From assembly GCA_964035575.1 (NCBI GenBank), contig OZ037836.1, forward strand, positions 806,001 through 870,000: a DNA stretch of 64,000 nt. The letters run 5' to 3'. This stretch comes from Rhynchopus sp. YZ270_cl-10 (lineage: Eukaryota). The translations under genes and the position numbers were made by a program. Within the stretch, counting starts at the first letter, position 1; each line of letters starts with the position of its first letter. The notes under the pieces were generated by a model. The model saw nothing but the letters and a program-made list of their open reading frames with translations, was not told the origin of the DNA and did no database searches. This document shows positions 1-64,000 of this stretch, in pieces.

Positions 1-314
1 CTGTCCGGCACTTCCAGCACCCGAGCCAGCACGTTCACGTACCGCTCCAGCGCCGACGTCGTCATCGCCAGGGAGAAGGGTCGCCCACGTTGCCCCGGCG
101 CTCGCACCAGCAGCCTCTCCTTCTCCTCCGCGCTCATCCGATCCGACAACATTGCGGCGGCGAACGCCCGTAGGCGCAAAGGGTGCGGCATCTGCCCGAG
201 TCCGCAGGCGCGCGTGTACATTTCGTACTTCCGCACGATGCTGCGCGTCTGCGCCTTCGTCGCGGCACACGTCGCTCGCGCCTCCAGCCCCGCCACCGAG
301 TCCTCCCATCGTGG
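1..314 (-). CDS. N-terminal (core-binding) part of a tyrosine recombinase, in frame after the gag TGA; truncated by the window edge
   Basis: Hand translation after the TGA at 315-317 gives PRWEDSVAGLEARATCAATKAQTRSIVRKYEMYTRACGL...LRAFAAAML...TSALERYVNVLAR, open to position 1. The pattern resembles the YR N-terminal helices seen at 21.9-22.3 kb. The catalytic domain lies outside the window. Confidence 0.55.
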
Positions 315-1706
315 TCACTGCTTCTGGTGTTCGAACGGGCAAGGATGCTTGAGGCACGCAAGCCCCTTCAGGAACCGGTGGCAGGCCTTCCCCTCCGGCT
401 TCTTCGGGGCAGTCTTCGGTGTGGGCTTCGGGGTCTGGGCCGGCCTCGGGGTCGCTCTGCCTGTCGATTTTCTGGGAAAGTGCGTGGTGTTGTGCGTGGC
501 CCCATTCGACTTTCCCGTAGGCCGAAAATCCACCTCGAACCTCCTGCGGGCGTCACGCAGGGCGCGAGGAAGATTATTCGACTCGAGCTGCCTGCGCATG
601 TGTTCGGCCGCCCCCGGGGACCTCGTGGTGTAGGTGGCACGGAGGGCCTCCAGTTCAGCCATGTGCCCCCTCATGCGGCGGAGCCATTCGGTCAGCGCTG
701 CGGGGTTCTGGTTCCGGAAGATCCAAAAGTTTCGGATGGTCAGAAAAGTCCTGTCGCGTTTCTCCTGAAGCCCGTGGTTGCCCAGAAACGCGTACATGTC
801 CGTCCTAGCACGGAGTACCCGCTCAAACTCCGCAAACCAGGACTCGTCAAACGTCTCAGGCCACCTGGACACTTCAGTGTAGCACCGAATGTCTGCACCT
901 TCCTCCTCCTGGTCGTCGTCGGCAGAAGACTGCGTCACAGGGCCCTTCGGTGCGGAGAGCGGCGCGTAATCCGATAAGACCGTCATGGCTTCGGCTTGCT
1001 TGTCGCAGTTGGCGAGCAAACGAGACACCTCTTCAGGCATGCGGTCAAAGAAAAAGTCCCCGTGCTCCTCCGTGTACGCCACGTACAAGGCGTCCGCAGC
1101 CGCCGTTGTCAGCAATGGGAAAATGTCACACGGCGGGTCTCTGCGTCTCTTCCCAGCCAGCTTCGGCGTCGGCGGGACATCAGGCGTCTTGCCCTGCGCG
1201 GGGAGCTGCGGAGGAAGACGCGCCAGCACGGCCGCCGTCACGGCCTCCACCATCTCGGACAACGTCGCAGGGCTTTCGGGGGACGCACGCGGAGACGGTT
1301 TCGCAGCACGCGTCGCAGCCTTCGTCGCCGGCTTCACCACAGGTGGCTTTGTCGTCTGCGTATTCGGTTCCTCCGTCAGGTCGTCGTCGTCGTCAACATC
1401 TGCACCGTTACCCGGCACGTCATCAACGGGGTCCCCTTCATTATCATCCCCATAGTCCCACGCCTCGTACCCGCTCTGATCCCACCCCCCGCGACCCTCC
1501 ATTCCTTCATCCTGGAGGTCGTAACAATATTGTTGGTGGTCGGCGGGCGGGTCTCGCGCCGCCAAAGATGACATTGCCCGATCCAGCTTCTTCTCCATCC
1601 GCGCCTCGCGCTCCTCCAGGTCCGCCCTCTGATCCTCCGCCTGCCTCTTCATGTCTCGCAGAGCCGCAAGGAGCTGCGCCTTCGTGCGGGTGTCCGTGGC
1701 AGGCAT
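315..1706 (-). CDS. Gag-like protein of a tyrosine-recombinase retrotransposon (N-terminal coiled coil, C-terminal CCCH-type Zn finger)
   Basis: 488-aa ORF with likely ATG at 1706 after a pyrimidine-rich leader. C-terminus is CHRFLKGLACLKHPCPFEH. GC-rich like the intact element at 20.6-24.6 kb, and followed in frame by a YR-like sequence. Confidence 0.65.
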   Translation of the reverse strand: MPATDTRTKAQLLAALRDMKRQAEDQRADLEEREARMEKKLDRAMSSLAARDPPADHQQYCYDLQDEGMEGRGGWDQSGYEAWDYGDDNEGDPVDDVPGNGADVDDDDDLTEEPNTQTTKPPVVKPATKAATRAAKPSPRASPESPATLSEMVEAVTAAVLARLPPQLPAQGKTPDVPPTPKLAGKRRRDPPCDIFPLLTTAAADALYVAYTEEHGDFFFDRMPEEVSRLLANCDKQAEAMTVLSDYAPLSAPKGPVTQSSADDDQEEEGADIRCYTEVSRWPETFDESWFAEFERVLRARTDMYAFLGNHGLQEKRDRTFLTIRNFWIFRNQNPAALTEWLRRMRGHMAELEALRATYTTRSPGAAEHMRRQLESNNLPRALRDARRRFEVDFRPTGKSNGATHNTTHFPRKSTGRATPRPAQTPKPTPKTAPKKPEGKACHRFLKGLACLKHPCPFEHQKQ

Positions 1707-1751
1707 AATGAGAGAGAAAGAAGAGAAGAAAAAGAGGGAAAAGAACGGTAA

Positions 1752-1919
1752 AGCTTTTTGATAAAAGTTAATGAAACACAAAAACCAAGCGCGTGTGGAA
1801 GAAAAAAGAAAAGAAAATATTTTTTCTGATTCAAAGTGGTGTTTACGTTTTGGGTACGGGGCGGAGAATAAAATCTGTTCGATAAAAGAAACGCAAGCTT
1901 TTTTGTTTTATCTTGTTCA
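1752..1919. repeat. Interspersed repeat, second copy at ~12349-12518
   Basis: Near-identical aagctttttgataaa...ttatcttgttca segments at both loci. Confidence 0.8.
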
Positions 1920-2103
1920 GATTTTTCGATTTTTTGACAAGGCGCTGGCCCATACAAAGTGCACTGGTGGTGCAGAAAATGGCTGGGGAATAAACTCTAG
2001 ATGCTCAAAACAGCCCAATTCTTGCTTTTTTGGACTTTTTGGTCCCAGAAGGGTACCCAGGTGTAGTGAACAGGCCTCAAAAGCACTTGTGAAAAAAAAA
2101 AAA

Positions 2104-3782
2104 TAGCTATTTATTCGTCTGAGGAAATATTCACTTTTCCTCACACGAGTGTACCTTTCAGAAACGAGTGGCATTTTACCCCACGAGCGAAGCGAGTGGG
2201 ATAAAGTCAGCCACGAGTTTCTGAAAGGGCACGAGTGGAGTGAAAGTGAATATTTCACCAGAATATAATAGTTTTCTCAACTGAAGGAAAAGTAGCTCTA
2301 AGCAAACCCCGTGGAAGAAGTGTGGGGTGAATATGCAGAAAAAAAAGACGATTTTTTGGTGGGAATATTTTTCACAGAAAATCGAATTTCACTATTAAGA
2401 TTGGCTCTGCTCGACACCCAGTAAGGCTACTATTGGCCCCATGGGACATTTTGGCCCGAATACCAGGCCGTATTTTCAAAAGATTGATAATCCCAGTATA
2501 TGGTATAGCCCTGTGGTACCAAATTTTTGGCCGAAAAAATGGACCAAAAAATGGTCATGTTGGTCACGGTGACAAAATGTGAAGCAGAGATATCAAAATG
2601 ACCCACTCTCCCACCCAATTTTTTTTTCGACCCCCCCCTCTACTTTTCCTCACACCAAAAAAAGCCTCACACATAGGCTTTTTTCTACACAAACCCCAGC
2701 CAAAAATTATTGCTACTTTTCCAAATTGCGTGAGGAAAAGTGGCTATGTGTGAGGAAAAGTGAATTTATCCTCACACTTCTTCCACGGGGTTTGCTCAGA
2801 GCTACTTTTCCTCAGTTGAGAAAAAATTTTTTTTCACAAGTGTTTTTGAGGCCTGCTCACTACACCCTAGGTACCCTTCTGAGACCAAAAAGTCTAAAAA
2901 AGCAAGAATTGGGCTGTTTTGAGCCTCTAAAGTCAATTCCCCAGCCATTTTTTGTACCACCCCAGCCATTTTGTATGGGCCAGCGCCTTAGCAAAAAATC
3001 GAAAATCTCAAAAAAAAAATTTTTTTTTCTCAACTGAGGAAAAGTAGCTCTGAGCAAACCCCGTGGAAGAAGTGTGAGGATAAATTCACTTTTCCTCACA
3101 CATAGCCACTTTTCCTCACGCAATTTGGAAAAGTAGCAATAATTATTGGCTGGGGTTTGTGTAGAAAAAAGCCTATGTGTGAGGCTTTTTTTGGTGTGAG
3201 GAAAAGTAGAGGGGGGGGTCGAAAAAAAAATTGGGTGGGAGAGTGGGTCATTTTGATATATCTGCTTCACATTTTGTCACCGTGACCAACATGACCATTT
3301 TTTGGTCCATTTTTTCGGCCAAAAATTTGGTACCACAGGGCTATACCATATACTGGGATTATCAATCTTTTGAAAATACGGCCTGGTATTCGGGCCAAAA
3401 TGTCCCATGGGGCCAATAGTAGCCTTACTGGGTGTCGAGCAGAGCCAATCTTAATAGTGAAAATTCGATTTTCTGTGAAAAATATTCCCACCAAAAAATC
3501 GTCTTTTTTTTTCTGCATATTCACCCCACACTTCTTCCACGGGGTTTGCTTAGAGCTACTTTTCCTTCAGTTGAGAAAACTATTATATTCTGGTGAAATA
3601 TTCACTTTCCCTCCACTCGTGCCCTTTCAGAAACTCGTGGCTGACTTTATCCCACTCGCTTCGCTCGTGAGATAAAGTCTATTACCCCACTCGCTTCGCT
3701 CGTGGGGTAAAATGCCACTCGTTTCTGAAAGGTACACTCGTGTGAGGAAAAGTGAATATTTCCTCAGACGAATAAATAGCTA
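2104..3782. mobile_element. Foldback-like element: ~720-760 bp inverted arms (2104-2826 / 3023-3782) around a ~195 bp spacer
   Basis: Arms are near-perfect reverse complements (mirror ORFs 2430..2618- and 3231..3419+ are identical). Termini are TAGCTATTTATT / AATAAATAGCTA. Confidence 0.85.
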
Positions 3783-4010
3783 ATTTTTTTTTTTTTTTGA
3801 GATTTTTGAAAAATCGGCCGATTTTGCGACCAAATTTGGCTGGGGAATTTCGGCGACCAAAGGGTCCCCCCTTTGGAAAAAAAACGAAATCGACCAAAAA
3901 AGGTACCCTAACATTTCGGTTTTTTTCGGTTTTCATTTCGTTTTTTTCAGTTTTTCTGGTACAAGGGGAAATTTCCCTTTGCGAAAAAAAAAAAAAAAAA
4001 CGAAATGGAC

Positions 4011-4827
4011 CAGGGTTCTATACAGCATTCCGCCCACGAGGGGCTGGCTCGGTCAGAATCGGTTTGACTCGGTCAGCCCAAAAAAAATTTTTCCCCCCTC
4101 CACAGGGAATTATATAGGTTTTGGGGTTTTTCGCTGAAACTCGGTCGAGCCCGGGTCCCCAACCTAGCTCAAGTTGGGGGCCTCCGGCGGAATGTGAGAA
4201 TTCCTCGGTTATCCAACTGCGGAGTTCGGCACTTCATTGAAGCAATTCGTGCACCAGGCACAAGTGGTACACGAATTGTCTGTAGCCTCAGTGCATTTAT
4301 AACAAAGAAAGGGTGGTCACGGCACCCAAAGCGAAGCCACGGTACGCAACATTTCTAAAAAAAAGTTGACACAAAACGGCACTGTCGCTGGTAATTGTGG
4401 TCAGCTTCCGTAATTTTACTCCCCTGTTTTTCTAAAACGAAAGTTTCTGGCGAAGCCACGGTACGCAACATTTCTAAAAATTGCGCTTAAAATTGCACAT
4501 TTTTACTGCAAAAGTATATCATGGGAAGGGTGGGTTGCAATCTTGCGCCGCAGGCGCACGGTACGCTACTTTTATTATTTCGCCATGCTGCATGCTTCCT
4601 TTTCCTTCGGCGTTTGACCAATTGAGTCGCGTTCTGGCTGTGACGGGGTCACTTTGTTCATGAGGCCATTTCTGGTCACTCTCAGAGGCTCGTGGGAGGT
4701 ACCAAAATTTCCACCCCAAGATTTGGAAAAAAAATCTGAGATTTATAAAAAAAAAAAAAAACGGCTGACCGAGTCAACGTCTGACTCGGTCAGACCGACC
4801 GAGTGACCGGGCCTATATAGAACCCTG
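4011..4827. mobile_element. Non-autonomous TIR element with CAGG termini and a 6-bp TSD (ATGGAC)
   Basis: CAGGGTTCTATA at 4011 and TATAGAACCCTG ending 4827. ATGGAC at 4005-4010 and 4828-4833. Subterminal ctcggtcag repeats. Confidence 0.75.
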
Positions 4828-5601
4828 ATGGACCGAATTACACCGAATTGGACCGAACAGTTAGGGTACCTCCAAAAACAAAAATTGAAACCGCGATCCT
4901 ACTTTTCAATAAAGCAATAAAAACAATAAAGACAAAAGGGAGAAGTTGTGGTGAAGCACCCTGGGTCGGGGCTGGGACAGGGGCCGTTTCGACTTCGCCG
5001 AAGTTCATTGATACGTTTATTCTTTTTGAACTTTTCCTGTGTTGTGACAAGGTAGTTCGTATTTTGTGAAAATTTAAGTCGCTGAAATTTTGTCCATTTT
5101 TCCGTATATCCCCCACCACAAAAAAGTACAGCGGCAAAAACCCATTCCGAGCTTTCGGTCCGGTACGTTGGCGGGGCATCTCCGCTCATATGTGCAAAAT
5201 ACCAAATACCGTATACCTGACCGAATACCGTATAATTCGTATAATTAATTACCTTAATTATACGAATTATTCGAATAATACAACCTAGGGGGGGACCAGG
5301 GGGGACCACTGGTCCCCCTGGGGGGGGGGGGGGGGAAATAATAAGGGGGGACCAGCCTGCCCTTGAGTGTTCCGAGGCTGCCTATTAGGAATTTTCCACA
5401 TTTTTTTAAATTATTCCCACCCTCCCGTCCCCGCGCATCCAAATACAGGCAACTAACAGGGGGAAAAGATGGCACCAAAAAAGTCCTCCGGACCAAGACA
5501 GATTTCCATAATGGAATTTGCAAAGCGACCGGCGGAGTCCCAGTTATCGGCTCAGGCTCCGAAGAGGCAGAAAATAACGGTTGCAAATAACCACGAGTAT
5601 G

Positions 5602-5822
5602 CCTCATGAACAAAGTGACCCCGTCACAGCCAGAACGCGACTCAATTGGTCAAACGCCGAAGGAAAACGAAGCATGCAGCATGGCGAAAGGAAAAAAGTA
5701 GCGTACCGTGCGCCTGCGGCGCAAGATTGCAAGCCACCCATGACATAGTTCGGCTGTAAAATGTGCAATTTTAATTTAAGCACAGTATTTTGAAATGTTG
5801 CGCACCGTGGCTTCGCCAGGAA
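5602..5822. repeat. Inverted, diverged copy of 4443-4667 (TE internal segment)
   Basis: ORFs 4481..4663+ and 5604..5879- translate to nearly the same peptide. Confidence 0.7.
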
Positions 5823-6264
5823 CCTTTGCCATGACTGTGGTTTCTCTTTGTAGATGTCTATACGAGGAAACGTCTGCACGCTACCGACCTGACATATTTT
5901 TTCTTATTCCGCAACGGTGGGGAACGTGAGATGATATGCAATATGCGAGTGAATGCAGCAGTTTTAACGGTTTGTCGGGACATTTTCGCCGGAGGCGAAA
6001 AAAAATTTTGACCACTTAAAGTGCGTAAGGCGCGTAACGTAACGTAGCGTCAGCGTTAATGCTACACACCACACACAACAGGCGCGAAAAAAAAATTTTT
6101 TCGCCTTTTTTTGGCTGGTCCCCCTGGGAGGCCAAAACCCCAGATCCTGCGGGAAGCCCTGAAAACCACAAAACAAAAAGAAATAAAACTTATAAGATGA
6201 ATGTGCCTCCGTGCACACACACAACGCACCTAGAATGCGATCACCAAGGCTGAGGGTGCGATCC

Positions 6265-7754
6265 TCAATTTTGTTTCCGACTGCTCGGGGGATTCGTCTC
6301 TCTTCGTTTCGGAAGTGCTTCAACCACAAGCTTACTCAGCTCGCCGTTCCTCACTTCGTTGGACACAACACTGCTGCAGCCGGAAAGGTAAATGCTCGTC
6401 AACGAAGTGCAGTGAGCAGCAAATTGCGTAGTAGAAGTAAAACTACTCAGACCAATCGACATCACATTCCTGAGTGGTGATAAATCCAGGGTCGTTAAGC
6501 TGCTGCAGGTCGCAAGGAAGCCCACACCAACCGGCGTCACATTGCTGAGTGCTGATAAATCGATGCTGGTTAAGCTCCTACAGCCGGAAAGGAAGCCCGC
6601 ACCAACCTGCGTAACATTGCTCAACCCAGAGATGTCGATACTTGTCAACGAGACGCAGCAGTATAGGAACTTGTGTCCAATGCGAGTCACAATGGACTCA
6701 GCACTGAGATCAAGTCTCGTCAACAAAGAGCTTGACAAGAAGCAATTCGGAATAACAGTCGCAACCTCCGCCTGCAGAAGCAAACACGCCACCTCAGGAT
6801 CCTCCACACTCTCCAACTTCTCGGCTGTGATGTCGGTCACACCCAACGCATGAAGCTCTGCAATGGCTTCGTACTTCTGCGTTTTCGTGAGGTGGGGGCC
6901 CGTTTTCGATGCATGCACCCCTATCCGAGATAGGTGATACAATACATCGTGGAGGTGATGTTACATAAGTCCATCACCGCCCCTGCTGTGCCCATCCTTC
7001 TGCTTCGTCTGCTTCTTCTTGAAGAAGCCTCCCAGCGTCGTCTGTCGCCCCTTCGAGGTGTCGTGGTGGCGGCGGCAGCAGTGATCCAGCGTACTCTTCT
7101 CTTGCACACAGTTCCCGCACCTCGAGAGTCTATGCTTAGTGCATGCTTCGTGTCGGATCGGTAACCCGTCGTCGTTGGAGTGGTGCGCAAAGCAGCAATG
7201 CATCAGGTCTGCCTGGGCGTTCTTCGAGCAGGCATCACACTTCGTCTTCCGGTGCAGCACACATATCGCAAACTGGAAGATCGGAACCGCTCCTTCAGGT
7301 GCCTTCACGGGTGCGTCCCCTGGACGCACGTGTTCATGGTGCCGGTAGCGAGCATGCGCAGATGTCTCCTGTTCAGCCCGCTGGATGAATGGTAGTGCCC
7401 TCCTGCCCCTAACTTCTGTGGAGGGGTACGCCGTCTCAGCAGAATACTCCCCCATCCATGTACCTCTCGCTCTATCGCCACCACGGAGCTCCGCCTCAGA
7501 CATGCCTTCGGAGCTGCGTTGCAGACGGTACGCCACACCTTCTGCGTTTTCGTGAGGATGATTGTGTCACCAGCACTCAGCTGCGTCATGTCCGCTCCTT
7601 CTCCCATCGCTTCGTCTCCGAAACTCATGCAAAAGCCGTCTTCAGGCAACCCCATTGCAGACGCCACCTTCCGCCGCAAGCCCTCCACTGTGTCATCTTC
7701 ACCCACCTCGACTGTGTGCTGATTCGCTCTGAAATCTTCGAAGTGCACGTCCAT
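6265..7754 (-). CDS. Ubiquitin-like + BspA-type LRR protein, copy A, split by an insert at 6893-7538 that could be spliced as a GT-AG intron (7538->6874)
   Basis: ATG 7754 MDVHFEDF...ILTKTQK joins YEAIAELHALG...LRRs. Collinear with intact copies C and D. Confidence 0.75.
6893..7538 (-). mobile_element. Insert at the Ubl/LRR junction flanked by a 19-bp direct repeat; carries a Cys/His-rich ORF fragment ending in a PIP-box-like motif
   Basis: CTTCTGCGTTTTCGTGAGG at 6874-6892 and 7539-7557. ORF 6961..7536 has two CxxHRxxxCxxC...HCCxxHH motifs and QTTLGGFF. Confidence 0.8.
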
Positions 7755-8645
7755 TTGTTTGTTGTGGTTTTGTGTTCTGATCTCTGTGTGTGGTGGTGGG
7801 GTGTGGAGGACAACAAGCCTGCAGTCCTTTTCAATGAAGGGTTGAAGGGGAGGGGTTCTTTGAGTGGTCAGCAAAGTGTGAAGAAATAAAGTGGCTTTGA
7901 ATGGGTGAAGCAAGACAGGCAAGTTGCCGGCTGCGTGGAGATCACACACGACACGCCTATTCACGTCACGATGAGGCTGGCCGACCGGTTAGGTTGCGAT
8001 GCCACAGTGATCAGGGTACCAGCCTTCTCTTGGGGTGATGGTGTGTACGTGCAGCCCCCTTCCACCATCTAGGATAGGATCTGTGTATCTCAGCGGGTTG
8101 AGGCTCGAAACAGAAAACGCTGTCAGAAAAGACGGTTGCGAGGGGGATGATGTCGTCACACCATTTTGCTTGTTTGCAGGAAATGAAAGTAATAAGAGTG
8201 ACAGAAGTGGCAGCAGTAATGTTGCGAAGGTGATTGGAAACAAAAGGAAACCCTGGTAAAAGGGAACAATTTGCTCAAACCTTTTTTTTAAGAAATGTAG
8301 TGTTTGCTTTTTTGTTTTTTTTTTTTGAAAACCTGGTTGTGTAGACACCCGAGGATGAATCCACATTTTTTCTGTTGCTTTTGTGATTTGGATCCATGAC
8401 CAAGCGACGTGCGGAACCTTGAGGCTATTCGACAGAACAATTCACAGTGGTCTTATCAGGAATCCTTTTTTGTGTTTTTTTTCAAAATACAAGTAAAAGT
8501 AAAAACTGTTTTCGGCGGGTCTGCTCCCTGACCAGGAAAAGTGCCCTTCGACCGCTTTCATCACAAAAAGTAAAAAATGAACACGGTTGTAGAGTCATCG
8601 TTTTTCAGTACTCTTTGAAATTGAAACCACACTCCTACTTTTATA

Positions 8646-9947
8646 CATAGCGCTCTAATTAGAGTATTAGGGTATAATTAGAGTCTGGGATTTTGGGCCA
8701 AGTCAGTTAGAGTCCAGTTAGAGTATAATTAGAGTCGCTTTTCTTTAATTAGACTTTTATTAGAGTGCAGTTAGAGCATAATTAGACTCTAACTACACTC
8801 TAATTATAGTCTAATTAGAGTATAACAACAGGCTTCTTGTAGGTGCAAACGCCTTAAGGAACCGGTTCCCCTAAGGTTCCTCTGTAGGACCCAGGTGCCA
8901 GGTACCTACATAGCTGAGATAAGACTTGGGGACCCGGGATCCGGTTATCTCAGCCGGACTGGGACACAATATGTGAAGGCGCTGTGGGTCCGCCTGAAAG
9001 CGAGTCGGGGACCCGGTCGCGGGAGGGTGGGGCCTAGTCCTAGCCTAGTACCCGGGACTCGGGACCCGGCTTATTCTCAGCTATGGGTTCCCAGGTACCC
9101 AGTCCCGCGCAGTGGCACATGCCCTCAAGTGTGAGTGACCCACACATGAGGACACCGCAAAAACTCTTCGTGCACCTTCGGTGCAACGCCGCAGACAGGC
9201 CAAACAGCGTTGGACTCAGAGGAATGCCGTGCAGGTAACAAACATGAAAACCAACTCCCAGCAACAAGGGGCGCCTTTTGGCGGGCGTTATTATTGAGGG
9301 TGTTTGGGGTGCAAAGTTTTCCACAATTTTGATGCGCGGGTACAGAAGTGTTGTCTTGTTCTTTCATCTCTAGGAATGTAAATGTCAATCGAGTTTAACT
9401 CCACTAAGGTGTCGAAGGGGTAATCCAAGTACCAACGACGGGAAATCTATGAGTATACGTTCATGTCATCCGCAGAAATAACTACTTATGAACCCAGGAG
9501 AGATCCAAGCCTCGCGCTAAACCACCACCCGCGATTGACTTAGATGTAAAAACAAAGAGCATTCATAACAAAACAACACCCTGCCCATACACACTAAATT
9601 GCCGTGCTTCTACCCTGGGCCAAAATTCCTGTGCTAAAAATGCAACAAGACCACCCACAAGGAGTGTGAATTGTGCAGTGGTTTTCTGGGGGAACAAACA
9701 ATATTTTCTTGTATCTAGTCCTCTGCAAGCAGAGAACAGACTTTCTAGATTACAAAGTAGAATTTCTTGCACTAGCTATGCTTCCTGGGTTAATGGCTAT
9801 AGCATTGGTTGATGTGCCCCTCTTATTGACCCTCTTATAAGACTCTAATTATGCTCTAATTAGAGTCCAGTTAGAGTTTTAAAGACTCTAATTACACTCT
9901 AACTGCCGACTCTAATGATCTAATTAGAGTCTAATTAGAGCGCTATG
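8646..9947. mobile_element. TIR element with TA/TATA TSD and ctctaattagag subterminal arrays (Tc1/mariner-like MITE, probably with nested inserts)
   Basis: CATAGCGCTCTAATTAGAG at 8646 and CTAATTAGAGCGCTATG ending 9947, flanked by TATA on both sides. Confidence 0.75.
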
Positions 9948-9954
9948 TATAATA

Positions 9955-12007
9955 GGGTCCGTCCGGAAACCCCTCTGGTAAGATTCATCCTTTTGGGGGT
10001 TTTTGAGGTTTTTCGGCTCAAAACACCCAAATAACCCAATTTTTTGATACCCACCATACACCTACCACCCCAGAGGGCATATTTTGGGTATTTACTTTTG
10101 TTTATTTCCCCTCCCCCCTTTTTACTTTTATTTTTTTACGTATTTTTGGACATTTCATAAACATGGCAATGGCAGCAATTAAAGACCTCAATGATAAACT
10201 CAAGCTCTTACCCTCACAAAAGGCATATCATGAACGTGCGCCCAATTCTGGATCACGCCTCACCGTTTTGAGCGCTGCGAAGGAGTTCTTGCGTGTGTTT
10301 GGCGGAGATGCGGAGGGGAGTGTGGCGCTTGTGGCAGCAGCGATCGGCAAAGGGGTACTTCTGCAGCACCTCATCCCTACGCATGTAGCCCGCGTCAACG
10401 CAAGCACTGACGAGGCACGGCGTGCCGTGGTGCATGCCCTGAAGGAGGACGGCTTTAGTAGAAGCATGATACAACGCTCAGGCTTGATTTGTGGTGAGAG
10501 CATCTTCCAAAAATGTGAGTCGAAAGGGGTAGGGGGGCGCCCCACTGTGCTGACGCCCGAAAAGAAGGCGGAAATCGCGGAGGTGGTGGAGAAGCACTCA
10601 GAGTCACTCTCCCGCAAGAGCGCCTCGGGGAGCAAACGGCGGGGCCACGCCGTCTACCTCAGGACTCTCGAGATGCGCAAAACATCATTGTTTAAGCGTA
10701 TCAGCGGCGTTGGGCGCAGTGTGTTTTTCAACCACATGCGCAGGAACCACCCTGAGGCACAGTTCCGGCGCAGGAAGACCGACATGTGCGAGTACTGCGT
10801 CAGCGAGGGGGGAGTGAGAAGGAGCCTAAAGAACCTATTCCAGGCTCGCAACCTGAACATTGCCTTCAGTGCTCCAGCTGAGGACTTCGAGTCTCACCTC
10901 GCATCCGCCCATCGCCTGCCGAAAACGTGGCGCGAAGATGTTCGGGAAAAGATCCAGGAGTTGAAGGACATCGCAATTCACCAGGAGCGGGCTCGGCGTC
11001 AGAGGGCTGTCTACAACAACGTGGTGAAGGAGCCCCCGGCAGACAGCATAGTCATTGACATTGACTTTAAACAAAAAGGTCATTTGCCAATGAAGCCTGT
11101 TGAGTGTTCAGGTGATTTTTACGCTCGCTCAGCATATTCTCATTTGGGGGTAGGTTTGTATTGGGTAGAGAATGGCAAACGTGTGCATAAACACATAGAT
11201 TACGTCCTTCCCAGTATTACCCAAGATGCCTATACTGTTGTGAAGTGCCTCGAACACCTTTTTTCCCAAGATTTCATGCCACAATTTACTAAGATTCAGT
11301 TCTGGGCTGATGTTGGTCGCCATTTCCAGAACATGGAATTGGGCCATTATATTTTGATTAAACTTGCAAAAAAAAAGAAAGCAGATGTCAGTGTTCACTT
11401 TTTTGCCGAGAAACACGGTAAGAATGGGCGCGACGTACACTTCGGTGTCGTTTCGAACCATCTCTCCTATGTTTCTTGTTGTCGGGAGATACTTACCGTA
11501 GAGGACATTGTCGATGCCCTGCAAGAGCTTCCCCACACAGAGGCCTTTGTTATTTTATTCCCTCGTACTCAGACATATCAGTGCAACGTTCTTTCCATCA
11601 ATCTCTTTTGTTCTGTGTACTGCTACTCGAGCAACGGTCGTGTCATTTCAGCTAGTGTGTACTCTGACACGGAGGGAAGCGGTATTAAATATAGAGTCAC
11701 CACATCCAAGGTGACCCGCAAAGTAAAAGTCCCTGCCATTGCCACAGTAGATTTGACAGAGGCCAATGAAACCTTGTCAAGGCGGCATGACAGGATTAAG
11801 AGAAAGGGAGAAGAAATCGAGAAAAACAACAATAAAAGGCAGAAAATCGGATAAAAAGTGAAAATATAGCCTCAGACCCCCCCCCCCCCCAAACCTATTT
11901 TTATATCAGAATATCACTTAGATGCACTTTTTGTGGGGGACATCATGAAAAAAACCCAAAAATACCCAAAAGGATGAATCTTACCAGAGGGGTTTCCGGA
12001 CGAGTCC
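9955..12007 (+). mobile_element. Autonomous DNA transposon, Sola-like, with ~40-bp TIRs
   Basis: GGGTCCGTCCGGAAACCCCTCTGGTAAGATTCATCCTTTTGGG at the left and its reverse complement ending 12007. AT-rich flanks (ATA). Encloses a single 563-aa ORF. Confidence 0.85.
10163..11854 (+). CDS. DDD-type transposase (Sola-like)
   Basis: Motifs GGRPT (HTH linker), KTDMCEYC, IDIDFKQK, WADVGRHFQN, FAEKHGKNGRDVHFG; basic NLS-like C-terminus. Superfamily assigned from motif recall only. Confidence 0.75.
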   Translation: MAMAAIKDLNDKLKLLPSQKAYHERAPNSGSRLTVLSAAKEFLRVFGGDAEGSVALVAAAIGKGVLLQHLIPTHVARVNASTDEARRAVVHALKEDGFSRSMIQRSGLICGESIFQKCESKGVGGRPTVLTPEKKAEIAEVVEKHSESLSRKSASGSKRRGHAVYLRTLEMRKTSLFKRISGVGRSVFFNHMRRNHPEAQFRRRKTDMCEYCVSEGGVRRSLKNLFQARNLNIAFSAPAEDFESHLASAHRLPKTWREDVREKIQELKDIAIHQERARRQRAVYNNVVKEPPADSIVIDIDFKQKGHLPMKPVECSGDFYARSAYSHLGVGLYWVENGKRVHKHIDYVLPSITQDAYTVVKCLEHLFSQDFMPQFTKIQFWADVGRHFQNMELGHYILIKLAKKKKADVSVHFFAEKHGKNGRDVHFGVVSNHLSYVSCCREILTVEDIVDALQELPHTEAFVILFPRTQTYQCNVLSINLFCSVYCYSSNGRVISASVYSDTEGSGIKYRVTTSKVTRKVKVPAIATVDLTEANETLSRRHDRIKRKGEEIEKNNNKRQKIG

Positions 12008-12204
12008 ATATACTTTCCCTTTTTACGTTGTCCCCACACAATGGTCACAGCCTCAGCCAACAGTTTATATTACCCCAAAACGCACAGAAATGGATGTCCA
12101 AGGGAAAAACCCTTTCCTTGAAGTACAGAAATGAGGTGAGTGCACAATAAAGGGGGAGGAGAATAAAATCGTAACGTACACATTTTATTTTTCCTTCCTT
12201 CGAA

Positions 12205-12320
12205 ACTTCACACACAACGCTTTTGGTTTTTGGAAGACATCCAAGGTGCCAGGTTCTATGATATGCACGGAACCACCCTGCACCTGTTTGTCATATATAT
12301 TGTTTCCCGTGCAATACATG
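12205..12320. repeat. Interspersed repeat; copies at ~30437 and ~49815
   Basis: Shared ggttctatgatatgcacggaaccaccctgc core. Confidence 0.8.
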
Positions 12321-12819
12321 AGGAAACGTTTCGCTGTCGAAACTAGGGAAAGCTTTTTGATAAAAATTAGCGAGATACAAAAACCAGCGCGTGTGGAAGA
12401 AAAAATGAGAGGAAGATATTTTTTCTGATTCAAAGTGGTGTTTACGTTTTGGGTACGGGGCGGAGAATAAAATCTGTTCGATAAAAGAAACGCGAGCTTA
12501 TTGTTTTATCTTGTTCACATTGTTGGTTCTAAAAATGTGGGGTAAAAAAATCACGAAACAGACCTTGCACCTTTTGCATGACAAATACAGCAAACACTTC
12601 TCGTAATTGTTCAAGATTGAATTGAGAGAAAGAAGAACCCCAAACCCTCCCAGACCAAACGGTCTAACATGTTGCATTGGTATAGTGTGGGGGTGAAGTG
12701 AGGTGCACGAGAATCGTCTTCGCGTGAACAAAAATGTGCCTAACAAATGCACACAAGTGACATCTCCCCGAAAAACAATAAAACGTTACATCATGTACCT
12801 CTCGAAAGATGCACATGCC

Positions 12820-14721
12820 TCACATGCACACACATTTGCACTTAGTATCCTCCACGAGTCTACCGCTATCGCCATGCACATAGTCTGACACAACACTGCT
12901 CGATCCGGTGACGTTGATGCTGCTTGTGGGTATGTTGCATCCTTTTAGGAAGCCTGTCCCAATGTGCTGAACAGTAGTCAACCCAGATAAATCAAGTGTT
13001 TGCAATGTGTTGCAGTTGCGCAGGAAGTCGCTCCCTATTAGCCTCACATTGCTCCACCCAGAAATATCCAGTGTGGTCAATGAGGTGCAGTTGAAGAGAA
13101 AGTAGTAATTAACCTGCGTCACATTGTTCCACCCAGACAAGTCAAGGTTTTGCAATGCGGTGCAGTCGGAGAGAAAATAGTCCCCTATTTGCGTCACATT
13201 GCTCCACCCAGAAATATCCAGTGTGGTCAATGAAGTGCAGTTGGCGAGGAAGTACCCACCGACCCGCATCACATTGTTCCACCCAGACAAGTCAAGGGTT
13301 CGCAATGCGGTGCAGCAGGAGAGAAAGTAGTCCCCCATTTGCGCCACATTGTCCCACCCAGAGAAGTCGAGAGTTCGCAATGCAATGCAGTTGTACAGAA
13401 AGCAGTACCCTATTTGCGTCACATTGTTCCACCCAGACAAGTCAAGGCTTTGCAATGCGAGGCATTTGGAGAGGAAACTGTTCCCAACCTGCCTCACATT
13501 GCTCCACCCAGAAATATCCAGTGTGGTCAATGAAGTGCAGTTGGAGAGACAAAACTCAAGGAGAGTCACATTGCTCCACCCAGACAAATCAGCAGTGTGC
13601 AATGAGGTGCAGTCCCAGAGTAGGTGCTTATTAACCCGCGTCACATTGCTCCACCCAGACAGGTCAAGGTTTTGCAATGCGGTGCAGGAGGAGAGAAAAG
13701 ACATTCCCATCTGCCTCACATTGCTCCACCCAGAAATATCCAGTGTGGTCAATGAGGTGCAGCTGGCGAGGAAGTAGTCCCCTATTTCCGCCACATTCCA
13801 CCCAGAAATATCCAGTGTGGCCAATGAAGTGCAGCTGGCGAGGAAGTAGTCCCCTATGTGCGCCACATTGTTCCACCCAGGCAAGTCAAGGGTTCGCAAT
13901 GCGGTGCAGGCGCAGAGGAAGTACTTCCCTATTTGCGTCACATTGTTCCACCCAGAAATATCCAGTGTGGTCAATGAACTGCAGTTGGCGAGGAAGCCGT
14001 TATCAATCTGCCTCACATTGTTCCACCCAGAAATATCCAGTGTGGTTAATGATTTGCAGTTGGAGAGAAAGTACTCATCAACCCGCGTCATATTCGTCCA
14101 CCCAGACAAGTCAAGGGTTTGCAATGCTGTGCATTTGGAGAGAAAAGAACTTCCCACCTGCGTCACATTGTTCCACCCAGAAATATCCAGTGTGGTCAAT
14201 GAGGTGCAGTTGGCGAGGAAGTACTGCTGAAGGAGTGTCACATTGCTCCACCCAGATAAATCAGCAGTGTGCAATGAGGTGCAGTTTTGGGCGAAACGGC
14301 TTCCTACGTGAGTCACACCTGGCACACCACTGAGATCAAGCTCTTCGAACTTGCCACGTGACAAGAAGTAACGGGGGATCTCAGTAACAACCTCCGCCTG
14401 CAGAAACAAATGAATCAGCTTGGGATCTGCAAGAATTCTGAACCTCTCTGACGTCAGCCTTGTCTCACCCAAGTCACGAAGAGCTGCAATGGCGTCATCC
14501 TTCTGCGACTTCGTCTTCGTCAGCACAACTGTGTCCCCAGCACTCAGCTGCGTGATGTAGTCTCCTTCGGCCAGCAGCTTCCCTCCGAAGCTCATGTCAA
14601 AGCCGTCTTCGCACAACTCTGCTGCAGACGCCACCTTCCGCCGTATGTCCGCAGTTGTATCATCCACACCCACCTCGACTGTGTACTTCTCTCCGTCAAA
14701 GCTCTTCACACATATTTCCAT
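12820..14721 (-). CDS. Ubiquitin-like + long BspA-type LRR protein (~18 repeats of ~26 aa) with a C-terminal CaaX motif, copy B
   Basis: N-terminal Ubl (MEICVKSFDGEKYTVEV...RRKVA...LSAGDTVVL). Repeats LxxCTSLTTLDISGWxNVxxIGxxF. Ends KCKCVCM. Confidence 0.9.
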   Translation of the reverse strand: MEICVKSFDGEKYTVEVGVDDTTADIRRKVASAAELCEDGFDMSFGGKLLAEGDYITQLSAGDTVVLTKTKSQKDDAIAALRDLGETRLTSERFRILADPKLIHLFLQAEVVTEIPRYFLSRGKFEELDLSGVPGVTHVGSRFAQNCTSLHTADLSGWSNVTLLQQYFLANCTSLTTLDISGWNNVTQVGSSFLSKCTALQTLDLSGWTNMTRVDEYFLSNCKSLTTLDISGWNNVRQIDNGFLANCSSLTTLDISGWNNVTQIGKYFLCACTALRTLDLPGWNNVAHIGDYFLASCTSLATLDISGWNVAEIGDYFLASCTSLTTLDISGWSNVRQMGMSFLSSCTALQNLDLSGWSNVTRVNKHLLWDCTSLHTADLSGWSNVTLLEFCLSNCTSLTTLDISGWSNVRQVGNSFLSKCLALQSLDLSGWNNVTQIGYCFLYNCIALRTLDFSGWDNVAQMGDYFLSCCTALRTLDLSGWNNVMRVGGYFLANCTSLTTLDISGWSNVTQIGDYFLSDCTALQNLDLSGWNNVTQVNYYFLFNCTSLTTLDISGWSNVRLIGSDFLRNCNTLQTLDLSGLTTVQHIGTGFLKGCNIPTSSINVTGSSSVVSDYVHGDSGRLVEDTKCKCVCM

Positions 14722-15483
14722 GGTTTTGTGTCTCTCTGTTTTTATTCAGGTGATTTCAATTGGGGGTAAGAGTACGCAAGAGACAACAAACAGTGACAAG
14801 GGGAGAGGTCTTTTGTTTTGTTTTTGAAAGCTTCGTTGTATTAGTGTGGACACCCGAGGATGTGCAAAGTGTTGCACTTAGCCACCATCCTTTTGTTCAC
14901 TTGCCCTGCTGAGGCAGAGTGGCTGTTCTTCAGTTTTGTATTTTTTCCATGACTTTTCGGTTTTGTACACAACACACGAAGCGGTACGCGCACGGTTGTT
15001 AGGAAATAATACAGACCGAAATGTTTGGGCGGCTTCGGTTCGAATGATTGGAATTGCGTGTGAAACTCAGACATAAATACTGGCTCTTCTATCTTGTTCT
15101 TTTACTCATTGTTTTCCTTTCATTGCCCTTTGCTTGTGCTCCCCGACTCCAATTCAATCAACACTTACAGAGGGGGGCTAAAAAGTTATTAGCGTTTTTC
15201 AAAAAAAAAAAAAAAAAAAAGGGGGGAAATAGATGTTTGGCGTTATTGTTGTTACTGTGGTTAATTGTTTCTGTAATGCATTTGAACCTACTGCTCGCGA
15301 ATCATGTTCTGCTTTTTTGAAGACTCATAGTACCCTAGGACCGGCTTTATACACAGTACCGTCGAGGGACGTACTGTTGTCAACTATTCTACACTCTTTT
15401 TGTTCGTACTGATGGGGATACTGTCTTTCATACAGCAAACACGCCCAGCATTTGGATTCATGTTTATGCATGTGGCCCGCCGT

Positions 15484-15700
15484 CCTCACTCTTCGTCTTC
15501 CGACCTCAGCAGCTTCGGCGCAGGTTGTGTTATCGAATTTTGAGGGTTGTGACCCTTCTCCCTCACTCTTTGTCTTCCGACCTCAGCAGCTTCGGCGCAG
15601 GTTGTGTTATCGAATTTTGAGGGTTGTGACCCTTCTCCCTCACTCTTTGTCTTCCGACCTCAGCAGCTTCGGCGCAGGTTGTGTTATCGAATTTTGAGGG
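15484..15700. repeat. 77-bp tandem repeat, ~2.8 copies
   Basis: cctcactctt recurs at 15484, 15561 and 15638. Confidence 0.9.
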
Positions 15701-16207
15701 AGAAAGCTACAGTTGTTGAATTGAATTGGAGAAGGGGATGCGTCCAATGAAAATCACGTCGTTTAGAAGAGCTCAAGAATGTAGGTTTTATTATTTTCTC
15801 TATCATCTGCGATATGACGCGCAAACACGACGTTTTGAATTTAATTGACAGACCGATACTGAATCACAAAATTACTGTGTCATAAGTGGGAGATTTTGGG
15901 GTGTGCAGACCGCAAAAGCAAGTCAAAAGTGCAAGTAACGGTAAAAAAACGGCATTTTTGCCCAATTTCACCCCAATTACAGCCCACCGGACATCCGGAA
16001 AAAACGATACATTTTTTGTGATTTTTTGTATGTTTTGGTAGCCCCTCACTACCTCGAATCCATTTTGGCCTGAAACAAAGACCCCAAATCACCCCAAATA
16101 GAAACAAAACAAAAAGAAACAAAACTTGAAAAATGAATGTGCCTCCCGCGCACACACACACAACGCACCCAGAATGCGATCACCAAGGCTGAGGGTGCGA
16201 TTCTCAA

Positions 16208-17035
16208 TTAGGTTGCCGACCGCTCGGGAGATTCGTCTCTGCTTCGTTTCGGACGTGCTTCAACCACAAGCTTACTCAGCTTGCCGTTCCTCACTTCGTT
16301 GGACACAACACTGCTGCAGCCGGAAAGGTAAATGCTCGTCAACGAAGTACAGCGCGCAGCAAATTGCGTAGTGATAGTAGAAGTAAAAGGATGCAAACCA
16401 AACGACATCACATTCCTGAGTGGTGATAAATCCAGCGTTGTTAAGCTCGTGCAGGCGCCAAGAAAGCTCGCACCAACTTGCGTCACATTGCTGAATGCTG
16501 ATAAATCGATGGTGGTTAAGCTCTTGCAGCCCCAAAGAAAGCCGCTACCAATGTGCGTCACATTGCTCAACCCAGAGAGGTTGATACTTCTCAACGAGGT
16601 GCAGTCTGCCAGGAAGTTGGGTCCAATGTGAGTCACAATGGACTCAGCACTGAGATCAAGTCTCGTCAACGAAGAGCTTGACAAGAAGCAATTCGGAATG
16701 ACAGTCGCAACCTCCGCCTGCAGAAGCAAACACGCCACCCCAGGATCCCTCACCCTCTGCAACTTCTCGGCTGTGATGTTGGTCACACCCAACGCATGAA
16801 GCTCTGCAATGGCTTCTTGTTTCTGCGTTTTCGTGAGGATGATTGTGTCACCAGCACTCAGCCGCATCATGTCCGCTCCTTCTCCCATCGCTTCGTCTCC
16901 GAAACTCATGCAAAAGCCGTCTTCAGGCAACCCCATTGCAGACGCCACCTTCCGCCGCAAGCCCTCCACTGTGTCATCTTCACCCACCTCGACTGTGTGC
17001 TGATTCGCTCTGAAATCTTCGAAGTGCACGTCCAT
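16208..17035 (-). CDS. Ubiquitin-like + short LRR protein, copy C
   Basis: Intact ORF from the MDVHFEDF ATG at 17035. About 4 LRRs; basic tail RPKRSRDESP. Confidence 0.85.
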   Translation of the reverse strand: MDVHFEDFRANQHTVEVGEDDTVEGLRRKVASAMGLPEDGFCMSFGDEAMGEGADMMRLSAGDTIILTKTQKQEAIAELHALGVTNITAEKLQRVRDPGVACLLLQAEVATVIPNCFLSSSSLTRLDLSAESIVTHIGPNFLADCTSLRSINLSGLSNVTHIGSGFLWGCKSLTTIDLSAFSNVTQVGASFLGACTSLTTLDLSPLRNVMSFGLHPFTSTITTQFAARCTSLTSIYLSGCSSVVSNEVRNGKLSKLVVEARPKRSRDESPERSAT

Positions 17036-17870
17036 TTGTTTGTTGTGGTTTTGTGTTCTGATCTCTGTGTGTGGTGGTGGGGTGTGGAGGACAACAAGCC
17101 TGCAGTCCTTTTCAATGAAGGGTTGAAGGGGAGGGGTTCTTTGAGTGGTCAGCAAAGTGTGAAGAAATAAAGTGGCTTTGAATGGGTGAAGCAAGACAGG
17201 CAAGTTGCCGGCTGCGTGGAGATCACACACGACACGCCTATTCACGTCACGATGAGGCTGGCCGAACGGTTAGGTTGCGATGCCACAGTGATCCGGGTAC
17301 TGCGAAGTGCATACAACCTACCGTTGCAGAAGCATTGCTGCAACGGCTCCGTCGGGGAAGCCTTCATCAGCAGGTAGCACCGCACAGGATGAAGATATAT
17401 AAACGTACCTCGCGTGTGGTGCTATTTAGCTGAGCAATGATGTAGCCCTTAGGCACCATTTCTTGCAGGTTCAAAAGGGGGAACGGTGCATGTGCATCCT
17501 CCATTCTCGCATTGGAACCGTGCAGGTGCAGCATCTGTGACCACAAACAGTACATAAGTGGAAATATTTTGGGTGTGGACCGCAAAAGCAAGTCAAAAGT
17601 GCAAGTAACGGTAAAAAACGACATTTTTTCCCAATTTCACCCCAAGTACAGCCCACCGGACATCCGGAAAAACGATACATTTTTTATCAATTTTTGTGTG
17701 TTTTGGTAGCCCCTCACTACCTCGAATCCATTCTGTCCTGAAACAAAGACCCCAAATCACCCCAAATAGAAACAAAACAAAAAGAAACAAAACTTATAAG
17801 ATGAATGTGCCTCCGTGCACACACAACGCACCCAGAATGCGATCACCAAGGCTGAGGGTGCGATCCTCAA

Positions 17871-18692
17871 TTAGGTTTCCGACCGCTCGGGGGATTCGTC
17901 TCTGCTTCGTTTCGGACGTGCTTCAACCACAAGCTTACTCAGCTCGCCGTTCCTCACTTCGTTGGACACAACACTGCTGCAGCCGGAAAGGTAAATGCTC
18001 GTCAACGAAGTGCAGCCCTCAGCAAATTGCGTAGTATGAGTGAAAGGATTCAAATCAATCGACGTCACATTGCTGAGTGGTGATAAATCCAGGGTGGTTA
18101 AGCTGCTGCAGGTCGCAAGGAAGCCCACACCAACCTGCGTCACATTGCTGAGTGCTGATAAATCGATGCTGGTTAAGCTCCTGCAGCCGGAAAGGAATCC
18201 CGCACCAACCTGCGTAACATTGCTCAACCCAGAGAGGTCGATACTTGCCAACGAGGTGCAGTAGTATAGGAAGCTGTGTCCAATGCGAGTCACAATGGAC
18301 TCAGCACTGAGATCAAGTCTCGTCAACGAAGTGTGTGACAAGAACCAATTCGGAATGACAGTCGCAACCTCCGCCTGCAGAAGCAAACACGCCACCCCAG
18401 GATCCTTCACACTCTCCAACTTCTCGGCTGTGATGTCTGTCACACCCAACGCATGAAGCTCTGCAATGGCTTCTTGTTTCTGCGTTTTCGTGAGGATGAT
18501 TGTGTCACCAGCACTCAGCTGCGTCATGTCCGCTCCTTCTCCCATCGCTTCGTCTCCGAAACTCATGCAAAAGCCGTCTTCAGGCAACCCCATTGCAGAC
18601 GCCACCTTCCGCCGCAAGCCCTCCACTGTGTCATCTTCACCCACCTCGACTGTGTGCTGATTCGTGTCGAAACCCTTGATGTTCAGGTCCAT
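17871..18692 (-). CDS. Ubiquitin-like + short LRR protein, copy D
   Basis: Intact ORF from the MDLNIKGF ATG at 18692. Tandem duplicate of copy C, including flanks. Confidence 0.85.
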   Translation of the reverse strand: MDLNIKGFDTNQHTVEVGEDDTVEGLRRKVASAMGLPEDGFCMSFGDEAMGEGADMTQLSAGDTIILTKTQKQEAIAELHALGVTDITAEKLESVKDPGVACLLLQAEVATVIPNWFLSHTSLTRLDLSAESIVTRIGHSFLYYCTSLASIDLSGLSNVTQVGAGFLSGCRSLTSIDLSALSNVTQVGVGFLATCSSLTTLDLSPLSNVTSIDLNPFTHTTQFAEGCTSLTSIYLSGCSSVVSNEVRNGELSKLVVEARPKRSRDESPERSET

Positions 18693-18983
18693 GTCTTTGT
18701 TGTGGTTTTGTGTTCTGATCTCTGTGTGTGGTGGTGGGGTGTGGAGGACAACAAGCCTGCAGTCCTTTTCAATGAAGGGTTGAAGGGGAGGCAGGCATGA
18801 GAATAAGGCCCGGACCCCGGACCCCGGACCCGGCCCCCCGGAACCCGACACCCCCCTACCCTACTCTTGCTCCCTTCCCACCCTCTAAGAACTTGTCCAT
18901 TTTGGAAAAGTGACCCCACCATTGGCCGCACGGATTCCGAAAATGCAAATGCCGGTGTTTTTTGGTATTTTCACTTTGCACTC

Positions 18984-20004
18984 TGCCCGGCACTTTGCCC
19001 GGCACCCTGCCCGGCACCCTGCCCGGCACCCTGCCCGGCACCCTGCCCGGCACCCTGCCCGGCACCCTGCCCGGCACCCTGCCCGGCACCCTGCCCGGCA
19101 CCCTGCCCGGCACCCTGCCCGGCACCCTGCCCGGCACCCTGCCCGGCACCTTGCCCGGCACCTTGCCCGGCACCTTGCCCGGCACCTTGCCCGACACCTT
19201 GCCCGGCACCTTGCCCGACACCTTGCCCGGCACCTTGCCCGGCACCTTGCCCGGCACCTTGCCCGGCACCTTGCCCGGCACCTTGCCCGGCACCTTGCCC
19301 GGCACCTTGCCCGACACCTTGCCCGGCACCTTGCCCGACACCTTGCCCGGCACCTTGCCCGGCACCTTGCCCGGCACCTTGCCCGGCACCTTGCCCGGCA
19401 CCTTGCCCGACACCTTGCCCGGCACCTTGCCCGACACCTTGCCCGGCACCTTGCCCGGCACCTTGCCCGGCACCTTGCCCGGCACCTTGCCCGGCACCTT
19501 GCCCGGCACCTTGCCCGGCACCTTGCCCGGCACCTTGCCCGGAACCTTGCCCGGCACCTTGCCCGGCACCTTGCCCGACACCTTGCCCGGCACCTTGCCC
19601 GGCACCTTGCCCGGCACCTTGCCCGGCACCTTGCCCGGCACCTTGCCCGGCACCTTGCCCGGCACCTTGCCCGGCACCTTGCCCGGCACCTTGCCCGGCA
19701 CCTTGCCCGGCACCTTGCCCGACACCTTGCCCGGCACCTTGCCCGACACCTTGCCCGGCACCTTGCCCGGCACCTTGCCCGGCACCTTGCCCGGCACCTT
19801 GCCCGGCACCTTGCCCGGCACCTTGCCCGGCACCTTGCCCGGCACCTTGCCCGGCACCTTGCCCGGAACCTTGCCCGGCACCTTGCCCGGCACCTTGCCC
19901 GACACCTTGCCCGGCACCTTGCCCGGCACCTTGCCCGGCACCTTGCCCGGCACCTTGCCCGGAACCTTGCCCGGAACCTTGCCCGGCACCTTGCCCGGCA
20001 CCCT
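18984..20004. repeat. 12-bp minisatellite (TGCCCGGCACCY)n, ~85 units
   Basis: Directly visible, with variant units GACACC and GAACC. Confidence 0.97.
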
Positions 20005-20634
20005 GTTAAACCCCGACACCCCCACCCATTCCCAGCACCAACACATCCACAACAGAAATTTTACTATGTTATCACCCCAGGCAGCTGTACATGACAGCCT
20101 GTCCGGCACCCCCGCTGTCAAGAGGGGGTCCCGAGAAAGCCCCATTTGTGAATCTTTACATAGATTAGAGTCAGCTTAGAGATCCCCTCACCCCACCCCA
20201 CACCCAACGTGTCGTTCAGCACTCCAAAAAACCGAGACCCCCTCACCCTCACCCCCACCCCCTCCCTAGTAAACTTGTTTAAGCAGCTCTGCTGCGTCTT
20301 GGGGGTCTCTCGATTATATATTTTAGGCTTCGCGTCCTGCATGTTTATTGTCCACTTGCATCTGCAAGGTTGGAAGAGGGTAACAGGGGAAACTCATTAA
20401 AAATCATTCACTCACTCATCAGGATTTTTTGTGTTTCCCCGGTCTCACCCTCCGTACGTTAACTTCGCATAGTGTTTGCCAAAAAATTAAAAGATTGGGG
20501 CGGTAGGGTTTTTTATTCGGATTTGCGTTTTTTGCTTGTTGCTCTTATATAGGGAAAGTCAAAACACACCACCTTCATCAGGAATTTTTCCACAAATTTG
20601 TTTCCCCGGTGTGTTTTCCTTCCCTCGTACGAAT

Positions 20635-21663
20635 ATGGACTTGACAGCTGAGTTTGAGGGGCGCAAGGCCTGTCACTTCAAGGTGAGTGAAGTGATGCGC
20701 GTATGTTGTGCGGGAGCGCCAGATGTGGTGAAGACGGCGCTGAAGGATTCCTTCTTGCCGGGGGACTACATCCTGGCAACCCTGGCAGGATTGGGGGGTG
20801 TGGTGACGGAGAGCGACCTGCGGCAATTGGTGATTGAGGTCACCAGGTCGAATGAGGCGGCGTGGGAGAAGACGAAGCCCCGCCGTCTCGCCCTCTTTCT
20901 GGCCACGGTGAGGAACGGCCTTGGGGACGTGACCTTTGCGCAGTTGCTGAGTGGCGAGGACGCGGCATCTTTCCCTTGCTCTGAGGACGTATCTTCTCCG
21001 AAGGCCTCTGTGGAGACAGAGGAGCAGGCAGTGGCGGCCGAGGCAGTGAAGAAACGTTTTGTGTTTGCGCCGGTGGTACGCGAGACTGATGGGCAGGACC
21101 GCATCGCCGCTTTCGAGGCCGCACAGGACTTCCCAGACGACCAACCGGACGACCGCAGCGACATCCGCAGTGACGACATGGGGCCCGACGCTGAAACCGT
21201 GGCACTCAATCCGACGCGTTGGCAAGAACTCGACAGGTTTGGCCAAACCGAACTGTTGGAGCAACTCGCAAAATACGTGCCTGATAAGGAAGGGGACACA
21301 CGGGACGCGGCACGCGGAACTCTGAACCTGATCCAGAAGATTCTGAAGGGGAAGAACATGGGGGACCTCCTCGTGATCCTCCTGGACGACCTGCTATGTG
21401 TGCACTACCGTTTCACGATGGGGCTGGAGGCGGCCAGGGCGTTCCGTTCCCGTACATCGATGGGCACTTCGACCACCCCCCAACGCCGTGCAGCGATGCT
21501 GGCAGCGACGGCAGCGAATGCGCGCTTTGCAGGCACGAAGAGACGCCACAGCACCACCTCCTCCAACAACTACAACGACAGGGGATCGAAGCGCACGAGG
21601 TTCGACCCATCGGCGACCTTCGGACGGAAAGGAGGCAAAGGGGGGAAGCCTTTTCGCCAGTAG
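20635..21663 (+). CDS. Gag-like protein
   Basis: First ORF of the element (ATG 20635); basic/Gly-rich C-terminus RKGGKGGKPFRQ. Confidence 0.7.
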   Translation: MDLTAEFEGRKACHFKVSEVMRVCCAGAPDVVKTALKDSFLPGDYILATLAGLGGVVTESDLRQLVIEVTRSNEAAWEKTKPRRLALFLATVRNGLGDVTFAQLLSGEDAASFPCSEDVSSPKASVETEEQAVAAEAVKKRFVFAPVVRETDGQDRIAAFEAAQDFPDDQPDDRSDIRSDDMGPDAETVALNPTRWQELDRFGQTELLEQLAKYVPDKEGDTRDAARGTLNLIQKILKGKNMGDLLVILLDDLLCVHYRFTMGLEAARAFRSRTSMGTSTTPQRRAAMLAATAANARFAGTKRRHSTTSSNNYNDRGSKRTRFDPSATFGRKGGKGGKPFRQ

Positions 21664-22942
21664 CCACCACCGCGTCAACATCAACAACAACACCATCTAC
21701 AACTCCGGGGGAAACAAGGGTCAAAATACTGGGTCGAACAGAACGAACTATGGGGTGAATCGACGTCAAAAATCACATCAACTACAACAAACAAAAAGGG
21801 ACGAGGGACGACAGAAGGGAGAAAAGGGACGAACAGGGACGAGGAACTCCCCAAGGAACTGGGTCACAGTGCGACAGAGCGACACGGGGCGAACAGGGCC
21901 GAAACTGGTGACGGACCCGGTGACCCCGCCCAAGGAGGTGCTGCCCCCACCACACCTACCGGAGCACATGTCGCTTGGGACGAGGAAGATGTCGCTGCAG
22001 AGGGCGAAAGCTGTGGAGGACTTGGTGTTTGCGGAACGAGACGGGAAGGTACTGGGGAAGCTGCTGCACCGGACGCTGGAATGGGACCAGCTCGGTCAGT
22101 TTGCGAACGCCCCGAAGTACCGGGCGGAGCAAGACCGGGTCTTCGACCGGTTTATGGAGTGGCGTGCGACGCAGCGCGACGGCCTCCCCCCCGACGACCT
22201 CATCATCGGCTACGCGCACAGGATGCTGGCATCGGCTTCTCCGAAGACTGTACAGACCTACGTGGAGGTGATCGTGCGAAAGTCGCTGAGCATGGGCATG
22301 CGAGGAGTTCGAACGCGGAAGCTGCTGGAGGCAAAGAAAGGACTTATACGTTTGAGCACGATGATCCGCCCGCGACAGGCACCACCAATGACCACCACAG
22401 AAGCTTCAACTGCAATAGAGACGCTGTGGTCGCAAGGGAACAAGCCGGCTGCAGCACTGGCCGCGATTGCATGGGTATCGAGAGCTCGCGTGCCCGACCT
22501 GCGCTTCATCACGAAGGTAGATTGGAGGGAATTCCGCTCGGACACACCGCAGAAGCTGGACACCGTGGGGGGGGAATTCTTTGCGCGGGAGAAAGGATGC
22601 AAGGGATGGCGGCCCCCCATCAACATGCCTCCAGGGAGACTGACTGCGGTAGCGGTGAGATTCATGCGAAGCATCAAGGACGAAAAACAGCTAGTCTTCG
22701 GCGGGAATTCAAATGTGTACGAAAGCCTGAAACGTGCTATGAAGAAGGTGTTTCCCAACGCAGCATGGCTACATTCGTTACGACGGGGGGCGATCCAGGA
22801 GGTGGAGAAGACGGGAGTGGAAAGAAGCGAGCTGCGGGAGCTCCTCAGACACGCGAACGAAGCAGAGACGGTGCGTTACCTGAGGACGAACACACGGGGT
22901 CGACGAACGCTGGAGGCGAATCTGCTGTCTTCTCTTCAGTGA
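21398..22942 (+). CDS. Tyrosine recombinase (+1 frame relative to gag/pol; real start uncertain)
   Basis: Catalytic set ARVPDL (R), REKGCK (K), HSLRRG (HxxR), LLRH (H), VRYL (Y). Confidence 0.9.
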   Translation: MCTTVSRWGWRRPGRSVPVHRWALRPPPNAVQRCWQRRQRMRALQARRDATAPPPPTTTTTGDRSARGSTHRRPSDGKEAKGGSLFASSHHRVNINNNTIYNSGGNKGQNTGSNRTNYGVNRRQKSHQLQQTKRDEGRQKGEKGRTGTRNSPRNWVTVRQSDTGRTGPKLVTDPVTPPKEVLPPPHLPEHMSLGTRKMSLQRAKAVEDLVFAERDGKVLGKLLHRTLEWDQLGQFANAPKYRAEQDRVFDRFMEWRATQRDGLPPDDLIIGYAHRMLASASPKTVQTYVEVIVRKSLSMGMRGVRTRKLLEAKKGLIRLSTMIRPRQAPPMTTTEASTAIETLWSQGNKPAAALAAIAWVSRARVPDLRFITKVDWREFRSDTPQKLDTVGGEFFAREKGCKGWRPPINMPPGRLTAVAVRFMRSIKDEKQLVFGGNSNVYESLKRAMKKVFPNAAWLHSLRRGAIQEVEKTGVERSELRELLRHANEAETVRYLRTNTRGRRTLEANLLSSLQ

Positions 22943-24624
22943 TTCGGGGTCTGCAGGAGGGCTATCGGGGGATATTGGAGGAACATGAGAATGAGGTATC
23001 GGGTGAGCAGTCCGGAGAGTCTTCCCTGACGTGGCCCGATTTGGGTAAGCCACCCCCCAGACAGGCAAAGCTTGACTCCTTCCCGACCTCCACCATCAAC
23101 GTGCAACGTCTGTCGCAACTGGCGACGGAAGCGGGTATGGACCCACATTTCGCAAGCTGGATGACGAACCCTAACGCTATTTCGGAGGTGAAGTCAGGCA
23201 AGATCCCCATCCCAGGACCGAAATCCAACCTCCCTCCCTCTTTTGTGTCGGCATGTTTGAAGGCTGGTGTCTGCATGAAGGTGACGAAACGTGAGTGTGT
23301 CCGCGGAGTGGTCAAGGTGTTTACGGTTCCGAAGTCTGATCCGCTGATTCACCGCACGGTGATTGACGGCCGTCCCATCAACTGCGTGATGCCAAAGCCC
23401 CCAAAGTTCCACCTCTTCGCCCCGCCGCACCTGTTCCACATCCTGAAGCACAGGAAGGCTACGTGGTTGGCAAAAATAGACCTGAAAGGATTCTTCCACC
23501 AACTTCCTATCCACAACAACGTCTCCTCTTTCTTCTGTTTTCGCGTCGGGCAAAGCTGGTACAGATGGACTCGGGTGCCGATGGGCTGGTCTGTGGCCCC
23601 CTACATAGCACAGAACACAGCGGAAGCGCTTGTGGGTAGAGCAGTGGGCGTGCGTGCGATGGTGTACTTGGACGACATCCTTGTCTTCGGAGAGTCTTGT
23701 GAAGGAGTTCAGGCATCGGTAGCAGGGATCCTGGAACGGTTCAGTTTTGCAGGAGCAGAAATAAACGAGAAGAAATCGTGCCTCAGCCCAGTGCGGACTT
23801 TGGAGTACATTGGTGTGGAGTGGTCACCTGAGCAGGGTGTATTGCGGTTTCCGAGCACGTGGAGGGAGAAGGTGATGCTGATTTTTGTTTCATTTGCGTC
23901 TGCGTGGAAGTTGTCGATTCGGCGCATATGGCAGATGGTGGGTATTGCTATGCGAGTGCTACATGTCCTGGGCGTTCCGCTGTGTCACTTCGACGCCATA
24001 CTCCGGTGCCTCAGTGGGGGGTCCACGAAGATCGTGAGAGGCGAACTGGACTGGGACGTAGAGGTGGTGATCCCGGATGACTTGCGGAGGGAGATGGCTG
24101 AGATTGTCGATGCTTTCGTGCGCCCCATTCGGGATTTTTCATTGCCGGAGCCGGCTTCTGCATGGGACACGGTGGTGTGGACGGACGCGAGTACGACTGG
24201 TTGGGGCATTGTGTGGCAGCACCTGGACGATGCCGAGGCCGGGGCGGACTGGGGACAGTGGGTGCAGGCTGCGACGCACCGCGACATCTTCCTGCTGGAG
24301 GCAGAAGCTGCGATGAAGGGCATCAGAGCTGCATTGGAGAGCGGTTCCTCAAAGAGTGGGACCCTCCTGCTGGTGGACAACGAGGGCTTGGCGCATGCGA
24401 TCAGACGGGGACATACAAAGTCTCGTCTAGGGAACCTATTTTTACGTTATATTTTTTCTTTTGTGCAACCACACCACCTTCGTGTTGAGTGGATCGCCTC
24501 AGAGGAGAACAGCACTGCGGATCAGTTATCCCGGCGCACACATCTCTCTGAGGGAACGATAGCGGTACCGCTGTGTTGGGACCGTGTTCACAAGAAGGTT
24601 GATTCTTTTGGTTTTTCAGAGTGA
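21664..24624 (+). CDS. Reverse transcriptase + RNase H (DIRS-class); the frame is open from directly after the gag TAG
   Basis: KIDLKGFFHQ, PMGWSVAP, YLDDIL; RNase H WTDAS, LLEAEA, LVDN, NSTADQLSR. No stop in frame between 21664 and the 22081 ATG (checked codon by codon). Confidence 0.92.
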   Translation, partial: PPPRQHQQQHHLQLRGKQGSKYWVEQNELWGESTSKITSTTTNKKGRGTTEGRKGTNRDEELPKELGHSATERHGANRAETGDGPGDPAQGGAAPTTPTGAHVAWDEEDVAAEGESCGGLGVCGTRREGTGEAAAPDAGMGPARSVCERPEVPGGARPGLRPVYGVACDAARRPPPRRPHHRLRAQDAGIGFSEDCTDLRGGDRAKVAEHGHARSSNAEAAGGKERTYTFEHDDPPATGTTNDHHRSFNCNRDAVVAREQAGCSTGRDCMGIESSRARPALHHEGRLEGIPLGHTAEAGHRGGGILCAGERMQGMAAPHQHASRETDCGSGEIHAKHQGRKTASLRREFKCVRKPETCYEEGVSQRSMATFVTTGGDPGGGEDGSGKKRAAGAPQTRERSRDGALPEDEHTGSTNAGGESAVFSSVIRGLQEGYRGILEEHENEVSGEQSGESSLTWPDLGKPPPRQAKLDSFPTSTINVQRLSQLATEAGMDPHFASWMTNPNAISEVKSGKIPIPGPKSNLPPSFVSACLKAGVCMKVTKRECVRGVVKVFTVPKSDPLIHRTVIDGRPINCVMPKPPKFHLFAPPHLFHILKHRKATWLAKIDLKGFFHQLPIHNNVSSFFCFRVGQSWYRWTRVPMGWSVAPYIAQNTAEALVGRAVGVRAMVYLDDILVFGESCEGVQASVAGILERFSFAGAEINEKKSCLSPVRTLEYIGVEWSPEQGVLRFPSTWREKVMLIFVSFASAWKLSIRRIWQMVGIAMRVLHVLGVPLCHFDAILRCLSGGSTKIVRGELDWDVEVVIPDDLRREMAEIVDAFVRPIRDFSLPEPASAWDTVVWTDASTTGWGIVWQHLDDAEAGADWGQWVQAATHRDIFLLEAEAAMKGIRAALESGSSKSGTLLLVDNEGLAHAIRRGHTKSRLGNLFLRYIFSFVQPHHLRVEWIASEENSTADQLSRRTHLSEGTIAVPLCWDRVHKKVDSFGFSE

Positions 24625-26974
24625 TATGCATTTGTGATTTCTTTTATTCTTTCTCTTTTTCTCTTGTCCTTTCTTCAAAAGAGTGTTGTGGTCGTACACA
24701 TGTCAATCGGACTGGAAACGATGTACCAAAGCGGTATATGGTGTGTTTTCCTTCCCTCGTACGTCACAATAAACGAAACCCCTCCTCACATTGTTTTTGT
24801 TGCGCTTTCAGGACCTCATCGACGGATCACTATTTGTACACCAGATCTCCACCCCCACCCCCACCCCTTGTGAGAATAGCCACCCAGGACCCCGGACCCG
24901 CACCCCCCTAACCTTATTCTCATGCCTGAGGGGAGGGGTTCTTTGAGTGGTCAGCAAAGTGTGAAGAAATAAAGTGGCTTTGAATGGGTGAAGCAAGACA
25001 GGCAAGTTGCCGGCTGCGTGGAGATCACACACGACACGCCTATTCACGTCACGATGAGGCTGGCCGACCGGTTAGGTTGCGATGCCACAGTGATCAGGGT
25101 ACCAGCCTTCTCTTGGGGTGATGGTGTGTACGTGCAGCCCCCTTCCACCATCTAGGATAGGATCTGTGTATCTCAGCGGGTTGAGGCTCGAAACAGAAAA
25201 CGCTGTCAGAAAAGACGGTTGCGAGGGGGATGATGTCGTCACACCATTTTGCTTGTTTGCAGGAAATGAAAGTAATAAGAGTGACAGAAGTGGCAGCAGT
25301 AATGTTGCGAAGGTGATTGGAAACAAAAGGAAACCCTGGTAAAAGGGAACCTTTTTTTAAATGTGGCTGCGTAGATTATTTGCTGCACTCAGAGAAAGAC
25401 AACTGAGTTCCCTCCAATTTAGATGAACAGCACAGAATAGAATAACATGACGGAAAGAATACGAACCTGAAAAACCAAAATAAATACTACAGGTGTCAAA
25501 TAGCTATCTTCACCCACACAGGAAAAACGGGAAACGAAACAGGGGGATAGTTTGTCACTTGTACGCTTCCACCGAAAAAGAAAACTTGAAAGATGAAAGT
25601 GCCTTCCGTGCACACACAGCTGAGGGTGCGATCTTTGATTATGTTGACAACTACTTCACTGCTCCATCCTACTTTCTCAAGCGCCACGACGGATGCGGAC
25701 CCACACGATTGAGGAGCTCCTGCTGTCTGATGACGCGTGGTACCTGCATGTTCCGCAAATACTCAACGTCATGCGAACCCTACTTGGAACTCTTTCTGGA
25801 CAAACACGAAGCCGCTTTGCCACAAGCAGAACCCATGGCATGCCCAGAATCACTGCGCTAGGACGTAGGAAGCAAACCTCGTCCCCTGGCAGACCCTCCA
25901 CCACGGGGAGGTGCTGCCCTGCCACCAACACACCACGTCGTCATTGTGCGTGTCTCTGTCGCTTCTGGCTTTGCTCGGGGGACTCGTCTCTGCTTCGTTT
26001 CGGACGTGCTTCAACCACAAGCTTACTCAGCTTCCCGTTCCTCACTTCGTTGGACACAACACTGCTGCAGCCGGAAAGGTAAATGCTCGTCAACGAAGTG
26101 CAGCCCTCAGCAAAATGCGTAGTATTAGTAAAACTACTCAAACCAATCGACGTCACATTGCTGAGTGGTGATAAATCCAGGGTGGTTAAGCCGCTGCAAC
26201 TCATAAGGAAGCCCGAACCAACTTGCGTCACATTGCTGAGTGGAGATAAATCGATGCTGGTTAAGCTCGTGCAGCCCAAAAGAAAGACGCTACCAATGTG
26301 CGTCACATTGCTCAACCCAGAGAGGTCGATACTTCTCAACGAGGTGCAGAATGACAGGAAGTTGTGTCCAATGTGAGTCACAATGGACTCAGCACTGAGA
26401 TCAAGTCTCGTCAACAAAGAGCTTGACAAGAACCAATTCGGAATGAAAGTCGCAACCTCCGCCTGCAGAAGCAAACACGCCACCTCAGGATCCTCCACAC
26501 TCTCCAACTTCTCGGCTGTGATGTCTGTCACACCCAACGCATGAAGCTCTGCAATGGCTTCTTGTTTCTGCGTTTTTGTGAGGTAGGGGTCCGTTTTAGG
26601 TCTCTGGCAGGCCGGGCCTTCTTTCTGTGGCCTTCCCAACCAAAAGACCCCCAAAAAACACAGGTACCTGCTGCGTTTAGTGGCACTTTACCCCAGTCCC
26701 TGGAACAGATCGGCAAGCCGACCAGCCCAGGTATGCATGCCAACACTACTGGGGGTGCACTGTTCGATAGCATAAAAGAAAAGTCAAAAAGTCAAAAAGA
26801 CAAGAAGGTCAAACAAAATAGGTACTTCGAACAGGGCTGACAGGAGGGGATTCTCACCCGAGGTTCGGTGCCTGTCAGGCTGCGATTAGTGGTTCTGGGT
26901 GATTCCCTTCTTCCGTCCAGGCCCGAACCGGAAACATTAACCTCCGTTTTTCGAAACAATAAAAGTAAAAATGA

Positions 26975-27044
26975 AAAATATATCCGTTTCGCTTGATCAG
27001 ATCTCGACCGTTTGTTGCATTGCACGCTTCCACCTGCCGACACT

Positions 27045-27099
<55 letters not shown>

Positions 27100-28145
27100 A
27101 AAAAATTGATTGTTTCCAGCACACGCGGACTGTGTCAGTGTGTGATGGTATATGAGTATTGCCTGAAGTACAGAAAATGGGAGTGTCGGTGGCGGAGCAC
27201 AAAAGAGGTAAAATGAGAAACATATCGGGTGGGGTCTCTGATCTAATCTGTGCGACGAATATATTTCCCCTAACACGCCATGTTTGGCCAGGGCCTCTCC
27301 AGCGCGTCAGTTGCAAAATATATCCGTTTCGCTTGATCAGATCTCGACCGTTTGTTGCATTGCACGCTTCCACTCAGGACCCTAAGGACCCTCGGATCGA
27401 AGGGACGCCGCGCGAACGATGAATGGGATTACGCTCCGCTGCTAAACCGGTAGTGTGATCGGGTAGTCTGCCACCACGCCTCTCGTGTACTTGTCTGCTT
27501 TTTGCTCCAACGTCGGTACCCATTCACATGCGACTTGGATGCGGGCGCCGGCCGCTAGGGTGAAAAGTTCAGCGATCACGAAATTTGAGCGGTAGTCTGA
27601 AGAGTGGCCCCTCTGGAGGCTGTGTACAGCCGGGAGGTTGTCGACCATCAGCCTGAGTCGCGTAGTATGTACCGATCTTGCCGCAAGTGCTACAGCCTGC
27701 TGCCCGGCATCAGTGCTCCCATCCTTCGCAGACTCCGACGGTAATCCTGCACCATTTGGGACTCCGCCAGGCGTGCGTCCCCTGTCCGCCGTAACGCCGC
27801 CGCCACGTCCATCGTATATTGCAGCGCCGAACTACTCCGTCTAAAGACCTTTTCTTTTCCACCCAATATATGAGCGCCACTTCGTGTGAGATTGTGCATG
27901 TGTGTTTCTTTTTTTTTTTTTTTTTGAAAAAATTGATTGTTTCCAGCACACGCGGACTGTGTCAGTGTGTGATGGTATATGAGTATTGCCTGAAGTACAG
28001 AAAATGGGAGTGTCGGTGGCGGAGCACAAAAGAGGTAAAATGAGAAACATATCGGGTGGGGTCTCTGATCTAATCTGTGCGACGAATATATTTCCCCTAA
28101 CACGCCATGTTTGGCCAGGGCCTCTCCAGCGCGTCAGTTGCAAAA
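26975..28145 (-). mobile_element. Internally deleted split-direct-repeat (A1-B1-A2-B2; PAT/Ngaro-type) YR retroelement retaining an RNase H C-terminus
   Basis: A = 27926-28145 and 27099-27318; B = 27315-27373 and 26975-27033. ORF 27442..27648 VDNLPAV..LQRG...EWVPTLEQKADKYTR is DIRS-type RNase H. Confidence 0.85.
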
Positions 28146-28361
28146 GAAAAAGCAACAGCAAGAGCAGTGTTGCTGTAAAAGAAACAGCAGCACCGTCAGC
28201 TAACATGCCACACAATATGGCAGACGGCCACACAAAATTCCCCTGATTTGTACAGAGAAAGTTGTAACTTCTTCCTTACAAGTAAAGAAATGCCGGCAGG
28301 GAAGGAGTTACAACAAACAGTGAACAAACTCAAGTACCAGCCTTTCCGCGTAGCACAGACC

Positions 28362-28745
28362 CTACATTTGGTAGTTGGTCTGCCCTACTGCCTCATCTGC
28401 ACCGTAGCTGGACGCCACGGCGACAACTCCTTCATCTATCAACGCACCAAAGCACGTGAAAATAGAACAAAAACAAACACAATGGAAAAACAGCAGAGCA
28501 TGTACCTGCAGATCCACAGTTGTTTCACGTACAGTGCATACACCCTGAAAGCTTAACCTCTTCCTTCTAGCACAGACGTTGGTCTGCCCTACTGCCCCTT
28601 CTGCACCGTAGCTGGACGCCACGACGACAACTCCTTCATCTATCAACGTACCAAAGCACGTGAAAATAGAACAAAAATAAACACATTGGAAAAACAGCAG
28701 AGCATGTACCTGCAGATCCACAGTTGTTTCACATACAGTGTACGC
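28362..28745. repeat. Diverged tandem duplication (~200-bp unit x2)
   Basis: gttggtctgccctactgcc...cagttgtttcac repeated at ~28374 and ~28578. Confidence 0.8.
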
Positions 28746-29479
28746 ACCAACAAAGCAACAAAACGTTCCCATGCGGTCAAACGACAACACAGGAACAGCA
28801 ACAATATTCCGTCACCAGTAGAGACACCGGCAACGCTTCCTTCTTGTACCTGGGATCCCCTCATCGGCATCAACACACTCCCAGTCACCGCACAGGTAAC
28901 AGATCCTTGAAACCCCTCGAAGGGGTTTGCGTAGCCTGCATAAGCTGGTGATCTGCCCGAAATTGACTGTGATGTTGTGTTAATAACGAGGGTCCCCACA
29001 TCGGCTTGTTCCTCCTCCGGTCCCGAGCGAATCCATCATTGGAGAGGCGGCCGCCCACGCTGACTCAGTACCATGCGAACACGGCGTCCAGGGGCCCCAC
29101 TTGGCGGTTGGTCAGACGTTAATTGCCCCCTTCTGCGTTTTCGTGAGGATGATTGTGTCACCAGCACTCAGCTGCGTCATGTCCGCTCCTTCTCCCATCG
29201 GTTCGTCTCCGAAACTCATGCAAAAGCCGTCTTCAGGCAACCCCACTGCAGACGCCACCTTCCGCCGCAAGTCCTCCACTGTGTCATCTTCACCCACCTC
29301 GACTGTGTGCTGATTCGTGTCGAAACCCTTGATGTTCAGGTCCATGTCTTTGTTGTGGTTTGTGTTCTGATCTCTGTGTGTGGTGGTGGGGTGTGGAGGA
29401 CAACAAGCCTGCAGTCCTTTTCAATGAAGGGTTGAAGGGGAGGGGTTCTTTGAGTGGTCAGCAAAGTGTGAAGAAATAT

Positions 29480-29830
29480 CGTGTCCTGTGATCCATAAAT
29501 GAACGTCAGAAGGGCAGGTAAGAACAAGCACCACCCCCGTCGTGTAGTCACAGATGGTGACATCTTTTGCTGCTGTCGCCAAACATCGCCACCCTGTCGC
29601 CTGCCAGCATGACGTACTTACACTTCGCAATGTGGCTCCATGCACAACAACACCTGTTGCAATGTCCCACACCTGCAAACCCTTGATCTCGGAGCACGGC
29701 AACAGATTTGTTCCACAGGGTGACCATGCCGTGGACGACCTCTTACCTTCATCTCCAAAGGAGTGCTTCAGTGCACCTGTCTTCACGTCATGAACGTCAG
29801 CACACTGCGTGTCATTTGTTCACGCATGAG
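29480..29830 (-). pseudogene. Degenerate WD40-repeat fragment
   Basis: AWSPCGTNL...LQVWDIATG motif. Replaces the usual upstream segment of the Ubl-LRR unit. Confidence 0.45.
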
Positions 29831-31490
29831 ATCCACTCACTGCACGGCGAGAAGTATGGGATGGAATATAACAAGCAACGGCAGCGGCACAAACTCTATT
29901 GTGTTACGAAGGTGATTGGAAACAAAAGGAAACCCTGGTAAAAGGGAACGATTTGCTGAAATCCTTTTTTTTTAATTTGGCTAATCCGTAGATTATTTGC
30001 TGCACTCAGAGAAATTAATAACTGAGTTCCTCCCAATTTAGATGAACGACACATAATAGAAAAACATGAAGGAAAGAATACGAACCTAGAAAAACAAAAT
30101 AAATAATTGTGGACAACAAAGCTGTGAGGTTATTTTTCGACGAATGAAAAGAAATATAAAGGTGCCATTTGACTGAAGGGAAAGACATTGTTCACATTTT
30201 GAAGATGTGGAAGAAAAAAAAAAAAAAGTGTCACTTCTCGTTTGCCTCACCCTCCTTCTTGTAGTTGTTTGATGCATTGACGCTTCCACACACACTATCT
30301 CTCACATGTTGGTGTTGCGGAGCACAGTTGGGTTAAGTGAACGACGTGACACTTTTCGCTCACAGAGTAGTGTGCGTAAAAGAAGCAGGCCGGGGAACGT
30401 ATACTTTTTTGTATTATATTTCCCCTTCTTTCAAAACTTCACACACAACGCTTTTTGGTTTTTGGGATACACACAAGGTACCTGGTTCTATGATATGCAC
30501 GGAACCACCCTGCACCTGTTTTGTCATATTGTTTCCCGTGCAATACACGAGGAAGAAAAATTTTGAAAAAAGGTGTCGTTTGAGAAAAACAAACAAACGG
30601 ACGCGCTGTGTGAAAAACGAGTGTTTCTCTGCGCGTGATATTTTGTGGGGAAGAATAAAACATTATGAAAAAAGCTCGTTGCGTTCCCACTATCGTTTCC
30701 GCTGCGCTCTCACTAGCGTTCCCACTCCATTCGGTTTTCTCTTACTTAGAAAAAATAGTGAACAAGAAAAAATAATGAACAACAGGTAGCAGGGGCTTTT
30801 GAATTTTGGATAATTAGAGCTCGATTGTTCAACTCTTGATCTCACATGCAATCAGAAGGGTTTGCAATGGTAATAAAAGGGGAACCGCTTCTCGCACAGT
30901 ACAACACTTCATAGGGCGTACCCCCAGAGTTAGCACAATGCGGTTAGCAAAGGGAAGTTTGAAAATGTTTTTGTATGTTTTGAAAGTGCTTTGTGCTCTG
31001 TTTAATTGTGCTTGATAGTTTTGTAGACGTGGGGTTGGAGAGGAAGGGCGCGTTTAGCAAAGGGAAGGCTCGTTTTTCCATTTAATGTTACAAAGGAAAA
31101 ACGAGCCTTCCCAAAGACAGAAAAAAAGGGGGGGGGTGGAATGGAAAAAAAAAGAAAAGTTTATAAGATGATCCTAAGCCTCTCGTGCTCAGTCACCTTA
31201 CAAAAAAACACAGACGGTGCAAACGCCTCACCGTTCATCAGCGGACGCAGGCACTGGGTAGGGGGATTTTTTTTTTAGAGTCAGTCACTGGGTGAGAGGG
31301 GAAAGGGAAAGAACAGAAGCGAGTCACATACGGTCAATCTCTGCAGAACAGAAGTCATTGAAAGAGGCGTGTGATGTGCACCCTTTATCTCATTTTTTCC
31401 CTAAAGAAAACAGTTGGTTACGTGGCTACGAGCGCCACCGAACAGAGCATTGGTGGGGGGAACACTGGGGGGGGGGGAACTAATTATGTA

Positions 31491-31641
31491 TACGACGGGA
31501 CCCAGTGACAAGTGACAAGTGACAAGTGAAATCACATGTCATTTCACTTGTCACTTGTCACTCAAAAAAGCCACTTGTCATTTCACTTGTCATTTACTTG
31601 TCACCTTTTTCACTTGTCACTTGTCACTGGGTCCCGTCGTG
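31491..31641. mobile_element. MITE with (C/T)ACGACGGGACCCAG TIR and gtgacaa subterminal arrays; second copy 60347-60576
   Basis: Palindromic ends and internal TGACAAG/CTTGTCA repeats in both copies. Confidence 0.85.
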
Positions 31642-31678
31642 TATGGGTCGTATCCAGGTGATTCCACGTTTCTCATAT

Positions 31679-32515
31679 GGGTCCGTCCGGAAACCCTCCT
31701 GGTAAGATTCATCCTTTTGGGGGTTTTTTGAGGTTTTTCTGCTCAAAACACCCAAACAACCCAATTTTTTGATACCCACCATACACCTACCACCCCAGAG
31801 GGCATATTTTGGGCATTTATTTTTGTTTATTTCCCCTCCCCCCCTTTTTACTTATATTTTTTTACGTATTTTTGGGCATTTCATAAACGTGGCAATGACA
31901 GCAGTGAAGTTCACTTTTTTGTCGAGAAACACGGTAAGAATGGGTGCGACGCACACTTGGTGTCGTTTCGAACCATCTCTCTGATGATTCTTGTTGTCAG
32001 GAGATCCTTACCGTAGGGGTCATTGTCGGTGCCCTGCGCGAGCTTCCCCACACAGAGGCCTTTGTTATCTCATTCCCTCGTACTCATACGTATCAGTGCA
32101 CCCTTCTTTCCATCAATCTCTTTTCTTCTGTGTACTGCTACCCGAGCAACGGTCGTGTCATTTCAGCGTGTACTCTGACACGGAGGGAACCTTTATTTAC
32201 TATGGAGTCTCCACATCCAAGGTGACCCGCAAAGCAAAAGTCCCTGGCATTGACCCAGTAGATTTGACAGAGGTCAATGAAACCTTGTCAAGGCGGCATG
32301 GCAGGATTAAGAGAAAGAGAGAAGAGATCCAGAAGAACGACAATAAAAGGCTGAAAATCTGATTAAAAAAGCGAAAATATAGCCTCAGACCCCCCCAAAA
32401 ACCTATTTTCATATCAGAATATCACCTAGATGCACTTTTTGTGGGGGACATCATCAAAAAAACCCAAAAATACCCAAAAGGATGAATCTTACCAGAGGGG
32501 TTTCCGGACGAGTCC
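31679..32515 (+). mobile_element. Internal-deletion derivative of the Sola-like transposon at 9955-12007; 4-bp TSD ATAT
   Basis: Same TIRs; joins ~10172 to ~11390 of the full copy; frameshifted transposase C-terminus. ATAT at 31675-78 and 32516-19. Confidence 0.92.
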
Positions 32516-33769
32516 ATATTGTTCACGAAATTCCAGGGGGTTTTTTTTGGGGGGAAACGACAATATGGACTCTAAAAATGTGGATTACGACAATCCGGAT
32601 TAATAATCCACATTGTTGCATAGTTCGGATTATTGCCCAGATACCCAGATACCTGGAGCCTTTGTACTACCGACAGCTAAGAAAGAAGGGGAAAACTGGA
32701 TGATCGATGGCCAAAACGTATCTGAAAAATGATAAAACCTACTACACCCCCAAAACTTTTCTACAAAGATAACTTGAAAGGTGCAAACGCCTCGCCGTTC
32801 GGTGTACGCAGGCACTGGTTCTCCACACAAATGATTTTTGCTTTTTGTTGTGTCGACAATCACCTAAAGACCCGCTTGGGGAAGGGTCTGTACTCAATGT
32901 TAGCTGAAGCCTTTTGTACTATGGAAGGTATAGACGTCATTCGTCTTGAACCCTTGAGAGCAGCTTTTATATTTTAAAAAAACTCCCCTTTGTACCAGGC
33001 CGAATTTCTCGCGAGTGTAGACCACCCTGGTACTTCCTTCTTATTGCAAGGCGGAGTTTGAAAATGTTTTTTGTATGTTTTGAAAGTGCTTTGTGCTCTG
33101 TTTAATTTTGCTTGATAGTTTTGTAGACGTGGGGTTGGTACTTCCTTCTTATTGCAAGGGGGGGTTGTTCGTAGCTCACGGTTTTGAGGCCGTCCTTAGG
33201 CCGCCCTTGGTAAAAAGATGAAGTGGAGAGGAAGAGAAACCACGTGAGTGGGGGCACAGCCGGCACACCTTCAAGGTGTGGCAGAGTCCACCGACTCTTG
33301 GGCTGACGGCCTTTTTGCAATAATTTCTGCTGAGTGTGTTTTTTTTGACCCAGTCTGTGAGTGGTTCGTGGAGTAGGAGAGCACAAAGGGCAACGAAAAA
33401 AGAGACAATGAATATAACAAAAACAGAAAAAAAAAGGAACAGACAGTATTAAATTTCCAAATTACACACACGGATCCCACCATTCGAACCGAAAATGCTT
33501 ACTGCTTTCCGATTGTAGTATTTTCCTACACTGCGTGGTCTGCAAAGACATCATAAAAATCACGTCCAAAAATTCGTAAGTACCGTGTGAACAATAGAGT
33601 CAAGCAAGGTATCGCCAAATGACCAGGAGCAGCACATCACAGCATGCCCTAGGTGAGAGGCAGAGAGCCGTACGCACGCAAAAGCAAAGCTATGTGGGGT
33701 CACTCCCAGCATCAGCCAGTTGTAGTGTACCAGCACAACCACATGCCTGCGCAAGCCACCTAGACTAGG

Positions 33770-36700
33770 CTAGTGCATGGTGATGCGCACAGGTGTGAAG
33801 CTCTTTGCCTGCCACGCGTCGCGGAAGCGTTCGTACACAGGCCCCTCGCCTGTTGCAAACAGTGCCTGTGCCTCAGCTTCGAGGCCGTGTTCCTGTGTGG
33901 TGGTTCGTATTTGAAGGGTTGTTAACAATGGTGTACAGGAAGAATAAATGATGGTTTGTGTGAGTCATGTTAGGTCATGTTGTGTGGAATGTCTTAAATC
34001 GCAAATATCGCTCTAAGATGAAGAGCATAAGCACAAAGGCTACGGACAGCAGTGATGCTGAAGACACATACAGCGTCATCTGTTAGCACCTAGACATACC
34101 TTGAACAGCGACTTAAATATCAGTGTCGCAACAGTGTTCCACTGCCTCATCGGGTCCTTCTTCGAAGCCTCCTCCAGCTGGTACATCCACTCGTCAGTGT
34201 TCGACACGTCTCTGTACAGAGAAGTTCAAACAAACACATCGGCTTCGGAAGCTTCCTGAAAGTCACCCCTTCCACCACCTTCAACACAAACGACGTCTCC
34301 ACCTCGGCATACACTACATGGTCCGTAAGCACACCAAACTCACGCTCCCTGCAGTACCGCTCCAGCGCATAGGCCCACGAGATTATAGGTGACAGGAACG
34401 AAAACCTGCGCATCACAGACGTGCCCATGTTCCCGACACGTCCCTCCCCAGTCACAACCGACGCTGTCGTGTCCACACCCAGCTTCTTCGCAGTTTCACG
34501 GCAGATATGCGCAGAAGTGCACGCATGCACTCGGTGGTTGCCCCCGTGCGTCGCAGCGTTGAACGAACACGCGAACCTGTCACCCATAAACGGCTCCGTC
34601 ACACCCTTCTGCTTCGAGAACACAGCAACGAAGACCTCCAGCAGGTTCGAGTGCAGCTCCAACACCTCTGTGTCGGGCTTGTCCTCGCAGTGTCCGTGGA
34701 AGTCCTTGATGTTCACGACTGTGTAGGAGAAGCGTTTGTGCACCACTGCACACAGGAACGGGTTCAACGATCTGTCGAGACGCTTTGACGACTCATCCTT
34801 CTGTGACAGCGACGCTGAATGCGATGTTACAGACTGAGTAACACTTTTCCGGTCGGACACATCAGTGCTGATATCACCAAGCTGCACAGACTGCGGCATA
34901 AAGCTCTTGTACAGCTTCAGGTTCACAAGCATGTGCCCAATAGCGTGGTTCATCGTGCGCAGCTCACTGATGACGGACGTCTCGTCAGGAACGGTGCTGA
35001 TCTTCAGCACCGCTGCCTTGGCCATAAGCACCGCAGTGTCCTCAAACGGACGTGTCAGCACGTTGTTGAAGAGCATGAACACCACAACAGACGCCATCAC
35101 CAGCGCCACCATCACAAGGATCGTTCTGTTCGCCTTCTGCCGCAGTGCCTTGTTCGTGTTCTTCTCAAGAACGTCCAGATCCTGCAGTGTCCGCATGTTC
35201 GTCGCGTCGATCTTCCGCAGAATGTCCTCACGTGGGATCATCGTCGCAACGGTAAAGGGCTCCATCTCTCGTGTGTCGGAGTTTGTGTCAAACGTCCGTG
35301 TCTGCACAAGGAAGGACTTGCTCACGGGGTTGCGTCTCACTTCGTCAGAAGCATGCAGGAAGTGTGGCGTGTCTGGGAAGTACCTCCGCACAAAGGTCAG
35401 GCTGTCGATGCGACCCTTGAAGAACTGTCCCACGTAGTACGGGTTTGCATGGATACGCGCGTGAATAACAAGTTCAGACCCAGTGCGTGAGTCAGTGCCG
35501 TGAGCATGAAGTGTGCCGTTCACGTACAAGCTGCAACGTCCACCACCCATCACAGCTGTCACCGTTGTCCACGCACCCACAGGGAAGCCACGTCTCCCAA
35601 AGGCATCCACGTAAGGTGCTGTGCTGCACCCATACTGCAGAACAAACAGATAGATCTGCCCGTTCCCAAACAGACGGAAGTTCGTCTCCCCCACAAGCGA
35701 GTCTGTGAACAGACGAGGTGTGGTTGCACTTGGTGATGCTTCGTCGTACAGCACATCAGGCCTGATGCGCATGCTCACCATGAACTCCGTGTAGCGTGTG
35801 AAGTCTGGACGCAACATGCACTTCAGCACGGAGGCTGTGCTGGTTGTGTTCACAACACGCGAGGCGACACAACGACGTCCGTCTGCATGCACAAGCTCCG
35901 CATCGAACCCGTCGTACTTGCTCTTCCACGGCTCCCCTGCTGCACTCGCACGTGACCGCTCCACAACTGGCGCCTGCCGTGTCAGGTTCCTGTACACGTA
36001 CTGCACTGTCGACCCGTCAAACTCAAGCACGTCCTTCCCACGCTGTGTGTCGTGCACAACACAGTTCCCACACCCACCGTCACGCACCTCCGTTTCCCAG
36101 TGGTGCATGCTCGTGTCCACAGCAGCACCGTTCTCCACACTGAACTTTGCGAGTGTTGTGTGCGGCGACTCTATCCAGTAATCATCCTGGTCGAACTCCC
36201 CGTAGTGCTGCACCCATCTGTCCTCTGCTGGCGTTGCTGCTGCACCCGCGTCCAGGTAGCGTGCAAGGCCACTCACATTCATCGCGGGGTGCTCGTCAAT
36301 GGTGTACAGGGAGTACACACTCTTCAAGGTTGGCGCAAACATCATGGCTGTCAGTTCTCTGTCTTTTGCTGTCCCTGTGTTGAAGCCACCCAGAAGCGCT
36401 CTGTCGTGTCTGTCCACCACAAGCACAGTCATGTTCGCCAGGCTTGAGCCTCCAAGCCGTGCTGTGTCAATGGCCAAGGCAATGAAGTCCTCAAGACTCT
36501 CCTGCACAGCAATCGTCCCGTGGTACGGCATTGTGCTGCCCTCCATGTTCGACCCGGTCAGTGCCATGTAGGCAACGATTGGTGGACTGTACTCCCACAC
36601 TGCCGAGTGCAGCTGCACACGTCCTGTCTTCCAGATCACCTTCTTGACCCCGAACTGTGTGCCTCGTGTGACTGCGAGAGGATCGCCGCCCAAGTTGCCG

Positions 36701-38806
36701 ATGTACTCAGTGCTTGCGTTAAGACGCGAACGCGGGTAAATGTAGTAAGGTTCTGTGCTGGGCTCCGCTTCGGAGCCTTCAACCTTCTTGTATGAGAGCA
36801 GACCATACAGTCAACCAGCCTGTGTCTCCTGAATTGTCCCAACCACACCGTCGTCACGTTCCACGTCAGGTCTGTTGTCGTTCTTGATGCAATGGACAGC
36901 AGTGCACCCCATGTAGAAGCCACGTGTGGTGAACACACGCACAAAAAACTTGAAGTGTGTCATTACCGAGTTTGTAAACATCTCAAAAAACCGTGCCTGA
37001 ATGTGCCCAGCTCCCGTCGTAGTGAACACTCACAAAGCCGTTGTGTGTCATCATGACTCTGTCCTCCACTGCATTGAAGCCCACAGTCAGGCCGTCGAAG
37101 ATCTTGTCCATCACAATTGTGCGTGTGATGTTCGACAGCTCAATCGTGTTCTCCATCTCACTCATAACCAGTTTGTCTGCAACCTTCCGCCCGTTCGCCG
37201 TTGCTGTGTCTGTTGAGTCCTGCCCTGCAACGTGGACAAGAGAGAACGTCACAAGCGACGTGATCAGCAGCAGCGACACACTCACAGCCATGCTTGCCAC
37301 CTTCAGCGGGATCGCAAACCCAGACACAGCCATCTCCTCAGGCACCTCCACTGCATCACGGCGCTGCTTCACCACGATCCCTAACATCACCACTGCAGTC
37401 ATCACAACCACCACAAGACACACAACCGTCACAGTGTCGGTCAGGCCCAGATCGTCAGACGTGTCCTCCTCCTCAGCAACAGCCGCTACCTGCAGCGGTG
37501 GCGCCGTCATGGGCACAGTGTCCGACCAGTTCCCGTCAGTGAACGTGAGTGCATCAAGTGAGTAGCCAACACCAGGAATGTGCCTTCCACCACCCCGTGC
37601 GATCCACGCCATGAACTGTGCCGTCACCTTGCGTCCCACTGTGTGCACAGGGATCCCGACACGCATTGAGAATGCCTTCACTTTGTAGTACTCTCGCGAA
37701 CCGTATGTTGTCTTCGTCATGTACACAAACGCCGTGACACCACTTTCTTCAGCGTACCGTACCTGGTGCACAAGCGGACAGGAACTTTGGTAAGACGCAA
37801 AGACCATCTTCCCCTTGAGCGACGCAAAGTCTGAAGCAGCACAGCCCCAACGTGGCAGCTCTGTCGTGTACACTGCTTCGTCCTTCTGTGTCTCGAACGG
37901 AAGTGTCCGCACAAGCTGCAGAAGGGTCTCCCTCTTGCGTGGACGCAGGTCGTTCCCCATGACACACACGTGCTCTGCCTCACCAGGGATCCACATCGCA
38001 AGTGGACACTTCTCGCAGATGCGGTCCTGCTGTGCGTTGTCCACCACTTTGCATGTGTCTGCAAGGTCCACTTTGTTGTTGAAGCAGCCGTCCCACGGGT
38101 AGTCCTCAAGGTTGTCCAGGGCAGTCGGCGGCAGCTCAGAGCACTCAAACTTGATGTGGCCACGGACCCTTGCCCCGCTGTTCACAGCTGCTGCAATGTA
38201 GTCGGTTTCGTGTCTGTCTGCGTGCAGGAATGGGAAGTTCGTTGCTGTTGTGGAAGACGTGCCAGGTAGTGGCTCCCTTCGCTCTGTGAGGGAGTAGTCG
38301 CGCACAATGCCCACAGCAGCACCAGTCTGCTGCACAAGATCCTGCTTCACAACGTACTTGCAGCTACCTCGTGACACAATCACAATCTTCCCATCGTACA
38401 CCTTCCCGTCACCCAAGGAGTAGTCACTTGCCCTGCACCCACGATAGCTTCTCGACTTGATACTCTCGTTCCCGACCACAACAATGTCCATCTCCTTGTT
38501 GTTCAGTGGGTGGTATGCATCAATGTGCCCGTCGGGTGTCCACGGCTCGAACACGTTATCCGTAAGGCAGACCCACATCCCCGCCACCTCGGGCGGCTCT
38601 GTCACGACAAGCCGCACGGGACACTGGTAGTAGCAGTAGTCGTACAGCCGCCACGTGGTCCGGTTGCACATGATGTCCTTGCGCCAGCCATCGTAGATGT
38701 ACCGACTCGGCATCTCGGGGATGAACTTCCGGAGGCAGTCCTGACGGCGCACCGGACACTGCGGCTCTGCACCCCACGCAAGCAGCACCAGCACTGCTGC
38801 CAACAT
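33770..38806 (-). pseudogene. Disrupted paralogue of the PA-PA-LamG-HAMP-cyclase-like receptor; intron 33893-34099
   Basis: High identity to 41736-47731. 2-bp deletion at ~37000, in-frame TGA at ~36811 and a frameshift at ~34210. Last exon 33770-33892. Confidence 0.8.
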
Positions 38807-39952
38807 TGTGCTCACGTGGTTGTGAGGGAGCACACCTGCAGTGGTAGCTTTGAGTAGGGAACAGTGGGTGGACGAAGGCAAAAAGCAAAAAAAAAAAAAA
38901 AAATGCACGAGGGGCAGTCTCTACCTTCTTGTGGTAGGCGAATACAAGAAAAGGCACATCATAAGATGAGCAAGGATGAAAGAAGAATGAACTCACAACT
39001 TATTTTAAGTTTTTTTCGAAAACTGAAAAAGAAGTTATGAAAAAGGTTTCTTTCTCTTCAACTTAAACTACTACAAGAGTGCCGCTGCTGTGTACGGATA
39101 TCAGCAAGGCTTATTGGTGCTACCGAATCTAGTGTCGAAGATAAGATGGAGTATGTGACTCTGTCCCTCAAAGGCCTGCAAGACAGTGATAAGAAACAAG
39201 AGGGGTGCTGGAGGCTGCTAACCCGGTGGTAAATGAGAACGAAACGCAAGTGCTCTGCAGACTTCGTCATTTTCCGTTCACAAAAGAATCAGTTATAAAA
39301 TGCTCGAGAAGGCTCGTTAACTCTTTGCTTTGTTTTGGCTCAAAAGGCTAAAAACGGGAAGAGGATAAATTAAAGGTTGTTTATTGTTCGCTTCCAAAAT
39401 GAAATACCCCCCCCCCCCCCCCCCCCATTCTTTATTCGTTGTTGTTCAGTCCCGAAAACCCCCTCGAAAAACCCGCGTCCTGAAGTACGGGGGAGAGGTG
39501 GAGCAAAGGAGGGGAAAGGAGGAAACGGTAAGACCCAATGGCAGAAGAAAAAGGCGTCTTTCATGTCCAGACGTATTGTATGTTCGTACAAAAACAAAAA
39601 AAAGTACGTTTTTTTTCGTCACGTACTTTCTGCACCCCATAGTGGTGGCTCTCGCGTACATCTAAAGAAAAGGAAAGTTTATAAGATGCTCCTAAGCCTC
39701 TCCTGCTTAGTGACATTGAATCAAACGAAGGTCGTTCAGACAAATAAGAGTGCCGCTGTTAGTAGCGCAGCAGCCGGTCCTGATGAACACCTGACAGAAG
39801 TAACAGAGCATTACAAGAAGAGAAAAAGGATGAAGGATATCAAAATGCTCGAGAGACTCGTTACTCTTTGCTTGTTGCTCAAAAGGCTGAAAAACGGGAA
39901 GAGGAAAAATTAAGGTTGTTTGTTGTTCGCTTCCGCCAATTTTTTTTTTCCC

Positions 39953-40020
39953 CTGATAAATTGTTGGAGTAGTGTAGTTGCCTCGGGTTGTGTTGCCACA
40001 GTTGTGCACATCTCCACTGT
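39953..40020. repeat. Short (~65 bp) interspersed repeat; further copies at ~41473, ~49209 and ~50922
   Basis: tgataaattgttggagtagtgtagttgcctcg(g)ttgtgttgccacagtt occurs four times, all in the same orientation. Confidence 0.85.
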
Positions 40021-41258
40021 TTTTTCTCTTTTTCTCGACTTGATAATGGTTAATACGCAGATTTACGGTTTGAATGTGTTTGCCTGAAGTACAGAAAATG
40101 TTGTGGAGCACAGGGGGGGAAAGAGAGGGGGAAAACAAGCGGGGAGGTGGATACGCAGAACGCGCGACTTTTCACGAGGGTCTCGAGCATTTTGTCAAAT
40201 ACTACGTGTTTACTAAAAATAAAATGAAGCCATCAAGAGAAAACACCAGCATTCCAGCTGATCACGGGAACCTTTTTCAGGTTTCCACTTTTTGGAGCCA
40301 GGACAGTGTCCTGAACGATGCCGCCACACCCTGAGGGGGAGGCTGTCTGTCTATACCCTGTGTGGCAACAACGGGGAGGTGGCCTCCGTATTTCTGTGAA
40401 CATAGGGTATGCGACTGTGGGCCTGCTTTGTTTGCCTTTTTTTTTTTCCAACGCACACCACACAACGTTTCGCGTGACCATCTTGTGGACCCGCACCATC
40501 CGAGATGTGAAAAACGACACCAACCAGGACACGGTCCCGGGTTCACGCTGGATAGAACAAAAAGAGTAAACACGCTGCTACGGCAGCGCCGTGACGAGAG
40601 TGAATACCAAAGTAAAAAAATAACAAAAACCCCGTTCGTCTTTTGTTTAGTTGGTACGCTACCCACGTCATACGCGTTTTTTCAAAACGTCCATAAATGG
40701 ATGTCAAAAAGGAAAAAAAACCCCTTAACCTGAAGGACAGAAATGGGATGAGTGCACAATAGAAGGGGACGGGTATACACAAAAAAGTCTCAAGACGTTT
40801 GAAGCATTTCCCACAAAGTATCCCCACTATTTTCCCTAACAACAAACGCGACCTTTTTATTCACGGCGGAAGCCGTAGGGGCATAACACGAAGTTTCGAA
40901 AGAAGTTTTCTTCTGCACGTTCCTGCGTGCAGAGGTACAAGCACGAAAGAGAGGAGGAAACAAGCCGTAGGGGACACGCCGACGCACGCGACTTGACACG
41001 AGCGTCTCGAGCATTAGACCAAATGCGACGTGTTCGCTACAAAATCCAACAAAAAAAAAAATGGAGATATATGAATCGTATAAGGCATACAAAACTCTTC
41101 TGTAAAATTAAAATAATTTCACATACTTTCTATTCTACTGAATAAAAGGTGTACTAGCGTGCACTCAATGTACCCAAACTCTTTTAGTGGATTCTTTGTT
41201 TCTGACGTGGAGTCCGTTTTTTTTGAAAATTTGGTTGTATTCGTGTAGCCACCCAAGA

Positions 41259-41440
41259 CATACTGTGCAGACGAGCCAAAGGTTTGTCGACGAACCTAAA
41301 GTTCGTCGTTTTGGTTCGTCGATGTTCGTCGACGAACCAAAAGTGTCACTTTTATAAGACCCTCCCACACGACGAACCAATGATTTGTCGATCTTCGTCC
41401 GACGAACATCGACGAACCAATGGCACGTCTGCACAGTATG
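41259..41440. mobile_element. MITE with CATACTGTGCAGACG TIR and gtcgacgaacc internal repeats
   Basis: Inverted termini catactgtgcagacg / cgtctgcacagtatg. Confidence 0.75.
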
Positions 41441-41735
41441 CCTAGAGTGTGCTCCACTATACCTTTTTGTATTTTTGATAAATTGTTGGAGTAGTGTAGT
41501 TACCTCGGTTGTGTTGCCACAGTTCTCCACTGTCACTTTTTTTTGAAAAAGAAATTTTCATGTGTTACACAGTGTACACTCATAATAATAATAACCGTGG
41601 TCGTCGTTAGATCGCCGTCGCTAATAGGCGGGGCCCATTTTAGACCAAAATGTTCCTCAAAATCTGGGGTTGTAAAACTGACCCTCCCCGCCCCCTATAT
41701 CCATTTCAATCACACCACTACACAAGACCGCTGAC

Positions 41736-44700
41736 CTAGTGCATGGTGATGCGCACAGGTGTGAAGCTCTTTGCTTGCCACGCGTCGCGGAAGCGTTCGT
41801 ACACAGGCCCCTCGCCTGTTGCAAACAGTGCCTGTGCCTCTGCTTCGAGGTCGTGTTCCTGTGTGTGGTGGTTTGTGTGTGAGGGTGTGACTAGGTCGAG
41901 CTGTGTGATGCGAAGGGCTGTTAACAATGGTGTGCACATGAAGAGCGGAACACTGGATCACTCCTTATGTGAGTTCACATCTTTCGCTACAGCAGCAAGC
42001 TTACCTGTTGGCGACAACATGGCTTGCGGACTGCCAAGCGTGCACCCCACAGGGACGTCAGAGACCAGAGTCCCACGCTACCAGCTAAGGACCTTGCCGC
42101 ACCCTGGGGAACGCTGTGCTTGCTGTGCCCCCCTAAGCGGCCAGATATAGGGGAGGTGTTCACATTATGTGTAAACACGCTCACCAAAAGTCAAGTTGAT
42201 AGTGCAAACGCCTCTGGGACGCAGGCACTGACACTCCGCGGGTTATCGAACCCCGGAGTGATGCGTATGGGAGTGGTTTACAGGGAAGCTGTAAGCAGAA
42301 GGGGGGACAACATGATTTAAAGATTCAAGAAAAGCACGTGTTTTAACACACAACACTGGGCGTCTGCTGAATCCGATGAGCGCTGGGGCGCCGACGGAAC
42401 GGAGGGAGTGCACACGATCCCTCTTCACTCCAGGGGAATGGGGCACGGCGGAGTTTTGCTGTTAAAGCCCGCATGTTAGCCTTGACGATGAGCCTTTGCA
42501 TGGCCCGCCCACGCTCGCGGATATTAGAGGTCTGTTTGGCGAGGAAGACCCTTGTGCGCAATTCGAAGTCGACCGCGAGCTCGATACACGACACGTCGCG
42601 GGGTTCTTTGCTCCACTCGAGCGTAATCACCCACCACAGGAAAGCTTTCAAAGTGAACGCCTCCCTATAGGTGGAGGAAAAACTAGGTTGTAGCTTGGTC
42701 AGATATGTGCGGAAGGGGGTATCCCGTTTGGAGCCAAAAGCATCGACGGTATCTGTCCCAGATGATGCTGCAGTGCAAGAGACACGGTCGTAGCGCAAGA
42801 CCCGGCCAGCGCACACAGAACAACACCAGCCTCCAGTGCTGGAACAACTAAAATGAAACAAAATACAGTAAGACAACAAACATCGGAGGGGGTAAAAACC
42901 CTTCTTAGAGTTTTGAAATTCCAAAATCCACCTTTAGTTTTTACCCCTCCGGTGTTTTTATTCCACCGGGGTTTGTTGTCTCACTGTAAAAATAAAAACA
43001 TACCTCAAAAAGACCTCTGAATATCAGTGTCGCAACATCGTTCCACTGCTTCATAGGGTCCTTCTTCGCAGCCTCCTCGAGCTGGTACATCCATTCATCG
43101 GTCTTTGTCTCGTCATGAGCATGCAGCACGTGGTAAAGACACAACGGCTTCGGAAGCTTCCTGAACGTGACCCCATCAACAATGCGCAACACAAACGACG
43201 TCTCCACCTCGGCATACACGAACTGGTCCGTAAGCACACCAAACTCACGCTCCCTGCAGTACCGCTCCAGCGCATATGCCCACGAGATTGTAGGTGACAG
43301 GAACGAAAACCTGCGCATCACAGACGTGCCCATGTTCCCGACACGTCCCTCCCCAGTCACAACTGACGCAGTCGTGTCCACACCCAGCTTCTTCGCAGTT
43401 TCACGGCAGAGGAACGCAGAGGTGCACGCATGCACTCGGTGGTTGCCCACATGTGTCGCAGCGTTGAACGAACACGCGAACCTGTCACCCATAAACGGCT
43501 CCGTCACACCCTTCTGCTTCGAGAACACAGCAACGAAGACCTCCAGCAGGTTCGAGTGCAGCTCCAGCACCTCTGTGTCGGGCTTGTCCTCGCAGTGTCC
43601 GTGGAAGTCCTTGATGTTCACGACTGTGTAGGAGAAGTGTCTGCGCACCACTGCACACAGGAAGGGGTTCAACGTTCTGTCGAGACGCTTTGACGAATCC
43701 TCCTTTTTGTGTGACAATGATGAACGTTCTGAGCGGCGTGATGCTGACAACCGTGACATACTCAGGGTGTCCGAGACGTCCACATCAGTGCTGATATCAC
43801 CAAGCTGCACAGACTGCGGCATAAAGCTCTTGTACAGCTTCAGGTTCACAAGCATGTGCCCAATAGCGTGGTTCATCGTGCGCAGCTCACTGATGACCGA
43901 CGTCTCGTCAGGAACGGTGCTGATCTTCAACACCGCTGCCTTGGCCATAAGCACCGCAGTGTCCTCAAACGGACGTGTCAGCACGTTGTTGAAGAGCATG
44001 AACACCACAACAGACGCCATCACCAGCGCCACCATCACAAGGATCGTTCTGTTCGCCTTCTGCCGCAGTGCCTTGTTCGTGTTCTTCTCAAGAACGTCCA
44101 GATCCTGCAGTGTCCGCGTGTTCGTCGCGTCAATCTTCCGCAGAATGTCCTCACGTGGGATCATCGTCGCAACGGTAAAGGGCTCCATCTCTCGTGTGTC
44201 GGAGTTTGTGTCAAACGTCCGTGTCTGCACAAGGAAGGACTTGCTCACGGGGTTGCGCCTCACTTCGTCAGAAGCATGCAGGAAGTGTGGCGTGTCTGGG
44301 AAGTACCTCCGCACAAAGGTCAGGCTGTCGATGCGACCCTTGAAGAACTGTCCCACGTAGTACGGGTTTGCATGAACACGGGTCCTGCTTCCCAGCTCTT
44401 CCCTACCACGTGAGTCAGTGCCGTAAGCATGAAGTGTGCCGTTCACGTACAAGCTGCAACGTCCACCACCCATCACAGCTGTCACCGTTGTCCACGCACC
44501 CACAGGGAAGCCACGTCTCCCAAAGGCATCCACGTAAGGTGCTGTGCTGCACCCATACTGCAGAACAAACAGATAGATCTGCCCGTTCCCAAACAGACGG
44601 AAGTTCGTCTCCCCCACAAGCGAGTCTGTGAACAGACGAGGTGTGGTTGCACTTGGTGATGCTTCGTCGTACAGCACATCAGGCCTGATGCGCATGCTCA

Positions 44701-47700
44701 CCATGAACTCCGTGTAGCGTGTGAAGTCTGGACGCAACATGCACTTCAGCACGGAGGCTGTGCTGCTTGAGTTCACAACACGCGAGGCAACACAACGACG
44801 TCCGTCTGCATGCACAAGCTCCGCATCGAACCCGTCGTACTTGCTCTTCCACGGCTCCCCTGCTGCACTCGCACGTGACCGCTCCACAACTGGCGCCTGC
44901 CGTGTCAGGTTCCTGTACACGTACTGCACCGTCGACCCGTCAAACTCAAGCACGTCCTTCCCACGCTGTGTGTCGTGCACAACACAGTTCCCACACCCAC
45001 CGTCACGCACCTCCGTTTCCCAGTGGTGCATGCTCGTGTCCACAGCAGCACCGCTCTCCACACTGAACTTTGCGAGTGTTGTGTGCGGCGACTCTATCCA
45101 GTGATCAGCCTGGTCGAACTCCCCGTAGTGCTGCACCCATCTGTCCTCTGCTGGCGTTGCTGCTGCACCCGCGTCCAGGTAACGTGCAAGGCCACTCACA
45201 TGCATCACAGGCGACTCGTCAATGGTGTACAGGGCGTACACACTATTCAAGGTTGGCGCAAACATCATGGCTGTCAGTTCTCTGTCTTCTGTTGTCCCTG
45301 TGTTGAAGCCACCCAGAAGTGCTCTGTCGTGTCTGTCCACCACAAGCACAGTCATGTTCGCCAGGCTTGAGCCTCCAAGCCGTGCTGTGTCAATGGCCAA
45401 GGCAATGAAGTCCTCAAGACTCTCCTGCACAGCAATCGTCCCGTGGTACGGCATTGTGCTGCCCTCCATGTTCGACCCGGTCAGTGCCATGTAGGCAACA
45501 ATCGGTGGCTTGTAGTTCCAGAGCACGGAGTAGAACTGCACACGTCCTGTCTTCCAGATCATCTTCTTGACCCCGAACTGTGTACCTCGTGTGACTGCGA
45601 GAGGATCGCCTCCCAAGTTGCCGATGTACTCAGTGCTTGCGTTGATGGTGTGTATCGGATGAACCTGTATGTACACGGGACTGGGTTGTAAGTGGGAAGC
45701 AGGAATCTTCCCGTAACTGAGGACACCATACTTCCCACCATCCTGTGTCTCCTGAATTGTCCCAACCACACCGTCGTCACGTTCCACGTCAGGTCTGTTG
45801 TCGCTCTTTTTGCACGTACTTGATGTGCACCCCATGTAGAAGCCACGTGTGGTGAACACACGCACAAAAAACCTGAAGTGCGTCATAAACGAGTTTGTAA
45901 ACATCTCAAAGAACCGTGCCTCGAACTGTGCCCAGCTCCCGTCGTAGTCCACACTCACAAAGCCGTTGTGTGTGATCATGACTCTGTCCTCCAATGCATT
46001 GAAGCCCACAGTCAGGCCGTCGAAGATCTTGTCCATCACAATCGTGCGTGTGATGTTCGACAGCTCAATCGTGTTCTGCTTCTCGGCAGCAAGAGAACTG
46101 TCGAGTGCCTTCCGCCCGTTCGCCGTTGCTGTGTCTGTTGAGTCCTGCCCTGCAACGTAGACAAGAGAGAACGTAACAAGCGACGTGATCAGCAGCAGCG
46201 ACACACTCACAGCCATGCTTGCCACCTTCAGCGGGATCGCAAACCCAGACACAGCCATCTCCTCAGGCACCTCCACTGCATCACGGCGCTGCTTCACCAC
46301 GATCCCCAACATCACCACTGCAGTCATCACAACCACCACAAGACACACAACCGTCACAGTGTCGGTCAGGTCCAGATCGTCAGACGTGTCCTCCTCCTCA
46401 GCAACAGCCGCTACCTGCAGTGGTGGCGCCGTCATGGGCACAGTGTCCGACCAGTTCCCGTCAGTGAACGTGAGTGCATCAAGTGAGTAGCCAACACCAG
46501 GAATGTGCCTTCCACCACCCCGTGCGATCCACGCCATGAACTGTGCCGTCACCTTGCGTCCCACTGTGTGCACAGGGATCCCGACACGCATTGAGAATGC
46601 CTTCACTTTGTAGTACTCTCTCGTGCCGTAATTTGTCTTCGTCATTGAAACAAAGGCTGTGACACCACTTTCTTCAGCGTTCCGTACCTGGTGCACAAGC
46701 GGACAGTAAGGTTCGTACGACACAAAGACCATCTTCCCCTTGAGTGACGCAAAGTCCGAAGCAGCACAGCCCCGACGTGGCAGCTCTGTCGTGTACACTG
46801 CTTCGTCCTTCTGTGTCTCAAACGGAAGTGTCCGCACAAGCTGCAGAAGGGTCTCCCTCTTGCGTGGACGCAGGTCGTTCCCCATGACACACACGTGCTC
46901 TGCCTCACCAGGGATCCACATCGCAAGTGGACACTTCTCGCAGATGCGGTCCTGCTGTGCGTTGTCCACCACTTTGCATGTGTCTGCACGGTCCACTTTG
47001 TTGTTGAAGCAGCCGTCCCACGGGTAGTCCTCAAGGTTGTCCAGGGCAGTCGGCGGCAGCTCAGAGCACTCAAACTTGATGTGGCCACGGACCCTTGCCC
47101 CGCTGTTCACAGCTGCTGCAATGTAGTCGGTTTCGTGTCTGTCTGCGTGCAGGAATGGGAAGTTTGTTGCTGTTATGGCAGACACACCACCCATTGGATG
47201 GCGCCTTTCGGTCAGACTGTAGTCATACAGAATACCCACAGCAGCACCAGTCTGCTGCACAAGATCCTGCTTCACAACGTATTTGCATTTACCCCGTGAC
47301 ACAATCACAATCTTCCCGTCGTACACCTTCCCGTCACCCAAGGAGTAGTCACTTGCCTTGCACCCGTAATAGCTTTTCGACTGGATGCTGTTGTTCCCCA
47401 CCACAACAATGTCCATCTCCTTGTTGTTCAGTGGGTGGTATGCATCAATGTGCCCGTCGGGTGTCCACGGCTCGAACTTGTTATCCGTGAGGCAGACCCA
47501 CATCCCCGCCACCTCGGGCGGCTCTGTCACGACAAGCCGCACGGGACACTGGTAGTAGCAGTAGTCGTACAGCCGCCACGTGGTCTGGTTGCACATGATG
47601 TCCTTCCGCCAGCCGTCGTAGATGTACGCACCCGGCATCTCGGGGATGAACTGCCGTAGACAGTCTTGTCTCCATACTGGACACTGCGGCTCTGCACCCC

Positions 47701-47731
47701 ACGCAAGCAGCACCAGCACTGCTGCCGACAT
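41736..47731 (-). CDS. Receptor-type class III nucleotide-cyclase-like membrane protein (signal peptide, 2 PA domains, TMs, LamG/ConA-like domain, TM, HAMP-like, degenerate cyclase); exons 47731-43004 and 41858-41736
   Basis: PA: GKIVIVSRGKC..VKQ..VQQTGAAV and LKGKMVF..C....QVRNAEESGV. LamG: WTTVTAV..LYVNG..FKGRIDSL. Cyclase: VVNIKDF, FMGDRF, VGNMGT. GAG|GTATGT donor at 43003 and CAG acceptor at 41859 are conserved in the paralogue. Confidence 0.85.
42000..42830 (-). mobile_element. Probable 3' fragment of a retroelement within the receptor intron
   Basis: GC-rich ORF remnants (ELAVDFELRTRV...RERGRAM; HSLRSVGAPALIGFSRRP), absent from the short paralogous intron. Boundaries approximate. Confidence 0.4.
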
Positions 47732-48237
47732 TGGTGTGCGTTATTCTCTGTGTGTGTGTGATAATGGGGGTAGTTTTTGCCTACAATACGTCCCCAATCT
47801 GTGCTGTGGCTTGCATATGGATTGTTGGCTGAGAAATACGCTATTCGAAGTACAAGGGCTCAGAGGGAAAAGAAATAACACTTATCAGATTACTTGCTCT
47901 CGCAGACAAGTATTCATGTTATTTATTTACAACTGCAGGATCCTCCTCGGTTTTGGACTTCAAGAGGAACACAAAAAAAAGTTGAATTGAAATGCAAAGA
48001 CAGTGTACCTTGGTACATGACTGGCTGTACCGGGGGTGGACACCCAACCATGCAGTCCTACATCTATTTCGTGGTTTACATCTGATATGTGCAAACAAAA
48101 AGTGAAGGGGTTAATGCCTTTTTTATTAGTATTAATGTTTGTCATCGTTTGTCAATCAAAAATGTACTTTTTTTTTGTTTTGTTTTGTTTTTTTTAAAAG
48201 AATTGTTGGAATAGCTTAGTTGCCACCTGCAAACTCC

Positions 48238-48348
48238 ACTACTTGTAGTGGTGTGGCCCGCCCCTCGATTTAACCCACTTTTGGGCCATTCTTGGGCCAT
48301 TCTTGAGACAGGCAAAACCAGAAATCGGGCCACACCACTACAAGTAGT
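48238..48348. mobile_element. Small MITE, 23-bp perfect TIR
   Basis: ACTACTTGTAGTGGTGTGGCCCG / CGGGCCACACCACTACAAGTAGT. Confidence 0.8.
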
Positions 48349-51300
48349 AGTACTACTTTTTTTTCACTGTCACCTACCGAGGTAGTAGTGACGCTGACTA
48401 CACGGTAGAATTTTTGGTAGCCACGCCACTGGCACTGCCTCTTTGCTTAGTTTTTTTTGTACCAAAAACGTACCCATTTTTTGCTTTTTTTGAAAAATAA
48501 AATTAAACATAATCATCCACAGGCAATCATCCACCTCGAGAACGCTGAAGTCGCTGTTGAAATTTTTTTCTCTCTCTCTTTTTCTTTTCCCCACAACCTT
48601 CCTTCTTCCACTGTGTACCCCTGTCTGCTGGCCCCACCCCATCCCGATGACTCCATCCTCGATGTGACCTCTCGGACCCCCCCCTTCAACTTTCAATAGC
48701 GTTGAAACGAAGGTTGGGTGAACGACGTTGACACTTTCCGCTCACAAAAGTAGTGTGCGAAATAAACGAAAGAACTACGGGTGTCAATAGCTATCTTCAA
48801 CCCACACAAAAGGAAAACAGGAAAACGAAAAACAGTGGGAGAAGTTTGTTGGTTGACCGCTTCCAAAATCATAGAATATTCAGGACACGGCAAATGGTTC
48901 TTTCAAAAAACTGTCCATTCTACTGAATAGGAGGTACGCACTCAATGTGCCCCAAAAATATTTTTTGCCACAAAAGAATAAAAACTGTAGTTATTGCAAT
49001 GCACCTCCGATCCACGTACGATGCCAGCCATCCAAATGAAAACACAAAGTACCCTGCGGCCTACAACTACAATGCATTTTTTTTTAAAATGGTGTAGCTG
49101 AAGAGGGGGGGGTGATTCGCACTTTTTACGCATTTTTTCCACACATTTTCCGCACTTTTTCCGCCCCTCACCCATTCAGCTACACCAGAAAACCTTTTTG
49201 TTTTGATTTTTTGATAAATTGTTGGAGTAGTGTAGTTGCCTCGGGTTGTGTTGCCACAGTTGTGCAATCTCTACTGTCCGGGGGGGTTTTTTTTGTGTTT
49301 TTGAAGCTGTTTAAAAACTGAGCTCTGTGTCCACAATGACCCCTGAAATAGGGGAAGGGGTTTTTGAGGGAGTGATGGCAGGTATTACGGAGACAAGGTG
49401 ACGATACCTCAGACCACCTCCTCGTACAGGGCTCTCAAGATCCTCCACGAAAAAAAAAAGACAGATTTTTTTATAGAATCTTTTTGGCACGTGTTAAAAA
49501 GAGGAAACAGAATATTTTTTTTTTTTTGATCGAAAACAATAATATTTATCGAAACTTAAGGTTACCACCTAGTATTGCTTGTGTTTGAAATTACAGATTG
49601 CCCTTATTTTTTAAAAAATACAAATGTTAGCCTTAGGGAAAACGACATTAGTGCCCAAGTTCCTAGTACCCATTGACGATAATACAGTAAGACAACAAAC
49701 ATCGGAGGGGTTAAAACCCTCCTTAGAGTTTTGAAATCCCAAAATCAACCCCCTTTAGTTATTACCTCCCCCCCACCAGTGTTTGTTGCCTACTGTATTT
49801 TTCCTTCCTTTAAACCTTCACACACGACGCTTTTTGGTTTTTTGGGAGACACACAGGATGCCAGGTTCTATGATATGCACGGAACCACCCTGCTGCACCT
49901 TGGGTATTAACGTCAATGATCTGGGACCTTTGGGTGCTAACGGCATTTCCCCTGAACGTTATTTGTTACGATTTCTTCTTTTGTTGATTTTTTTTTCTTC
50001 TTTTTTTAAAAACGCTTTTTTTTTGTTTTTGTTTTTGTTTTTGTCGTGTCTGCAAATCGCTAAAGTCCCCTAAATTGCACACAAGGGCCTATGTCATCGT
50101 TTGCCATAGCTTTTGCTTTACCAATAGTACACCATGTAGTACACCATTTGTGTTATTTTTCAATAATGTGATGGACCAGCAGCCACCCCTCACCCCTCCT
50201 CTGCCTTCATAGTGTGAGCCTTTGTTAACTTTTGATTTTTTTTTTTAAACGATTACCTACATTGTAGGCGGGTTTAGTGCTGCCGCGGTGGCACATGACC
50301 CTGATATTGCCTCAGACCACGTTTTCTTGTTGTTCTTCGTGGCGGGGTTCCACACCGCTCAAGACAGTGGGGGACAGTTTCCCTGTTCTTGTTTTGAGGG
50401 GTTAACTTTTGCTTTGCAAATTATAAAGTAGGGTACAGCAACAGTATCAGATACTGTACGATCGTCGTCGATCCCCACACTCTCGTTTTTTAATTAATGA
50501 AAGACATTATTGTCAAATGCTTTTCGAAAACGATTCGACGGTCTTTTCATAGACTCCAAAACAAGAGGCACGATGAAAAAGCGAAATAAATAAAAAGAAG
50601 AAAAAAAGTGAGGTTGAGAAAAAAGGAGACAGTCACGTTGTTTTTAGTAGCATCTCTGACTGACATACAGTATTCGATGTCAGCCTTAGATGAAGGCACA
50701 GAAAAAATGTACAGTTGGACAAAGTAATATTGGCAAAAAAAAAAAAAAAAAAGTCGCCAATTTTGCAAGAAAAACCCCCAAAAAATCCGCCAATATTATT
50801 TTGGTCGCAAAGTTTCTTGTTCAATTGTAAAATAAAAAAAAAGATAAAATTGAAGGTGCATCATGCCTCACCGTACAATTGGCGGACGCAGGGGCAGATG
50901 GTTATTTCTTTTTCACTTTTTTTTTGATAAATTGTTGGAGTAGTGTAGTTGCCTCGGTTGTGTTGCCACAGTTGTGCAATCTCCACTGTCATTTTTTTTT
51001 GAAAAATGTGTTTGCTAATTTATTCCGAGGATGCACTCCCACCATGCTTTTTGTGGGTACTTTCCTACCTTCTCAGTGCTTGGCAGCTACACGAGGCAAG
51101 CCAGATATTTTGTGATATCTGTGGTGCCGTTTTGTCTCCTTTTTAGGATGTGCCTCCTCATCAGCACCCCGAGGGACAAGGTTTACTGATTGCTTTTTTT
51201 TTGCTCAATCAACACCGTTGTCAAACCCCCAAAAAAATACACTTCTTATTCCGTCTCACAAAACAGTCTGGGGTGGGGTGGGGAGGGTTATGAAAAACGA

Positions 51301-51447
51301 ACTATGGTTTCATATACTATCTATTCCACTGAATAGAAGGTGTAATAGGGTGCACTAAATGTACCCAAACCCTTTTTTTTTACTTTATGCAAAACGAACC
51401 ATATAAAGTCTGCTTCAAGATGATCCAAAAGCCTCACACTGCTTGGT

Positions 51448-51660
51448 CACGGTGGACTGGTCAGAGCGAAGGACTGGTAGTAATGTGACCAGTACAAACA
51501 TCAGGACCAGGACCTACGAAGTTTGCAGTGTATCTCTAGTACCGAACAACGAACAGAACTTTAGTAAAGTACTGTGATCAGTTTTTCTTTTTCTTTTTCA
51601 CATTGACCGGTTAAAAGTAGGGGTCATAACCAATGAGATCTCAATGACCAGTCCACCGTT
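51448..51660. mobile_element. MITE with (C)ACGGTGGACTGGTCA TIR
   Basis: 15-bp inverted termini at 51449 and 51645-51659. Confidence 0.65.
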
Positions 51661-52358
51661 GTACTGATTACATCACGGCTACTATTTGCGTTTTATCCAC
51701 GCGCGTGAAGCTTTATTTTCCTCGCCCACCCAAAAGTACGTGGAGGGGTGTGAAAATAAAATTTTTATTTTCACCCTGTGAAAATAAAAATTTTATTTTC
51801 ACCGTTTTTTTTCACCCGTCTTAAGCCCCCAAACACCCCCAAACTCACCCTATTTTTTTCGAGTTTTTTTTTTCCCCAGGGTATCTGGACTGGGGTGGGG
51901 GGACGGGGCGTGCATGGTGGTAGCTACAAACTTGTTGGAGTAGCCCTCGAGCTGTGTCAGCGGAGGTAATATATTTTAGGGTAAATTGCGATAGCACGTA
52001 CAAAAAGTGTGCGTGTTATCGAGAACAAAAACGTACGTGTTTTCCCCAGGTACCCAGTACCAGTACCCCCAATGACATAACGAAGTATCGCTTGAAAGTA
52101 TCGTTCAATAACCTTGGGTGTGCAGGTGAAGTAGGACACACAAGGTATATCAAACGATAAATCAATCAGATAAACGTTACATCATTGGAAAATTGTTGGC
52201 ACCGCCCCCCTGTCTTCGTATTTAGTACGTCGACAGGCCAAACAGCGTTGGGCTCAGAAGAAGCGGTGCAAGACACTGGAGATCCACACTACAGGTCTCA
52301 CACGACACTTGGGCGGGCTCGGAAAATAAAGCTTCACACTTATGGATAAAATTATGTC

Positions 52359-52512
52359 TTGGAGTAGAAAATAAGCGTTTTTTTCACCTCGTTGGTGTTT
52401 TCAACCCTCGTGACTTTAATTCCCTCGCTTCGCTCGTGAATTAAAGTAACTCGGGTTGAAAACACCAACTCGGTGAAAAAAACGACTTATTTTCACTCCA
52501 ATAAATAGCTAT
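52359..52512. repeat. Palindromic element centred on CTCGCTTCGCTCG, ending AATAAATAGCTA (same terminus as the 2.1-3.8 kb foldback)
   Basis: Imperfect ~65-bp arms visible. Confidence 0.7.
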
Positions 52513-53208
52513 TTTTATTTTCCACCAAATATTTACAGAGAGGAAAAAAAAAACCTATGGAAAGCAATAGGAGGATGGGAGGGGGTTTTACTGCTATTAA
52601 CAAATGACTAGCTGGACATCGCTAACCACCTGTGCACTGTTCTGGGGTACAATGGTATCGCACTGGGGGGAAAAGAAAGAAGGAAATAACACAACAATAC
52701 TGTCTGTACAACGAACAGAAGACTCCTCTGTACAACCTAGCGAAAACACCAAACACCAAAGAGAAAGTGGAGAGTGCAAAAAAAAAAAAAAAAAAGAAAA
52801 CAAAAGACGCCTGAACCGTACGGCAGACGCAAGGGGGGGTGGTCTCCGCGGGGTTGGAAAAAAAACGTATTATTTGTACTTCGTCGCGGTACCGTGCTCT
52901 GTCTCGCTGCCAAGGTGGCTCTGTGAAGGAGGGTTTTTTTGTATTTTGTATGCAACCTTAATGCTGAAACAAGTTCTCAACAATGTAAGATGGTCGACCC
53001 GTGCTTTACCATTCAAGGCTTACGCCTGCATTGGGCACGCTGGTTTGTTCACAGTAACATCGATGGTCGACCCGTGTGCGCATGGTATACGCGTAGACGC
53101 TTTCGGCACCAATGAAGGAACCTACTCACAGGGTGCCATTACCATCGTTGATAGAGCACAGGTCTTGATGTAAAAAAGTGTCCATCGTCCACATACCTCA
53201 TGCGGCAC

Positions 53209-56200
53209 CTACGACTCTGATTTAAGTCTCAGATGCAGGGCGTCCTTCTTCGTCCCCTTCTGCTTGCGCACGGTGCTTAGATAAGACAGTGCTGTCTTCG
53301 CCTCATGAATGAGTTTCGCATCCGTGCCTGTTGCCTGCTCCACATTGCCCCGGTAGATGACCGGTGTAATGCCAGCGTGCACATATATGTCGGTTGGCCC
53401 AACCAACATCTGCGTGTTTTTCCTGAGCAGTGCAGTGATCATCGTTCGTGTGATGATGGTGCCATGTGCGTCTGTGCCATCGCCTGTGGGTGTTATGTGT
53501 CCCTGACCCTGCCCTGCATCCACTGCAGCAGACTCGTGTGGGGTCAAGGAGACAACCTGTAGGTGGAGGAAAGGTGTTGTGTAAAATGTGTTTTGTTGCT
53601 CAAAAAGACTATAAAAACGGAGAGGGGAGGGAAAAAATGTGGATCGACCTTACCCCCAGATCTCACAAAAAACTGTGATTGTTGATGCAGGCACTTCCGA
53701 CTGACCCAGTGTACGATGCCAGCCATCCGGACGAAAGCACAAAAATACAATTTTTTTGAAGAAATAGAAAACGACTTCAGGATATGACAGTTAAATGAAA
53801 TAAAGAAAACACTTTTTCGTTTATCGCTAATTTAATCGATAATTTTTGTGTAGCTTCCGGGCAGTCACCGTATTTTTTAGTGGATTCACTTGATGCAACA
53901 AAAATACCCATTTTTTTATAGGTCCACCACCCCTCCCTATAAAACCCCTCCCCCTCCTCCCCCTCCCCAACTCTCCATACCTCTGCCTGCTGCACCACTT
54001 CATTGTCGTCATCCTCCTCCGACGGCGTTGCACTGTCCTCATCATCGTCCTCCGCATAGCTAAGCTCCACATCCAGCCCGTCCTCAAGCATCTCCACCAG
54101 CGTCCCCTCTTCCTCCATGCACACCACCACTTTGTAGGCCCCAATCAATCTGTTGAAGACCAGGTCCTGCAGGACGCCGTTGCGCGAAAACGCAAGCGAC
54201 CCTCTTATAAGATCCACATGAACGCCAATACAGTCCCCTGCAGAGTAACTTTCCGCAGCAACAAGCTCTCTGCCGTGCCGCCACACCTCCCCTACGCTCC
54301 CATACGAAATGCAGTCCGGGAGACCTGCGATCCCTTCATTAAGCTGGGGCGTCTTTTTGCACACACCAATAGTGATCCCTGTTGCCCCACGTTGGACATC
54401 GAAGTAAAATGTGTAGGAGCCATAAGACAGCGCCTGCTTCACAACCGCGCAATGTGGATGCCCATGCGGAGAACGATGCAATTCGATAGCACCCCCTCCT
54501 TGCCCTTTAATTTTAATATTGACGTGTGTATGCTGCCATTTAGAGTCAAATACGTGGTCCGGTTCGTCCCCGGAAAGCCATTCTTTGAATACCCCCCAGG
54601 AATTCGCGTATGGAGTGTTGGCGGTGCTGGGTGCTCCAACTTTGGTGATAATCATCGGGTTCGCTTCGTAGCGTGCAATGCGGGCTGCGGCCTTCCCTTT
54701 GAGGGGTGTGTTGAAGACGTCGTCTCCAGCATAGCGTGGCGCAGACAGGAAGATGTTATGTGGAATATCAGCAAGCCCCGCGAACGTCACCAAGGCTGTC
54801 AACGCATGGTAGGTGTCCCTCGCGACCAGCTCCCCTCCGATGCCATTTTGATCCGAAACCTGTCTGGTTTCCGTGGAGTAGTGTAAACCGCGCACCTCAC
54901 TACACGGCTCCTTATTGCCGTCCCAGAAAGCATATGCCCAGCCGAGACGTTCACAGGAAATGTAACGCATGACACTGCACTTTCCAGACGCGCTGGAAAC
55001 CATCTCCAACTCAATGGTCACCCGATGTCCGCTTTGTCCCATATCCTTCGCTGCCCTGGCGACCTGTTTTCTAGACGGACTGTGAGCCTCTCGTCTCTTC
55101 CTTCGTGGAGGTGATTTGGGTGGAGTGTCATATGCGTTCTCCATTGTGTTCGTATAAGGATCGACGTACAAGGCCCCTCGGATGTTCTGCGGAGGAGGGC
55201 TGGGTGGGACGGTGGAGTCTTCTGGCGGGGGTGCGGGGGGGACGACCCCAGCTCCGATAGCTCCGCCCCCGGACCGCGCGGGGGATCCCGCGCGCTTTGT
55301 GGCGGGCCAGTTTAGAGGGCAGGTCCTCTGTTCCACTTCGTTGTCGGCAGTCTGCTTTGCGCGTCTTCTCTTCGGTCTTGGCTTTGGTTGGGGCTGTGGT
55401 GGCGGAATGACCTCCTGAACAATCTCATCATTGATCGTCTCTTTTTCCTCTCTCGGAACGGTCGAATTGAGATTGCTGTCTTCCTCCAAGTTGTCCTCGA
55501 TTTTTTCCTCATTTTTTTCCTCGATTTGTTCCTCGATTTTTTCTTCGGGTTCGACCATGGGAAGACTCATCGCGCTGACGGCAAGTGGTGCGTCATCCTT
55601 GTGTTCTTCCTTTTCGACAACTGGGGATGCCGGGGCCGCAGGAGGAGAAGACGTCGTCTTTTTGAAGACAGGAACCTTTTGCGGGGATGGAGGTGGGGAG
55701 GGCTTCTTTGGGGACGGTGTGGCGTCGCGTTGTTGGACGGCGCGGCGGGCACGCTCTGCCTTTCCTGCCAGTTCGGTGAGGAAGCGGCGCACCTTATCTA
55801 CATCTTCATGTGCACGAGTGGTTCCCCGATGTGCCTTTGGGCTTGCAGCGGGGGAAGGCCCAGGACTGTTTCGAACCTCTAGTGCGCGACGTTCACGCTC
55901 GCGTTGTTCTTGGACCATAATTTTTTTGACGGTTTCCGAAAGAGACGTTTTGGAACGGTGTGTGTCGCCTAGCGAGGCGCGTGGCCCGCTGCGACTCCCG
56001 GAGAGAGATTTGCGCGATTCATTTAAACCAGAACGGCGGCGGCGGGGCGGCTGCTGCCCCTGAGCGAGAGAGCCGCGTGCAGGTGAGGATTGAGGCACAG
56101 CGTGCGACCCAGAGATGTCGACAGTAAGATGCGGACGACGGAGGTCCGTGTTGTGTCTGAGAGAGGGGGAGGGAGGGAGGGAGGGAGGGAGTTGATCAAA

Positions 56201-57183
56201 TAGACTAACCATGCAAGAAGGAGAGAGATATGGAGCTGTGCAGAGCCAAGCTTGTGGGATAAAGTAGAAATTGTTCATCGGAAAGTTAATGTGTGGAAAT
56301 ATGGGGTATGTGTTTGCATACTCTGACTGGCCGACCTTGATGTCGGGCATCTGAACTAAGGAGAACTGTGACGAGATAGTGCGTAGTGGTGTAGGCGTGA
56401 CGTTCGGAGGTGTGGTGTGGCGGCTGTGTGGGGTTTGGGGGGGTGTGTGTGCATGCGGACTGAATTTGTGTATAAAATAAAAGAAAAAAGTTTATAAGAT
56501 GACCCTAAGCCTCTCGTTAGTCACCAAAAAAGAGTAGTTGAAAACGTTTATTCCGTAATCCGTAAACCCATTTGCGGGTTTGCTAAAACGCAGCTCAGTC
56601 GGATGTCATGCTAAATACCACAGACTTGTGTACAGTCGCCACATAATCTTGATCACTCGATTAGGAAAAGGGATTATTTTTTCGAACGCAACCTAACAGT
56701 CTCGACACCACAGTACAAAGTCCATACCTGGGAGAGACGTGCCGTTTGGGGAGCACTTGGTGGGCAGAGGTTTCTTCCAGCTCATCTGAGTCTTCTTCCT
56801 CTTGCTGGTCTGAGTCGGAGTGCTCCGTCTGTGCGAGAGAGAAGGGGTTGTGTGGTGTAAGTGTGAATAAAAACCAATATGTTGTCATTTTTTTTTGGTA
56901 TACTCCCAAGGTGTAGGTAACGTCACACTCTTCCACACAGTGAAAGTGTGCCTATTGTGTTTGGCGCGGGGGGCGGGCACAACGCCCGCAGGTATTCCCT
57001 CACGACTTGGTTTCAAAAAACAATAAATAAATAAAGAAGGCTTGAACTCTCTCTCTCTCTCTCTCTGTGCTGTTCCACAATACACACCTCCTCGTACGAC
57101 GAACTCTCTTCATCCTCCTCACCGCCATCCTCCCCGCGCAGGATTCCCCACCCCCTGTACCCACCGTGGAGATCATCAAACAT
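53209..57183 (-). CDS. Multi-exon SPRY/B30.2-domain protein with a Pro/acidic low-complexity region
   Basis: Phase-compatible GT-AG exons 57183-57088, 56828-56728, 56423-53981 (probably one more short intron ~56.32-56.16 kb) and 53556-53209. SPRY: ITIGVC...SYSAGDCIGVHVDL..GSLAFSRNG. Confidence 0.75.
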
Positions 57184-57396
57184 CGTTAAACTCCTTCTGA
57201 ATGGGGGTGTGTGTTGTTGGGTGGTCGAAAGGGTGTGGTGTGTCATGATCAAAAAGTCTTGGATATTTGAATCATTTTCCCACAAAAGCATTTTGTCCTA
57301 ATACCACCTGATTTTTACCCCGCGTATAGGACAGTATAGGACCGTATAGGGCTGAATCCCGTTTTTTTTTGGGGGGGAAAAATCAGGTGGTAATAT

Positions 57397-58001
57397 CAGA
57401 GTCCTAGCTTGCCTGGGTCAGTGGGTCAAGCTGACCCAAGTGCCTGGGTCGCGACCCACGAAAAAAAAAAAAAAAAGGAATTAATTAATTTGGAAATTGG
57501 GAAATTCTGATTTTTTTCTGCTTTGGGGGGCCCACCACCTTTTCTGGGGTAAGAAAAAAATATCGACAAAAAAATCCGGCACCGTCCAGGGCTGGGCCCA
57601 ATTTTTTTTGCCTGCGGCGCCATTTTTCCTTTTTTGCTCCGCAAAAAAGGGTTCGTAGAGTGACTCTGTGGTGTAAAAAGCTACATTTTTACACCGTACC
57701 CTAATTTTTTTCGCCTGCGGCGCCATTTTATATATTTTGTGTTGGGTGATCTATGAACGGGGAGTGATTTTTATGGTTATAGTAGCGTTCCATTGAGCAA
57801 CTCACTAGTCGTAGTGACCAAAATTTGTATCAGTCAAGAACTTGTCCATTTTTCTGAAATGACCCCACCACAGTGAGGGTAGAGCTCGGAAAACCCAAAA
57901 AAGCCAAGACAAGCCCCCCGAGGCCCAAAACCTCTGCTGACCCAAAAAAAAAATTCTGACCCAGATTTGGCATTTTTTTTCAAAACCAAGCTAGGACCCT
58001 G
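57397..58001. mobile_element. Non-autonomous CAG-terminated TIR element with a 7-bp TSD (GTAATAT)
   Basis: CAGAGTCCTAGCTTG / CAAGCTAGGACCCTG; GTAATAT at 57390-96 and 58002-08. Shares agaacttgtccatttt..tgaccccacca with ~18888. Confidence 0.75.
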
Positions 58002-58891
58002 GTAATATTGTCATGAACAAAAAAAAAAAAACTTTGTAAATTTAAGATGGAGTCCGTGTCCTCCCTCAGTTTTGGAGGGGAAAATAGTGGTTGAAACGAA
58101 AGGCGTATCAGTCGCGCTCATGCAAAGGGTGGGGGTGAGTGTTCCGTACCGTAAGAGAACGGGAAAATATAATTAGGTAGCACCGACTCTATTCAGTCTG
58201 GGCAGACAAAAAAGTTTTGTTCTGGATGGAATGTGCCTCTCGTTGCCCACACGTCGTTAAAAAAGTTGGGTGAAAAAATCTGTGAAAAAAAAAAGGGCGA
58301 GGCTGGATAGGTTTATCGTTGTGTATTTCGTGCAAAAAAATAGAAATAAAAATGTCGCTTTTTTTGGGGTGATTTTGGATATTTTTTTTTTTCTCGAAAA
58401 AAAGAAGCAAGCTGTACACGATATCCCACACATCACAACTAAACAGAGTAAGAGACAGTCCCAAAATGGGCTGCCCTAAAACAGGGTAGTCAGTGTCACA
58501 CCCACGACTAAAGCTCTCTATGCCTCTGTGCTTAGCCACCCCTTACCCCAGGGTGCACAGACACATGCCCCATCCCAACTTTCTATATCCATCTAGCTCA
58601 CACCCCCCACACACCCTGTGATCACTGTTTTTACCGGTGACGACTTCTATCCCAAAGGGGAGAAAAACAGGACACTTCTTTACAACAAAAGGGAACAGAC
58701 TTTTGCACACAAAAAAATAATGTTTTCTGCAGGGCCAACACTGCTACCCTTATGGCGGGCTGAGCTCTGCAGTATAATTTTTTTTTCAGATATGATGCAC
58801 CTAAAGAAACACTCTCTTGTGTGCATCAGTTTACAAAAAAAAAATACAAAACGTCAGAAAATAACGTACTACCACCATCCCCTTCTTCTCT

Positions 58892-60106
58892 TCACTTCGG
58901 CTCATCACACTGTTCACATGCGTTGAGGTGTCCTGGGTTGTCGAAGCAGCACAGGTCGCACATCCAGTCGGGGCCATCGCTGGCTCCTGCTGCTGCTGCT
59001 GCTGCCGCTACCGGCTGCACCACTGGCTCCACTGGCGCCACCACGACCGGGACTGCCGCAGGCATCGGAGCGACCACTGCTTCCACCGCTGTTGTCACTG
59101 CCACTGCCACTGCCTTCTCTGCTTCCACCACTGCCTCAGGTGCCGACACCACTTCTGCCTGCGGCGGAACCATTTCCACCACTTCCTTCGTCTCAGGAGG
59201 AGACCCCACCACCGCCTCCACCACATCCTCCACCTCCGGCACCGTCTCCTCCCCCCCCACCTCGGGTGACACTTCCACCCCATCGCCTTCACCTACATCC
59301 CGCATGGGTGTCATGCTTCCTTCCATTACCACCCCCATACGCGACACATATCCTTCTGCTTTGTCTGCAGGAAGCCCAGCGACGAGGTGCGGGAGGAGCG
59401 TAGCGGGGGTAACCGGGAGGCCAGCGTTGCCACTATCACAGGCTTTGGTGCACGCAGCTTGGAGGGGGTCAAGCAAGCCACGGAGCAGGGAGGTATGCTC
59501 TGCAAGGTCTGACCACGTTGCGCCGTTGGGGTTGTGTTGTGTGTTAAGCGCTGCGAGGGTGGCGGCGTACCAGACCCCGACCTTCTCGGCGTGGGTGGTG
59601 TCGAAGGCTGGGGTGGTGGTGGGGGTACGTTCAGGGGACCGTGAAGCTTCTTCTTCACGCTTCCGTTCGCGGCGTTGCGAGCGTCGTTCTTCTAATGCTT
59701 TTGCACGACGATCCATTTCGCGTTGTAGTGTCGCCGCTAGCTTGGTGTGCCGCTGCCCCCTTGCAATTCCATGCGCGGTTCTACCATTCGCGTTTCGTGC
59801 CCCAATGCGCACCGCAGTATTCGCCAGCATCCATCGAACACATCCTGCCTGATTCGCGAATGCTGCCTCATGAAGAGGGGTGTTGTTTCTCTCACAACGC
59901 GCGTTAGGGTCTGCACCGTTCCCTGCCAGGACCTCAACCACAGGAAGGTTTCCCCTCGCGCATGCAATATGCAGGGCAGTCTCCGAAAAGACACCCCCCG
60001 CATGGCCAACCTCGGCACCAGCATCTAAGGCTGCTTGCACGGCAGACAGCTCCCCATCCTTGCAGGCTTGAAATAAAGCATCGTTTTTACGAAGCTGTGT
60101 CGACAT
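58892..60106 (-). CDS. Ankyrin-repeat protein with a C-terminal RanBP2-type zinc finger
   Basis: TALHIAC..GN, TPLHEAA, GRTAHGIA; WMCDLCCFDN...ACEQC. Confidence 0.9.
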   Translation of the reverse strand: MSTQLRKNDALFQACKDGELSAVQAALDAGAEVGHAGGVFSETALHIACARGNLPVVEVLAGNGADPNARCERNNTPLHEAAFANQAGCVRWMLANTAVRIGARNANGRTAHGIARGQRHTKLAATLQREMDRRAKALEERRSQRRERKREEEASRSPERTPTTTPAFDTTHAEKVGVWYAATLAALNTQHNPNGATWSDLAEHTSLLRGLLDPLQAACTKACDSGNAGLPVTPATLLPHLVAGLPADKAEGYVSRMGVVMEGSMTPMRDVGEGDGVEVSPEVGGEETVPEVEDVVEAVVGSPPETKEVVEMVPPQAEVVSAPEAVVEAEKAVAVAVTTAVEAVVAPMPAAVPVVVAPVEPVVQPVAAAAAAAGASDGPDWMCDLCCFDNPGHLNACEQCDEPK

Positions 60107-61654
60107 GGGGAGAGAAAGAAAAGAGGGTTTTGTGGATGGTGCTAGGGGGGCGGCTGGGTGGGTGTATAGTGGTCTGAGGGGGAGGTGCAGAAAGAGTTTG
60201 GAGGAGTCCCTAAGAGAGTGTCAAAAACGCTTCGGGGTGGCTGCATTCCCTCACATTCGTGTGGGACGGGGTGCTCCATCCCATTTTTCCAAAACGTACA
60301 AAGGAGGTATCAAAACGGAGAAGGGTTGAGCTCATGCAAATGGGTGCACGACGGGACCCAGTGACAAGTGACAAGTGAAAATGACAAGTGAATGACAAGT
60401 GAAAAAGTGACAAGTAAATGACAAGTGAAATGACAAGTAAATCACTTGTCATGACAAGTGAATAGCCTATATTCCAATAGAAAATCACTTGTCATGACAA
60501 GTGACTTTTTTGAGTGACAAGTAACAAGTGAAATGACATGTGATTCACTTGTCACTTGTCACTGGGTCCCGTCATGGGGGGGTGGGGGTGGGGGGGGGGG
60601 GGGGGTAGGGGCGGTCAAATGGGTGATACAAACCCACTTTTTTCAGTTTTTGATAAAAACGCATTTCTAAGTGAATCTGACCCGAAAATGTGACACATAT
60701 CGTGTGGAAAACTGTTTGTCGGTCGGTTTTGACCCATTTTTCGGGCCCAGGAGGTGCTAAAACGTGAAAATTGAAAAATTGCCCATGATTGGTACCCCAC
60801 GTTAAGTCGTTAAGGATTTCCTTAACGATTTTCCAATTTTTGACTATTTTTGCATATTTTCACACGGAACTGCCCAAAATTAGAGAGTTTTGCCCCGAAA
60901 ACAGGGTATCGTCAATTTTTGAGCAAAAAAATCGCAAAAAAAATGAAAAAAATCGGAATTTAATTCCTTAAGGAATTGGTGGGGCCGGTACCAGTCATGG
61001 GCAATTTTTTTTTTTTTTTGGAATTTCACCATTTGGGGTGCATGTGATCCCCCTCTGGCGTGAAAACCACCCCCCACGATGTTTTTGAGAGGTTCTTGGT
61101 CAAAATTTCTACTCAATCATCCAAAATAATGCGTTTTTATCAAAAACTCGAAAAAATGACGTTTGTATCGTTTTTTAAAGTGCATTCACGGTGCGGTAGT
61201 CATCAAAATGACAACCTCAAGGACATGTCAAAGGACAACCCTCGGTGCGAGACAACCCCTAGGTTGTCAGTGACAACCTAGGGGTTGTCAAATGACAACC
61301 TGAGGTTGTCAAATGACAACCCCTAGGTTGTCATTTGACAACCTTATGCATGTGAAATGCCTTGCAACAGCCATTTTTATTGGAAATGTGGGAGGTTGGG
61401 GGGTTGGGAGGTTGGTGGTTACCTGTTTGATTGTTGATTGTTGATTGTTGATTGTTGAATGTCCATGCACTGTAAAAATTTATTTTTACAAAAAAAAAAG
61501 GAGGAGATGGGGGGATTTCTGTTTTTGTTGATTTCATGATGATTTGGGTCCCTCACCCCCTTTGTAAAAATCCCGCCCATACACATATGCAGGGGTCAAG
61601 TGACTGACGTGCCTGACTAGTGCCATTGAACACTCTCTTCGGAGTCCTCCTTGT

Positions 61655-63628
61655 TTGCCTCTGTGTCACTGGCCTCAGCAAGAGCCTCCTCCTCAGGAGC
61701 CTCCTCAGGAACTTCGTCCTCCCCAAACACGGACATCCATGACAGGACAAAAAAAAAAAAAAAAAAAAACAATGGGAATTGATCATGAAACAGTGCGGGT
61801 GGTGGGGAACATCATAGGTCGCAACAGAGTCCAGCTAGGACTGTCGATGCGTGACTGCGAAGAGATCGGAAAATTGGTGAAAGCTGTGACCGGGGCGTCA
61901 ATGGGCCTAGCGTACAAGACGTTGCAGCAGCGGGAGAAGCCGTTTAAGGATAAGGCAGAGGCTCAGGTAGGTGATGTGCAGAAATCGCTCTCTTTGCTTC
62001 TGAAGTATTTCCCCCTGCGACTGGGCGGTGACTTCCCGACCATTATCATCACGTGGGATGGGTATTCACCGTACAGTGCCTTCAGGTCCCAACTTGCACG
62101 GAAGAGGCTTGCAGTTGCTGCGACGAACGGGCTTGAAGCGACAAACTTTTTGACGGTCGCTGACAAAAAAAAATCCACCTTCCACGACTGGTGGGTTTTT
62201 ACCTTTCTGCCACAGCTCTCAAACGTTCAAGAGCGCATCCTCAGGAGGGGAGGCTTCGAATTTTCCCTCCTCTACTACAAAATCGGGGGAGATCATGCCG
62301 AGTTGGCAAGTCTCTTCAAAGGTGTCGGCCCCGGGGGACATAGAAGTGCGTTCTGTGCGACCGACCTGGACGACAGATTGTCTGCCCTGCACAACTGCAC
62401 CCGCTTGAGCCTTCAAGAAATGGACGCCTGTGGATTCGAGTGCAGCATTGCCGGGCGATTCGAGCAACCTTGTTACACGCTAACTCCGATGCTGCATGAT
62501 ACCAAGGGGGTGATGCGTTTGCTCATTAAAACCATACCGGGTGCCCGCGACGTAGAAACAAAGATCCTTGGTAAGCAGGACGGCAATATGACAGGCACGC
62601 AGTCACGAACTATCCTACGCAGCCTCATTCAGGAAAATGAGGGGAGCAAACTAATATTGTGCCAGGCCATGCAGGGCCTTTACTACTTTCGGTATAGTGA
62701 CATACCAGTGAGGTTCTTCCACACACCAAACCCAAACCCGAACGAGTCGAGGCCATACGCAAAAGATTACTTGTTCGCATTACTGTGTTATCACCTTACC
62801 GTGTATTTGCTTGAATGGGCGAATCCAGGGGTTACGAAAAGCACGTACATGCACTCAGTCGAACATTGGTTCGATGAAGAAGACGCACACAGAGTGACCG
62901 TGTCGGACGAACTGTTCGAGCATGCCAATGGGGAGAGGAAGCGTTGGACGGCATGCACCTCCCCAAATACAATGGAACGCGATTTCTTGGCATTCGAAAT
63001 TGAAACTAAACATGCAGTGCCGATGTCACCACTGGGTCCCCTAACGGACGCGCTTCCCGCACTTTGGGAGTTTGATACGTTGTGGCTGTGCAAATGCATA
63101 ACAGTAGTAGATGAGACTTGGAAAACCGCGTGCACTAACTTGGTGCAGCGACTGCAACGTGCTGGACTGGGAAAACACATAAAACGCCGAACAGGGTGGG
63201 GGCAAAAATTCTTGTCCAACCCTGATGATGAGGGTAGGGTGAAGAAGATTTGCGTGTGTAAGGAGCCATCATGGAGGGTACCCCCTGTTGTGGAAAGCAA
63301 ATCAGAACCAGAACCAGAATCAGAATCAGAGGATGCGGGCGAAAGCTATATATGCACCATCTGTACCAGACTTGGAAAACAAACAAATTTCAATACCGCG
63401 CACAAGCTCTATTGTCACTACGACGCAAATCACCGCCCTTCAATTACTTGTGCATGCAGGCAGGAATGCCCCATATGCGAACGCAATGTTTCCAAGCGAG
63501 GTTTTAGCCAGCATCTTTTGTGTAATCACTCAGAGGATATTTCCAAGAAACATTGTCCCATTTGTATGGACGTGTTTTCCTCACCGAGAGCCGTAGAAAA
63601 TCATATGTACAACATGCACGGAGAGTAG
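61655..63628 (+). CDS. Transib/RAG1-like (CMC clade) DDE transposase with three C-terminal C2H2 zinc fingers; ATG probably 61739 or 61772
   Basis: ITWDG (D), GGDHAE...G...FC (D), PMLHDTKG, TYMHSVEH, ELFEHANGERKR (E) in RAG1-core order. CTIC..H..H, CPIC..H..H, CPIC..H..H. Confidence 0.6.
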   Translation: MPLCHWPQQEPPPQEPPQELRPPQTRTSMTGQKKKKKKTMGIDHETVRVVGNIIGRNRVQLGLSMRDCEEIGKLVKAVTGASMGLAYKTLQQREKPFKDKAEAQVGDVQKSLSLLLKYFPLRLGGDFPTIIITWDGYSPYSAFRSQLARKRLAVAATNGLEATNFLTVADKKKSTFHDWWVFTFLPQLSNVQERILRRGGFEFSLLYYKIGGDHAELASLFKGVGPGGHRSAFCATDLDDRLSALHNCTRLSLQEMDACGFECSIAGRFEQPCYTLTPMLHDTKGVMRLLIKTIPGARDVETKILGKQDGNMTGTQSRTILRSLIQENEGSKLILCQAMQGLYYFRYSDIPVRFFHTPNPNPNESRPYAKDYLFALLCYHLTVYLLEWANPGVTKSTYMHSVEHWFDEEDAHRVTVSDELFEHANGERKRWTACTSPNTMERDFLAFEIETKHAVPMSPLGPLTDALPALWEFDTLWLCKCITVVDETWKTACTNLVQRLQRAGLGKHIKRRTGWGQKFLSNPDDEGRVKKICVCKEPSWRVPPVVESKSEPEPESESEDAGESYICTICTRLGKQTNFNTAHKLYCHYDANHRPSITCACRQECPICERNVSKRGFSQHLLCNHSEDISKKHCPICMDVFSSPRAVENHMYNMHGE

Positions 63629-63702
63629 TAGCCTGTTTACATTTTGTTGTTGTTGTTGTATTTTTTGTTTGTTCAGTGTTGCCTCTAGAGTGTGCTCCAC
63701 TA

Positions 63703-63821
63703 TTTGTTTGTTTGTTTGTTTGTTTGTTTGTTTGTTTGTTTGTTTGTTTGTTTGTTTGTTTGTTTGTTTGTTTGTTTGTTTGTTTGTTTGTTTGTTTGTT
63801 TGTTTGTTTGTTTGTTTGTTT
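63703..63821. repeat. (TTTG)n microsatellite
   Basis: Directly visible. Confidence 0.97.
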
Positions 63822-64000
63822 ACCGCGAATCTATACAAAGGAATGAATCCCCCTCCCCCCCCATAGCACTCGTTTTTGTTCCATCGCAATCCCATTAGTC
63901 ACACCCTCTTTCCAGGATCCAAAAACCACACCACATCATATCATGACAAGCAAGCAGACGACGATTGCAAACGACTTTTGTACTGTTTATGTGTACAAAG

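Follow-up and report, generated by a model that had tools for sequence, protein, structure and literature searches.

How a retroelement makes a recombinase whose conserved residues begin ahead of any in-frame start codon is the question raised by the left end of a 64,000-nucleotide stretch of contig OZ037836.1 from Rhynchopus sp. YZ270_cl-10 (hereafter the window). Positions 1-1780 of the minus strand carry the 5' half of element 1, which has the ORF order gag-YR-RT/RNase H. Its gag-like frame ends at a junction that reads CAG AAG CAG TGA CCA CGA TGG and then stays open for 104 codons, up to the window edge. A sequence-only reading of the window had described this junction, and it is read directly on the minus strand. 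The same reading noted that the gag of a second, dissimilar element (element 2, about 20600-24760, plus strand) also ends CAG-stop-CCA-C, and took the shared ending for a conserved read-through signal of the family.

The gag-like ORF1 of element 1 (315..1706, minus strand) encodes 463 aa and closes with CAG TGA. The CAG TGA CCAC junction occupies 311..320, with the UGA at 317-315 and a GTG of the -1 frame overlapping it at 318-316. A C-x8-C-x4-C-x3-H zinc finger, recognised from its sequence, lies just upstream (327..383) and is followed by QKQ-stop; homologues match zf-CCCH families in Pfam. Homologues of ORF1 occur in Diplonema papillatum and Lacrimia lanifica, the sources of the closest named homologues of element 1, which point to a likely diplonemid host. 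Upstream of gag is a short pyrimidine-rich leader (1707..1778), and a step in read depth places the 5' edge of the element likely near 1750-1778. This edge adjoins a very high-copy repeat (1780-3800) with nested long inverted arms (448 nt, 99%), which is MITE- or foldback-like.

The identical 463-aa gag is found on four contigs, and a variant copy, P0049, also has the C-terminus HQKQ, so the stop is not a mutation of one copy. Degeneration of the copies was rejected as an explanation of the gag stops of both elements, since both stops recur in other copies. Positions 187-1085 show no variant among the matches listed, which come from the contigs of two runs, and contigs drop rare variants. One contig reaches 1272 nt beyond the left edge of the window. 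Another, diverged contig matches the YR region over 1-105 (16 differences and 2 gaps in 105 nt) and then departs; it may belong to a sister family whose gag junction is different. Judged on this sequence evidence, element 1 is a real multi-copy element with a predicted start-less recombinase behind an in-frame UGA, and it is called VIPER-like because of its ORF order, gag-YR-RT.

The frame behind the stop is that of a YR N-terminus, as had been proposed. Its 104 codons in the gag frame (3..314, minus strand, cut by the window edge) have a third-position G+C of 0.85, a conserved Trp at codon 3 and a first AUG only at codon 32 (221-219), and the encoded segment is 40-45% identical to D. papillatum YRs. 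A phmmer search of 1.84 billion representatives, with gag read through its stop, matched 16 proteins. Five of these matched best in the frame after the stop, four of the five beginning 0-2 codons after it, and D. papillatum proteins in which the YR boxes are complete are among the matches to the YR segment. The Pfam family Phage_integrase is matched by P0066 (E 4e-5) and P0070 (E 9e-5), both below the curated cut-off. The AlphaFold model of P0066 (mean pLDDT 79) aligns to Cre over residues 7-291 (Z 14.6, rmsd 4.3, 257 aligned; Foldseek E 7.6e-6), and its predicted helices H3-15 and H18-37 align with the Cre N-terminal domain.

Conservation extends to the very beginning of this frame. Within YR codons 1-31, seven residues are invariant in all four lineages, which is about the density of codons 32-104 (19/73). 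Two of the invariant residues, W3 and E4, precede every near-cognate start scanned, the first of which is at codon 7. The corresponding Trp of P0070 is not a by-product of an overlapping AUG, because the codon before it encodes Asp. In D. papillatum, a YR model whose locus tag is next to that of a gag ending HEKQ-stop begins, as called, no earlier than the Met that corresponds to codon 84, which suggests that this pair may be a second start-less family.

Several searches returned little. The 104-aa segment has no Pfam match and, in a direct comparison, no match to the element 2 YR, and PDB sequences gave no useful match. Between the element 2 YR and one relative of the element 1 YR the identity is 26%. 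A word-indexed search for longer relatives gave 917 candidates and no matches, a single-sequence fold gave weak Cre matches only (E 3.5-9; Z 3.6), and the tail of P0065 does not match the YR N-terminus.

Two points absent from the earlier reading concern the -1 frame of element 1, which is open from 552: its GTG overlaps the gag stop, and an ATG follows 5 nt after that stop. The Pol ORF that starts at this ATG (1..309, minus strand; ATG at 309, context CCACG ATG G) overlaps the YR and leads to the RT/RNase H of P0054. A search with the -1 frame found this one protein (911 aa, 100% identical, in a cluster of five), in which RT and RNase H motifs stand toward the end and about the first 330 residues overlap the YR. 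P0054 has a DAS motif and matches RVT_1 at E 4.5e-6, below the cut-off. Neither P0054 nor the Pol of element 2 has an integrase or protease match in Pfam, or a methyltransferase-family match at E<=1. The gag frame contains a single -1 slippery heptamer, G GGA AAG (510..516, minus strand), and it lies inside the open -1 frame. The heptamer is in a 78-codon open stretch for which 4.3 stops are expected (P 0.006, with a boundary chosen after the fact), and no stimulatory hairpin was found after it. The Pol of element 1 is likely made either by -1 frameshifting or from its own AUG.

The catalytic boxes of the element 1 YR would lie outside the window, as deduced from the overlapping P0054. The residues that P0054 allows in the overlapped frame (option sets) were compared with D. 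papillatum YRs, and outside the window P0054 is able to encode the boxes: scores were 204 and 253 against shuffle maxima of 65 and 64 (25 shuffles each), and catalytic-box residues were compatible at 12/13, 12/13 and 11/14 positions. A most-likely decoding of the overlapped frame, 38-43% accurate, gave nothing for P0054 against remote-YR HMMs, which also missed the true YR of element 2, and was dropped. With an end near the optional stops at 315-329, the YR would span about 320 codons.

Element 2 presents the mirror case, with Pol in the gag frame and the YR in +1; the earlier claim that each gag is in frame with a different partner stands. Its gag-like ORF (20635..21663, plus strand) encodes 342 aa and ends TTT CGC CAG TAG CCA CCA. 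The Pol frame (21664..24624) is in frame with gag and runs without a stop for 986 codons, the entire YR overlap among them; its first AUG is at 22081, and it contains RT and RNase H domains (RVT_1 E 2e-21). Under the YR this frame has 0 stops against 10.1 expected (0/5000 synonymous shuffles), and the 139 codons before its first AUG have 0 against 3.9 expected (P 0.013), which is modestly unusual. The related families P0002 and P0046 have long open extensions of 474 and 548 residues; two members of the P0046 cluster were called only from a later Met. The YR of element 2 (21968..22942, about 320 aa) is in a frame open from 21377, has AUGs at 21968 and 21989, shows its catalytic boxes (R...HxxR...H...Y) directly in the sequence, and ends in a CAG TGA that overlaps a Pol-frame GTG. 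Read-through in element 2 would be possible and is not required, because both Pol and YR have later AUGs.

Just before the last gag codon of element 2 stands UUU_CGC (21652-21657), a +1 frameshift-type motif that leads into the YR frame and is of the amalgavirus type (described in PMC5052127). Chance would account for an open +1 frame over the gag tail (P 0.90), and codon 394 of the element 1 gag has another UUU_CGN, which leads nowhere useful. A fold across the element 2 stop is weak (z -1.77, 9/200 shuffles). The C/A-rich spacer that follows (21664-21967), in which the Pol and YR frames are both open, folds worse than 200/200 shuffles (z +2.95 for the first 93 nt). The ends of element 2 share one exact 24-nt direct repeat (20608..20631 and 24740-24763), a candidate A1/A2 split direct repeat, with no B pair seen and no terminal inverted repeat; the 3' end of element 1 is outside the window. 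At 22939-22942 the YR stop overlaps a start-like Pol codon (GTGA; ATGA in P0002 and P0046), as in stop-restart coupling, although Pol is open upstream of this point as well. The first AUG of the Pol frame (309, minus strand; 22081, plus strand) shares letters, as ATGG, with a Trp codon close to the start of the YR in each element; P0002 has a Leu codon at the equivalent place.

The nearest published parallel to element 1 is VIPER of Trypanosoma cruzi, Crithidia fasciculata and Bodo saltans (PMC6681497). Five distinct VIPERs (T. cruzi, three C. fasciculata, B. saltans) were compared at their junctions, by eye and not by script, in parts 1-3 of the six parts of supplement MOESM10. The order is likewise gag-YR-RT/RNase H, Pol overlaps the YR in the -1 frame, and in all five VIPERs gag and YR form one frame across a single UGA. 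The YR box HSIKRGAL resembles HSWKRGAL of the D. papillatum relatives. All five also have a -1 slippery heptamer upstream of the stop, at 7-14 codons as opposed to 64 in element 1; two show what looks like a hairpin around the stop. The coordinate table of that paper, where it was compared, agrees with these frames for T. cruzi and B. saltans, with some off-by-one entries, and two B. saltans copies in it have the frame layout of element 2.

The junctions also differ, as far as those parts of the supplement go. Element 1 has a CCCH finger where VIPER has a CCHC box, and C instead of A at the +4 base. Its Pol-frame AUG follows right after the stop, and no in-frame AUG precedes its first conserved YR helix, whereas all five VIPERs have one (codons 1, 52, 36, 8 and 122). 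In the portion of the main text of PMC6681497 that was available, frameshifts are mentioned only as mutations, and the terms 'stop codon' and 'in frame' are absent.

Likenesses to other elements are partial. TATE (Leishmania braziliensis and others) has the same ORF order as the elements here, with fused ORFs in some copies, and the RTs resemble those of VIPER/TATE by eye; TATE YR ORFs run to 430-980 aa, against about 320 aa here (seen in element 2, estimated for element 1). D. papillatum has >60 ORFs resembling DNA-transposon proteins, TATE included, according to the part of PMC10161547 consulted. DIRS1-like elements, as the sections consulted of PMC3266345 and PMC5633606 describe them, share with element 2 a stop-free frame through another ORF (the 'long ORF overlap'); they have RT before YR, a methyltransferase domain and inverted termini, whereas here the YR precedes the RT, no MT match was obtained and no inverted termini were seen. 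Tca2 (in the part of PMC2194720 seen) and MuLV resemble element 1 in a single in-frame stop after gag, but their read-through product is Gag-Pol, in place of a putative Gag-recombinase in element 1, for which no structure was found. Searches of the open literature on read-through with YR, DIRS or VIPER elements and on diplonemid YR elements found no description of such read-through.

Whether the shared ending of the two gags is a signal can be judged from its frequency and its distribution. The two strands of the window together have 3974 stop triplets, and CAG-stop-CCAC occurs at exactly two of these (21658, plus strand; 320, minus strand), each of them a gag end. The two gags have no similarity (best BLASTP E 4.3), as had been noted, and the RTs are 22% identical. 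A random pair of stop triplets shares an equal flank with a probability of about 2e-4 in the window and 7e-4 in element DNA; such odds are low for a pair chosen beforehand, not for a pair noticed afterwards. All four members of the element 2 gag cluster stop at the same residue. Outside the window, ten families were tabulated, namely the five VIPERs read by eye in the supplement parts above and five distant DIRS-like families. CAG-stop-CCAC is absent from all ten and CAG precedes the stop in just one, so the notion of a conserved family-wide signal is not supported; the contexts differ, and an in-frame UGA is common to all ten.

The codon before the VIPER gag UGA is TCA, AAG, AAA, CAG or AGG, with A after it, in those parts of the supplement. 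The DIRS-like families come from a metagenome scan that gave 27 loci, all 21-32% identical, of which 22 were tabulated and five short matches dropped. Seven loci, amounting to five families, have a gag-UGA-YR-frame junction like that of element 1, in the contexts GTT/CGG, CAA/GGA, AGA/TGT, CCC/CTC and CGT/CTC; one of these loci, L016, is broken downstream. No DNA loci of either element's clade were found in the viral contigs or prokaryote genomes searched. A motif search of the VIPER/TATE supplements of PMC6681497 found no CAG-stop-CCAC in 487,404 characters, an amount far below the two 3-MB files and one in which line breaks can split motifs.

Taken across these sequences, the conserved feature is the in-frame UGA itself and not the 7-nt context. 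The flanks have local explanations: the CCAC of element 1 doubles as the context of the Pol AUG (CCACG-ATG-G), and that of element 2 starts the C/A-rich low-complexity spacer. Gln is the final gag residue in two of five other lineages ending shortly after the finger, a tally of proteins, not DNA, that leaves out one finger-less lineage and one with a 90-residue tail; this weakly suggests a preference at the level of the host. On balance, coincidence together with local constraints is somewhat more probable than a shared signal. The competing reading, that both elements reached one host-tuned read-through context, for the YR in one and for Pol in the other, draws on the low match odds for a single pair, the Gln-final gags and the stop-free Pol frame of element 2. 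We regard it as rather improbable given its absence from the ten outside families, the different stop codons (UGA and UAG), the separate explanation of each CCAC, and the in-frame AUG 22081 of the element 2 Pol, together with the AUGs found in relatives upstream and at the stop of the YR.

Since the conserved YR residues of element 1 begin three codons after the stop and the first in-frame AUG is codon 32, the YR needs entry from upstream. The best explanation, to which we give about an even chance, is that it would be made as a Gag-YR fusion through occasional read-through of the UGA. Gag would be the main product, and a minority of ribosomes would decode the UGA-C stop and produce a Gag-YR protein of about 790 aa. 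Pol, in the -1 frame, would arise from a slip at G GGA AAG (516), a route to which the VIPER heptamers point, or from initiation at the AUG 5 nt behind the stop. Read-through is the simplest route because W3 and E4 precede all starts scanned and no AG acceptor frames W3 without the stop, and the junction has conserved coding directly after a conserved in-frame stop, as do the VIPER junctions read by eye in the supplement parts seen. That part of the earlier proposal stands, as the simplest way to make the element 1 YR, while the CAG-stop-CCA-C context as its family-wide signal is not supported.

MuLV gag-pol read-through involves a downstream pseudoknot; after the two gag stops here no downstream hairpin had support (z -0.46 and -0.40), and there was no Rfam match in 1-26000. 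The element 1 context matches neither UGA-CUA(G), CGG nor CARYYA, the last being the TMV-type read-through context, and has only the +4 C. In mammalian reporters UGA_C is a weaker terminator than UGA_U, in the part of PMC9841425 consulted, and in yeast the sequence of the Tca2 junction was by itself not enough for read-through, in that of PMC2194720.

There are two rival routes to the YR. Translation of the YR might begin by itself, after gag termination or through leaky scanning, at GUG7, CUG10 (GGG CUG G) or AUG32, to yield a slightly truncated enzyme. Near-cognate codons with purines at -3/+4 are present, and the N-terminal 20 residues of the P0066 model have low pLDDT (52-56), both in favour of this reading. 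Relatives can make their YR without read-through, because the VIPERs in the supplement parts seen and the family P0066, which has a Met three residues before the Trp, begin it from their own AUG. All three candidate starts, however, lie downstream of the invariant W3 and E4; the strong Pol-frame AUG at +5 would capture scanning ribosomes before them; and a start at AUG32 would lose the two predicted helices aligned with the Cre N-terminal domain. We consider an independent start unlikely.

A spliced RNA is an equally unlikely source of the YR, through a cis-intron that removes the zinc finger together with the stop, or through a non-canonical or trans-splice; diplonemids have trans-splicing and non-canonical introns. 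One cluster contains eleven D. papillatum gene models, nine of which lack the zinc finger and connect Gag with YR, by two different joints. Of the window's four element stops, three follow a CAG, in two cases together with a pyrimidine run, which is reminiscent of a 3' splice site. Yet no AG separates the element 1 stop from W3, use of the AG at 324, 321 or 318 would leave the stop in frame, and P0002 and P0046 have Met-Ile (ATGA), with no AG, where element 2 has CAG|TGA. In the D. papillatum models, donors vary between near-identical copies and unrelated upstream exons occur in several, as is usual in automatic models; their Gag-YR joints are probably predicted introns.

A broader scheme would treat the two elements as an interchangeable recoding pair by which VIPER-like elements obtain three ORFs from one RNA. 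With gag and YR in frame, UGA read-through would give a Gag-recombinase and a -1 slip Gag-Pol; with gag and Pol in frame, read-through would give Gag-Pol and a +1 slip at UUU_CGN Gag-YR. The window would hold both versions, which would have come to share a single leaky context tuned to the host. We offer this generalisation tentatively, and doubt it more than we credit it.

How VIPER-like elements make YR and RT from overlapping ORFs on one RNA has no prior test in the literature searched. A start-less YR behind a conserved in-frame UGA offers a compact recoding cassette open to experiment, in a group to which the model species D. papillatum belongs, and a Gag-YR fusion, if true, would explain the packaging of the recombinase with RNA. 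The in-frame UGA and -1 heptamers of the published VIPERs, read by eye in the supplement parts seen, extend the prediction to kinetoplastids.

The remainder of the window holds other repeated sequences and genes. A 615-codon ORF (10007-11854) has 54-nt inverted repeats on both sides (9960-10013, 11949-12002) and a partial second copy at about 31960-32510; it is likely to be a DNA transposon, and no Pfam family fits it clearly. A 674-codon ORF with C2H2 zinc fingers at its C-terminus and a core without an assigned family (61604-63628) possibly encodes a transposase. Several copies of a gene family with ubiquitin-like and BspA-type LRR sequences are spread over 6200-29430, and an array of about 1.1 kb of a 12-nt unit, open in six frames, occupies 18834-20005. 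At 34147-47740 there is a tandem pair of large membrane-protein genes, with PA and Laminin_G_3 domains and a tail that looks cyclase-like by eye, one copy of which (34147-38920) is split into two ORFs.

Follow-up and report, generated by a model that had tools for sequence, protein, structure and literature searches.

A sequence-targeting LINE that aims at a protein-coding multigene family, leaves a fixed 18-bp duplication and lacks poly(A) is in our assessment a real feature of the DNA analyzed here (a 64,000-nucleotide stretch from Rhynchopus sp. YZ270_cl-10, hereafter the window). We consider it probable that this is an AP-endonuclease-type LINE that uses target-primed reverse transcription and strongly prefers a single 18-bp site, located in the linker between the ubiquitin-like (Ubl) domain and the LRRs of a large protein family. 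Three observations underlie this reading: identity of an insert in the window with part of a full-length LINE frame, variable 5′ ends combined with a fixed 3′ end, and the same site being used in paralogs and by two subfamilies.

The interrupted gene and its target site

The 5′ half of the interrupted host gene (7539..7754, minus strand) encodes the ubiquitin-like domain and the 3′ half (6265..6873, minus strand) a helical linker and BspA-type LRRs. An exact 19-bp direct repeat lies at 6874-6892 and 7539-7557 and does not extend on either side; it is far above chance (the longest repeat across 30 shuffled versions of this region was 10). This bears out an earlier note on this DNA, made from the letters alone, which had reported that the sequence coding for LTKTQK stands on both sides of a 646-bp insert. 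That note gave the duplication of this insert as 19 bp; 18 bp is the better reading. The G at 7539 (minus strand) is present in both the target and the element, where it is the first base of the codon for Gly1473 of the protein P0017 (see below), so what looks like 19 bp is best taken as an 18-bp duplication next to one nucleotide of microhomology. The other junctions also give 18 bp. The upstream copy (7540..7557, minus strand) codes for LTKTQK in the Ubl/LRR linker, and the downstream copy (6875..6892, minus strand) brings CAG at 6877-6879, followed by AAG at 6874-6876, as candidate splice acceptors. When 665 bp are deleted, an intact 274-aa Ubl-LRR frame with TQK-YEA results, in agreement with the earlier remarks that the insert starts with GT on the gene strand and that splicing it out would restore the reading frame.

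The 18-mer occurs at four sites in the window, two of which are occupied (by insert 1, at the gene just described, and by insert 2). The other two (16821..16838 and 18478..18495, both minus strand) are empty sites in intact paralogs, each with the 18-mer present once. Intact members of the target family number at least 118; the Ubl domain is present in 118 of the 120 Ubl-LRR relatives listed (the best 120 of 760 matches). Short frame-keeping insertions are concentrated at the LINE target in the linker. One or two extra residues, in several forms, are found there in 13 of the proteins that match the linker pattern (92 of the 118; P0144-P0263), and few insertions are seen elsewhere in the first 125 residues. 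In the window, 14510-14530 is such a linker site of small in-frame insertions. The extra residues could be repair scars of abortive nicking, the result of slippage, or simply tolerated by the linker.

Insert 1 is the tail of a LINE

Insert 1 (6893..7538, minus strand; 646 bp) is coding. On the gene strand an open frame runs from 7539 to 6964 and ends 68 nt short of the downstream target copy; with its stop (6961..7539, minus strand) it makes up the last 192 codons of a LINE frame, and 192 of 192 residues are identical to residues 1473-1664 of P0017. This part of the protein consists of Cys/His-rich repeats, with what we take to be a PIP-box-like motif close to the end of the frame; a Pfam search with the insert 1 peptide gave no match. 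Contigs from public runs (X1 and X2) continue beyond 7539 into sequence that is not that of the Ubl gene, and hand translation of the 30 letters past this point yields P0017 residues 1463-1472. The identity with P0017 and the continuation of these contigs as P0017 before Gly1473 thus indicate that insert 1 is a young 5′-truncated LINE copy. It comprises the 3′-terminal part of the element and carries no poly(A).

The 3′ UTR (6893..6960, minus strand; 68 nt) is predicted to form a long hairpin at ~6907-6949, with z-scores from 200 shuffles of -3.0 (71 nt) and -3.65 (108 nt). It ends in a 14-nt terminal motif (6893..6906, minus strand) that shares 12 of its 14 positions with the 3′ end of insert 2 and that occurs, within two mismatches, at two places in the window. 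The absence of a poly(A) tail, also claimed earlier, is confirmed in the sequence at the junction, where the hairpin and the 14-nt motif abut the target. No terminal inverted repeats are apparent by eye, and there is no second copy of the 646-bp insert in the window. A DDE transposon was considered as the identity of insert 1 and rejected.

An assembly artifact was ruled out, as contigs with the element were recovered in all four runs examined, from three studies (one of them possibly the source sample). None of the 24 runs listed is an RNA run, a result without bearing on expression. Depth in the X1 contigs is ~3,400-5,000 inside the insert versus 60-215 for flank contigs, which hints at many element copies, depth not being a copy number. 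Loose ends behind 6892 in X2 and X6 correspond to empty-site contigs, in which paralogs, empty alleles and spliced RNA look alike.

The parent LINE family

The search for a full-length autonomous copy that the earlier note suggested led to a full-length protein, P0017, of 1,664 aa. It was found by searching for longer proteins that match the insert 1 frame, which returned four matches among 979 candidates. The clusters of these matches have 34, 7, 1 and 1 members, with P0017 in the cluster of 34 (subfamily A) and the remaining 7+1+1 making up a sister subfamily (B; e.g., P0024). The two subfamilies are 77% identical (P0017 vs P0024). The first 56 and last 12 residues of P0017 and P0024 are identical despite the overall value of ~77%, and this pattern may reflect RNA signals conserved at the two ends, or exchange there.

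P0017 is laid out as a 2A-like motif, an AP endonuclease, a reverse transcriptase (RT), a CCHC knuckle and a Cys/His-rich tail. The 2A-like motif, at residue 80, reads NPGP (the canonical form) in subfamily B and HPGP in subfamily A, its activity being only predicted. The N-terminal AP endonuclease is recognized by PF03372 (E 6e-10), with catalytic motifs in both subfamilies, and the RT by PF00078 (E 2e-19), with catalytic motifs present and the best solved-structure matches to L1 ORF2 and R2. RNase H gave no Pfam match in P0017 at E<=5 and no motif. A predicted model of the C-terminal 426 residues (pLDDT 75) has no fold match in the PDB at E<=0.001. The LINE copies begin at residues 611, 843, 1094 and 1473, plus one in the 3′ UTR, and the 3′ end is the same in the window and in P0250. 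The element therefore has the RT, the N-terminal AP endonuclease, and the combination of 5′ truncation, fixed 3′ end and target-site duplication that define AP-endonuclease-type LINEs; the 3′ poly(A) or simple-repeat tail, which is usual but not universal among them, is absent.

These features bear on a quite different origin, raised in the earlier note, by which the duplication would be a recombinase att core or the insert a CRE/SLACS/CZAR-type element. The long duplication and the missing poly(A) would suit such an origin, and tyrosine-recombinase (YR) retroelements are present in the window. However, insert 1 is the tail of an AP endonuclease/RT frame and its family is truncated to variable extents at the 5′ end. 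No tyrosine recombinase domain was found in P0017 or P0024 and no internal repeats within insert 1, and P0017, with its N-terminal AP endonuclease, gave no match to a restriction-like endonuclease or any other nuclease. VIPER/TATE elements insert without producing a duplication, and the targets of CRE elements are SL genes (PMC12278014). Both proposals fall with this evidence, and we regard them as very improbable indeed.

The metagenome relatives are distant. An exact 28-nt pattern from the 3′ UTR had 0 matches in metagenome contigs, and the 16 related metagenome loci (23-55%) include none with Ubl-LRR, the target or the terminal motif. A separate database protein, P0129, belongs to a distant LINE in which the frame opens with a ubiquitin domain ending in LRLRGG, directly before the endonuclease and instead of the 2A peptide; this arrangement may be an alternative route to a free N-terminus.

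Target preference across the family

Fusions of the LINE frame to foreign N-termini offer a view of insertion sites beyond the window, limited to in-frame sense insertions. Such an N-terminus was found in 4 of the 24 family proteins listed (which include 15 of the 34 in subfamily A), and in three of those four it is Ubl: P0011 in subfamily A, and P0003 and P0005 in subfamily B. The joint in all three falls on residue six of L-T-K-x-x-(K/N), where an 18-bp duplication would put it, and the junction codon can be written as the last two bases of the target and the third base of an element codon, the cut being as in the window. An X2 contig joint of 6949 to 7540 (one contig, aligned at 88% likeness, with a side of 27 letters) implies a copy of 57 nt at this same site, its start lying at the foot of the 3′ hairpin. 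In addition, the 2 of 120 Ubl-LRR relatives listed that lack Ubl start with translated element 3′ ends, P0250 with that of insert 1 and P0263 with that of insert 2. Overall, the insertion nucleotide agrees in 6/6 5′ junctions and 4/4 3′ junctions seen, drawn from two subfamilies plus insert 2. The Ubl fusions at the same codon and the autonomous parent P0017 support the earlier suggestion of a target-specific non-LTR system at the Ubl/LRR junction.

Five other LINE clusters served as controls. Among their 68 members listed there are 10 foreign N-termini (some of which may be frameshifts instead of host fusions), and 0/10 are Ubl, compared with 3/4 in the family (Fisher p 0.011); a Ubl search in 76 proteins also gave 0 matches. 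Co-location of family members with Ubl-LRR contigs is weak (6/11 vs 9/42 contigs, p 0.056, with all four same-assembly controls; p 0.049 if the P0055 family is left out of the controls), contigs being distinguished solely by their length in this comparison.

It is important to weigh these results against a more ordinary explanation, in which the LINE has only a loose consensus preference, most copies lie elsewhere, and the Ubl-LRR linker is a hot spot, the family being large, clustered and tolerant of loss, much like ingi/L1Tc in RHS genes. Consistent with this, one of the four fusions (P0004) joins a non-Ubl frame outside the Ubl-LRR family, although its last six residues are target-like, with a score reached at only 7 of 3,424 control positions. 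Nine of the 24 family proteins are on 5 contigs that do not appear in the best-120 Ubl-LRR list (5 of them, including the full-length P0017, on a single contig), and the target codons vary (LTKTLK, LTKMR, LTKTK). The P0055 control family, a young LINE with 33 members and no Ubl fusions, is likewise concentrated on Ubl-LRR-rich contigs (11/15 rows listed). A hot spot does not readily account for both nicks falling at the same nucleotides in every 5′ and 3′ junction seen, in two subfamilies and insert 2, or for the lack of Ubl fusions in the other LINE clusters. We consider it unlikely, albeit with a real chance of being correct, and it differs from the targeted reading only in degree.

A strong preference of the family for the Ubl/LRR site is therefore supported, and the family is likely a rare sequence-targeting LINE. 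Copies at one site could have spread partly by duplication or gene conversion of interrupted genes; their differing 5′ ends speak against this being the only cause.

Insert 2 and neighboring repeats

Insert 2 (26584..29130, minus strand) splits the fourth gene with the 18-mer, a paralog, at the same site. Its downstream target copy (26566..26583, minus strand) has one mismatch relative to the upstream copy (29131-29148), and the duplication is again 18 bp. The outer part is unlike LINE proteins, with no similarity to those of the dataset, and the 5′ end is GG. What insert 2 has in common with insert 1 is the 14-nt motif, which sits directly before the target; folding of its 3′ end (z -1.7) is less clear than that of insert 1. 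Insert 2 is likely a non-autonomous, non-coding passenger that borrows the same 3′ signal. On opposite strands, insert 1 and the 5′ end of insert 2 resemble each other over 30 nt (E 0.034); the match had no protein support and was set aside as chance.

Within insert 2, at 26972-28145, 241-bp and 62-bp repeats are ordered A...B-A-B around an RNase H fragment that is related to the YR element of the window (E 1e-6). The arrangement resembles that of a VIPER/TATE-like element that has split direct repeats and has suffered a deletion. The YR element itself (20491-24624, plus strand) is an apparently intact tyrosine-recombinase retrotransposon with gag-like, YR and overlapping RT/RNase H frames. 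Elsewhere in the window, two long frames without a clear Pfam family (10007-11854 and 61604-63628, both plus strand) resemble transposase-type genes by eye, the first having a partial second copy near 31959-32396, and a 12-bp tandem array of ~1.1 kb occupies 18880-20060. An AT-rich palindromic repeat cluster at 8660-8830 has sub-threshold miRNA matches in Rfam (three, at 8731-8832). Rfam gave no match at the gathering level in 6000-30000, and no sub-threshold match in either insert.

Could the insert be an intron?

At its 5′ junction insert 1 carries a candidate splice donor, GTGTG (7534..7538, minus strand), in the context AAG/GTGTG, which matches the host consensus at 4/5 positions. Of the 646 insert positions, 4 have GTRTG and 11 have GT with two of three further matches. 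The window's host introns start with GTATG, and two putative ones read G/GTATGT...CACAG and join in frame in two paralogs; signals of this type are the consensus given for Diplonemidae (PMC12621601). Both candidate acceptors would be in frame, the CAG at 6877, which is the canonical one, giving TQKKYEA, with one extra lysine, and the AAG at 6874 the exact TQKYEA. The CAG comes from the duplicated target and so is gained by every insertion.

From these observations one could argue that the element is a target-specific LINE introner, its site selected for a duplication that supplies CAG, with donor-bearing copies spliced out and the host gene kept working. The similarity of the insert 1 donor to host signals, the two in-frame acceptors and the P0011 junction, which may read AAG/GT, would fit. 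Nevertheless, a good donor is present in only one of the five LINE 5′ junctions (insert 1) and a possible weak GT, in poor context, in one (P0011); GT is missing from the other three (those of the short copy in X2, of P0003 and of P0005), and insert 2 lacks it as well. The GT of insert 1 is an internal truncation point within the coding frame, hence not a conserved end, and together with the three junctions that lack it this argues that there is no introner family. Introners are expected at many unrelated positions, and all junctions seen but one are at one homologous site. The introner-like character that the earlier note proposed is thus not a property of the family, and we hold an introner origin to be improbable. 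Selection for splicing across the family is similarly doubtful. By its signals, splicing of the insert 1 copy at some level is a fair question, and we lean modestly against it.

The putative last introns of two paralogous large membrane-protein genes in the window differ in length, at 1,145 bp (41859-43003, minus strand) and 207 bp (33893-34099, minus strand). The longer one holds a fragment of another LINE family (42385-42735, 81% to P0305).

Proposed mechanism and significance

Target-primed reverse transcription follows from the combination of AP endonuclease and RT domains. The endonuclease would make a first nick in the bottom strand, at the 5′ edge of the 18-mer, and the LINE protein would grip the 3′ UTR hairpin and prime without a poly(A) tail, perhaps on read-through RNA that includes target sequence; for SART1, target-like RNA has been suggested to anneal (PMC7265360). 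A second nick, in the top strand and 18 nt on, would produce the fixed duplication, and early stops of reverse transcription would give the truncated copies. The GT at the 5′ junction of insert 1 would then be an accident of truncation, perhaps still usable as a donor.

Most known sequence-specific AP-endonuclease LINEs belong to two clades of animal elements, with RNA genes, telomeres or repeats as their targets (PMC4640811). For a protein-coding target, we found a single precedent, the RHS hot spot of trypanosomes. If true, a young family without a tail, whose nicks in a protein-coding family are fixed at a distance of 18 bp, would be a separate case of evolved targeting. A more far-reaching version, that it is a third origin of specificity among AP-endonuclease LINEs, with a protein-coding exon as target, an in-frame acceptor, donor copies (perhaps full-length) that are spliced out and a passenger element, strikes us as a long shot. 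The same assembly contains sister families without such fusions, so that endonuclease swaps could map the determinants of targeting. The system also provides a natural test of whether LINE insertions turn into introns where the acceptor comes from the target, as well as a compact new scaffold with which to study site-directed gene insertion.

Comparison with known systems

Introners may resemble this system in that a transposon insertion has ends that look compatible with splicing, one site coming from the duplication. They differ in occupying many positions as opposed to one target, and only one or two of the five junctions here have the donor. Non-LTR elements are the source of about 5% of classified introners (PMC12130899).

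CRE, SLACS and CZAR are likewise site-specific euglenozoan non-LTR elements with sizeable duplications. They have a restriction-like endonuclease, SL RNA gene targets and poly(A) ends (PMC12278014); this LINE has none of these traits, its target being a protein-coding exon with no Rfam match at the gathering level.

The R1 and Tx1 clades (R1, SART, TRAS, Keno) share with it the AP-type endonuclease, sequence specificity and a multicopy target, and, as in those clades, insertion is at one nucleotide of that target in the junctions seen. The likeness is one of principle. The targets listed for R1/Tx1 comprise rRNA genes, SL exons, tRNA and snRNA genes, transposons, microsatellites and telomeres, none of them a protein-coding exon (PMC4640811), and most R1-clade elements end in poly(A) (PMC7265360).

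The nearest named relatives are the Diplonema papillatum LINEs annotated "R2/LINE-1 Pol" (e.g., KAJ9444445.1), with the same 2A-APE-RT-CCHC layout, to which this LINE is 51% identical in the RT region and 40% over 1,460 residues. In an RT tree limited to database neighbors, the family groups with D. papillatum elements and two other proteins (support 0.92). As to lineage, these RT relatives and the intron signals point to a host that is likely a diplonemid, and a marine one. No Ubl or other foreign N-terminus is present among the 15 members listed of the D. papillatum cluster. The genome paper for that species reports many LINE-like frames and transposons inside introns, and the passages and seven supplements searched, which may not include the repeat chapter, describe no LINE targeting (PMC10161547). 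More generally, the literature searched, with most subscription journals and Repbase outside its reach, yielded no description of target-specific diplonemid LINEs.

The closest precedent is that of ingi/RIME and L1Tc/NARTc in RHS genes, also in euglenozoan hosts. Unlike ingi, this LINE has no RNase H and no poly(A), and its target is the Ubl-LRR family; the duplication is 18 bp, compared with ~12 bp for ingi. Its single frame with a 2A-like peptide is as in the ingi clade, and RNase H after the RT is not found; relatives that do have RNase H place it after the CCHC knuckle, not between the RT and C2H2 fingers. Ingi-type elements have a single frame that runs from a 2A-like peptide at the N-terminus through the AP endonuclease and RT to a C-terminal Cys/His region (PMC5814959), and ingi is described, in the title of one paper, as only relatively site-specific. 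The present LINE works like ingi, which together with a short partner inserts at one site of the large protein-coding RHS family and halves it (PMC7563717).

Follow-up and report, generated by a model that had tools for sequence, protein, structure and literature searches.

The window, i.e. the whole stretch of 64,000 nucleotides that was analysed, contains an intact multi-copy VIPER-type gag–recombinase–RT/RNase H retrotransposon. Two long frames lie downstream of its gag-like ORF1: the pol frame, which is that of gag beyond a single TAG, and the tyrosine recombinase (YR) frame, at +1, which overlaps both (Table 1). Judging from the sequence, the pol frame is very likely to be translated from near the gag end, and it is probable that Pol is made there by some form of recoding. 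In the explanation that we favour, gag-translating ribosomes would enter both downstream frames where gag ends. A +1 slip predicted at CCU_UUU_CGC would generate a 768-aa Gag-recombinase, and leaky read-through of UAG-C a 1329-aa Gag-linker-Pol. All of this is predicted: that the overlap is translated, that ribosomes enter it from the gag end, and that the two recoding events take place. Synthesis of the recombinase by +1 slippage on UUU_CGC is, on balance, slightly favoured; the exact pair, i.e. this slip for the recombinase and TAG read-through for Pol, is put forward as a tentative proposal.

Table 1. Features of the retrotransposon and of its gag end (positions in the window)
Feature	Position	Strand	Remarks
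Whole retrotransposon copy	20259..24858, ends approximate	+	inserted in C-rich CACCCCCACCCC site; empty-site joints 20251->24859, loose contig ends 20259/24850, each end with C-rich repeats
24-nt direct repeat, left copy	20608..20631	+	immediately 5' of gag AUG
gag-like ORF1, 342 aa, ends with TAG	20635..21663	+	'gag' named by position
Tyrosine recombinase frame (+1)	21377..22942	+	conserved domain from about 21968; AUGs at 21518, 21968, 21989
CCT TTT CGC, predicted +1 slip site into recombinase frame	21649..21657	+	
TAG-C gag stop, candidate read-through site into pol frame	21661..21664	+	common to all copies seen; without CARYYA or 3' structure
Linker, low-complexity, unstructured, open in pol and recombinase frames	21664..21967	+	
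pol frame, 986 codons: ~470-codon extension overprinted on recombinase, then RT and RNase H	21664..24624	+	first AUG at 22081
G_GGA_AAC, canonical -1 heptamer in recombinase-frame phase; slip would enter pol	21709..21715	+	46 nt after TAG
C-rich tract and AG, candidate internal trans-splice acceptor before AUG 21968	21940..21964	+	resembles host-gene 5' regions in window
GTGA, recombinase stop overlapping pol-frame GTG	22939..22942	+	in families 2 and 3, ATG-A forced at this point
24-nt direct repeat, right copy	24740..24763	+	

The element is about 4.6 kb long, as deduced from empty-site joints, and its ORF order (gag, YR, RT/RNase H) is that of the VIPER-like YR retrotransposons. The gag-like ORF1 has no Pfam match; two of the gag homologues that were looked up carry names, from Rhynchopus euleeides and Diplonema papillatum, and the host is on that basis likely a diplonemid. 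The pol frame matches RVT_1 (E 2e-21) and, weakly, the RNase H-like RVT_3 (E 0.002), and no Pfam match to an integrase, protease or methyltransferase was found in the element. For the recombinase each test is weak, and together they are concordant: PF00589 is matched with E 0.014 in the element and E 0.005 in the homologue P0035, the two proteins are 41% identical, and the aligned pair conserves an R...HxxR...H...Y pattern, which we take to be the tyrosine recombinase motif. The structure model is poor (pLDDT 52.7); Cre, XerA and integron integrase rank near the top of its matches, none of them significantly. Pfam did not recognise a recombinase in the ORF2 of the metagenomic loci L001, L003, L011 and L028, where the label goes by position and by motifs seen by eye. 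No inverted terminal repeats were found at the element, and long split direct repeats are absent between 20150 and 25000, a segment that holds a single 24-nt repeat pair, flanking the coding region. A DIRS1-like identity (gag-RT/RH/MT-YR order, inverted terminal repeats, ICR) was discarded: the order of the element differs, and the repeats and the methyltransferase were not found.

The element and six related families group with metagenomic gag-ORF2-RT loci (SH-aLRT 94-95) in a quick RT tree, for which the careful search is unfinished; the gag-RT-YR loci and LTR elements stand outside that group. Scans of viral contigs and genome contigs did not reveal relatives of the element, and metagenome contigs yielded distant elements only (21-56% identity over the best segment). 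Near-identical copies are present on 9–10 contigs; they were seen as proteins and as contigs of sequencing runs, and may all stem from one genome or from the window's own source. With the standard code, eleven long host frames of the window stay open and terminate in TAA, TAG or TGA. Since all three stops terminate host frames, the host reads TAG as a stop, and its reassignment as a sense codon is ruled out.

The layout described by an earlier sequence-only reading stands. It had given the gag 3' end as CCT TTT CGC CAG TAG CCA CCA, which is what is found after the ATG at 20635 (with TAG at 21661-21663), and the gag frame as open for 986 codons past the stop, which was verified from 21664 to 24624, with the RT and the weak RNase H-like match inside and the TAG as sole separation. 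It had placed the recombinase in the +1 frame, with about 1.28 kb of overlap with pol; the overlap amounts to 1279 nt. Across the junction, the YR frame reads F-A-S-S-H-H-R.

The junction is conserved among the copies. The gag cluster comprises four sequences (9 contigs), all ending with KPFRQ, and contigs bridging the junction show no difference at the TAG in any of the five main holder runs, which come from two studies; two further low-share runs have listed pieces that do not span the TAG. The same contigs retain minor variants nearby, at 21549 and 21584-21643. The sequence-only reading had proposed to compare copies for TTT CGN CAG TAG C, and the junction is invariant in the near-identical copies seen (4 gag sequences, 5 runs). 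As the TAG is common to all of them, a mutation private to the window is excluded; being near-identical, and perhaps derived from the window's own source, they do not measure conservation. One might still suspect that a mutation or an assembly error of the window copy created the TAG, or the shift by one base from gag to the recombinase, because a TAG is derivable from CAG in a Gln-rich stretch and long-read assemblies of family 4 do show homopolymer frame changes (P0050, P0051). Against this stand the common stop in 4/4 gag sequences, the exact match of the junction in the five runs with minor variants kept nearby, and the size of the gag matches in the representative library, all 17 being at most 436 aa. 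Such an error is very improbable and the suggestion is largely refuted.

The strongest signal concerns the pol frame. In the overlap, it has no stop over 425 codons, versus 10.1 expected when the overlap's own synonymous codons are shuffled and 17.6 expected from the codon usage of the single-coding parts; none of 20000 shuffles was stop-free under either null. The same off-frame contains 11 stops per 247 gag codons and 17 per 559 RT codons in the single-coding parts. The bulk of the signal comes from 22081 onwards (11.2 stops expected), and the frame is also open 5' of its first AUG (21665-22081), where 3.9-6.4 stops were expected (P0 0.0008-0.014). The context of AUG 22081 is strong (G at -3 and +4), and this AUG is not conserved in related families. 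Stops in the pol frame of other copies would have spoken against the proposal of the sequence-only reading: between AUG 22081 and the end of the overlap none is seen in any of the 7 pol sequences (10 contigs), six of them being full length and one ending early inside RT.

This non-random openness extends to six families. Among the seven RT families, the element's included, six have an open extension of 469-646 aa before a conserved LD[S/E]FP motif, one of the family searches being limited to proteins above 1009 aa, which favours long extensions (families 5 and 6); the seventh family is a single 576-aa protein. RT identity of the related families to the window ranges from 37% to 70%, and their linker is open for 150-220 codons in the pol frame in families 2, 3, 5 and 6. 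Because the pol frame is stop-free, including upstream of its first AUG, and open in related families, Pol is very likely entered near the gag end, and no other line of evidence for this is as good. Over the overlap, identity is 23-33% in the pol frame versus 41% in the YR frame; the better preservation of the latter suggests that constraint acts on the recombinase and that the pol frame is carried along free of stops, its reading of the recombinase region being likely a passive spacer. That the YR frame is open is no more than chance would give, both across the 95 codons at the gag 3' end (P0 0.58-0.80) and, given the pol protein, over the linker (P0 0.45-0.56).

How would ribosomes reach the recombinase frame? 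The sequence-only reading had named UUU_CGN as the slip motif of influenza PA-X and amalgaviruses, and this is borne out by PMC5052127: UUU_CGN is the +1 motif of PA-X and of plant amalgaviruses, in an overlap between ORF1 and a +1 ORF, it operates at about 1-2% in lysate, and after the slip the P site holds UUC and the A site GNN. The element has an in-frame UUU_CGN inside its +1 overlap; a TTT_CGN has a probability of 0.036 of occurring by chance in the last 25 gag codons, and of 0.14 in the 95-codon overlap. The further claim, that slippage here leads into the YR frame, received mixed answers. In its favour, family 3 gag has a CAT TTT CGT 11 codons before its stop (a sequence forced by overlapping protein pairs), and Phe-Arg occurs within the last 25 aa in 5/12 other gag families versus 1.9 expected (P 0.008; P 0.04 for the last 40 residues), i.e. 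in 6/13 gag tails with the element. Against it, the family 3 motif lies in a +1 overlap that leads to pol, and the sister family (70% RT identity) lacks Phe-Arg in its last 40 gag residues, as do six others of the 13. The codons behind Phe-Arg are known for two families only, and gag tails with Phe-Arg may simply be RNA-binding.

Codon bias also favours the slip: it turns from the gag phase to the YR phase at 21607-21658, and in the linker it is best in the YR phase (-0.003 versus -0.15, SE about 0.06); the drop lies mostly within one 40-codon CAA-rich stretch. Four distinct DIRS-type loci have pol at +1: two carry CCN TTT CGN, one CCC_TTT_CAG and one neither, the chance of a TTT_CG being 0.1-0.27 in each. 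Taken together, these observations lend moderate support to a predicted +1 slip at CCU_UUU_CGC.

For the other half of the proposal, TAG read-through into Pol, the support is positional. It fits with the position of the stop, with its 3' C and with the common occurrence of a single in-frame stop; against it, none of the known stimulators was found and the gag-to-pol phase is not conserved. The three types of read-through motifs listed in a review (PMC3542737, in its available text), namely CARYYA, UGA-CGG/CUA with a stem-loop, and UAG with a purine spacer and 3' structure, were not found at this unstructured UAG-CCA-CCA, nor was a 5' AA before the TAG. The RNA 3' of the TAG folds worse than shuffles (z +2.2 to +3.1), and a search for a long-range RNA partner of the junction gave no duplex above shuffles. 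The 15 C-initial codons in a row after the TAG were considered as a special feature and dismissed, as runs of 13 and 12 occur elsewhere. Among the metagenomic in-frame gag stops, 6/8 are followed by structured RNA (z -1.5 or below). A single stop separates gag from the next in-frame ORF at 12/14 of the metagenomic junctions examined, among 30 loci, and read-through therefore looks common in the group.

As to phase, family 3 has pol at +1 relative to gag, as family 4 probably does too; in family 4 a CAG TAG is forced at the gag stop, and the recombinase seems to lie in the -1 frame and to have an AUG of its own. Families 2-7 are known here from proteins, and the phase could be read for just two of them, families 3 and 4 (5 compatible pairs in 33900 tests; 94316 more tests added no family); for family 4 it follows the majority of copies whose homopolymer indels conflict. 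Forced-stop matches for family 4 that fall in a stretch of P0051 outside the pol frame were set aside. Read-through at the element's TAG, if it occurs, is likely a basal leak.

Three other accounts of the same frames have to be weighed, and two of them start the recombinase at an internal AUG. A C-rich tract with an AG at 21963 lies right before the AUG of the domain start, like the host 5' regions; the sequence-only reading had overlooked this candidate acceptor. Diplonemids add a spliced leader, according to the sources available, and selection is unneeded for the openness of the YR frame. Pol could then be made by TAG read-through and the recombinase from AUG 21968 or 21989 on an internally trans-spliced mRNA, the UUU_CGC being a relic of an ancestral +1 route to pol, as the destination of the family 3 site would suggest. 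This combination is unlikely: the recombinase of family 4 has no Met at the domain start, the candidate acceptor is T-poor (2/20), and codon bias in the linker favours the YR phase 5' of the AUG. Slightly less credible again is expression without any recoding, the recombinase starting at AUG 21968 or 21989 of a sub-genomic trans-spliced mRNA and Pol at AUG 22081, by leaky scanning or by re-initiation at GTGA. The weak context of AUG 21968 and the strong one of AUG 22081 suit such a scheme, which would explain the open frame from 22081 on, and families 2 and 3 have an ATG-A across the recombinase stop. Internal starts would serve Pol less well than the recombinase, however. The scheme leaves unexplained why the pol frame is open 5' of 22081 and in the linkers of families 2, 3, 5 and 6, and its AUG 22081 is not conserved; re-initiation requires no open overlap, the window has GTG instead of ATG, and there is no UGGGA within 100 nt of either stop.

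The third account concerns G_GGA_AAC at 21709, an in-phase -1 heptamer that the sequence-only reading had overlooked. Ribosomes brought into the YR frame by the +1 slip at UUU_CGC could in part return to pol by a -1 slip on G_GGA_AAC, bypassing the TAG, which would yield Gag >> Gag-YR >> Gag-Pol without read-through. The 17 codons from the TAG to the heptamer are stop-free to a degree that is not significant (P0 0.17), and do not tell entry at the TAG from entry at 21715. Between 20635 and 24624, i.e. within 4 kb, no other canonical heptamer is in phase with a coding frame; this one lies 46 nt past the TAG. An in-phase G_GGA_AAC or T_TTA_AAC is present in 8/8 metagenomic loci where pol opens at -1 ahead of the gag stop (by tree about four independent lineages, with a single-locus chance of 0.04-0.34), and is followed in most cases by a hairpin 6-7 nt downstream (z -2.8 to -3.9 for five; -0.8, -1.6 and +1.2 for the others). 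Moreover, the window, family 4, six metagenomic loci and 4/4 Bodo saltans copies all have pol at -1 relative to the recombinase. Set against this, no hairpin or other stimulator was found after the window heptamer (z +1.5 to +1.9, folding without pseudoknots) and an in-phase heptamer has a chance of 0.11-0.37 of arising in the linker (codon shuffle), so that it may be a relic. Two low-rate events would also be multiplied (UUU_CGN gives about 1-2% in lysate). This serial route is improbable as the source of Pol. The pol linkers of families 1, 2, 3 and 6 contain a [GK]KQ compatible with a heptamer, an observation at the protein level that was not counted.

Returning to the preferred reading, with recombinase and Pol both derived from ribosomes leaving gag at its end, a wider scheme may be considered: recoding events stacked within a single 70-nt junction (+1 at UUU_CGC, followed by either UAG read-through or a -1 return at G_GGA_AAC) would yield three proteins, this being one of several interchangeable ways in which YR retrotransposons supply the two overlapping frames from gag, namely -1 with read-through, +1 with read-through, and +1 then -1. 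In this general form the scheme is speculative and rather unlikely; if true, it would explain the long stop-free overlaps seen across the DIRS order. The overlapping frames of YR retrotransposons have long been described without a tested account of how the inner frames are translated, and the element and the loci found alongside it in the searches supply specific short sites to mutate. If recoding occurs as proposed, gag-end recoding of the kind used by viruses extends across an entire order of retroelements, and a +1 signal like that of influenza functions in a euglenozoan; the serial +1/-1 route, if true, would be a rare design. If one of the internal-AUG explanations is true, the element is an ordinary new VIPER-type family.

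The sequence-only reading knew of no such description for YR retrotransposons. This remains so for recoding at the gag end, of which no description was found in the available text of the literature searched, mainly open-access, so that earlier remarks on gag read-through are possible (searched papers include PMC3783388, PMC9210276, PMC3266345, PMC7192593, PMC5633606, PMC12440569, PMC12278014, PMC8226300 and PMC10161547). The claim does not hold for overlapping frames, known in VIPER, nor for frameshifting as such: Poulter and Butler (2015), as quoted in PMC13003380, surmised that Ngaro elements use programmed frameshifting where RT overlaps YR, and the general idea is thus not new. The architecture is known from VIPER; the expression mechanism is undescribed as far as we searched.

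The closest known system is VIPER of kinetoplastids (Ribeiro et al. 2019, PMC6681497), the likeness being drawn from the published layout and not from sequence alignment. VIPER has the order gag-YR-RT/RNase H, its YR and RT/RH ORFs overlap (PMC12278014) and, as in the element, the RT ORF covers at least half of the YR ORF in 12/15 tabulated copies (PMC6681497, Additional file 3). In the B. saltans VIPER, 2/4 copies have YR at +1 and pol in the frame of gag, like the element; the four copies cover all three gag phases, and pol is always -1 to YR (PMC6681497). These phases were read from four B. saltans rows, in a table where 10/15 rows give lengths that are not multiples of 3 and one more is self-contradictory. 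The main text of PMC6681497, as available, gives no expression mechanism. The element has a short end-only derivative, like SIRE for VIPER. VIPER has split direct repeats A1...B1-A2-B2 of 57-414 bp, whereas the element has its 24-nt repeat only; several tabulated VIPER copies are also without repeats (PMC6681497). Further differences are that no CCHC box was seen in the element and that its host is likely a diplonemid.

With PA-X and the amalgaviruses the element shares an in-frame UUU_CGN in a +1 overlap, at which structure is apparently not needed (PMC5052127); its predicted site differs in lying one codon before the stop, in a retrotransposon, and in leading to a recombinase. With the gammaretroviruses (type III read-through, PMC3542737) it shares one UAG between gag and pol in frame. 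Unlike them it has no purine-rich spacer, pseudoknot (pseudoknots being outside the folding model) or fusion-cutting protease, and its Pol lies 470 codons past the stop, behind an overprinted gene. Long YR/RT overlaps, finally, are documented in DIRS-1 and Ngaro as well, but there the order is gag-RT-YR, whereas the RT tree sets the element with the gag-YR-RT loci.

An in-phase G_GGA_AAC or T_TTA_AAC heptamer was found in six of the metagenomic loci with distant YR-type elements (see table), at the place where the end of gag and pol overlap at -1. In most of these loci a hairpin lies 6-7 nt 3' of the heptamer, and the next in-frame ORF is usually one single stop away. The heptamers are apparently -1 frameshift signals of YR retrotransposons, for which no description was found in the literature searched. 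In the DIRS-type loci L012, L014/L015 and L020, CCN TTT CGG/CAG/CGA motifs are present within the +1 gag-pol overlap, 37-67 codons 5' of the gag stop; L014 has a strong structure (z -4.2) 3' of the TGA.

Heptamers of the metagenomic loci and surroundings of the element in the window
Feature	Location	Strand	Remark
-1 heptamer	L001:1104-1110
-1 heptamer	L003:438-444
-1 heptamer	L004:749-755
-1 heptamer	L006:1654-1660
-1 heptamer	L011:1811-1817
-1 heptamer	L013:1698-1704
RNase H-like fragment, other element	window 27481-27651	-	29% to the window element's pol
12-bp tandem unit	window 18900-20000		~90 copies, directly 5' of the element
Repeated gene	window 16208-18860
Repeated gene	window 25941-26687
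Repeated gene	window 12823-14745	-
Tandem duplication	window 34234-46407		8.9 kb

Tandem peptide repeats, unrelated from family to family, make up the linker that joins gag to the recombinase (proteins P0002, P0044, P0050/51, P0080 and P0098), with copies differing by in-frame length variants. As to the surroundings of the element, the repeated genes, by eye, appear to combine a ubiquitin-like domain with leucine-rich repeats.

Immediately 5' of the gag AUG (20608-20634), the element carries a motif with a similar counterpart in the upstream frames of the related RT family 2 (FSFPRT / FPSLVRH); this sequence likeness makes it likely to be a conserved cis element. A second, imperfect copy is found at 20416-20459.

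The summed contig depth of the element ends (20264-20631 and 24692-24858) is about 10 times that of the body, and a contig joint, 20607->24740, spans the 24-nt repeat. Together, depth and joint point to a short end-only derivative of the element, a form resembling SIRE, the end-only derivative of VIPER.

Follow-up and report, generated by a model that had tools for sequence, protein, structure and literature searches.

Two paralogues (A and B) of a multigene family with a ubiquitin-like (Ubl) domain ahead of LRRs each carry an insert at the same site in the window, which is the whole 64,000-nucleotide stretch of DNA that was analysed, and paralogues C and D have this site empty. The features at these sites are as follows.

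6893-7539, minus strand: insert 1, 647 bp, a 5'-truncated LINE
6875-6892, minus strand: 18-mer target copy downstream of insert 1
7540-7557, minus strand: 18-mer target copy upstream of insert 1
16821-16838, minus strand: empty target of paralogue C, single copy
18478-18495, minus strand: empty target of paralogue D, single copy
25941-26583, minus strand: 3' half of host gene B with the LRRs, frame still open
26566-26583, minus strand: 18-bp target copy downstream of insert 2, 1 mismatch
26584-29130, minus strand (the host-gene strand): insert 2, 2547 bp, non-coding, likely a non-autonomous retroelement
26584-26597, minus strand: 3' terminal 14-mer of insert 2, common with the LINE (12/14)
29131-29148, minus strand: 18-bp target copy upstream of insert 2, codons L-T-K-T-Q-K of the Ubl/LRR linker
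29131-29345, minus strand: 5' half of host gene B with the ubiquitin-like domain, frame ending 6 codons into insert 2

The preliminary description had reported an 18-bp target duplication around an insert of about 2.5 kb, and this was confirmed: the two copies beside insert 2 are identical at 17 of 18 positions, with the mismatch at 26577. The two 18-mers flanking insert 1 are identical. A search of both strands of the whole window with up to 3 mismatches gave six matches to the 18-mer in total, and the single targets of C and D agree with the claim that these copies are empty. The 3' motif said to be common to both inserts is also real, since the terminal 14-mers are identical at 12 of 14 positions (naive P 3e-6) and a scan of the window allowing up to 2 mismatches finds the motif nowhere but at the two insert ends. 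In both inserts this 14-nt tail abuts the target copy directly, without poly(A). The interiors are as unlike as had been stated, the sole alignment being a gapped one of 32 nt between opposite strands (E 0.001). The 5' 18-mers are identical at 11 of 18 positions (naive P 0.001), a match that was left as chance. Logan contigs of another run (X6) read across both junctions of insert 2 into Ubl-LRR sequence, and among the pieces listed no single one covers the whole insert. Because contigs of another run cross both junctions, misassembly of the region, which had been named as a possible refutation, is argued against.

Over 215 positions of upstream flank, A and C differ at 2, B and D at 5, and A and B at 17, and all informative sites (12/12) give the grouping AC|BD. 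Each filled copy is therefore paired with a different empty copy, which supports the claim of independent insertions; a single ancestral insertion with a replaced interior was rejected on the same grounds. With insert 2 in place the LRRs are cut off from the Ubl domain, and paralogue B would be inactive. Inactivation and a non-canonical intron had both been offered for this gene; the first is far likelier, since the reading frame runs on for only 6 codons past the junction and self-cleavage is predicted at nucleotide 1, and the second is unlikely.

Insert 1 is the 5'-truncated end of an APE-RT LINE. It consists, on the minus strand, of the last 192 codons of the LINE ORF (6961-7539) and a 68-nt 3' UTR with a long hairpin followed by the 14-nt tail and no poly(A), and its translation is identical to residues 1473-1664 of the protein P0043 (192/192). 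P0043 and P0050, the parent proteins, have 1664 and 1666 aa, are 77% identical to each other and both carry Exo_endo_phos and RVT_1 domains. P0043 has PF03372 (Exo_endo_phos) at 106-314 (E 6e-10) and PF00078 (RVT_1) at 684-900 (E 2e-19), so the AP-endonuclease domain lies N-terminal to the RT domain as in APE-type non-LTR elements. The best PDB matches of the LINE protein are L1 ORF2p and R2. A 2A-like sequence at residues 81-88 lies ahead of the endonuclease, and the C-terminus carries Cys/His repeats and finishes in a PIP-box-like motif. An RNase H family was found in none of the 8 LINE proteins scanned (E<=0.5), and the insert 1 ORF by itself gave no Pfam domain match. In the ESM Atlas the region after the RT fell into unnamed clusters at 0.90, with a zf-RVT lead at 0.88 only. 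In a tree of 24 rows, built without reference clades, P0043 and P0050 grouped with P0010 and P0012 of D. papillatum (97/94).

A foreign N-terminus was found in 5 of the 28 fetched proteins of the P0043 and P0050 families. In three of the five it is a Ubl domain that runs as far as L-T-K-x-x, the LINE part being joined on from parent position 611, 843 or 1094; these three additional Ubl::LINE fusions share the junction codon of insert 1 but not its break point, which supports the claim that one site in an expanding gene family is targeted. Each of the three junctions passes through a K or N residue, the result given by a cut after the last two A's of the target. The 5' break points are thus at residues 611, 843, 1094 and 1473 (n=4), and a fixed 3' end, variable 5' truncation and an 18-bp duplication are found together, the 3' junction DNA coming from insert 1 only. 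The claimed conserved 5' terminal motif did not hold up. Insert 1 starts at residue 1473 of the LINE protein with the codons G-V-A-Y-R-L, so the "motif" is a break point inside the ORF, and the CGTCTG at positions 13-18 cannot occur at any of the 3 other LINE break points. The other 2 of 5 chimeras, P0001 and P0005, carry non-Ubl N-termini unmatched in the window, which suggests that LINE targeting may not be strict. The P0014 cluster, with 33 members, is a further LINE family from this source; no Ubl fusion was present among the 15 of these that were listed, and a LINE of this cluster could be the mobiliser of insert 2. In metagenome contigs, 586 pattern matches to the LINE protein gave 0 confirmed cases, and the junction pattern gave 0 matches.

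Insert 2 has a more complex structure, with these parts.

26975-28145, minus strand: nested YR-retroelement deletion derivative of VIPER/TATE type, arranged A1-core-B1-A2-B2, net 1167 bp
27481-27651, minus strand: remnant of an RNase H C-terminus, belonging to the nested element (tblastn against the RT/RH ORF at 21664-24624, 29% identity, E 5e-5)
28374-28756, minus strand: a pair of 179-bp direct repeats in the interior, 204 bp apart, 166/179 identical
29057-29130, minus strand: predicted HDV-like ribozyme, with cleavage predicted at the first base of insert 2

The length of 2.5 kb given earlier is thus correct, but part of it belongs to a second, nested element, and insert 2 as one 2.5-kb unit was rejected. 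A 4-T core marks each end of the nested element and also the B1/A2 junction inside it; its A repeats (27905-28145 and 27078-27318) are identical at 240 of 241 positions and its B repeats (27312-27373 and 26972-27033) at 61 of 62. Split repeats (A1, B1-A2-B2) and RT/RH coding place it with VIPER/TATE, the gag and YR parts being missing. It resembles these elements, as described in PMC12278014, in its split direct repeats, its RT/RNase H remnant and the lack of a long target duplication, but differs in being only a 1167-bp deletion derivative and in having a poly(A) run at the end of its A repeat. The empty nested site is present in runs X1 and X2, and contigs of X6 and X8 join across the nested element. 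This shows that the outer element also occurs without it.

Without the nested element insert 2 is 1380 bp. It has no coding capacity (no LINE coding remnant was found against 51 LINE proteins, best E 0.06) and shares a 3' tail, of 14 nt only, with the LINE, as in a SINE-like partner of the stringent type (concept as outlined in PMC3747384). The 3' hairpin reaches significance in the LINE, with z scores of -2.93 (insert 1) and -3.76, and is weak in insert 2 (-1.70 and -1.11), and Tandem Repeats Finder reported only a T run. In runs X1 and X2 the element contigs are 10-30x deeper than paralogue-specific contigs, which hints, if only roughly, that copies are many. Depth over the first 60 nt is some 1.8-1.9x that of the next interior contig (X1, 9700 vs 5120; X2, 3097 vs 1694), and X2 has no alternative contig over 29040-29069, so that a second family has nt 1-60 in common with insert 2. 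In X2, contigs extending past nucleotide 1 sum to a depth of ~3190 vs ~3130 for the 5' contig, and no loose end behind 29130 appeared among the best 16 of 29 rows. The 5' 28-mer of insert 2 had 0 matches in viral contigs.

The 5' end of insert 2 is predicted to fold as a nested double pseudoknot (P1, P1.1, P2, P3 and P4) with cleavage 5' of +1, as in HDV-like ribozymes. The helices would be P1 (nt 1-6/36-41), P2 (16-19/68-71, extendable), P3 (20-22/32-34), P1.1 (24-25/42-43) and P4 (47-51/56-60, with a UUCG loop); C-U-G-A precedes the P2 3' strand, the predicted catalytic C is nt 63, and P1 has an A-G mismatch as its seventh pair. HDV-like ribozymes have characteristic helix lengths and follow a C-N-R-A rule, and a descriptor built on these, written post hoc with the insert 2 sequence already known, had 1 match in 128,000 bases, at 29130, its only one in the window, and 5 matches in 71,552,000 shuffled bases. 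Helix names follow those in PMC3185411. Rfam gave no ribozyme over 26400-29300, with 2 chance matches only, and nested folding of the first 81 nt, a method that cannot represent a pseudoknot, gave a z of +1.62.

As far as the sequence goes, the best reading is that a target-primed LINE and its non-autonomous companion of 1.4 kb are both directed, with 18-bp duplications, at the linker between Ubl and LRRs in a multigene family of what is likely a diplonemid. We consider it probable that insert 2, headed by the predicted ribozyme, is non-autonomous and likely mobilised via TPRT by the LINE of insert 1 at the same 18-bp Ubl-LRR site, a link suggested by the 14-nt tail, the common site and the duplication length. 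Read-through RNA of the host gene would be cut at nucleotide 1 by the ribozyme, the LINE protein would bind the 3' hairpin or tail, and its AP-endonuclease would nick the two strands 18 nt apart. An early stop of reverse transcription would then give copies like insert 1, and complete copying would give copies like insert 2.

Insert 2 could instead come from an autonomous LINE of another family with the same target and a similar tail, as a copy with an internal deletion or strong divergence. A second family shares nt 1-60 (from the depths in X1 and X2), the source has a third related LINE family beside those of P0043 and P0050, and R2 derivatives with internal deletions are described in PMC3414825, but the lack of a coding remnant of any of the 51 related LINE proteins makes this unlikely; such a copy would in any case be non-autonomous in effect, leaving the mechanism unchanged. 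We give distinctly less credence to the view that insert 2 moves as DNA, being a tyrosine-recombinase or DDE element whose ends are asymmetric and which brings the 18-mer along or duplicates it, and that the LINE shares the hot spot by chance. The absence of a poly(A) tail, the two defined ends and the YR elements in the same genome would suit it. However, the tail of insert 2 is common to a proven LINE 3' UTR, nucleotide 1 opens a ribozyme-like fold, and VIPER and TATE make no target duplication according to PMC12278014. Both target copies also follow the local paralogue variant (A-A-A-A-C-G in the window, C variants at 26574 and 29139 in X6), as expected of a copied target. Least credible of all is excision of insert 2 as a non-canonical intron from a functional gene B: hemistasiid diplonemid introns are mostly non-GT-AG with paired ends (PMC12621601), the first and last 30 nt of insert 2 can pair with -16.9 kcal/mol (22/500 shuffles do as well) and the LRR half keeps an open frame, but a young insertion is likewise expected to leave the 3' half open, median non-canonical lengths in that text are 37 and 91 nt vs 1.4-2.5 kb here, the pre-mRNA would be cut by the predicted self-cleavage at nucleotide 1, splicing would also need to remove one target copy, and unconventional introns are, according to PMC10161547, absent from D. 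papillatum, the species that has the closest named LINE relatives.

The probable LINE and passenger pair has some wider implications. Most known retrotransposons with target specificity sit in RNA-gene arrays or simple repeats, with trypanosome RHS the main protein-coding case, and a LINE with a passenger aimed at a protein-coding gene would be a rare case. In the literature searched, mostly outside subscription journals, no diplonemid LINE directed at a family of protein-coding genes is described. A second case among euglenozoans, apparently separate from the first, would make it clear that a protein family in expansion can be a safe harbour. Two LINE families at 77% identity and many target variants would form a natural series for studying how an AP-endonuclease reads a long target, and a compact passenger of ribozyme plus tail would show which cis signals are enough for an element to be mobilised, a matter that bears on RNA-templated gene insertion. 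Additionally, annotation of such loci calls for care, as gene callers here join Ubl starts to LINE fragments.

Among known systems, R2 and its non-autonomous derivatives share site-specific insertion and an HDV-like ribozyme, here predicted, that frees element RNA from the host co-transcript (described in PMC3774820 and PMC3414825), but R2 has a restriction-like endonuclease and a 28S rDNA target whereas in the LINE here an APE domain lies at the N-terminus. Target-specific elements of the R1 and Tx1 clades (R1, SART, TRAS, Keno) likewise have an AP-type endonuclease, a 3' junction that is fixed, 5' truncation that varies and a multicopy target, but here there is one long ORF with a 2A-like leader. 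Like ingi/RIME and L1Tc/NARTc, the present system is a euglenozoan APE-RT LINE with a non-coding partner. Further likenesses, as described in the sources cited, are a hot spot in a protein-coding multigene family (RHS) with pseudogenes in two halves (PMC7563717), an HDV-like ribozyme cutting at nucleotide +1 (PMC3185411, PMC4035085), here predicted, and a 2A-like sequence before the endonuclease (PMC5814959). NARTc and L1Tc have only 13 terminal nt in common, at 85%, according to PMC1874656, so the LINE-partner 3' overlap is just ~13-14 nt in both systems. However, two marks of the Ingi/L1Tc clade, RNase H after the RT and a 3' poly(A), are lacking; in place of the latter there is a hairpin with a 14-nt tail, and there is an 18-bp duplication. 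For the 5' signature that LINE and partner share in that clade (Pr77), a ribozyme fold is predicted in insert 2 and a second family shares nt 1-60. The LINE here also has C-terminal Cys/His repeats, the partner is 1.4 kb with internal repeats, the target family is Ubl-LRR, and L1Tc/NARTc are called only relatively site specific in PMC5814959. A bolder reading, less likely than not, would have an undescribed APE-LINE lineage outside R1, Tx1 and Ingi, with ribozyme-headed passengers and a specificity for the 18-bp Ubl-LRR site that is strict to the nucleotide, whose cuts exactly at the border of the Ubl and LRR domains prune the gene family and leave in-frame Ubl::RT fusions. In its mode of working the pair would be like ingi/RIME, a parallel drawn from published descriptions.

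Five Ubl-LRR paralogues (ubiquitin-like domain plus leucine-rich repeats) lie in the window, all on the minus strand. There the 18-mer coding for L-T-K-T-Q-K occurs six times at no more than 3 mismatches: two copies flank insert 1 in paralogue A (6893-7539), two flank insert 2 in paralogue B (26584-29130), and paralogues C and D hold one each. In the distant paralogue at 12820-14745 the site is empty and diverged. The two target copies around insert 2 differ at one base, and contigs of the public sequencing run X6 span each of its junctions into Ubl-LRR sequence. The preliminary description, which had placed two different inserts at one target and an empty site in C and D, is thus borne out on both points. 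Its proposal of independent insertions also holds, since 12/12 informative sites upstream of the target pair A with C and B with D; on this flank sequence, the two insertions are judged independent. The downstream flanks are mosaic (7 AC, 6 AB, 16 AD), a pattern that gene conversion would produce. At 26564 one X6 contig switches from the Ubl-LRR 3' half to unrelated sequence, which may be a further insert adjoining the same site. A 12-bp tandem array (18978-20020) lies immediately upstream of paralogue D.

Insert 1 has an open frame with Cys/His repeats at its end. When longer relatives were sought with this frame, an RT protein of 1212 aa (99% identity) was found, and its cluster led to full-length proteins of 1664 and 1666 aa from two families that are 77% identical. 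These have AP-endonuclease and RT domains and, at residue 81, a 2A-like motif; a search of them for an RNase H domain gave no match. Their nearest named relatives are Diplonema papillatum proteins (~40% identity), which points to a diplonemid host. Insert 1 corresponds to residues 1473-1664 (192/192 identical), which identifies it as a truncated LINE whose 5' end is therefore a break point, not a terminus. Behind its ORF come a 68-nt UTR containing a strong hairpin (z -2.93) and a 14-nt tail, with no poly(A) after that tail. Of the matching terminal motifs described earlier, the 3' motif stands (14-mers identical at 12/14), but the 5' motif does not, the 5' end of insert 1 being that break point; the 5' 18-mers agree at 11/18. 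After two Cys/His repeats the LINE protein ends in a PIP-box-like motif (6973-6996), and this C-terminal end is present in both families, which suggests that it may bind PCNA. The break point (7539) leaves a GT after the first base of the insert, and an AG is possible at the end of the downstream target copy (6875), so canonical splicing could restore the frame of paralogue A, whose LRR half is open. A third related LINE family from the same source (the P0014 cluster; 30% identical, 33 members) is full length in 10 of the 15 members listed, and no Ubl fusion was found among those 15.

Chimeras were surveyed in 28 proteins of the two LINE families (15 of 34 listed for family A, 7/7 for family B, plus small clusters), which represent loci different from the window inserts and may be of the window's own assembly. 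A foreign N-terminus was found in five. In three of these a Ubl domain is joined after L-T-K-x-x, at parent positions 611 and 1094 (family B) and 843 (family A), and every join passes through K or N, the only two residues possible when the junction follows the pair of A's that closes the target. In one of the three the Ubl subfamily shares just ~60% identity with paralogue D, so some variation in the target is tolerated. P0001 and P0005, the two LINE-related chimeras left, begin with unrelated sequence and could represent off-target copies or rearranged ones. In the 23 other proteins the start lies within the LINE ORF, and these are uninformative on flanks.

Insert 2 contains the following features.
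Interior: two direct repeats of 179 bp
Interior: nested element of 1167 bp, repeat order A1-core-B1-A2-B2
3' end: 14-nt tail
The outer element is 1380 bp, and no LINE coding remnant was found in insert 2 against 51 proteins (best E 0.06). A core of four Ts marks each end of the nested element as well as its inner junction, and the element retains part of an RNase H sequence that matches the YR retroelement present elsewhere in the window (E 5e-5). X6 and X8 contigs join over its site, and X1 and X2 show the site empty; copies without it (26914-28142; X6, X8) have 148 nt, ~90 above the window copy. Its layout is that of VIPER/TATE in the available part of PMC12278014. The tyrosine-recombinase retroelement at 20491-24624 (+), with a gag-like ORF and a YR ORF overlapping an RT/RNase H ORF, is apparently complete; judging from 29% in the RNase H part, the two are different families.

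Element contigs reached depths of 1300-3450 against 86-148 for paralogue-specific contigs in X2, and 5000-9700 against 129-450 in X1, which hints at tens of copies, depth not being equal to copy number. In X2 the contigs leading out of nucleotide 1 have a summed depth about equal to that of the 5' contig. Among the 16 loose ends listed (13 more exist), none lies behind 29130; this fits, without proving, Ubl flanks for most copies.

Nucleotides 1-74 of insert 2 can be modelled as an HDV-like nested double pseudoknot. A descriptor built from HDV features matched once on both strands of the window, beginning at 29130, the first base of insert 2. It matched five times in 559 dinucleotide shuffles (71.6 Mb), an optimistic rate because it was written once the sequence had been seen. 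Rfam gave no ribozyme match in the insert 2 region, and no variants within nucleotides 1-74 were listed in public contigs. Nucleotides 1-60 have ~2x the depth of the next interior contig (X1, X2) and must therefore occur in another family; candidates for it are the full-length LINE and a second subfamily of passengers. This family departs directly after A-T-G-G (29071-29074). LINE proteins begin M-E and would diverge exactly there, but the last ribozyme strand would then differ. A 32-nt gapped match (E 0.001) relates the LINE coding region 7311-7340 to the opposite strand of 29070-29100 in the ribozyme region.

The best reading is a target-primed LINE with a likely non-autonomous partner, headed by a predicted ribozyme, at one site, its steps inferred from established TPRT. 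With insert 2 in sense orientation inside a presumably transcribed gene, the predicted ribozyme would free the 5' end of the element RNA; the LINE protein, binding at the 3' tail, would make a nick in the target and reverse-transcribe the RNA, and a second nick 18 nt off would yield the duplication. Such ribozyme release is described for L1Tc and NARTc in the available parts of PMC3185411 and PMC4035085. Insert 2 is tied to this LINE by a 14-nt match, a common site and duplications of equal length, and this limited tie counts against the mechanism. So do the weak hairpin ahead of the tail in insert 2, its marginal end pairing (reached by 22/500 shuffles) and the unexplained 11/18 match of the 5' 18-mers. 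The host frame of paralogue B meets a stop 6 codons into insert 2, making this paralogue a likely pseudogene; of the earlier alternatives, gene inactivation or a non-canonical intron, the former is likely.

Other features of the window are these.
2092-3794: long inverted repeat pair
10007-11854: transposase-like ORF between inverted repeats 9951-12011
61604-63628: 674-aa ORF with C-terminal C2H2 fingers
34116-38808 and 43020-47733: receptor-like gene duplicates, 93% identical
The first three are likely DNA transposons. The duplicates look like PA-domain adenylate cyclases, and the copy at 34116-38808 is split into two ORFs.

Assignment of the LINE to Ingi was set aside, as it has neither an RNase H match nor poly(A) and the tree had no reference clades. 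Among the papers listed by a literature search, none describes a LINE and passenger system at Ubl-LRR genes. The target-specific APE elements known so far, as given in the accessible part of PMC4640811, are R1 and Tx1, with non-coding targets. As far as the available portions of the sources go, ingi/RIME in RHS genes works alike (PMC7563717), and so does NARTc, which has 13 terminal nt in common with L1Tc at 85% (PMC1874656).
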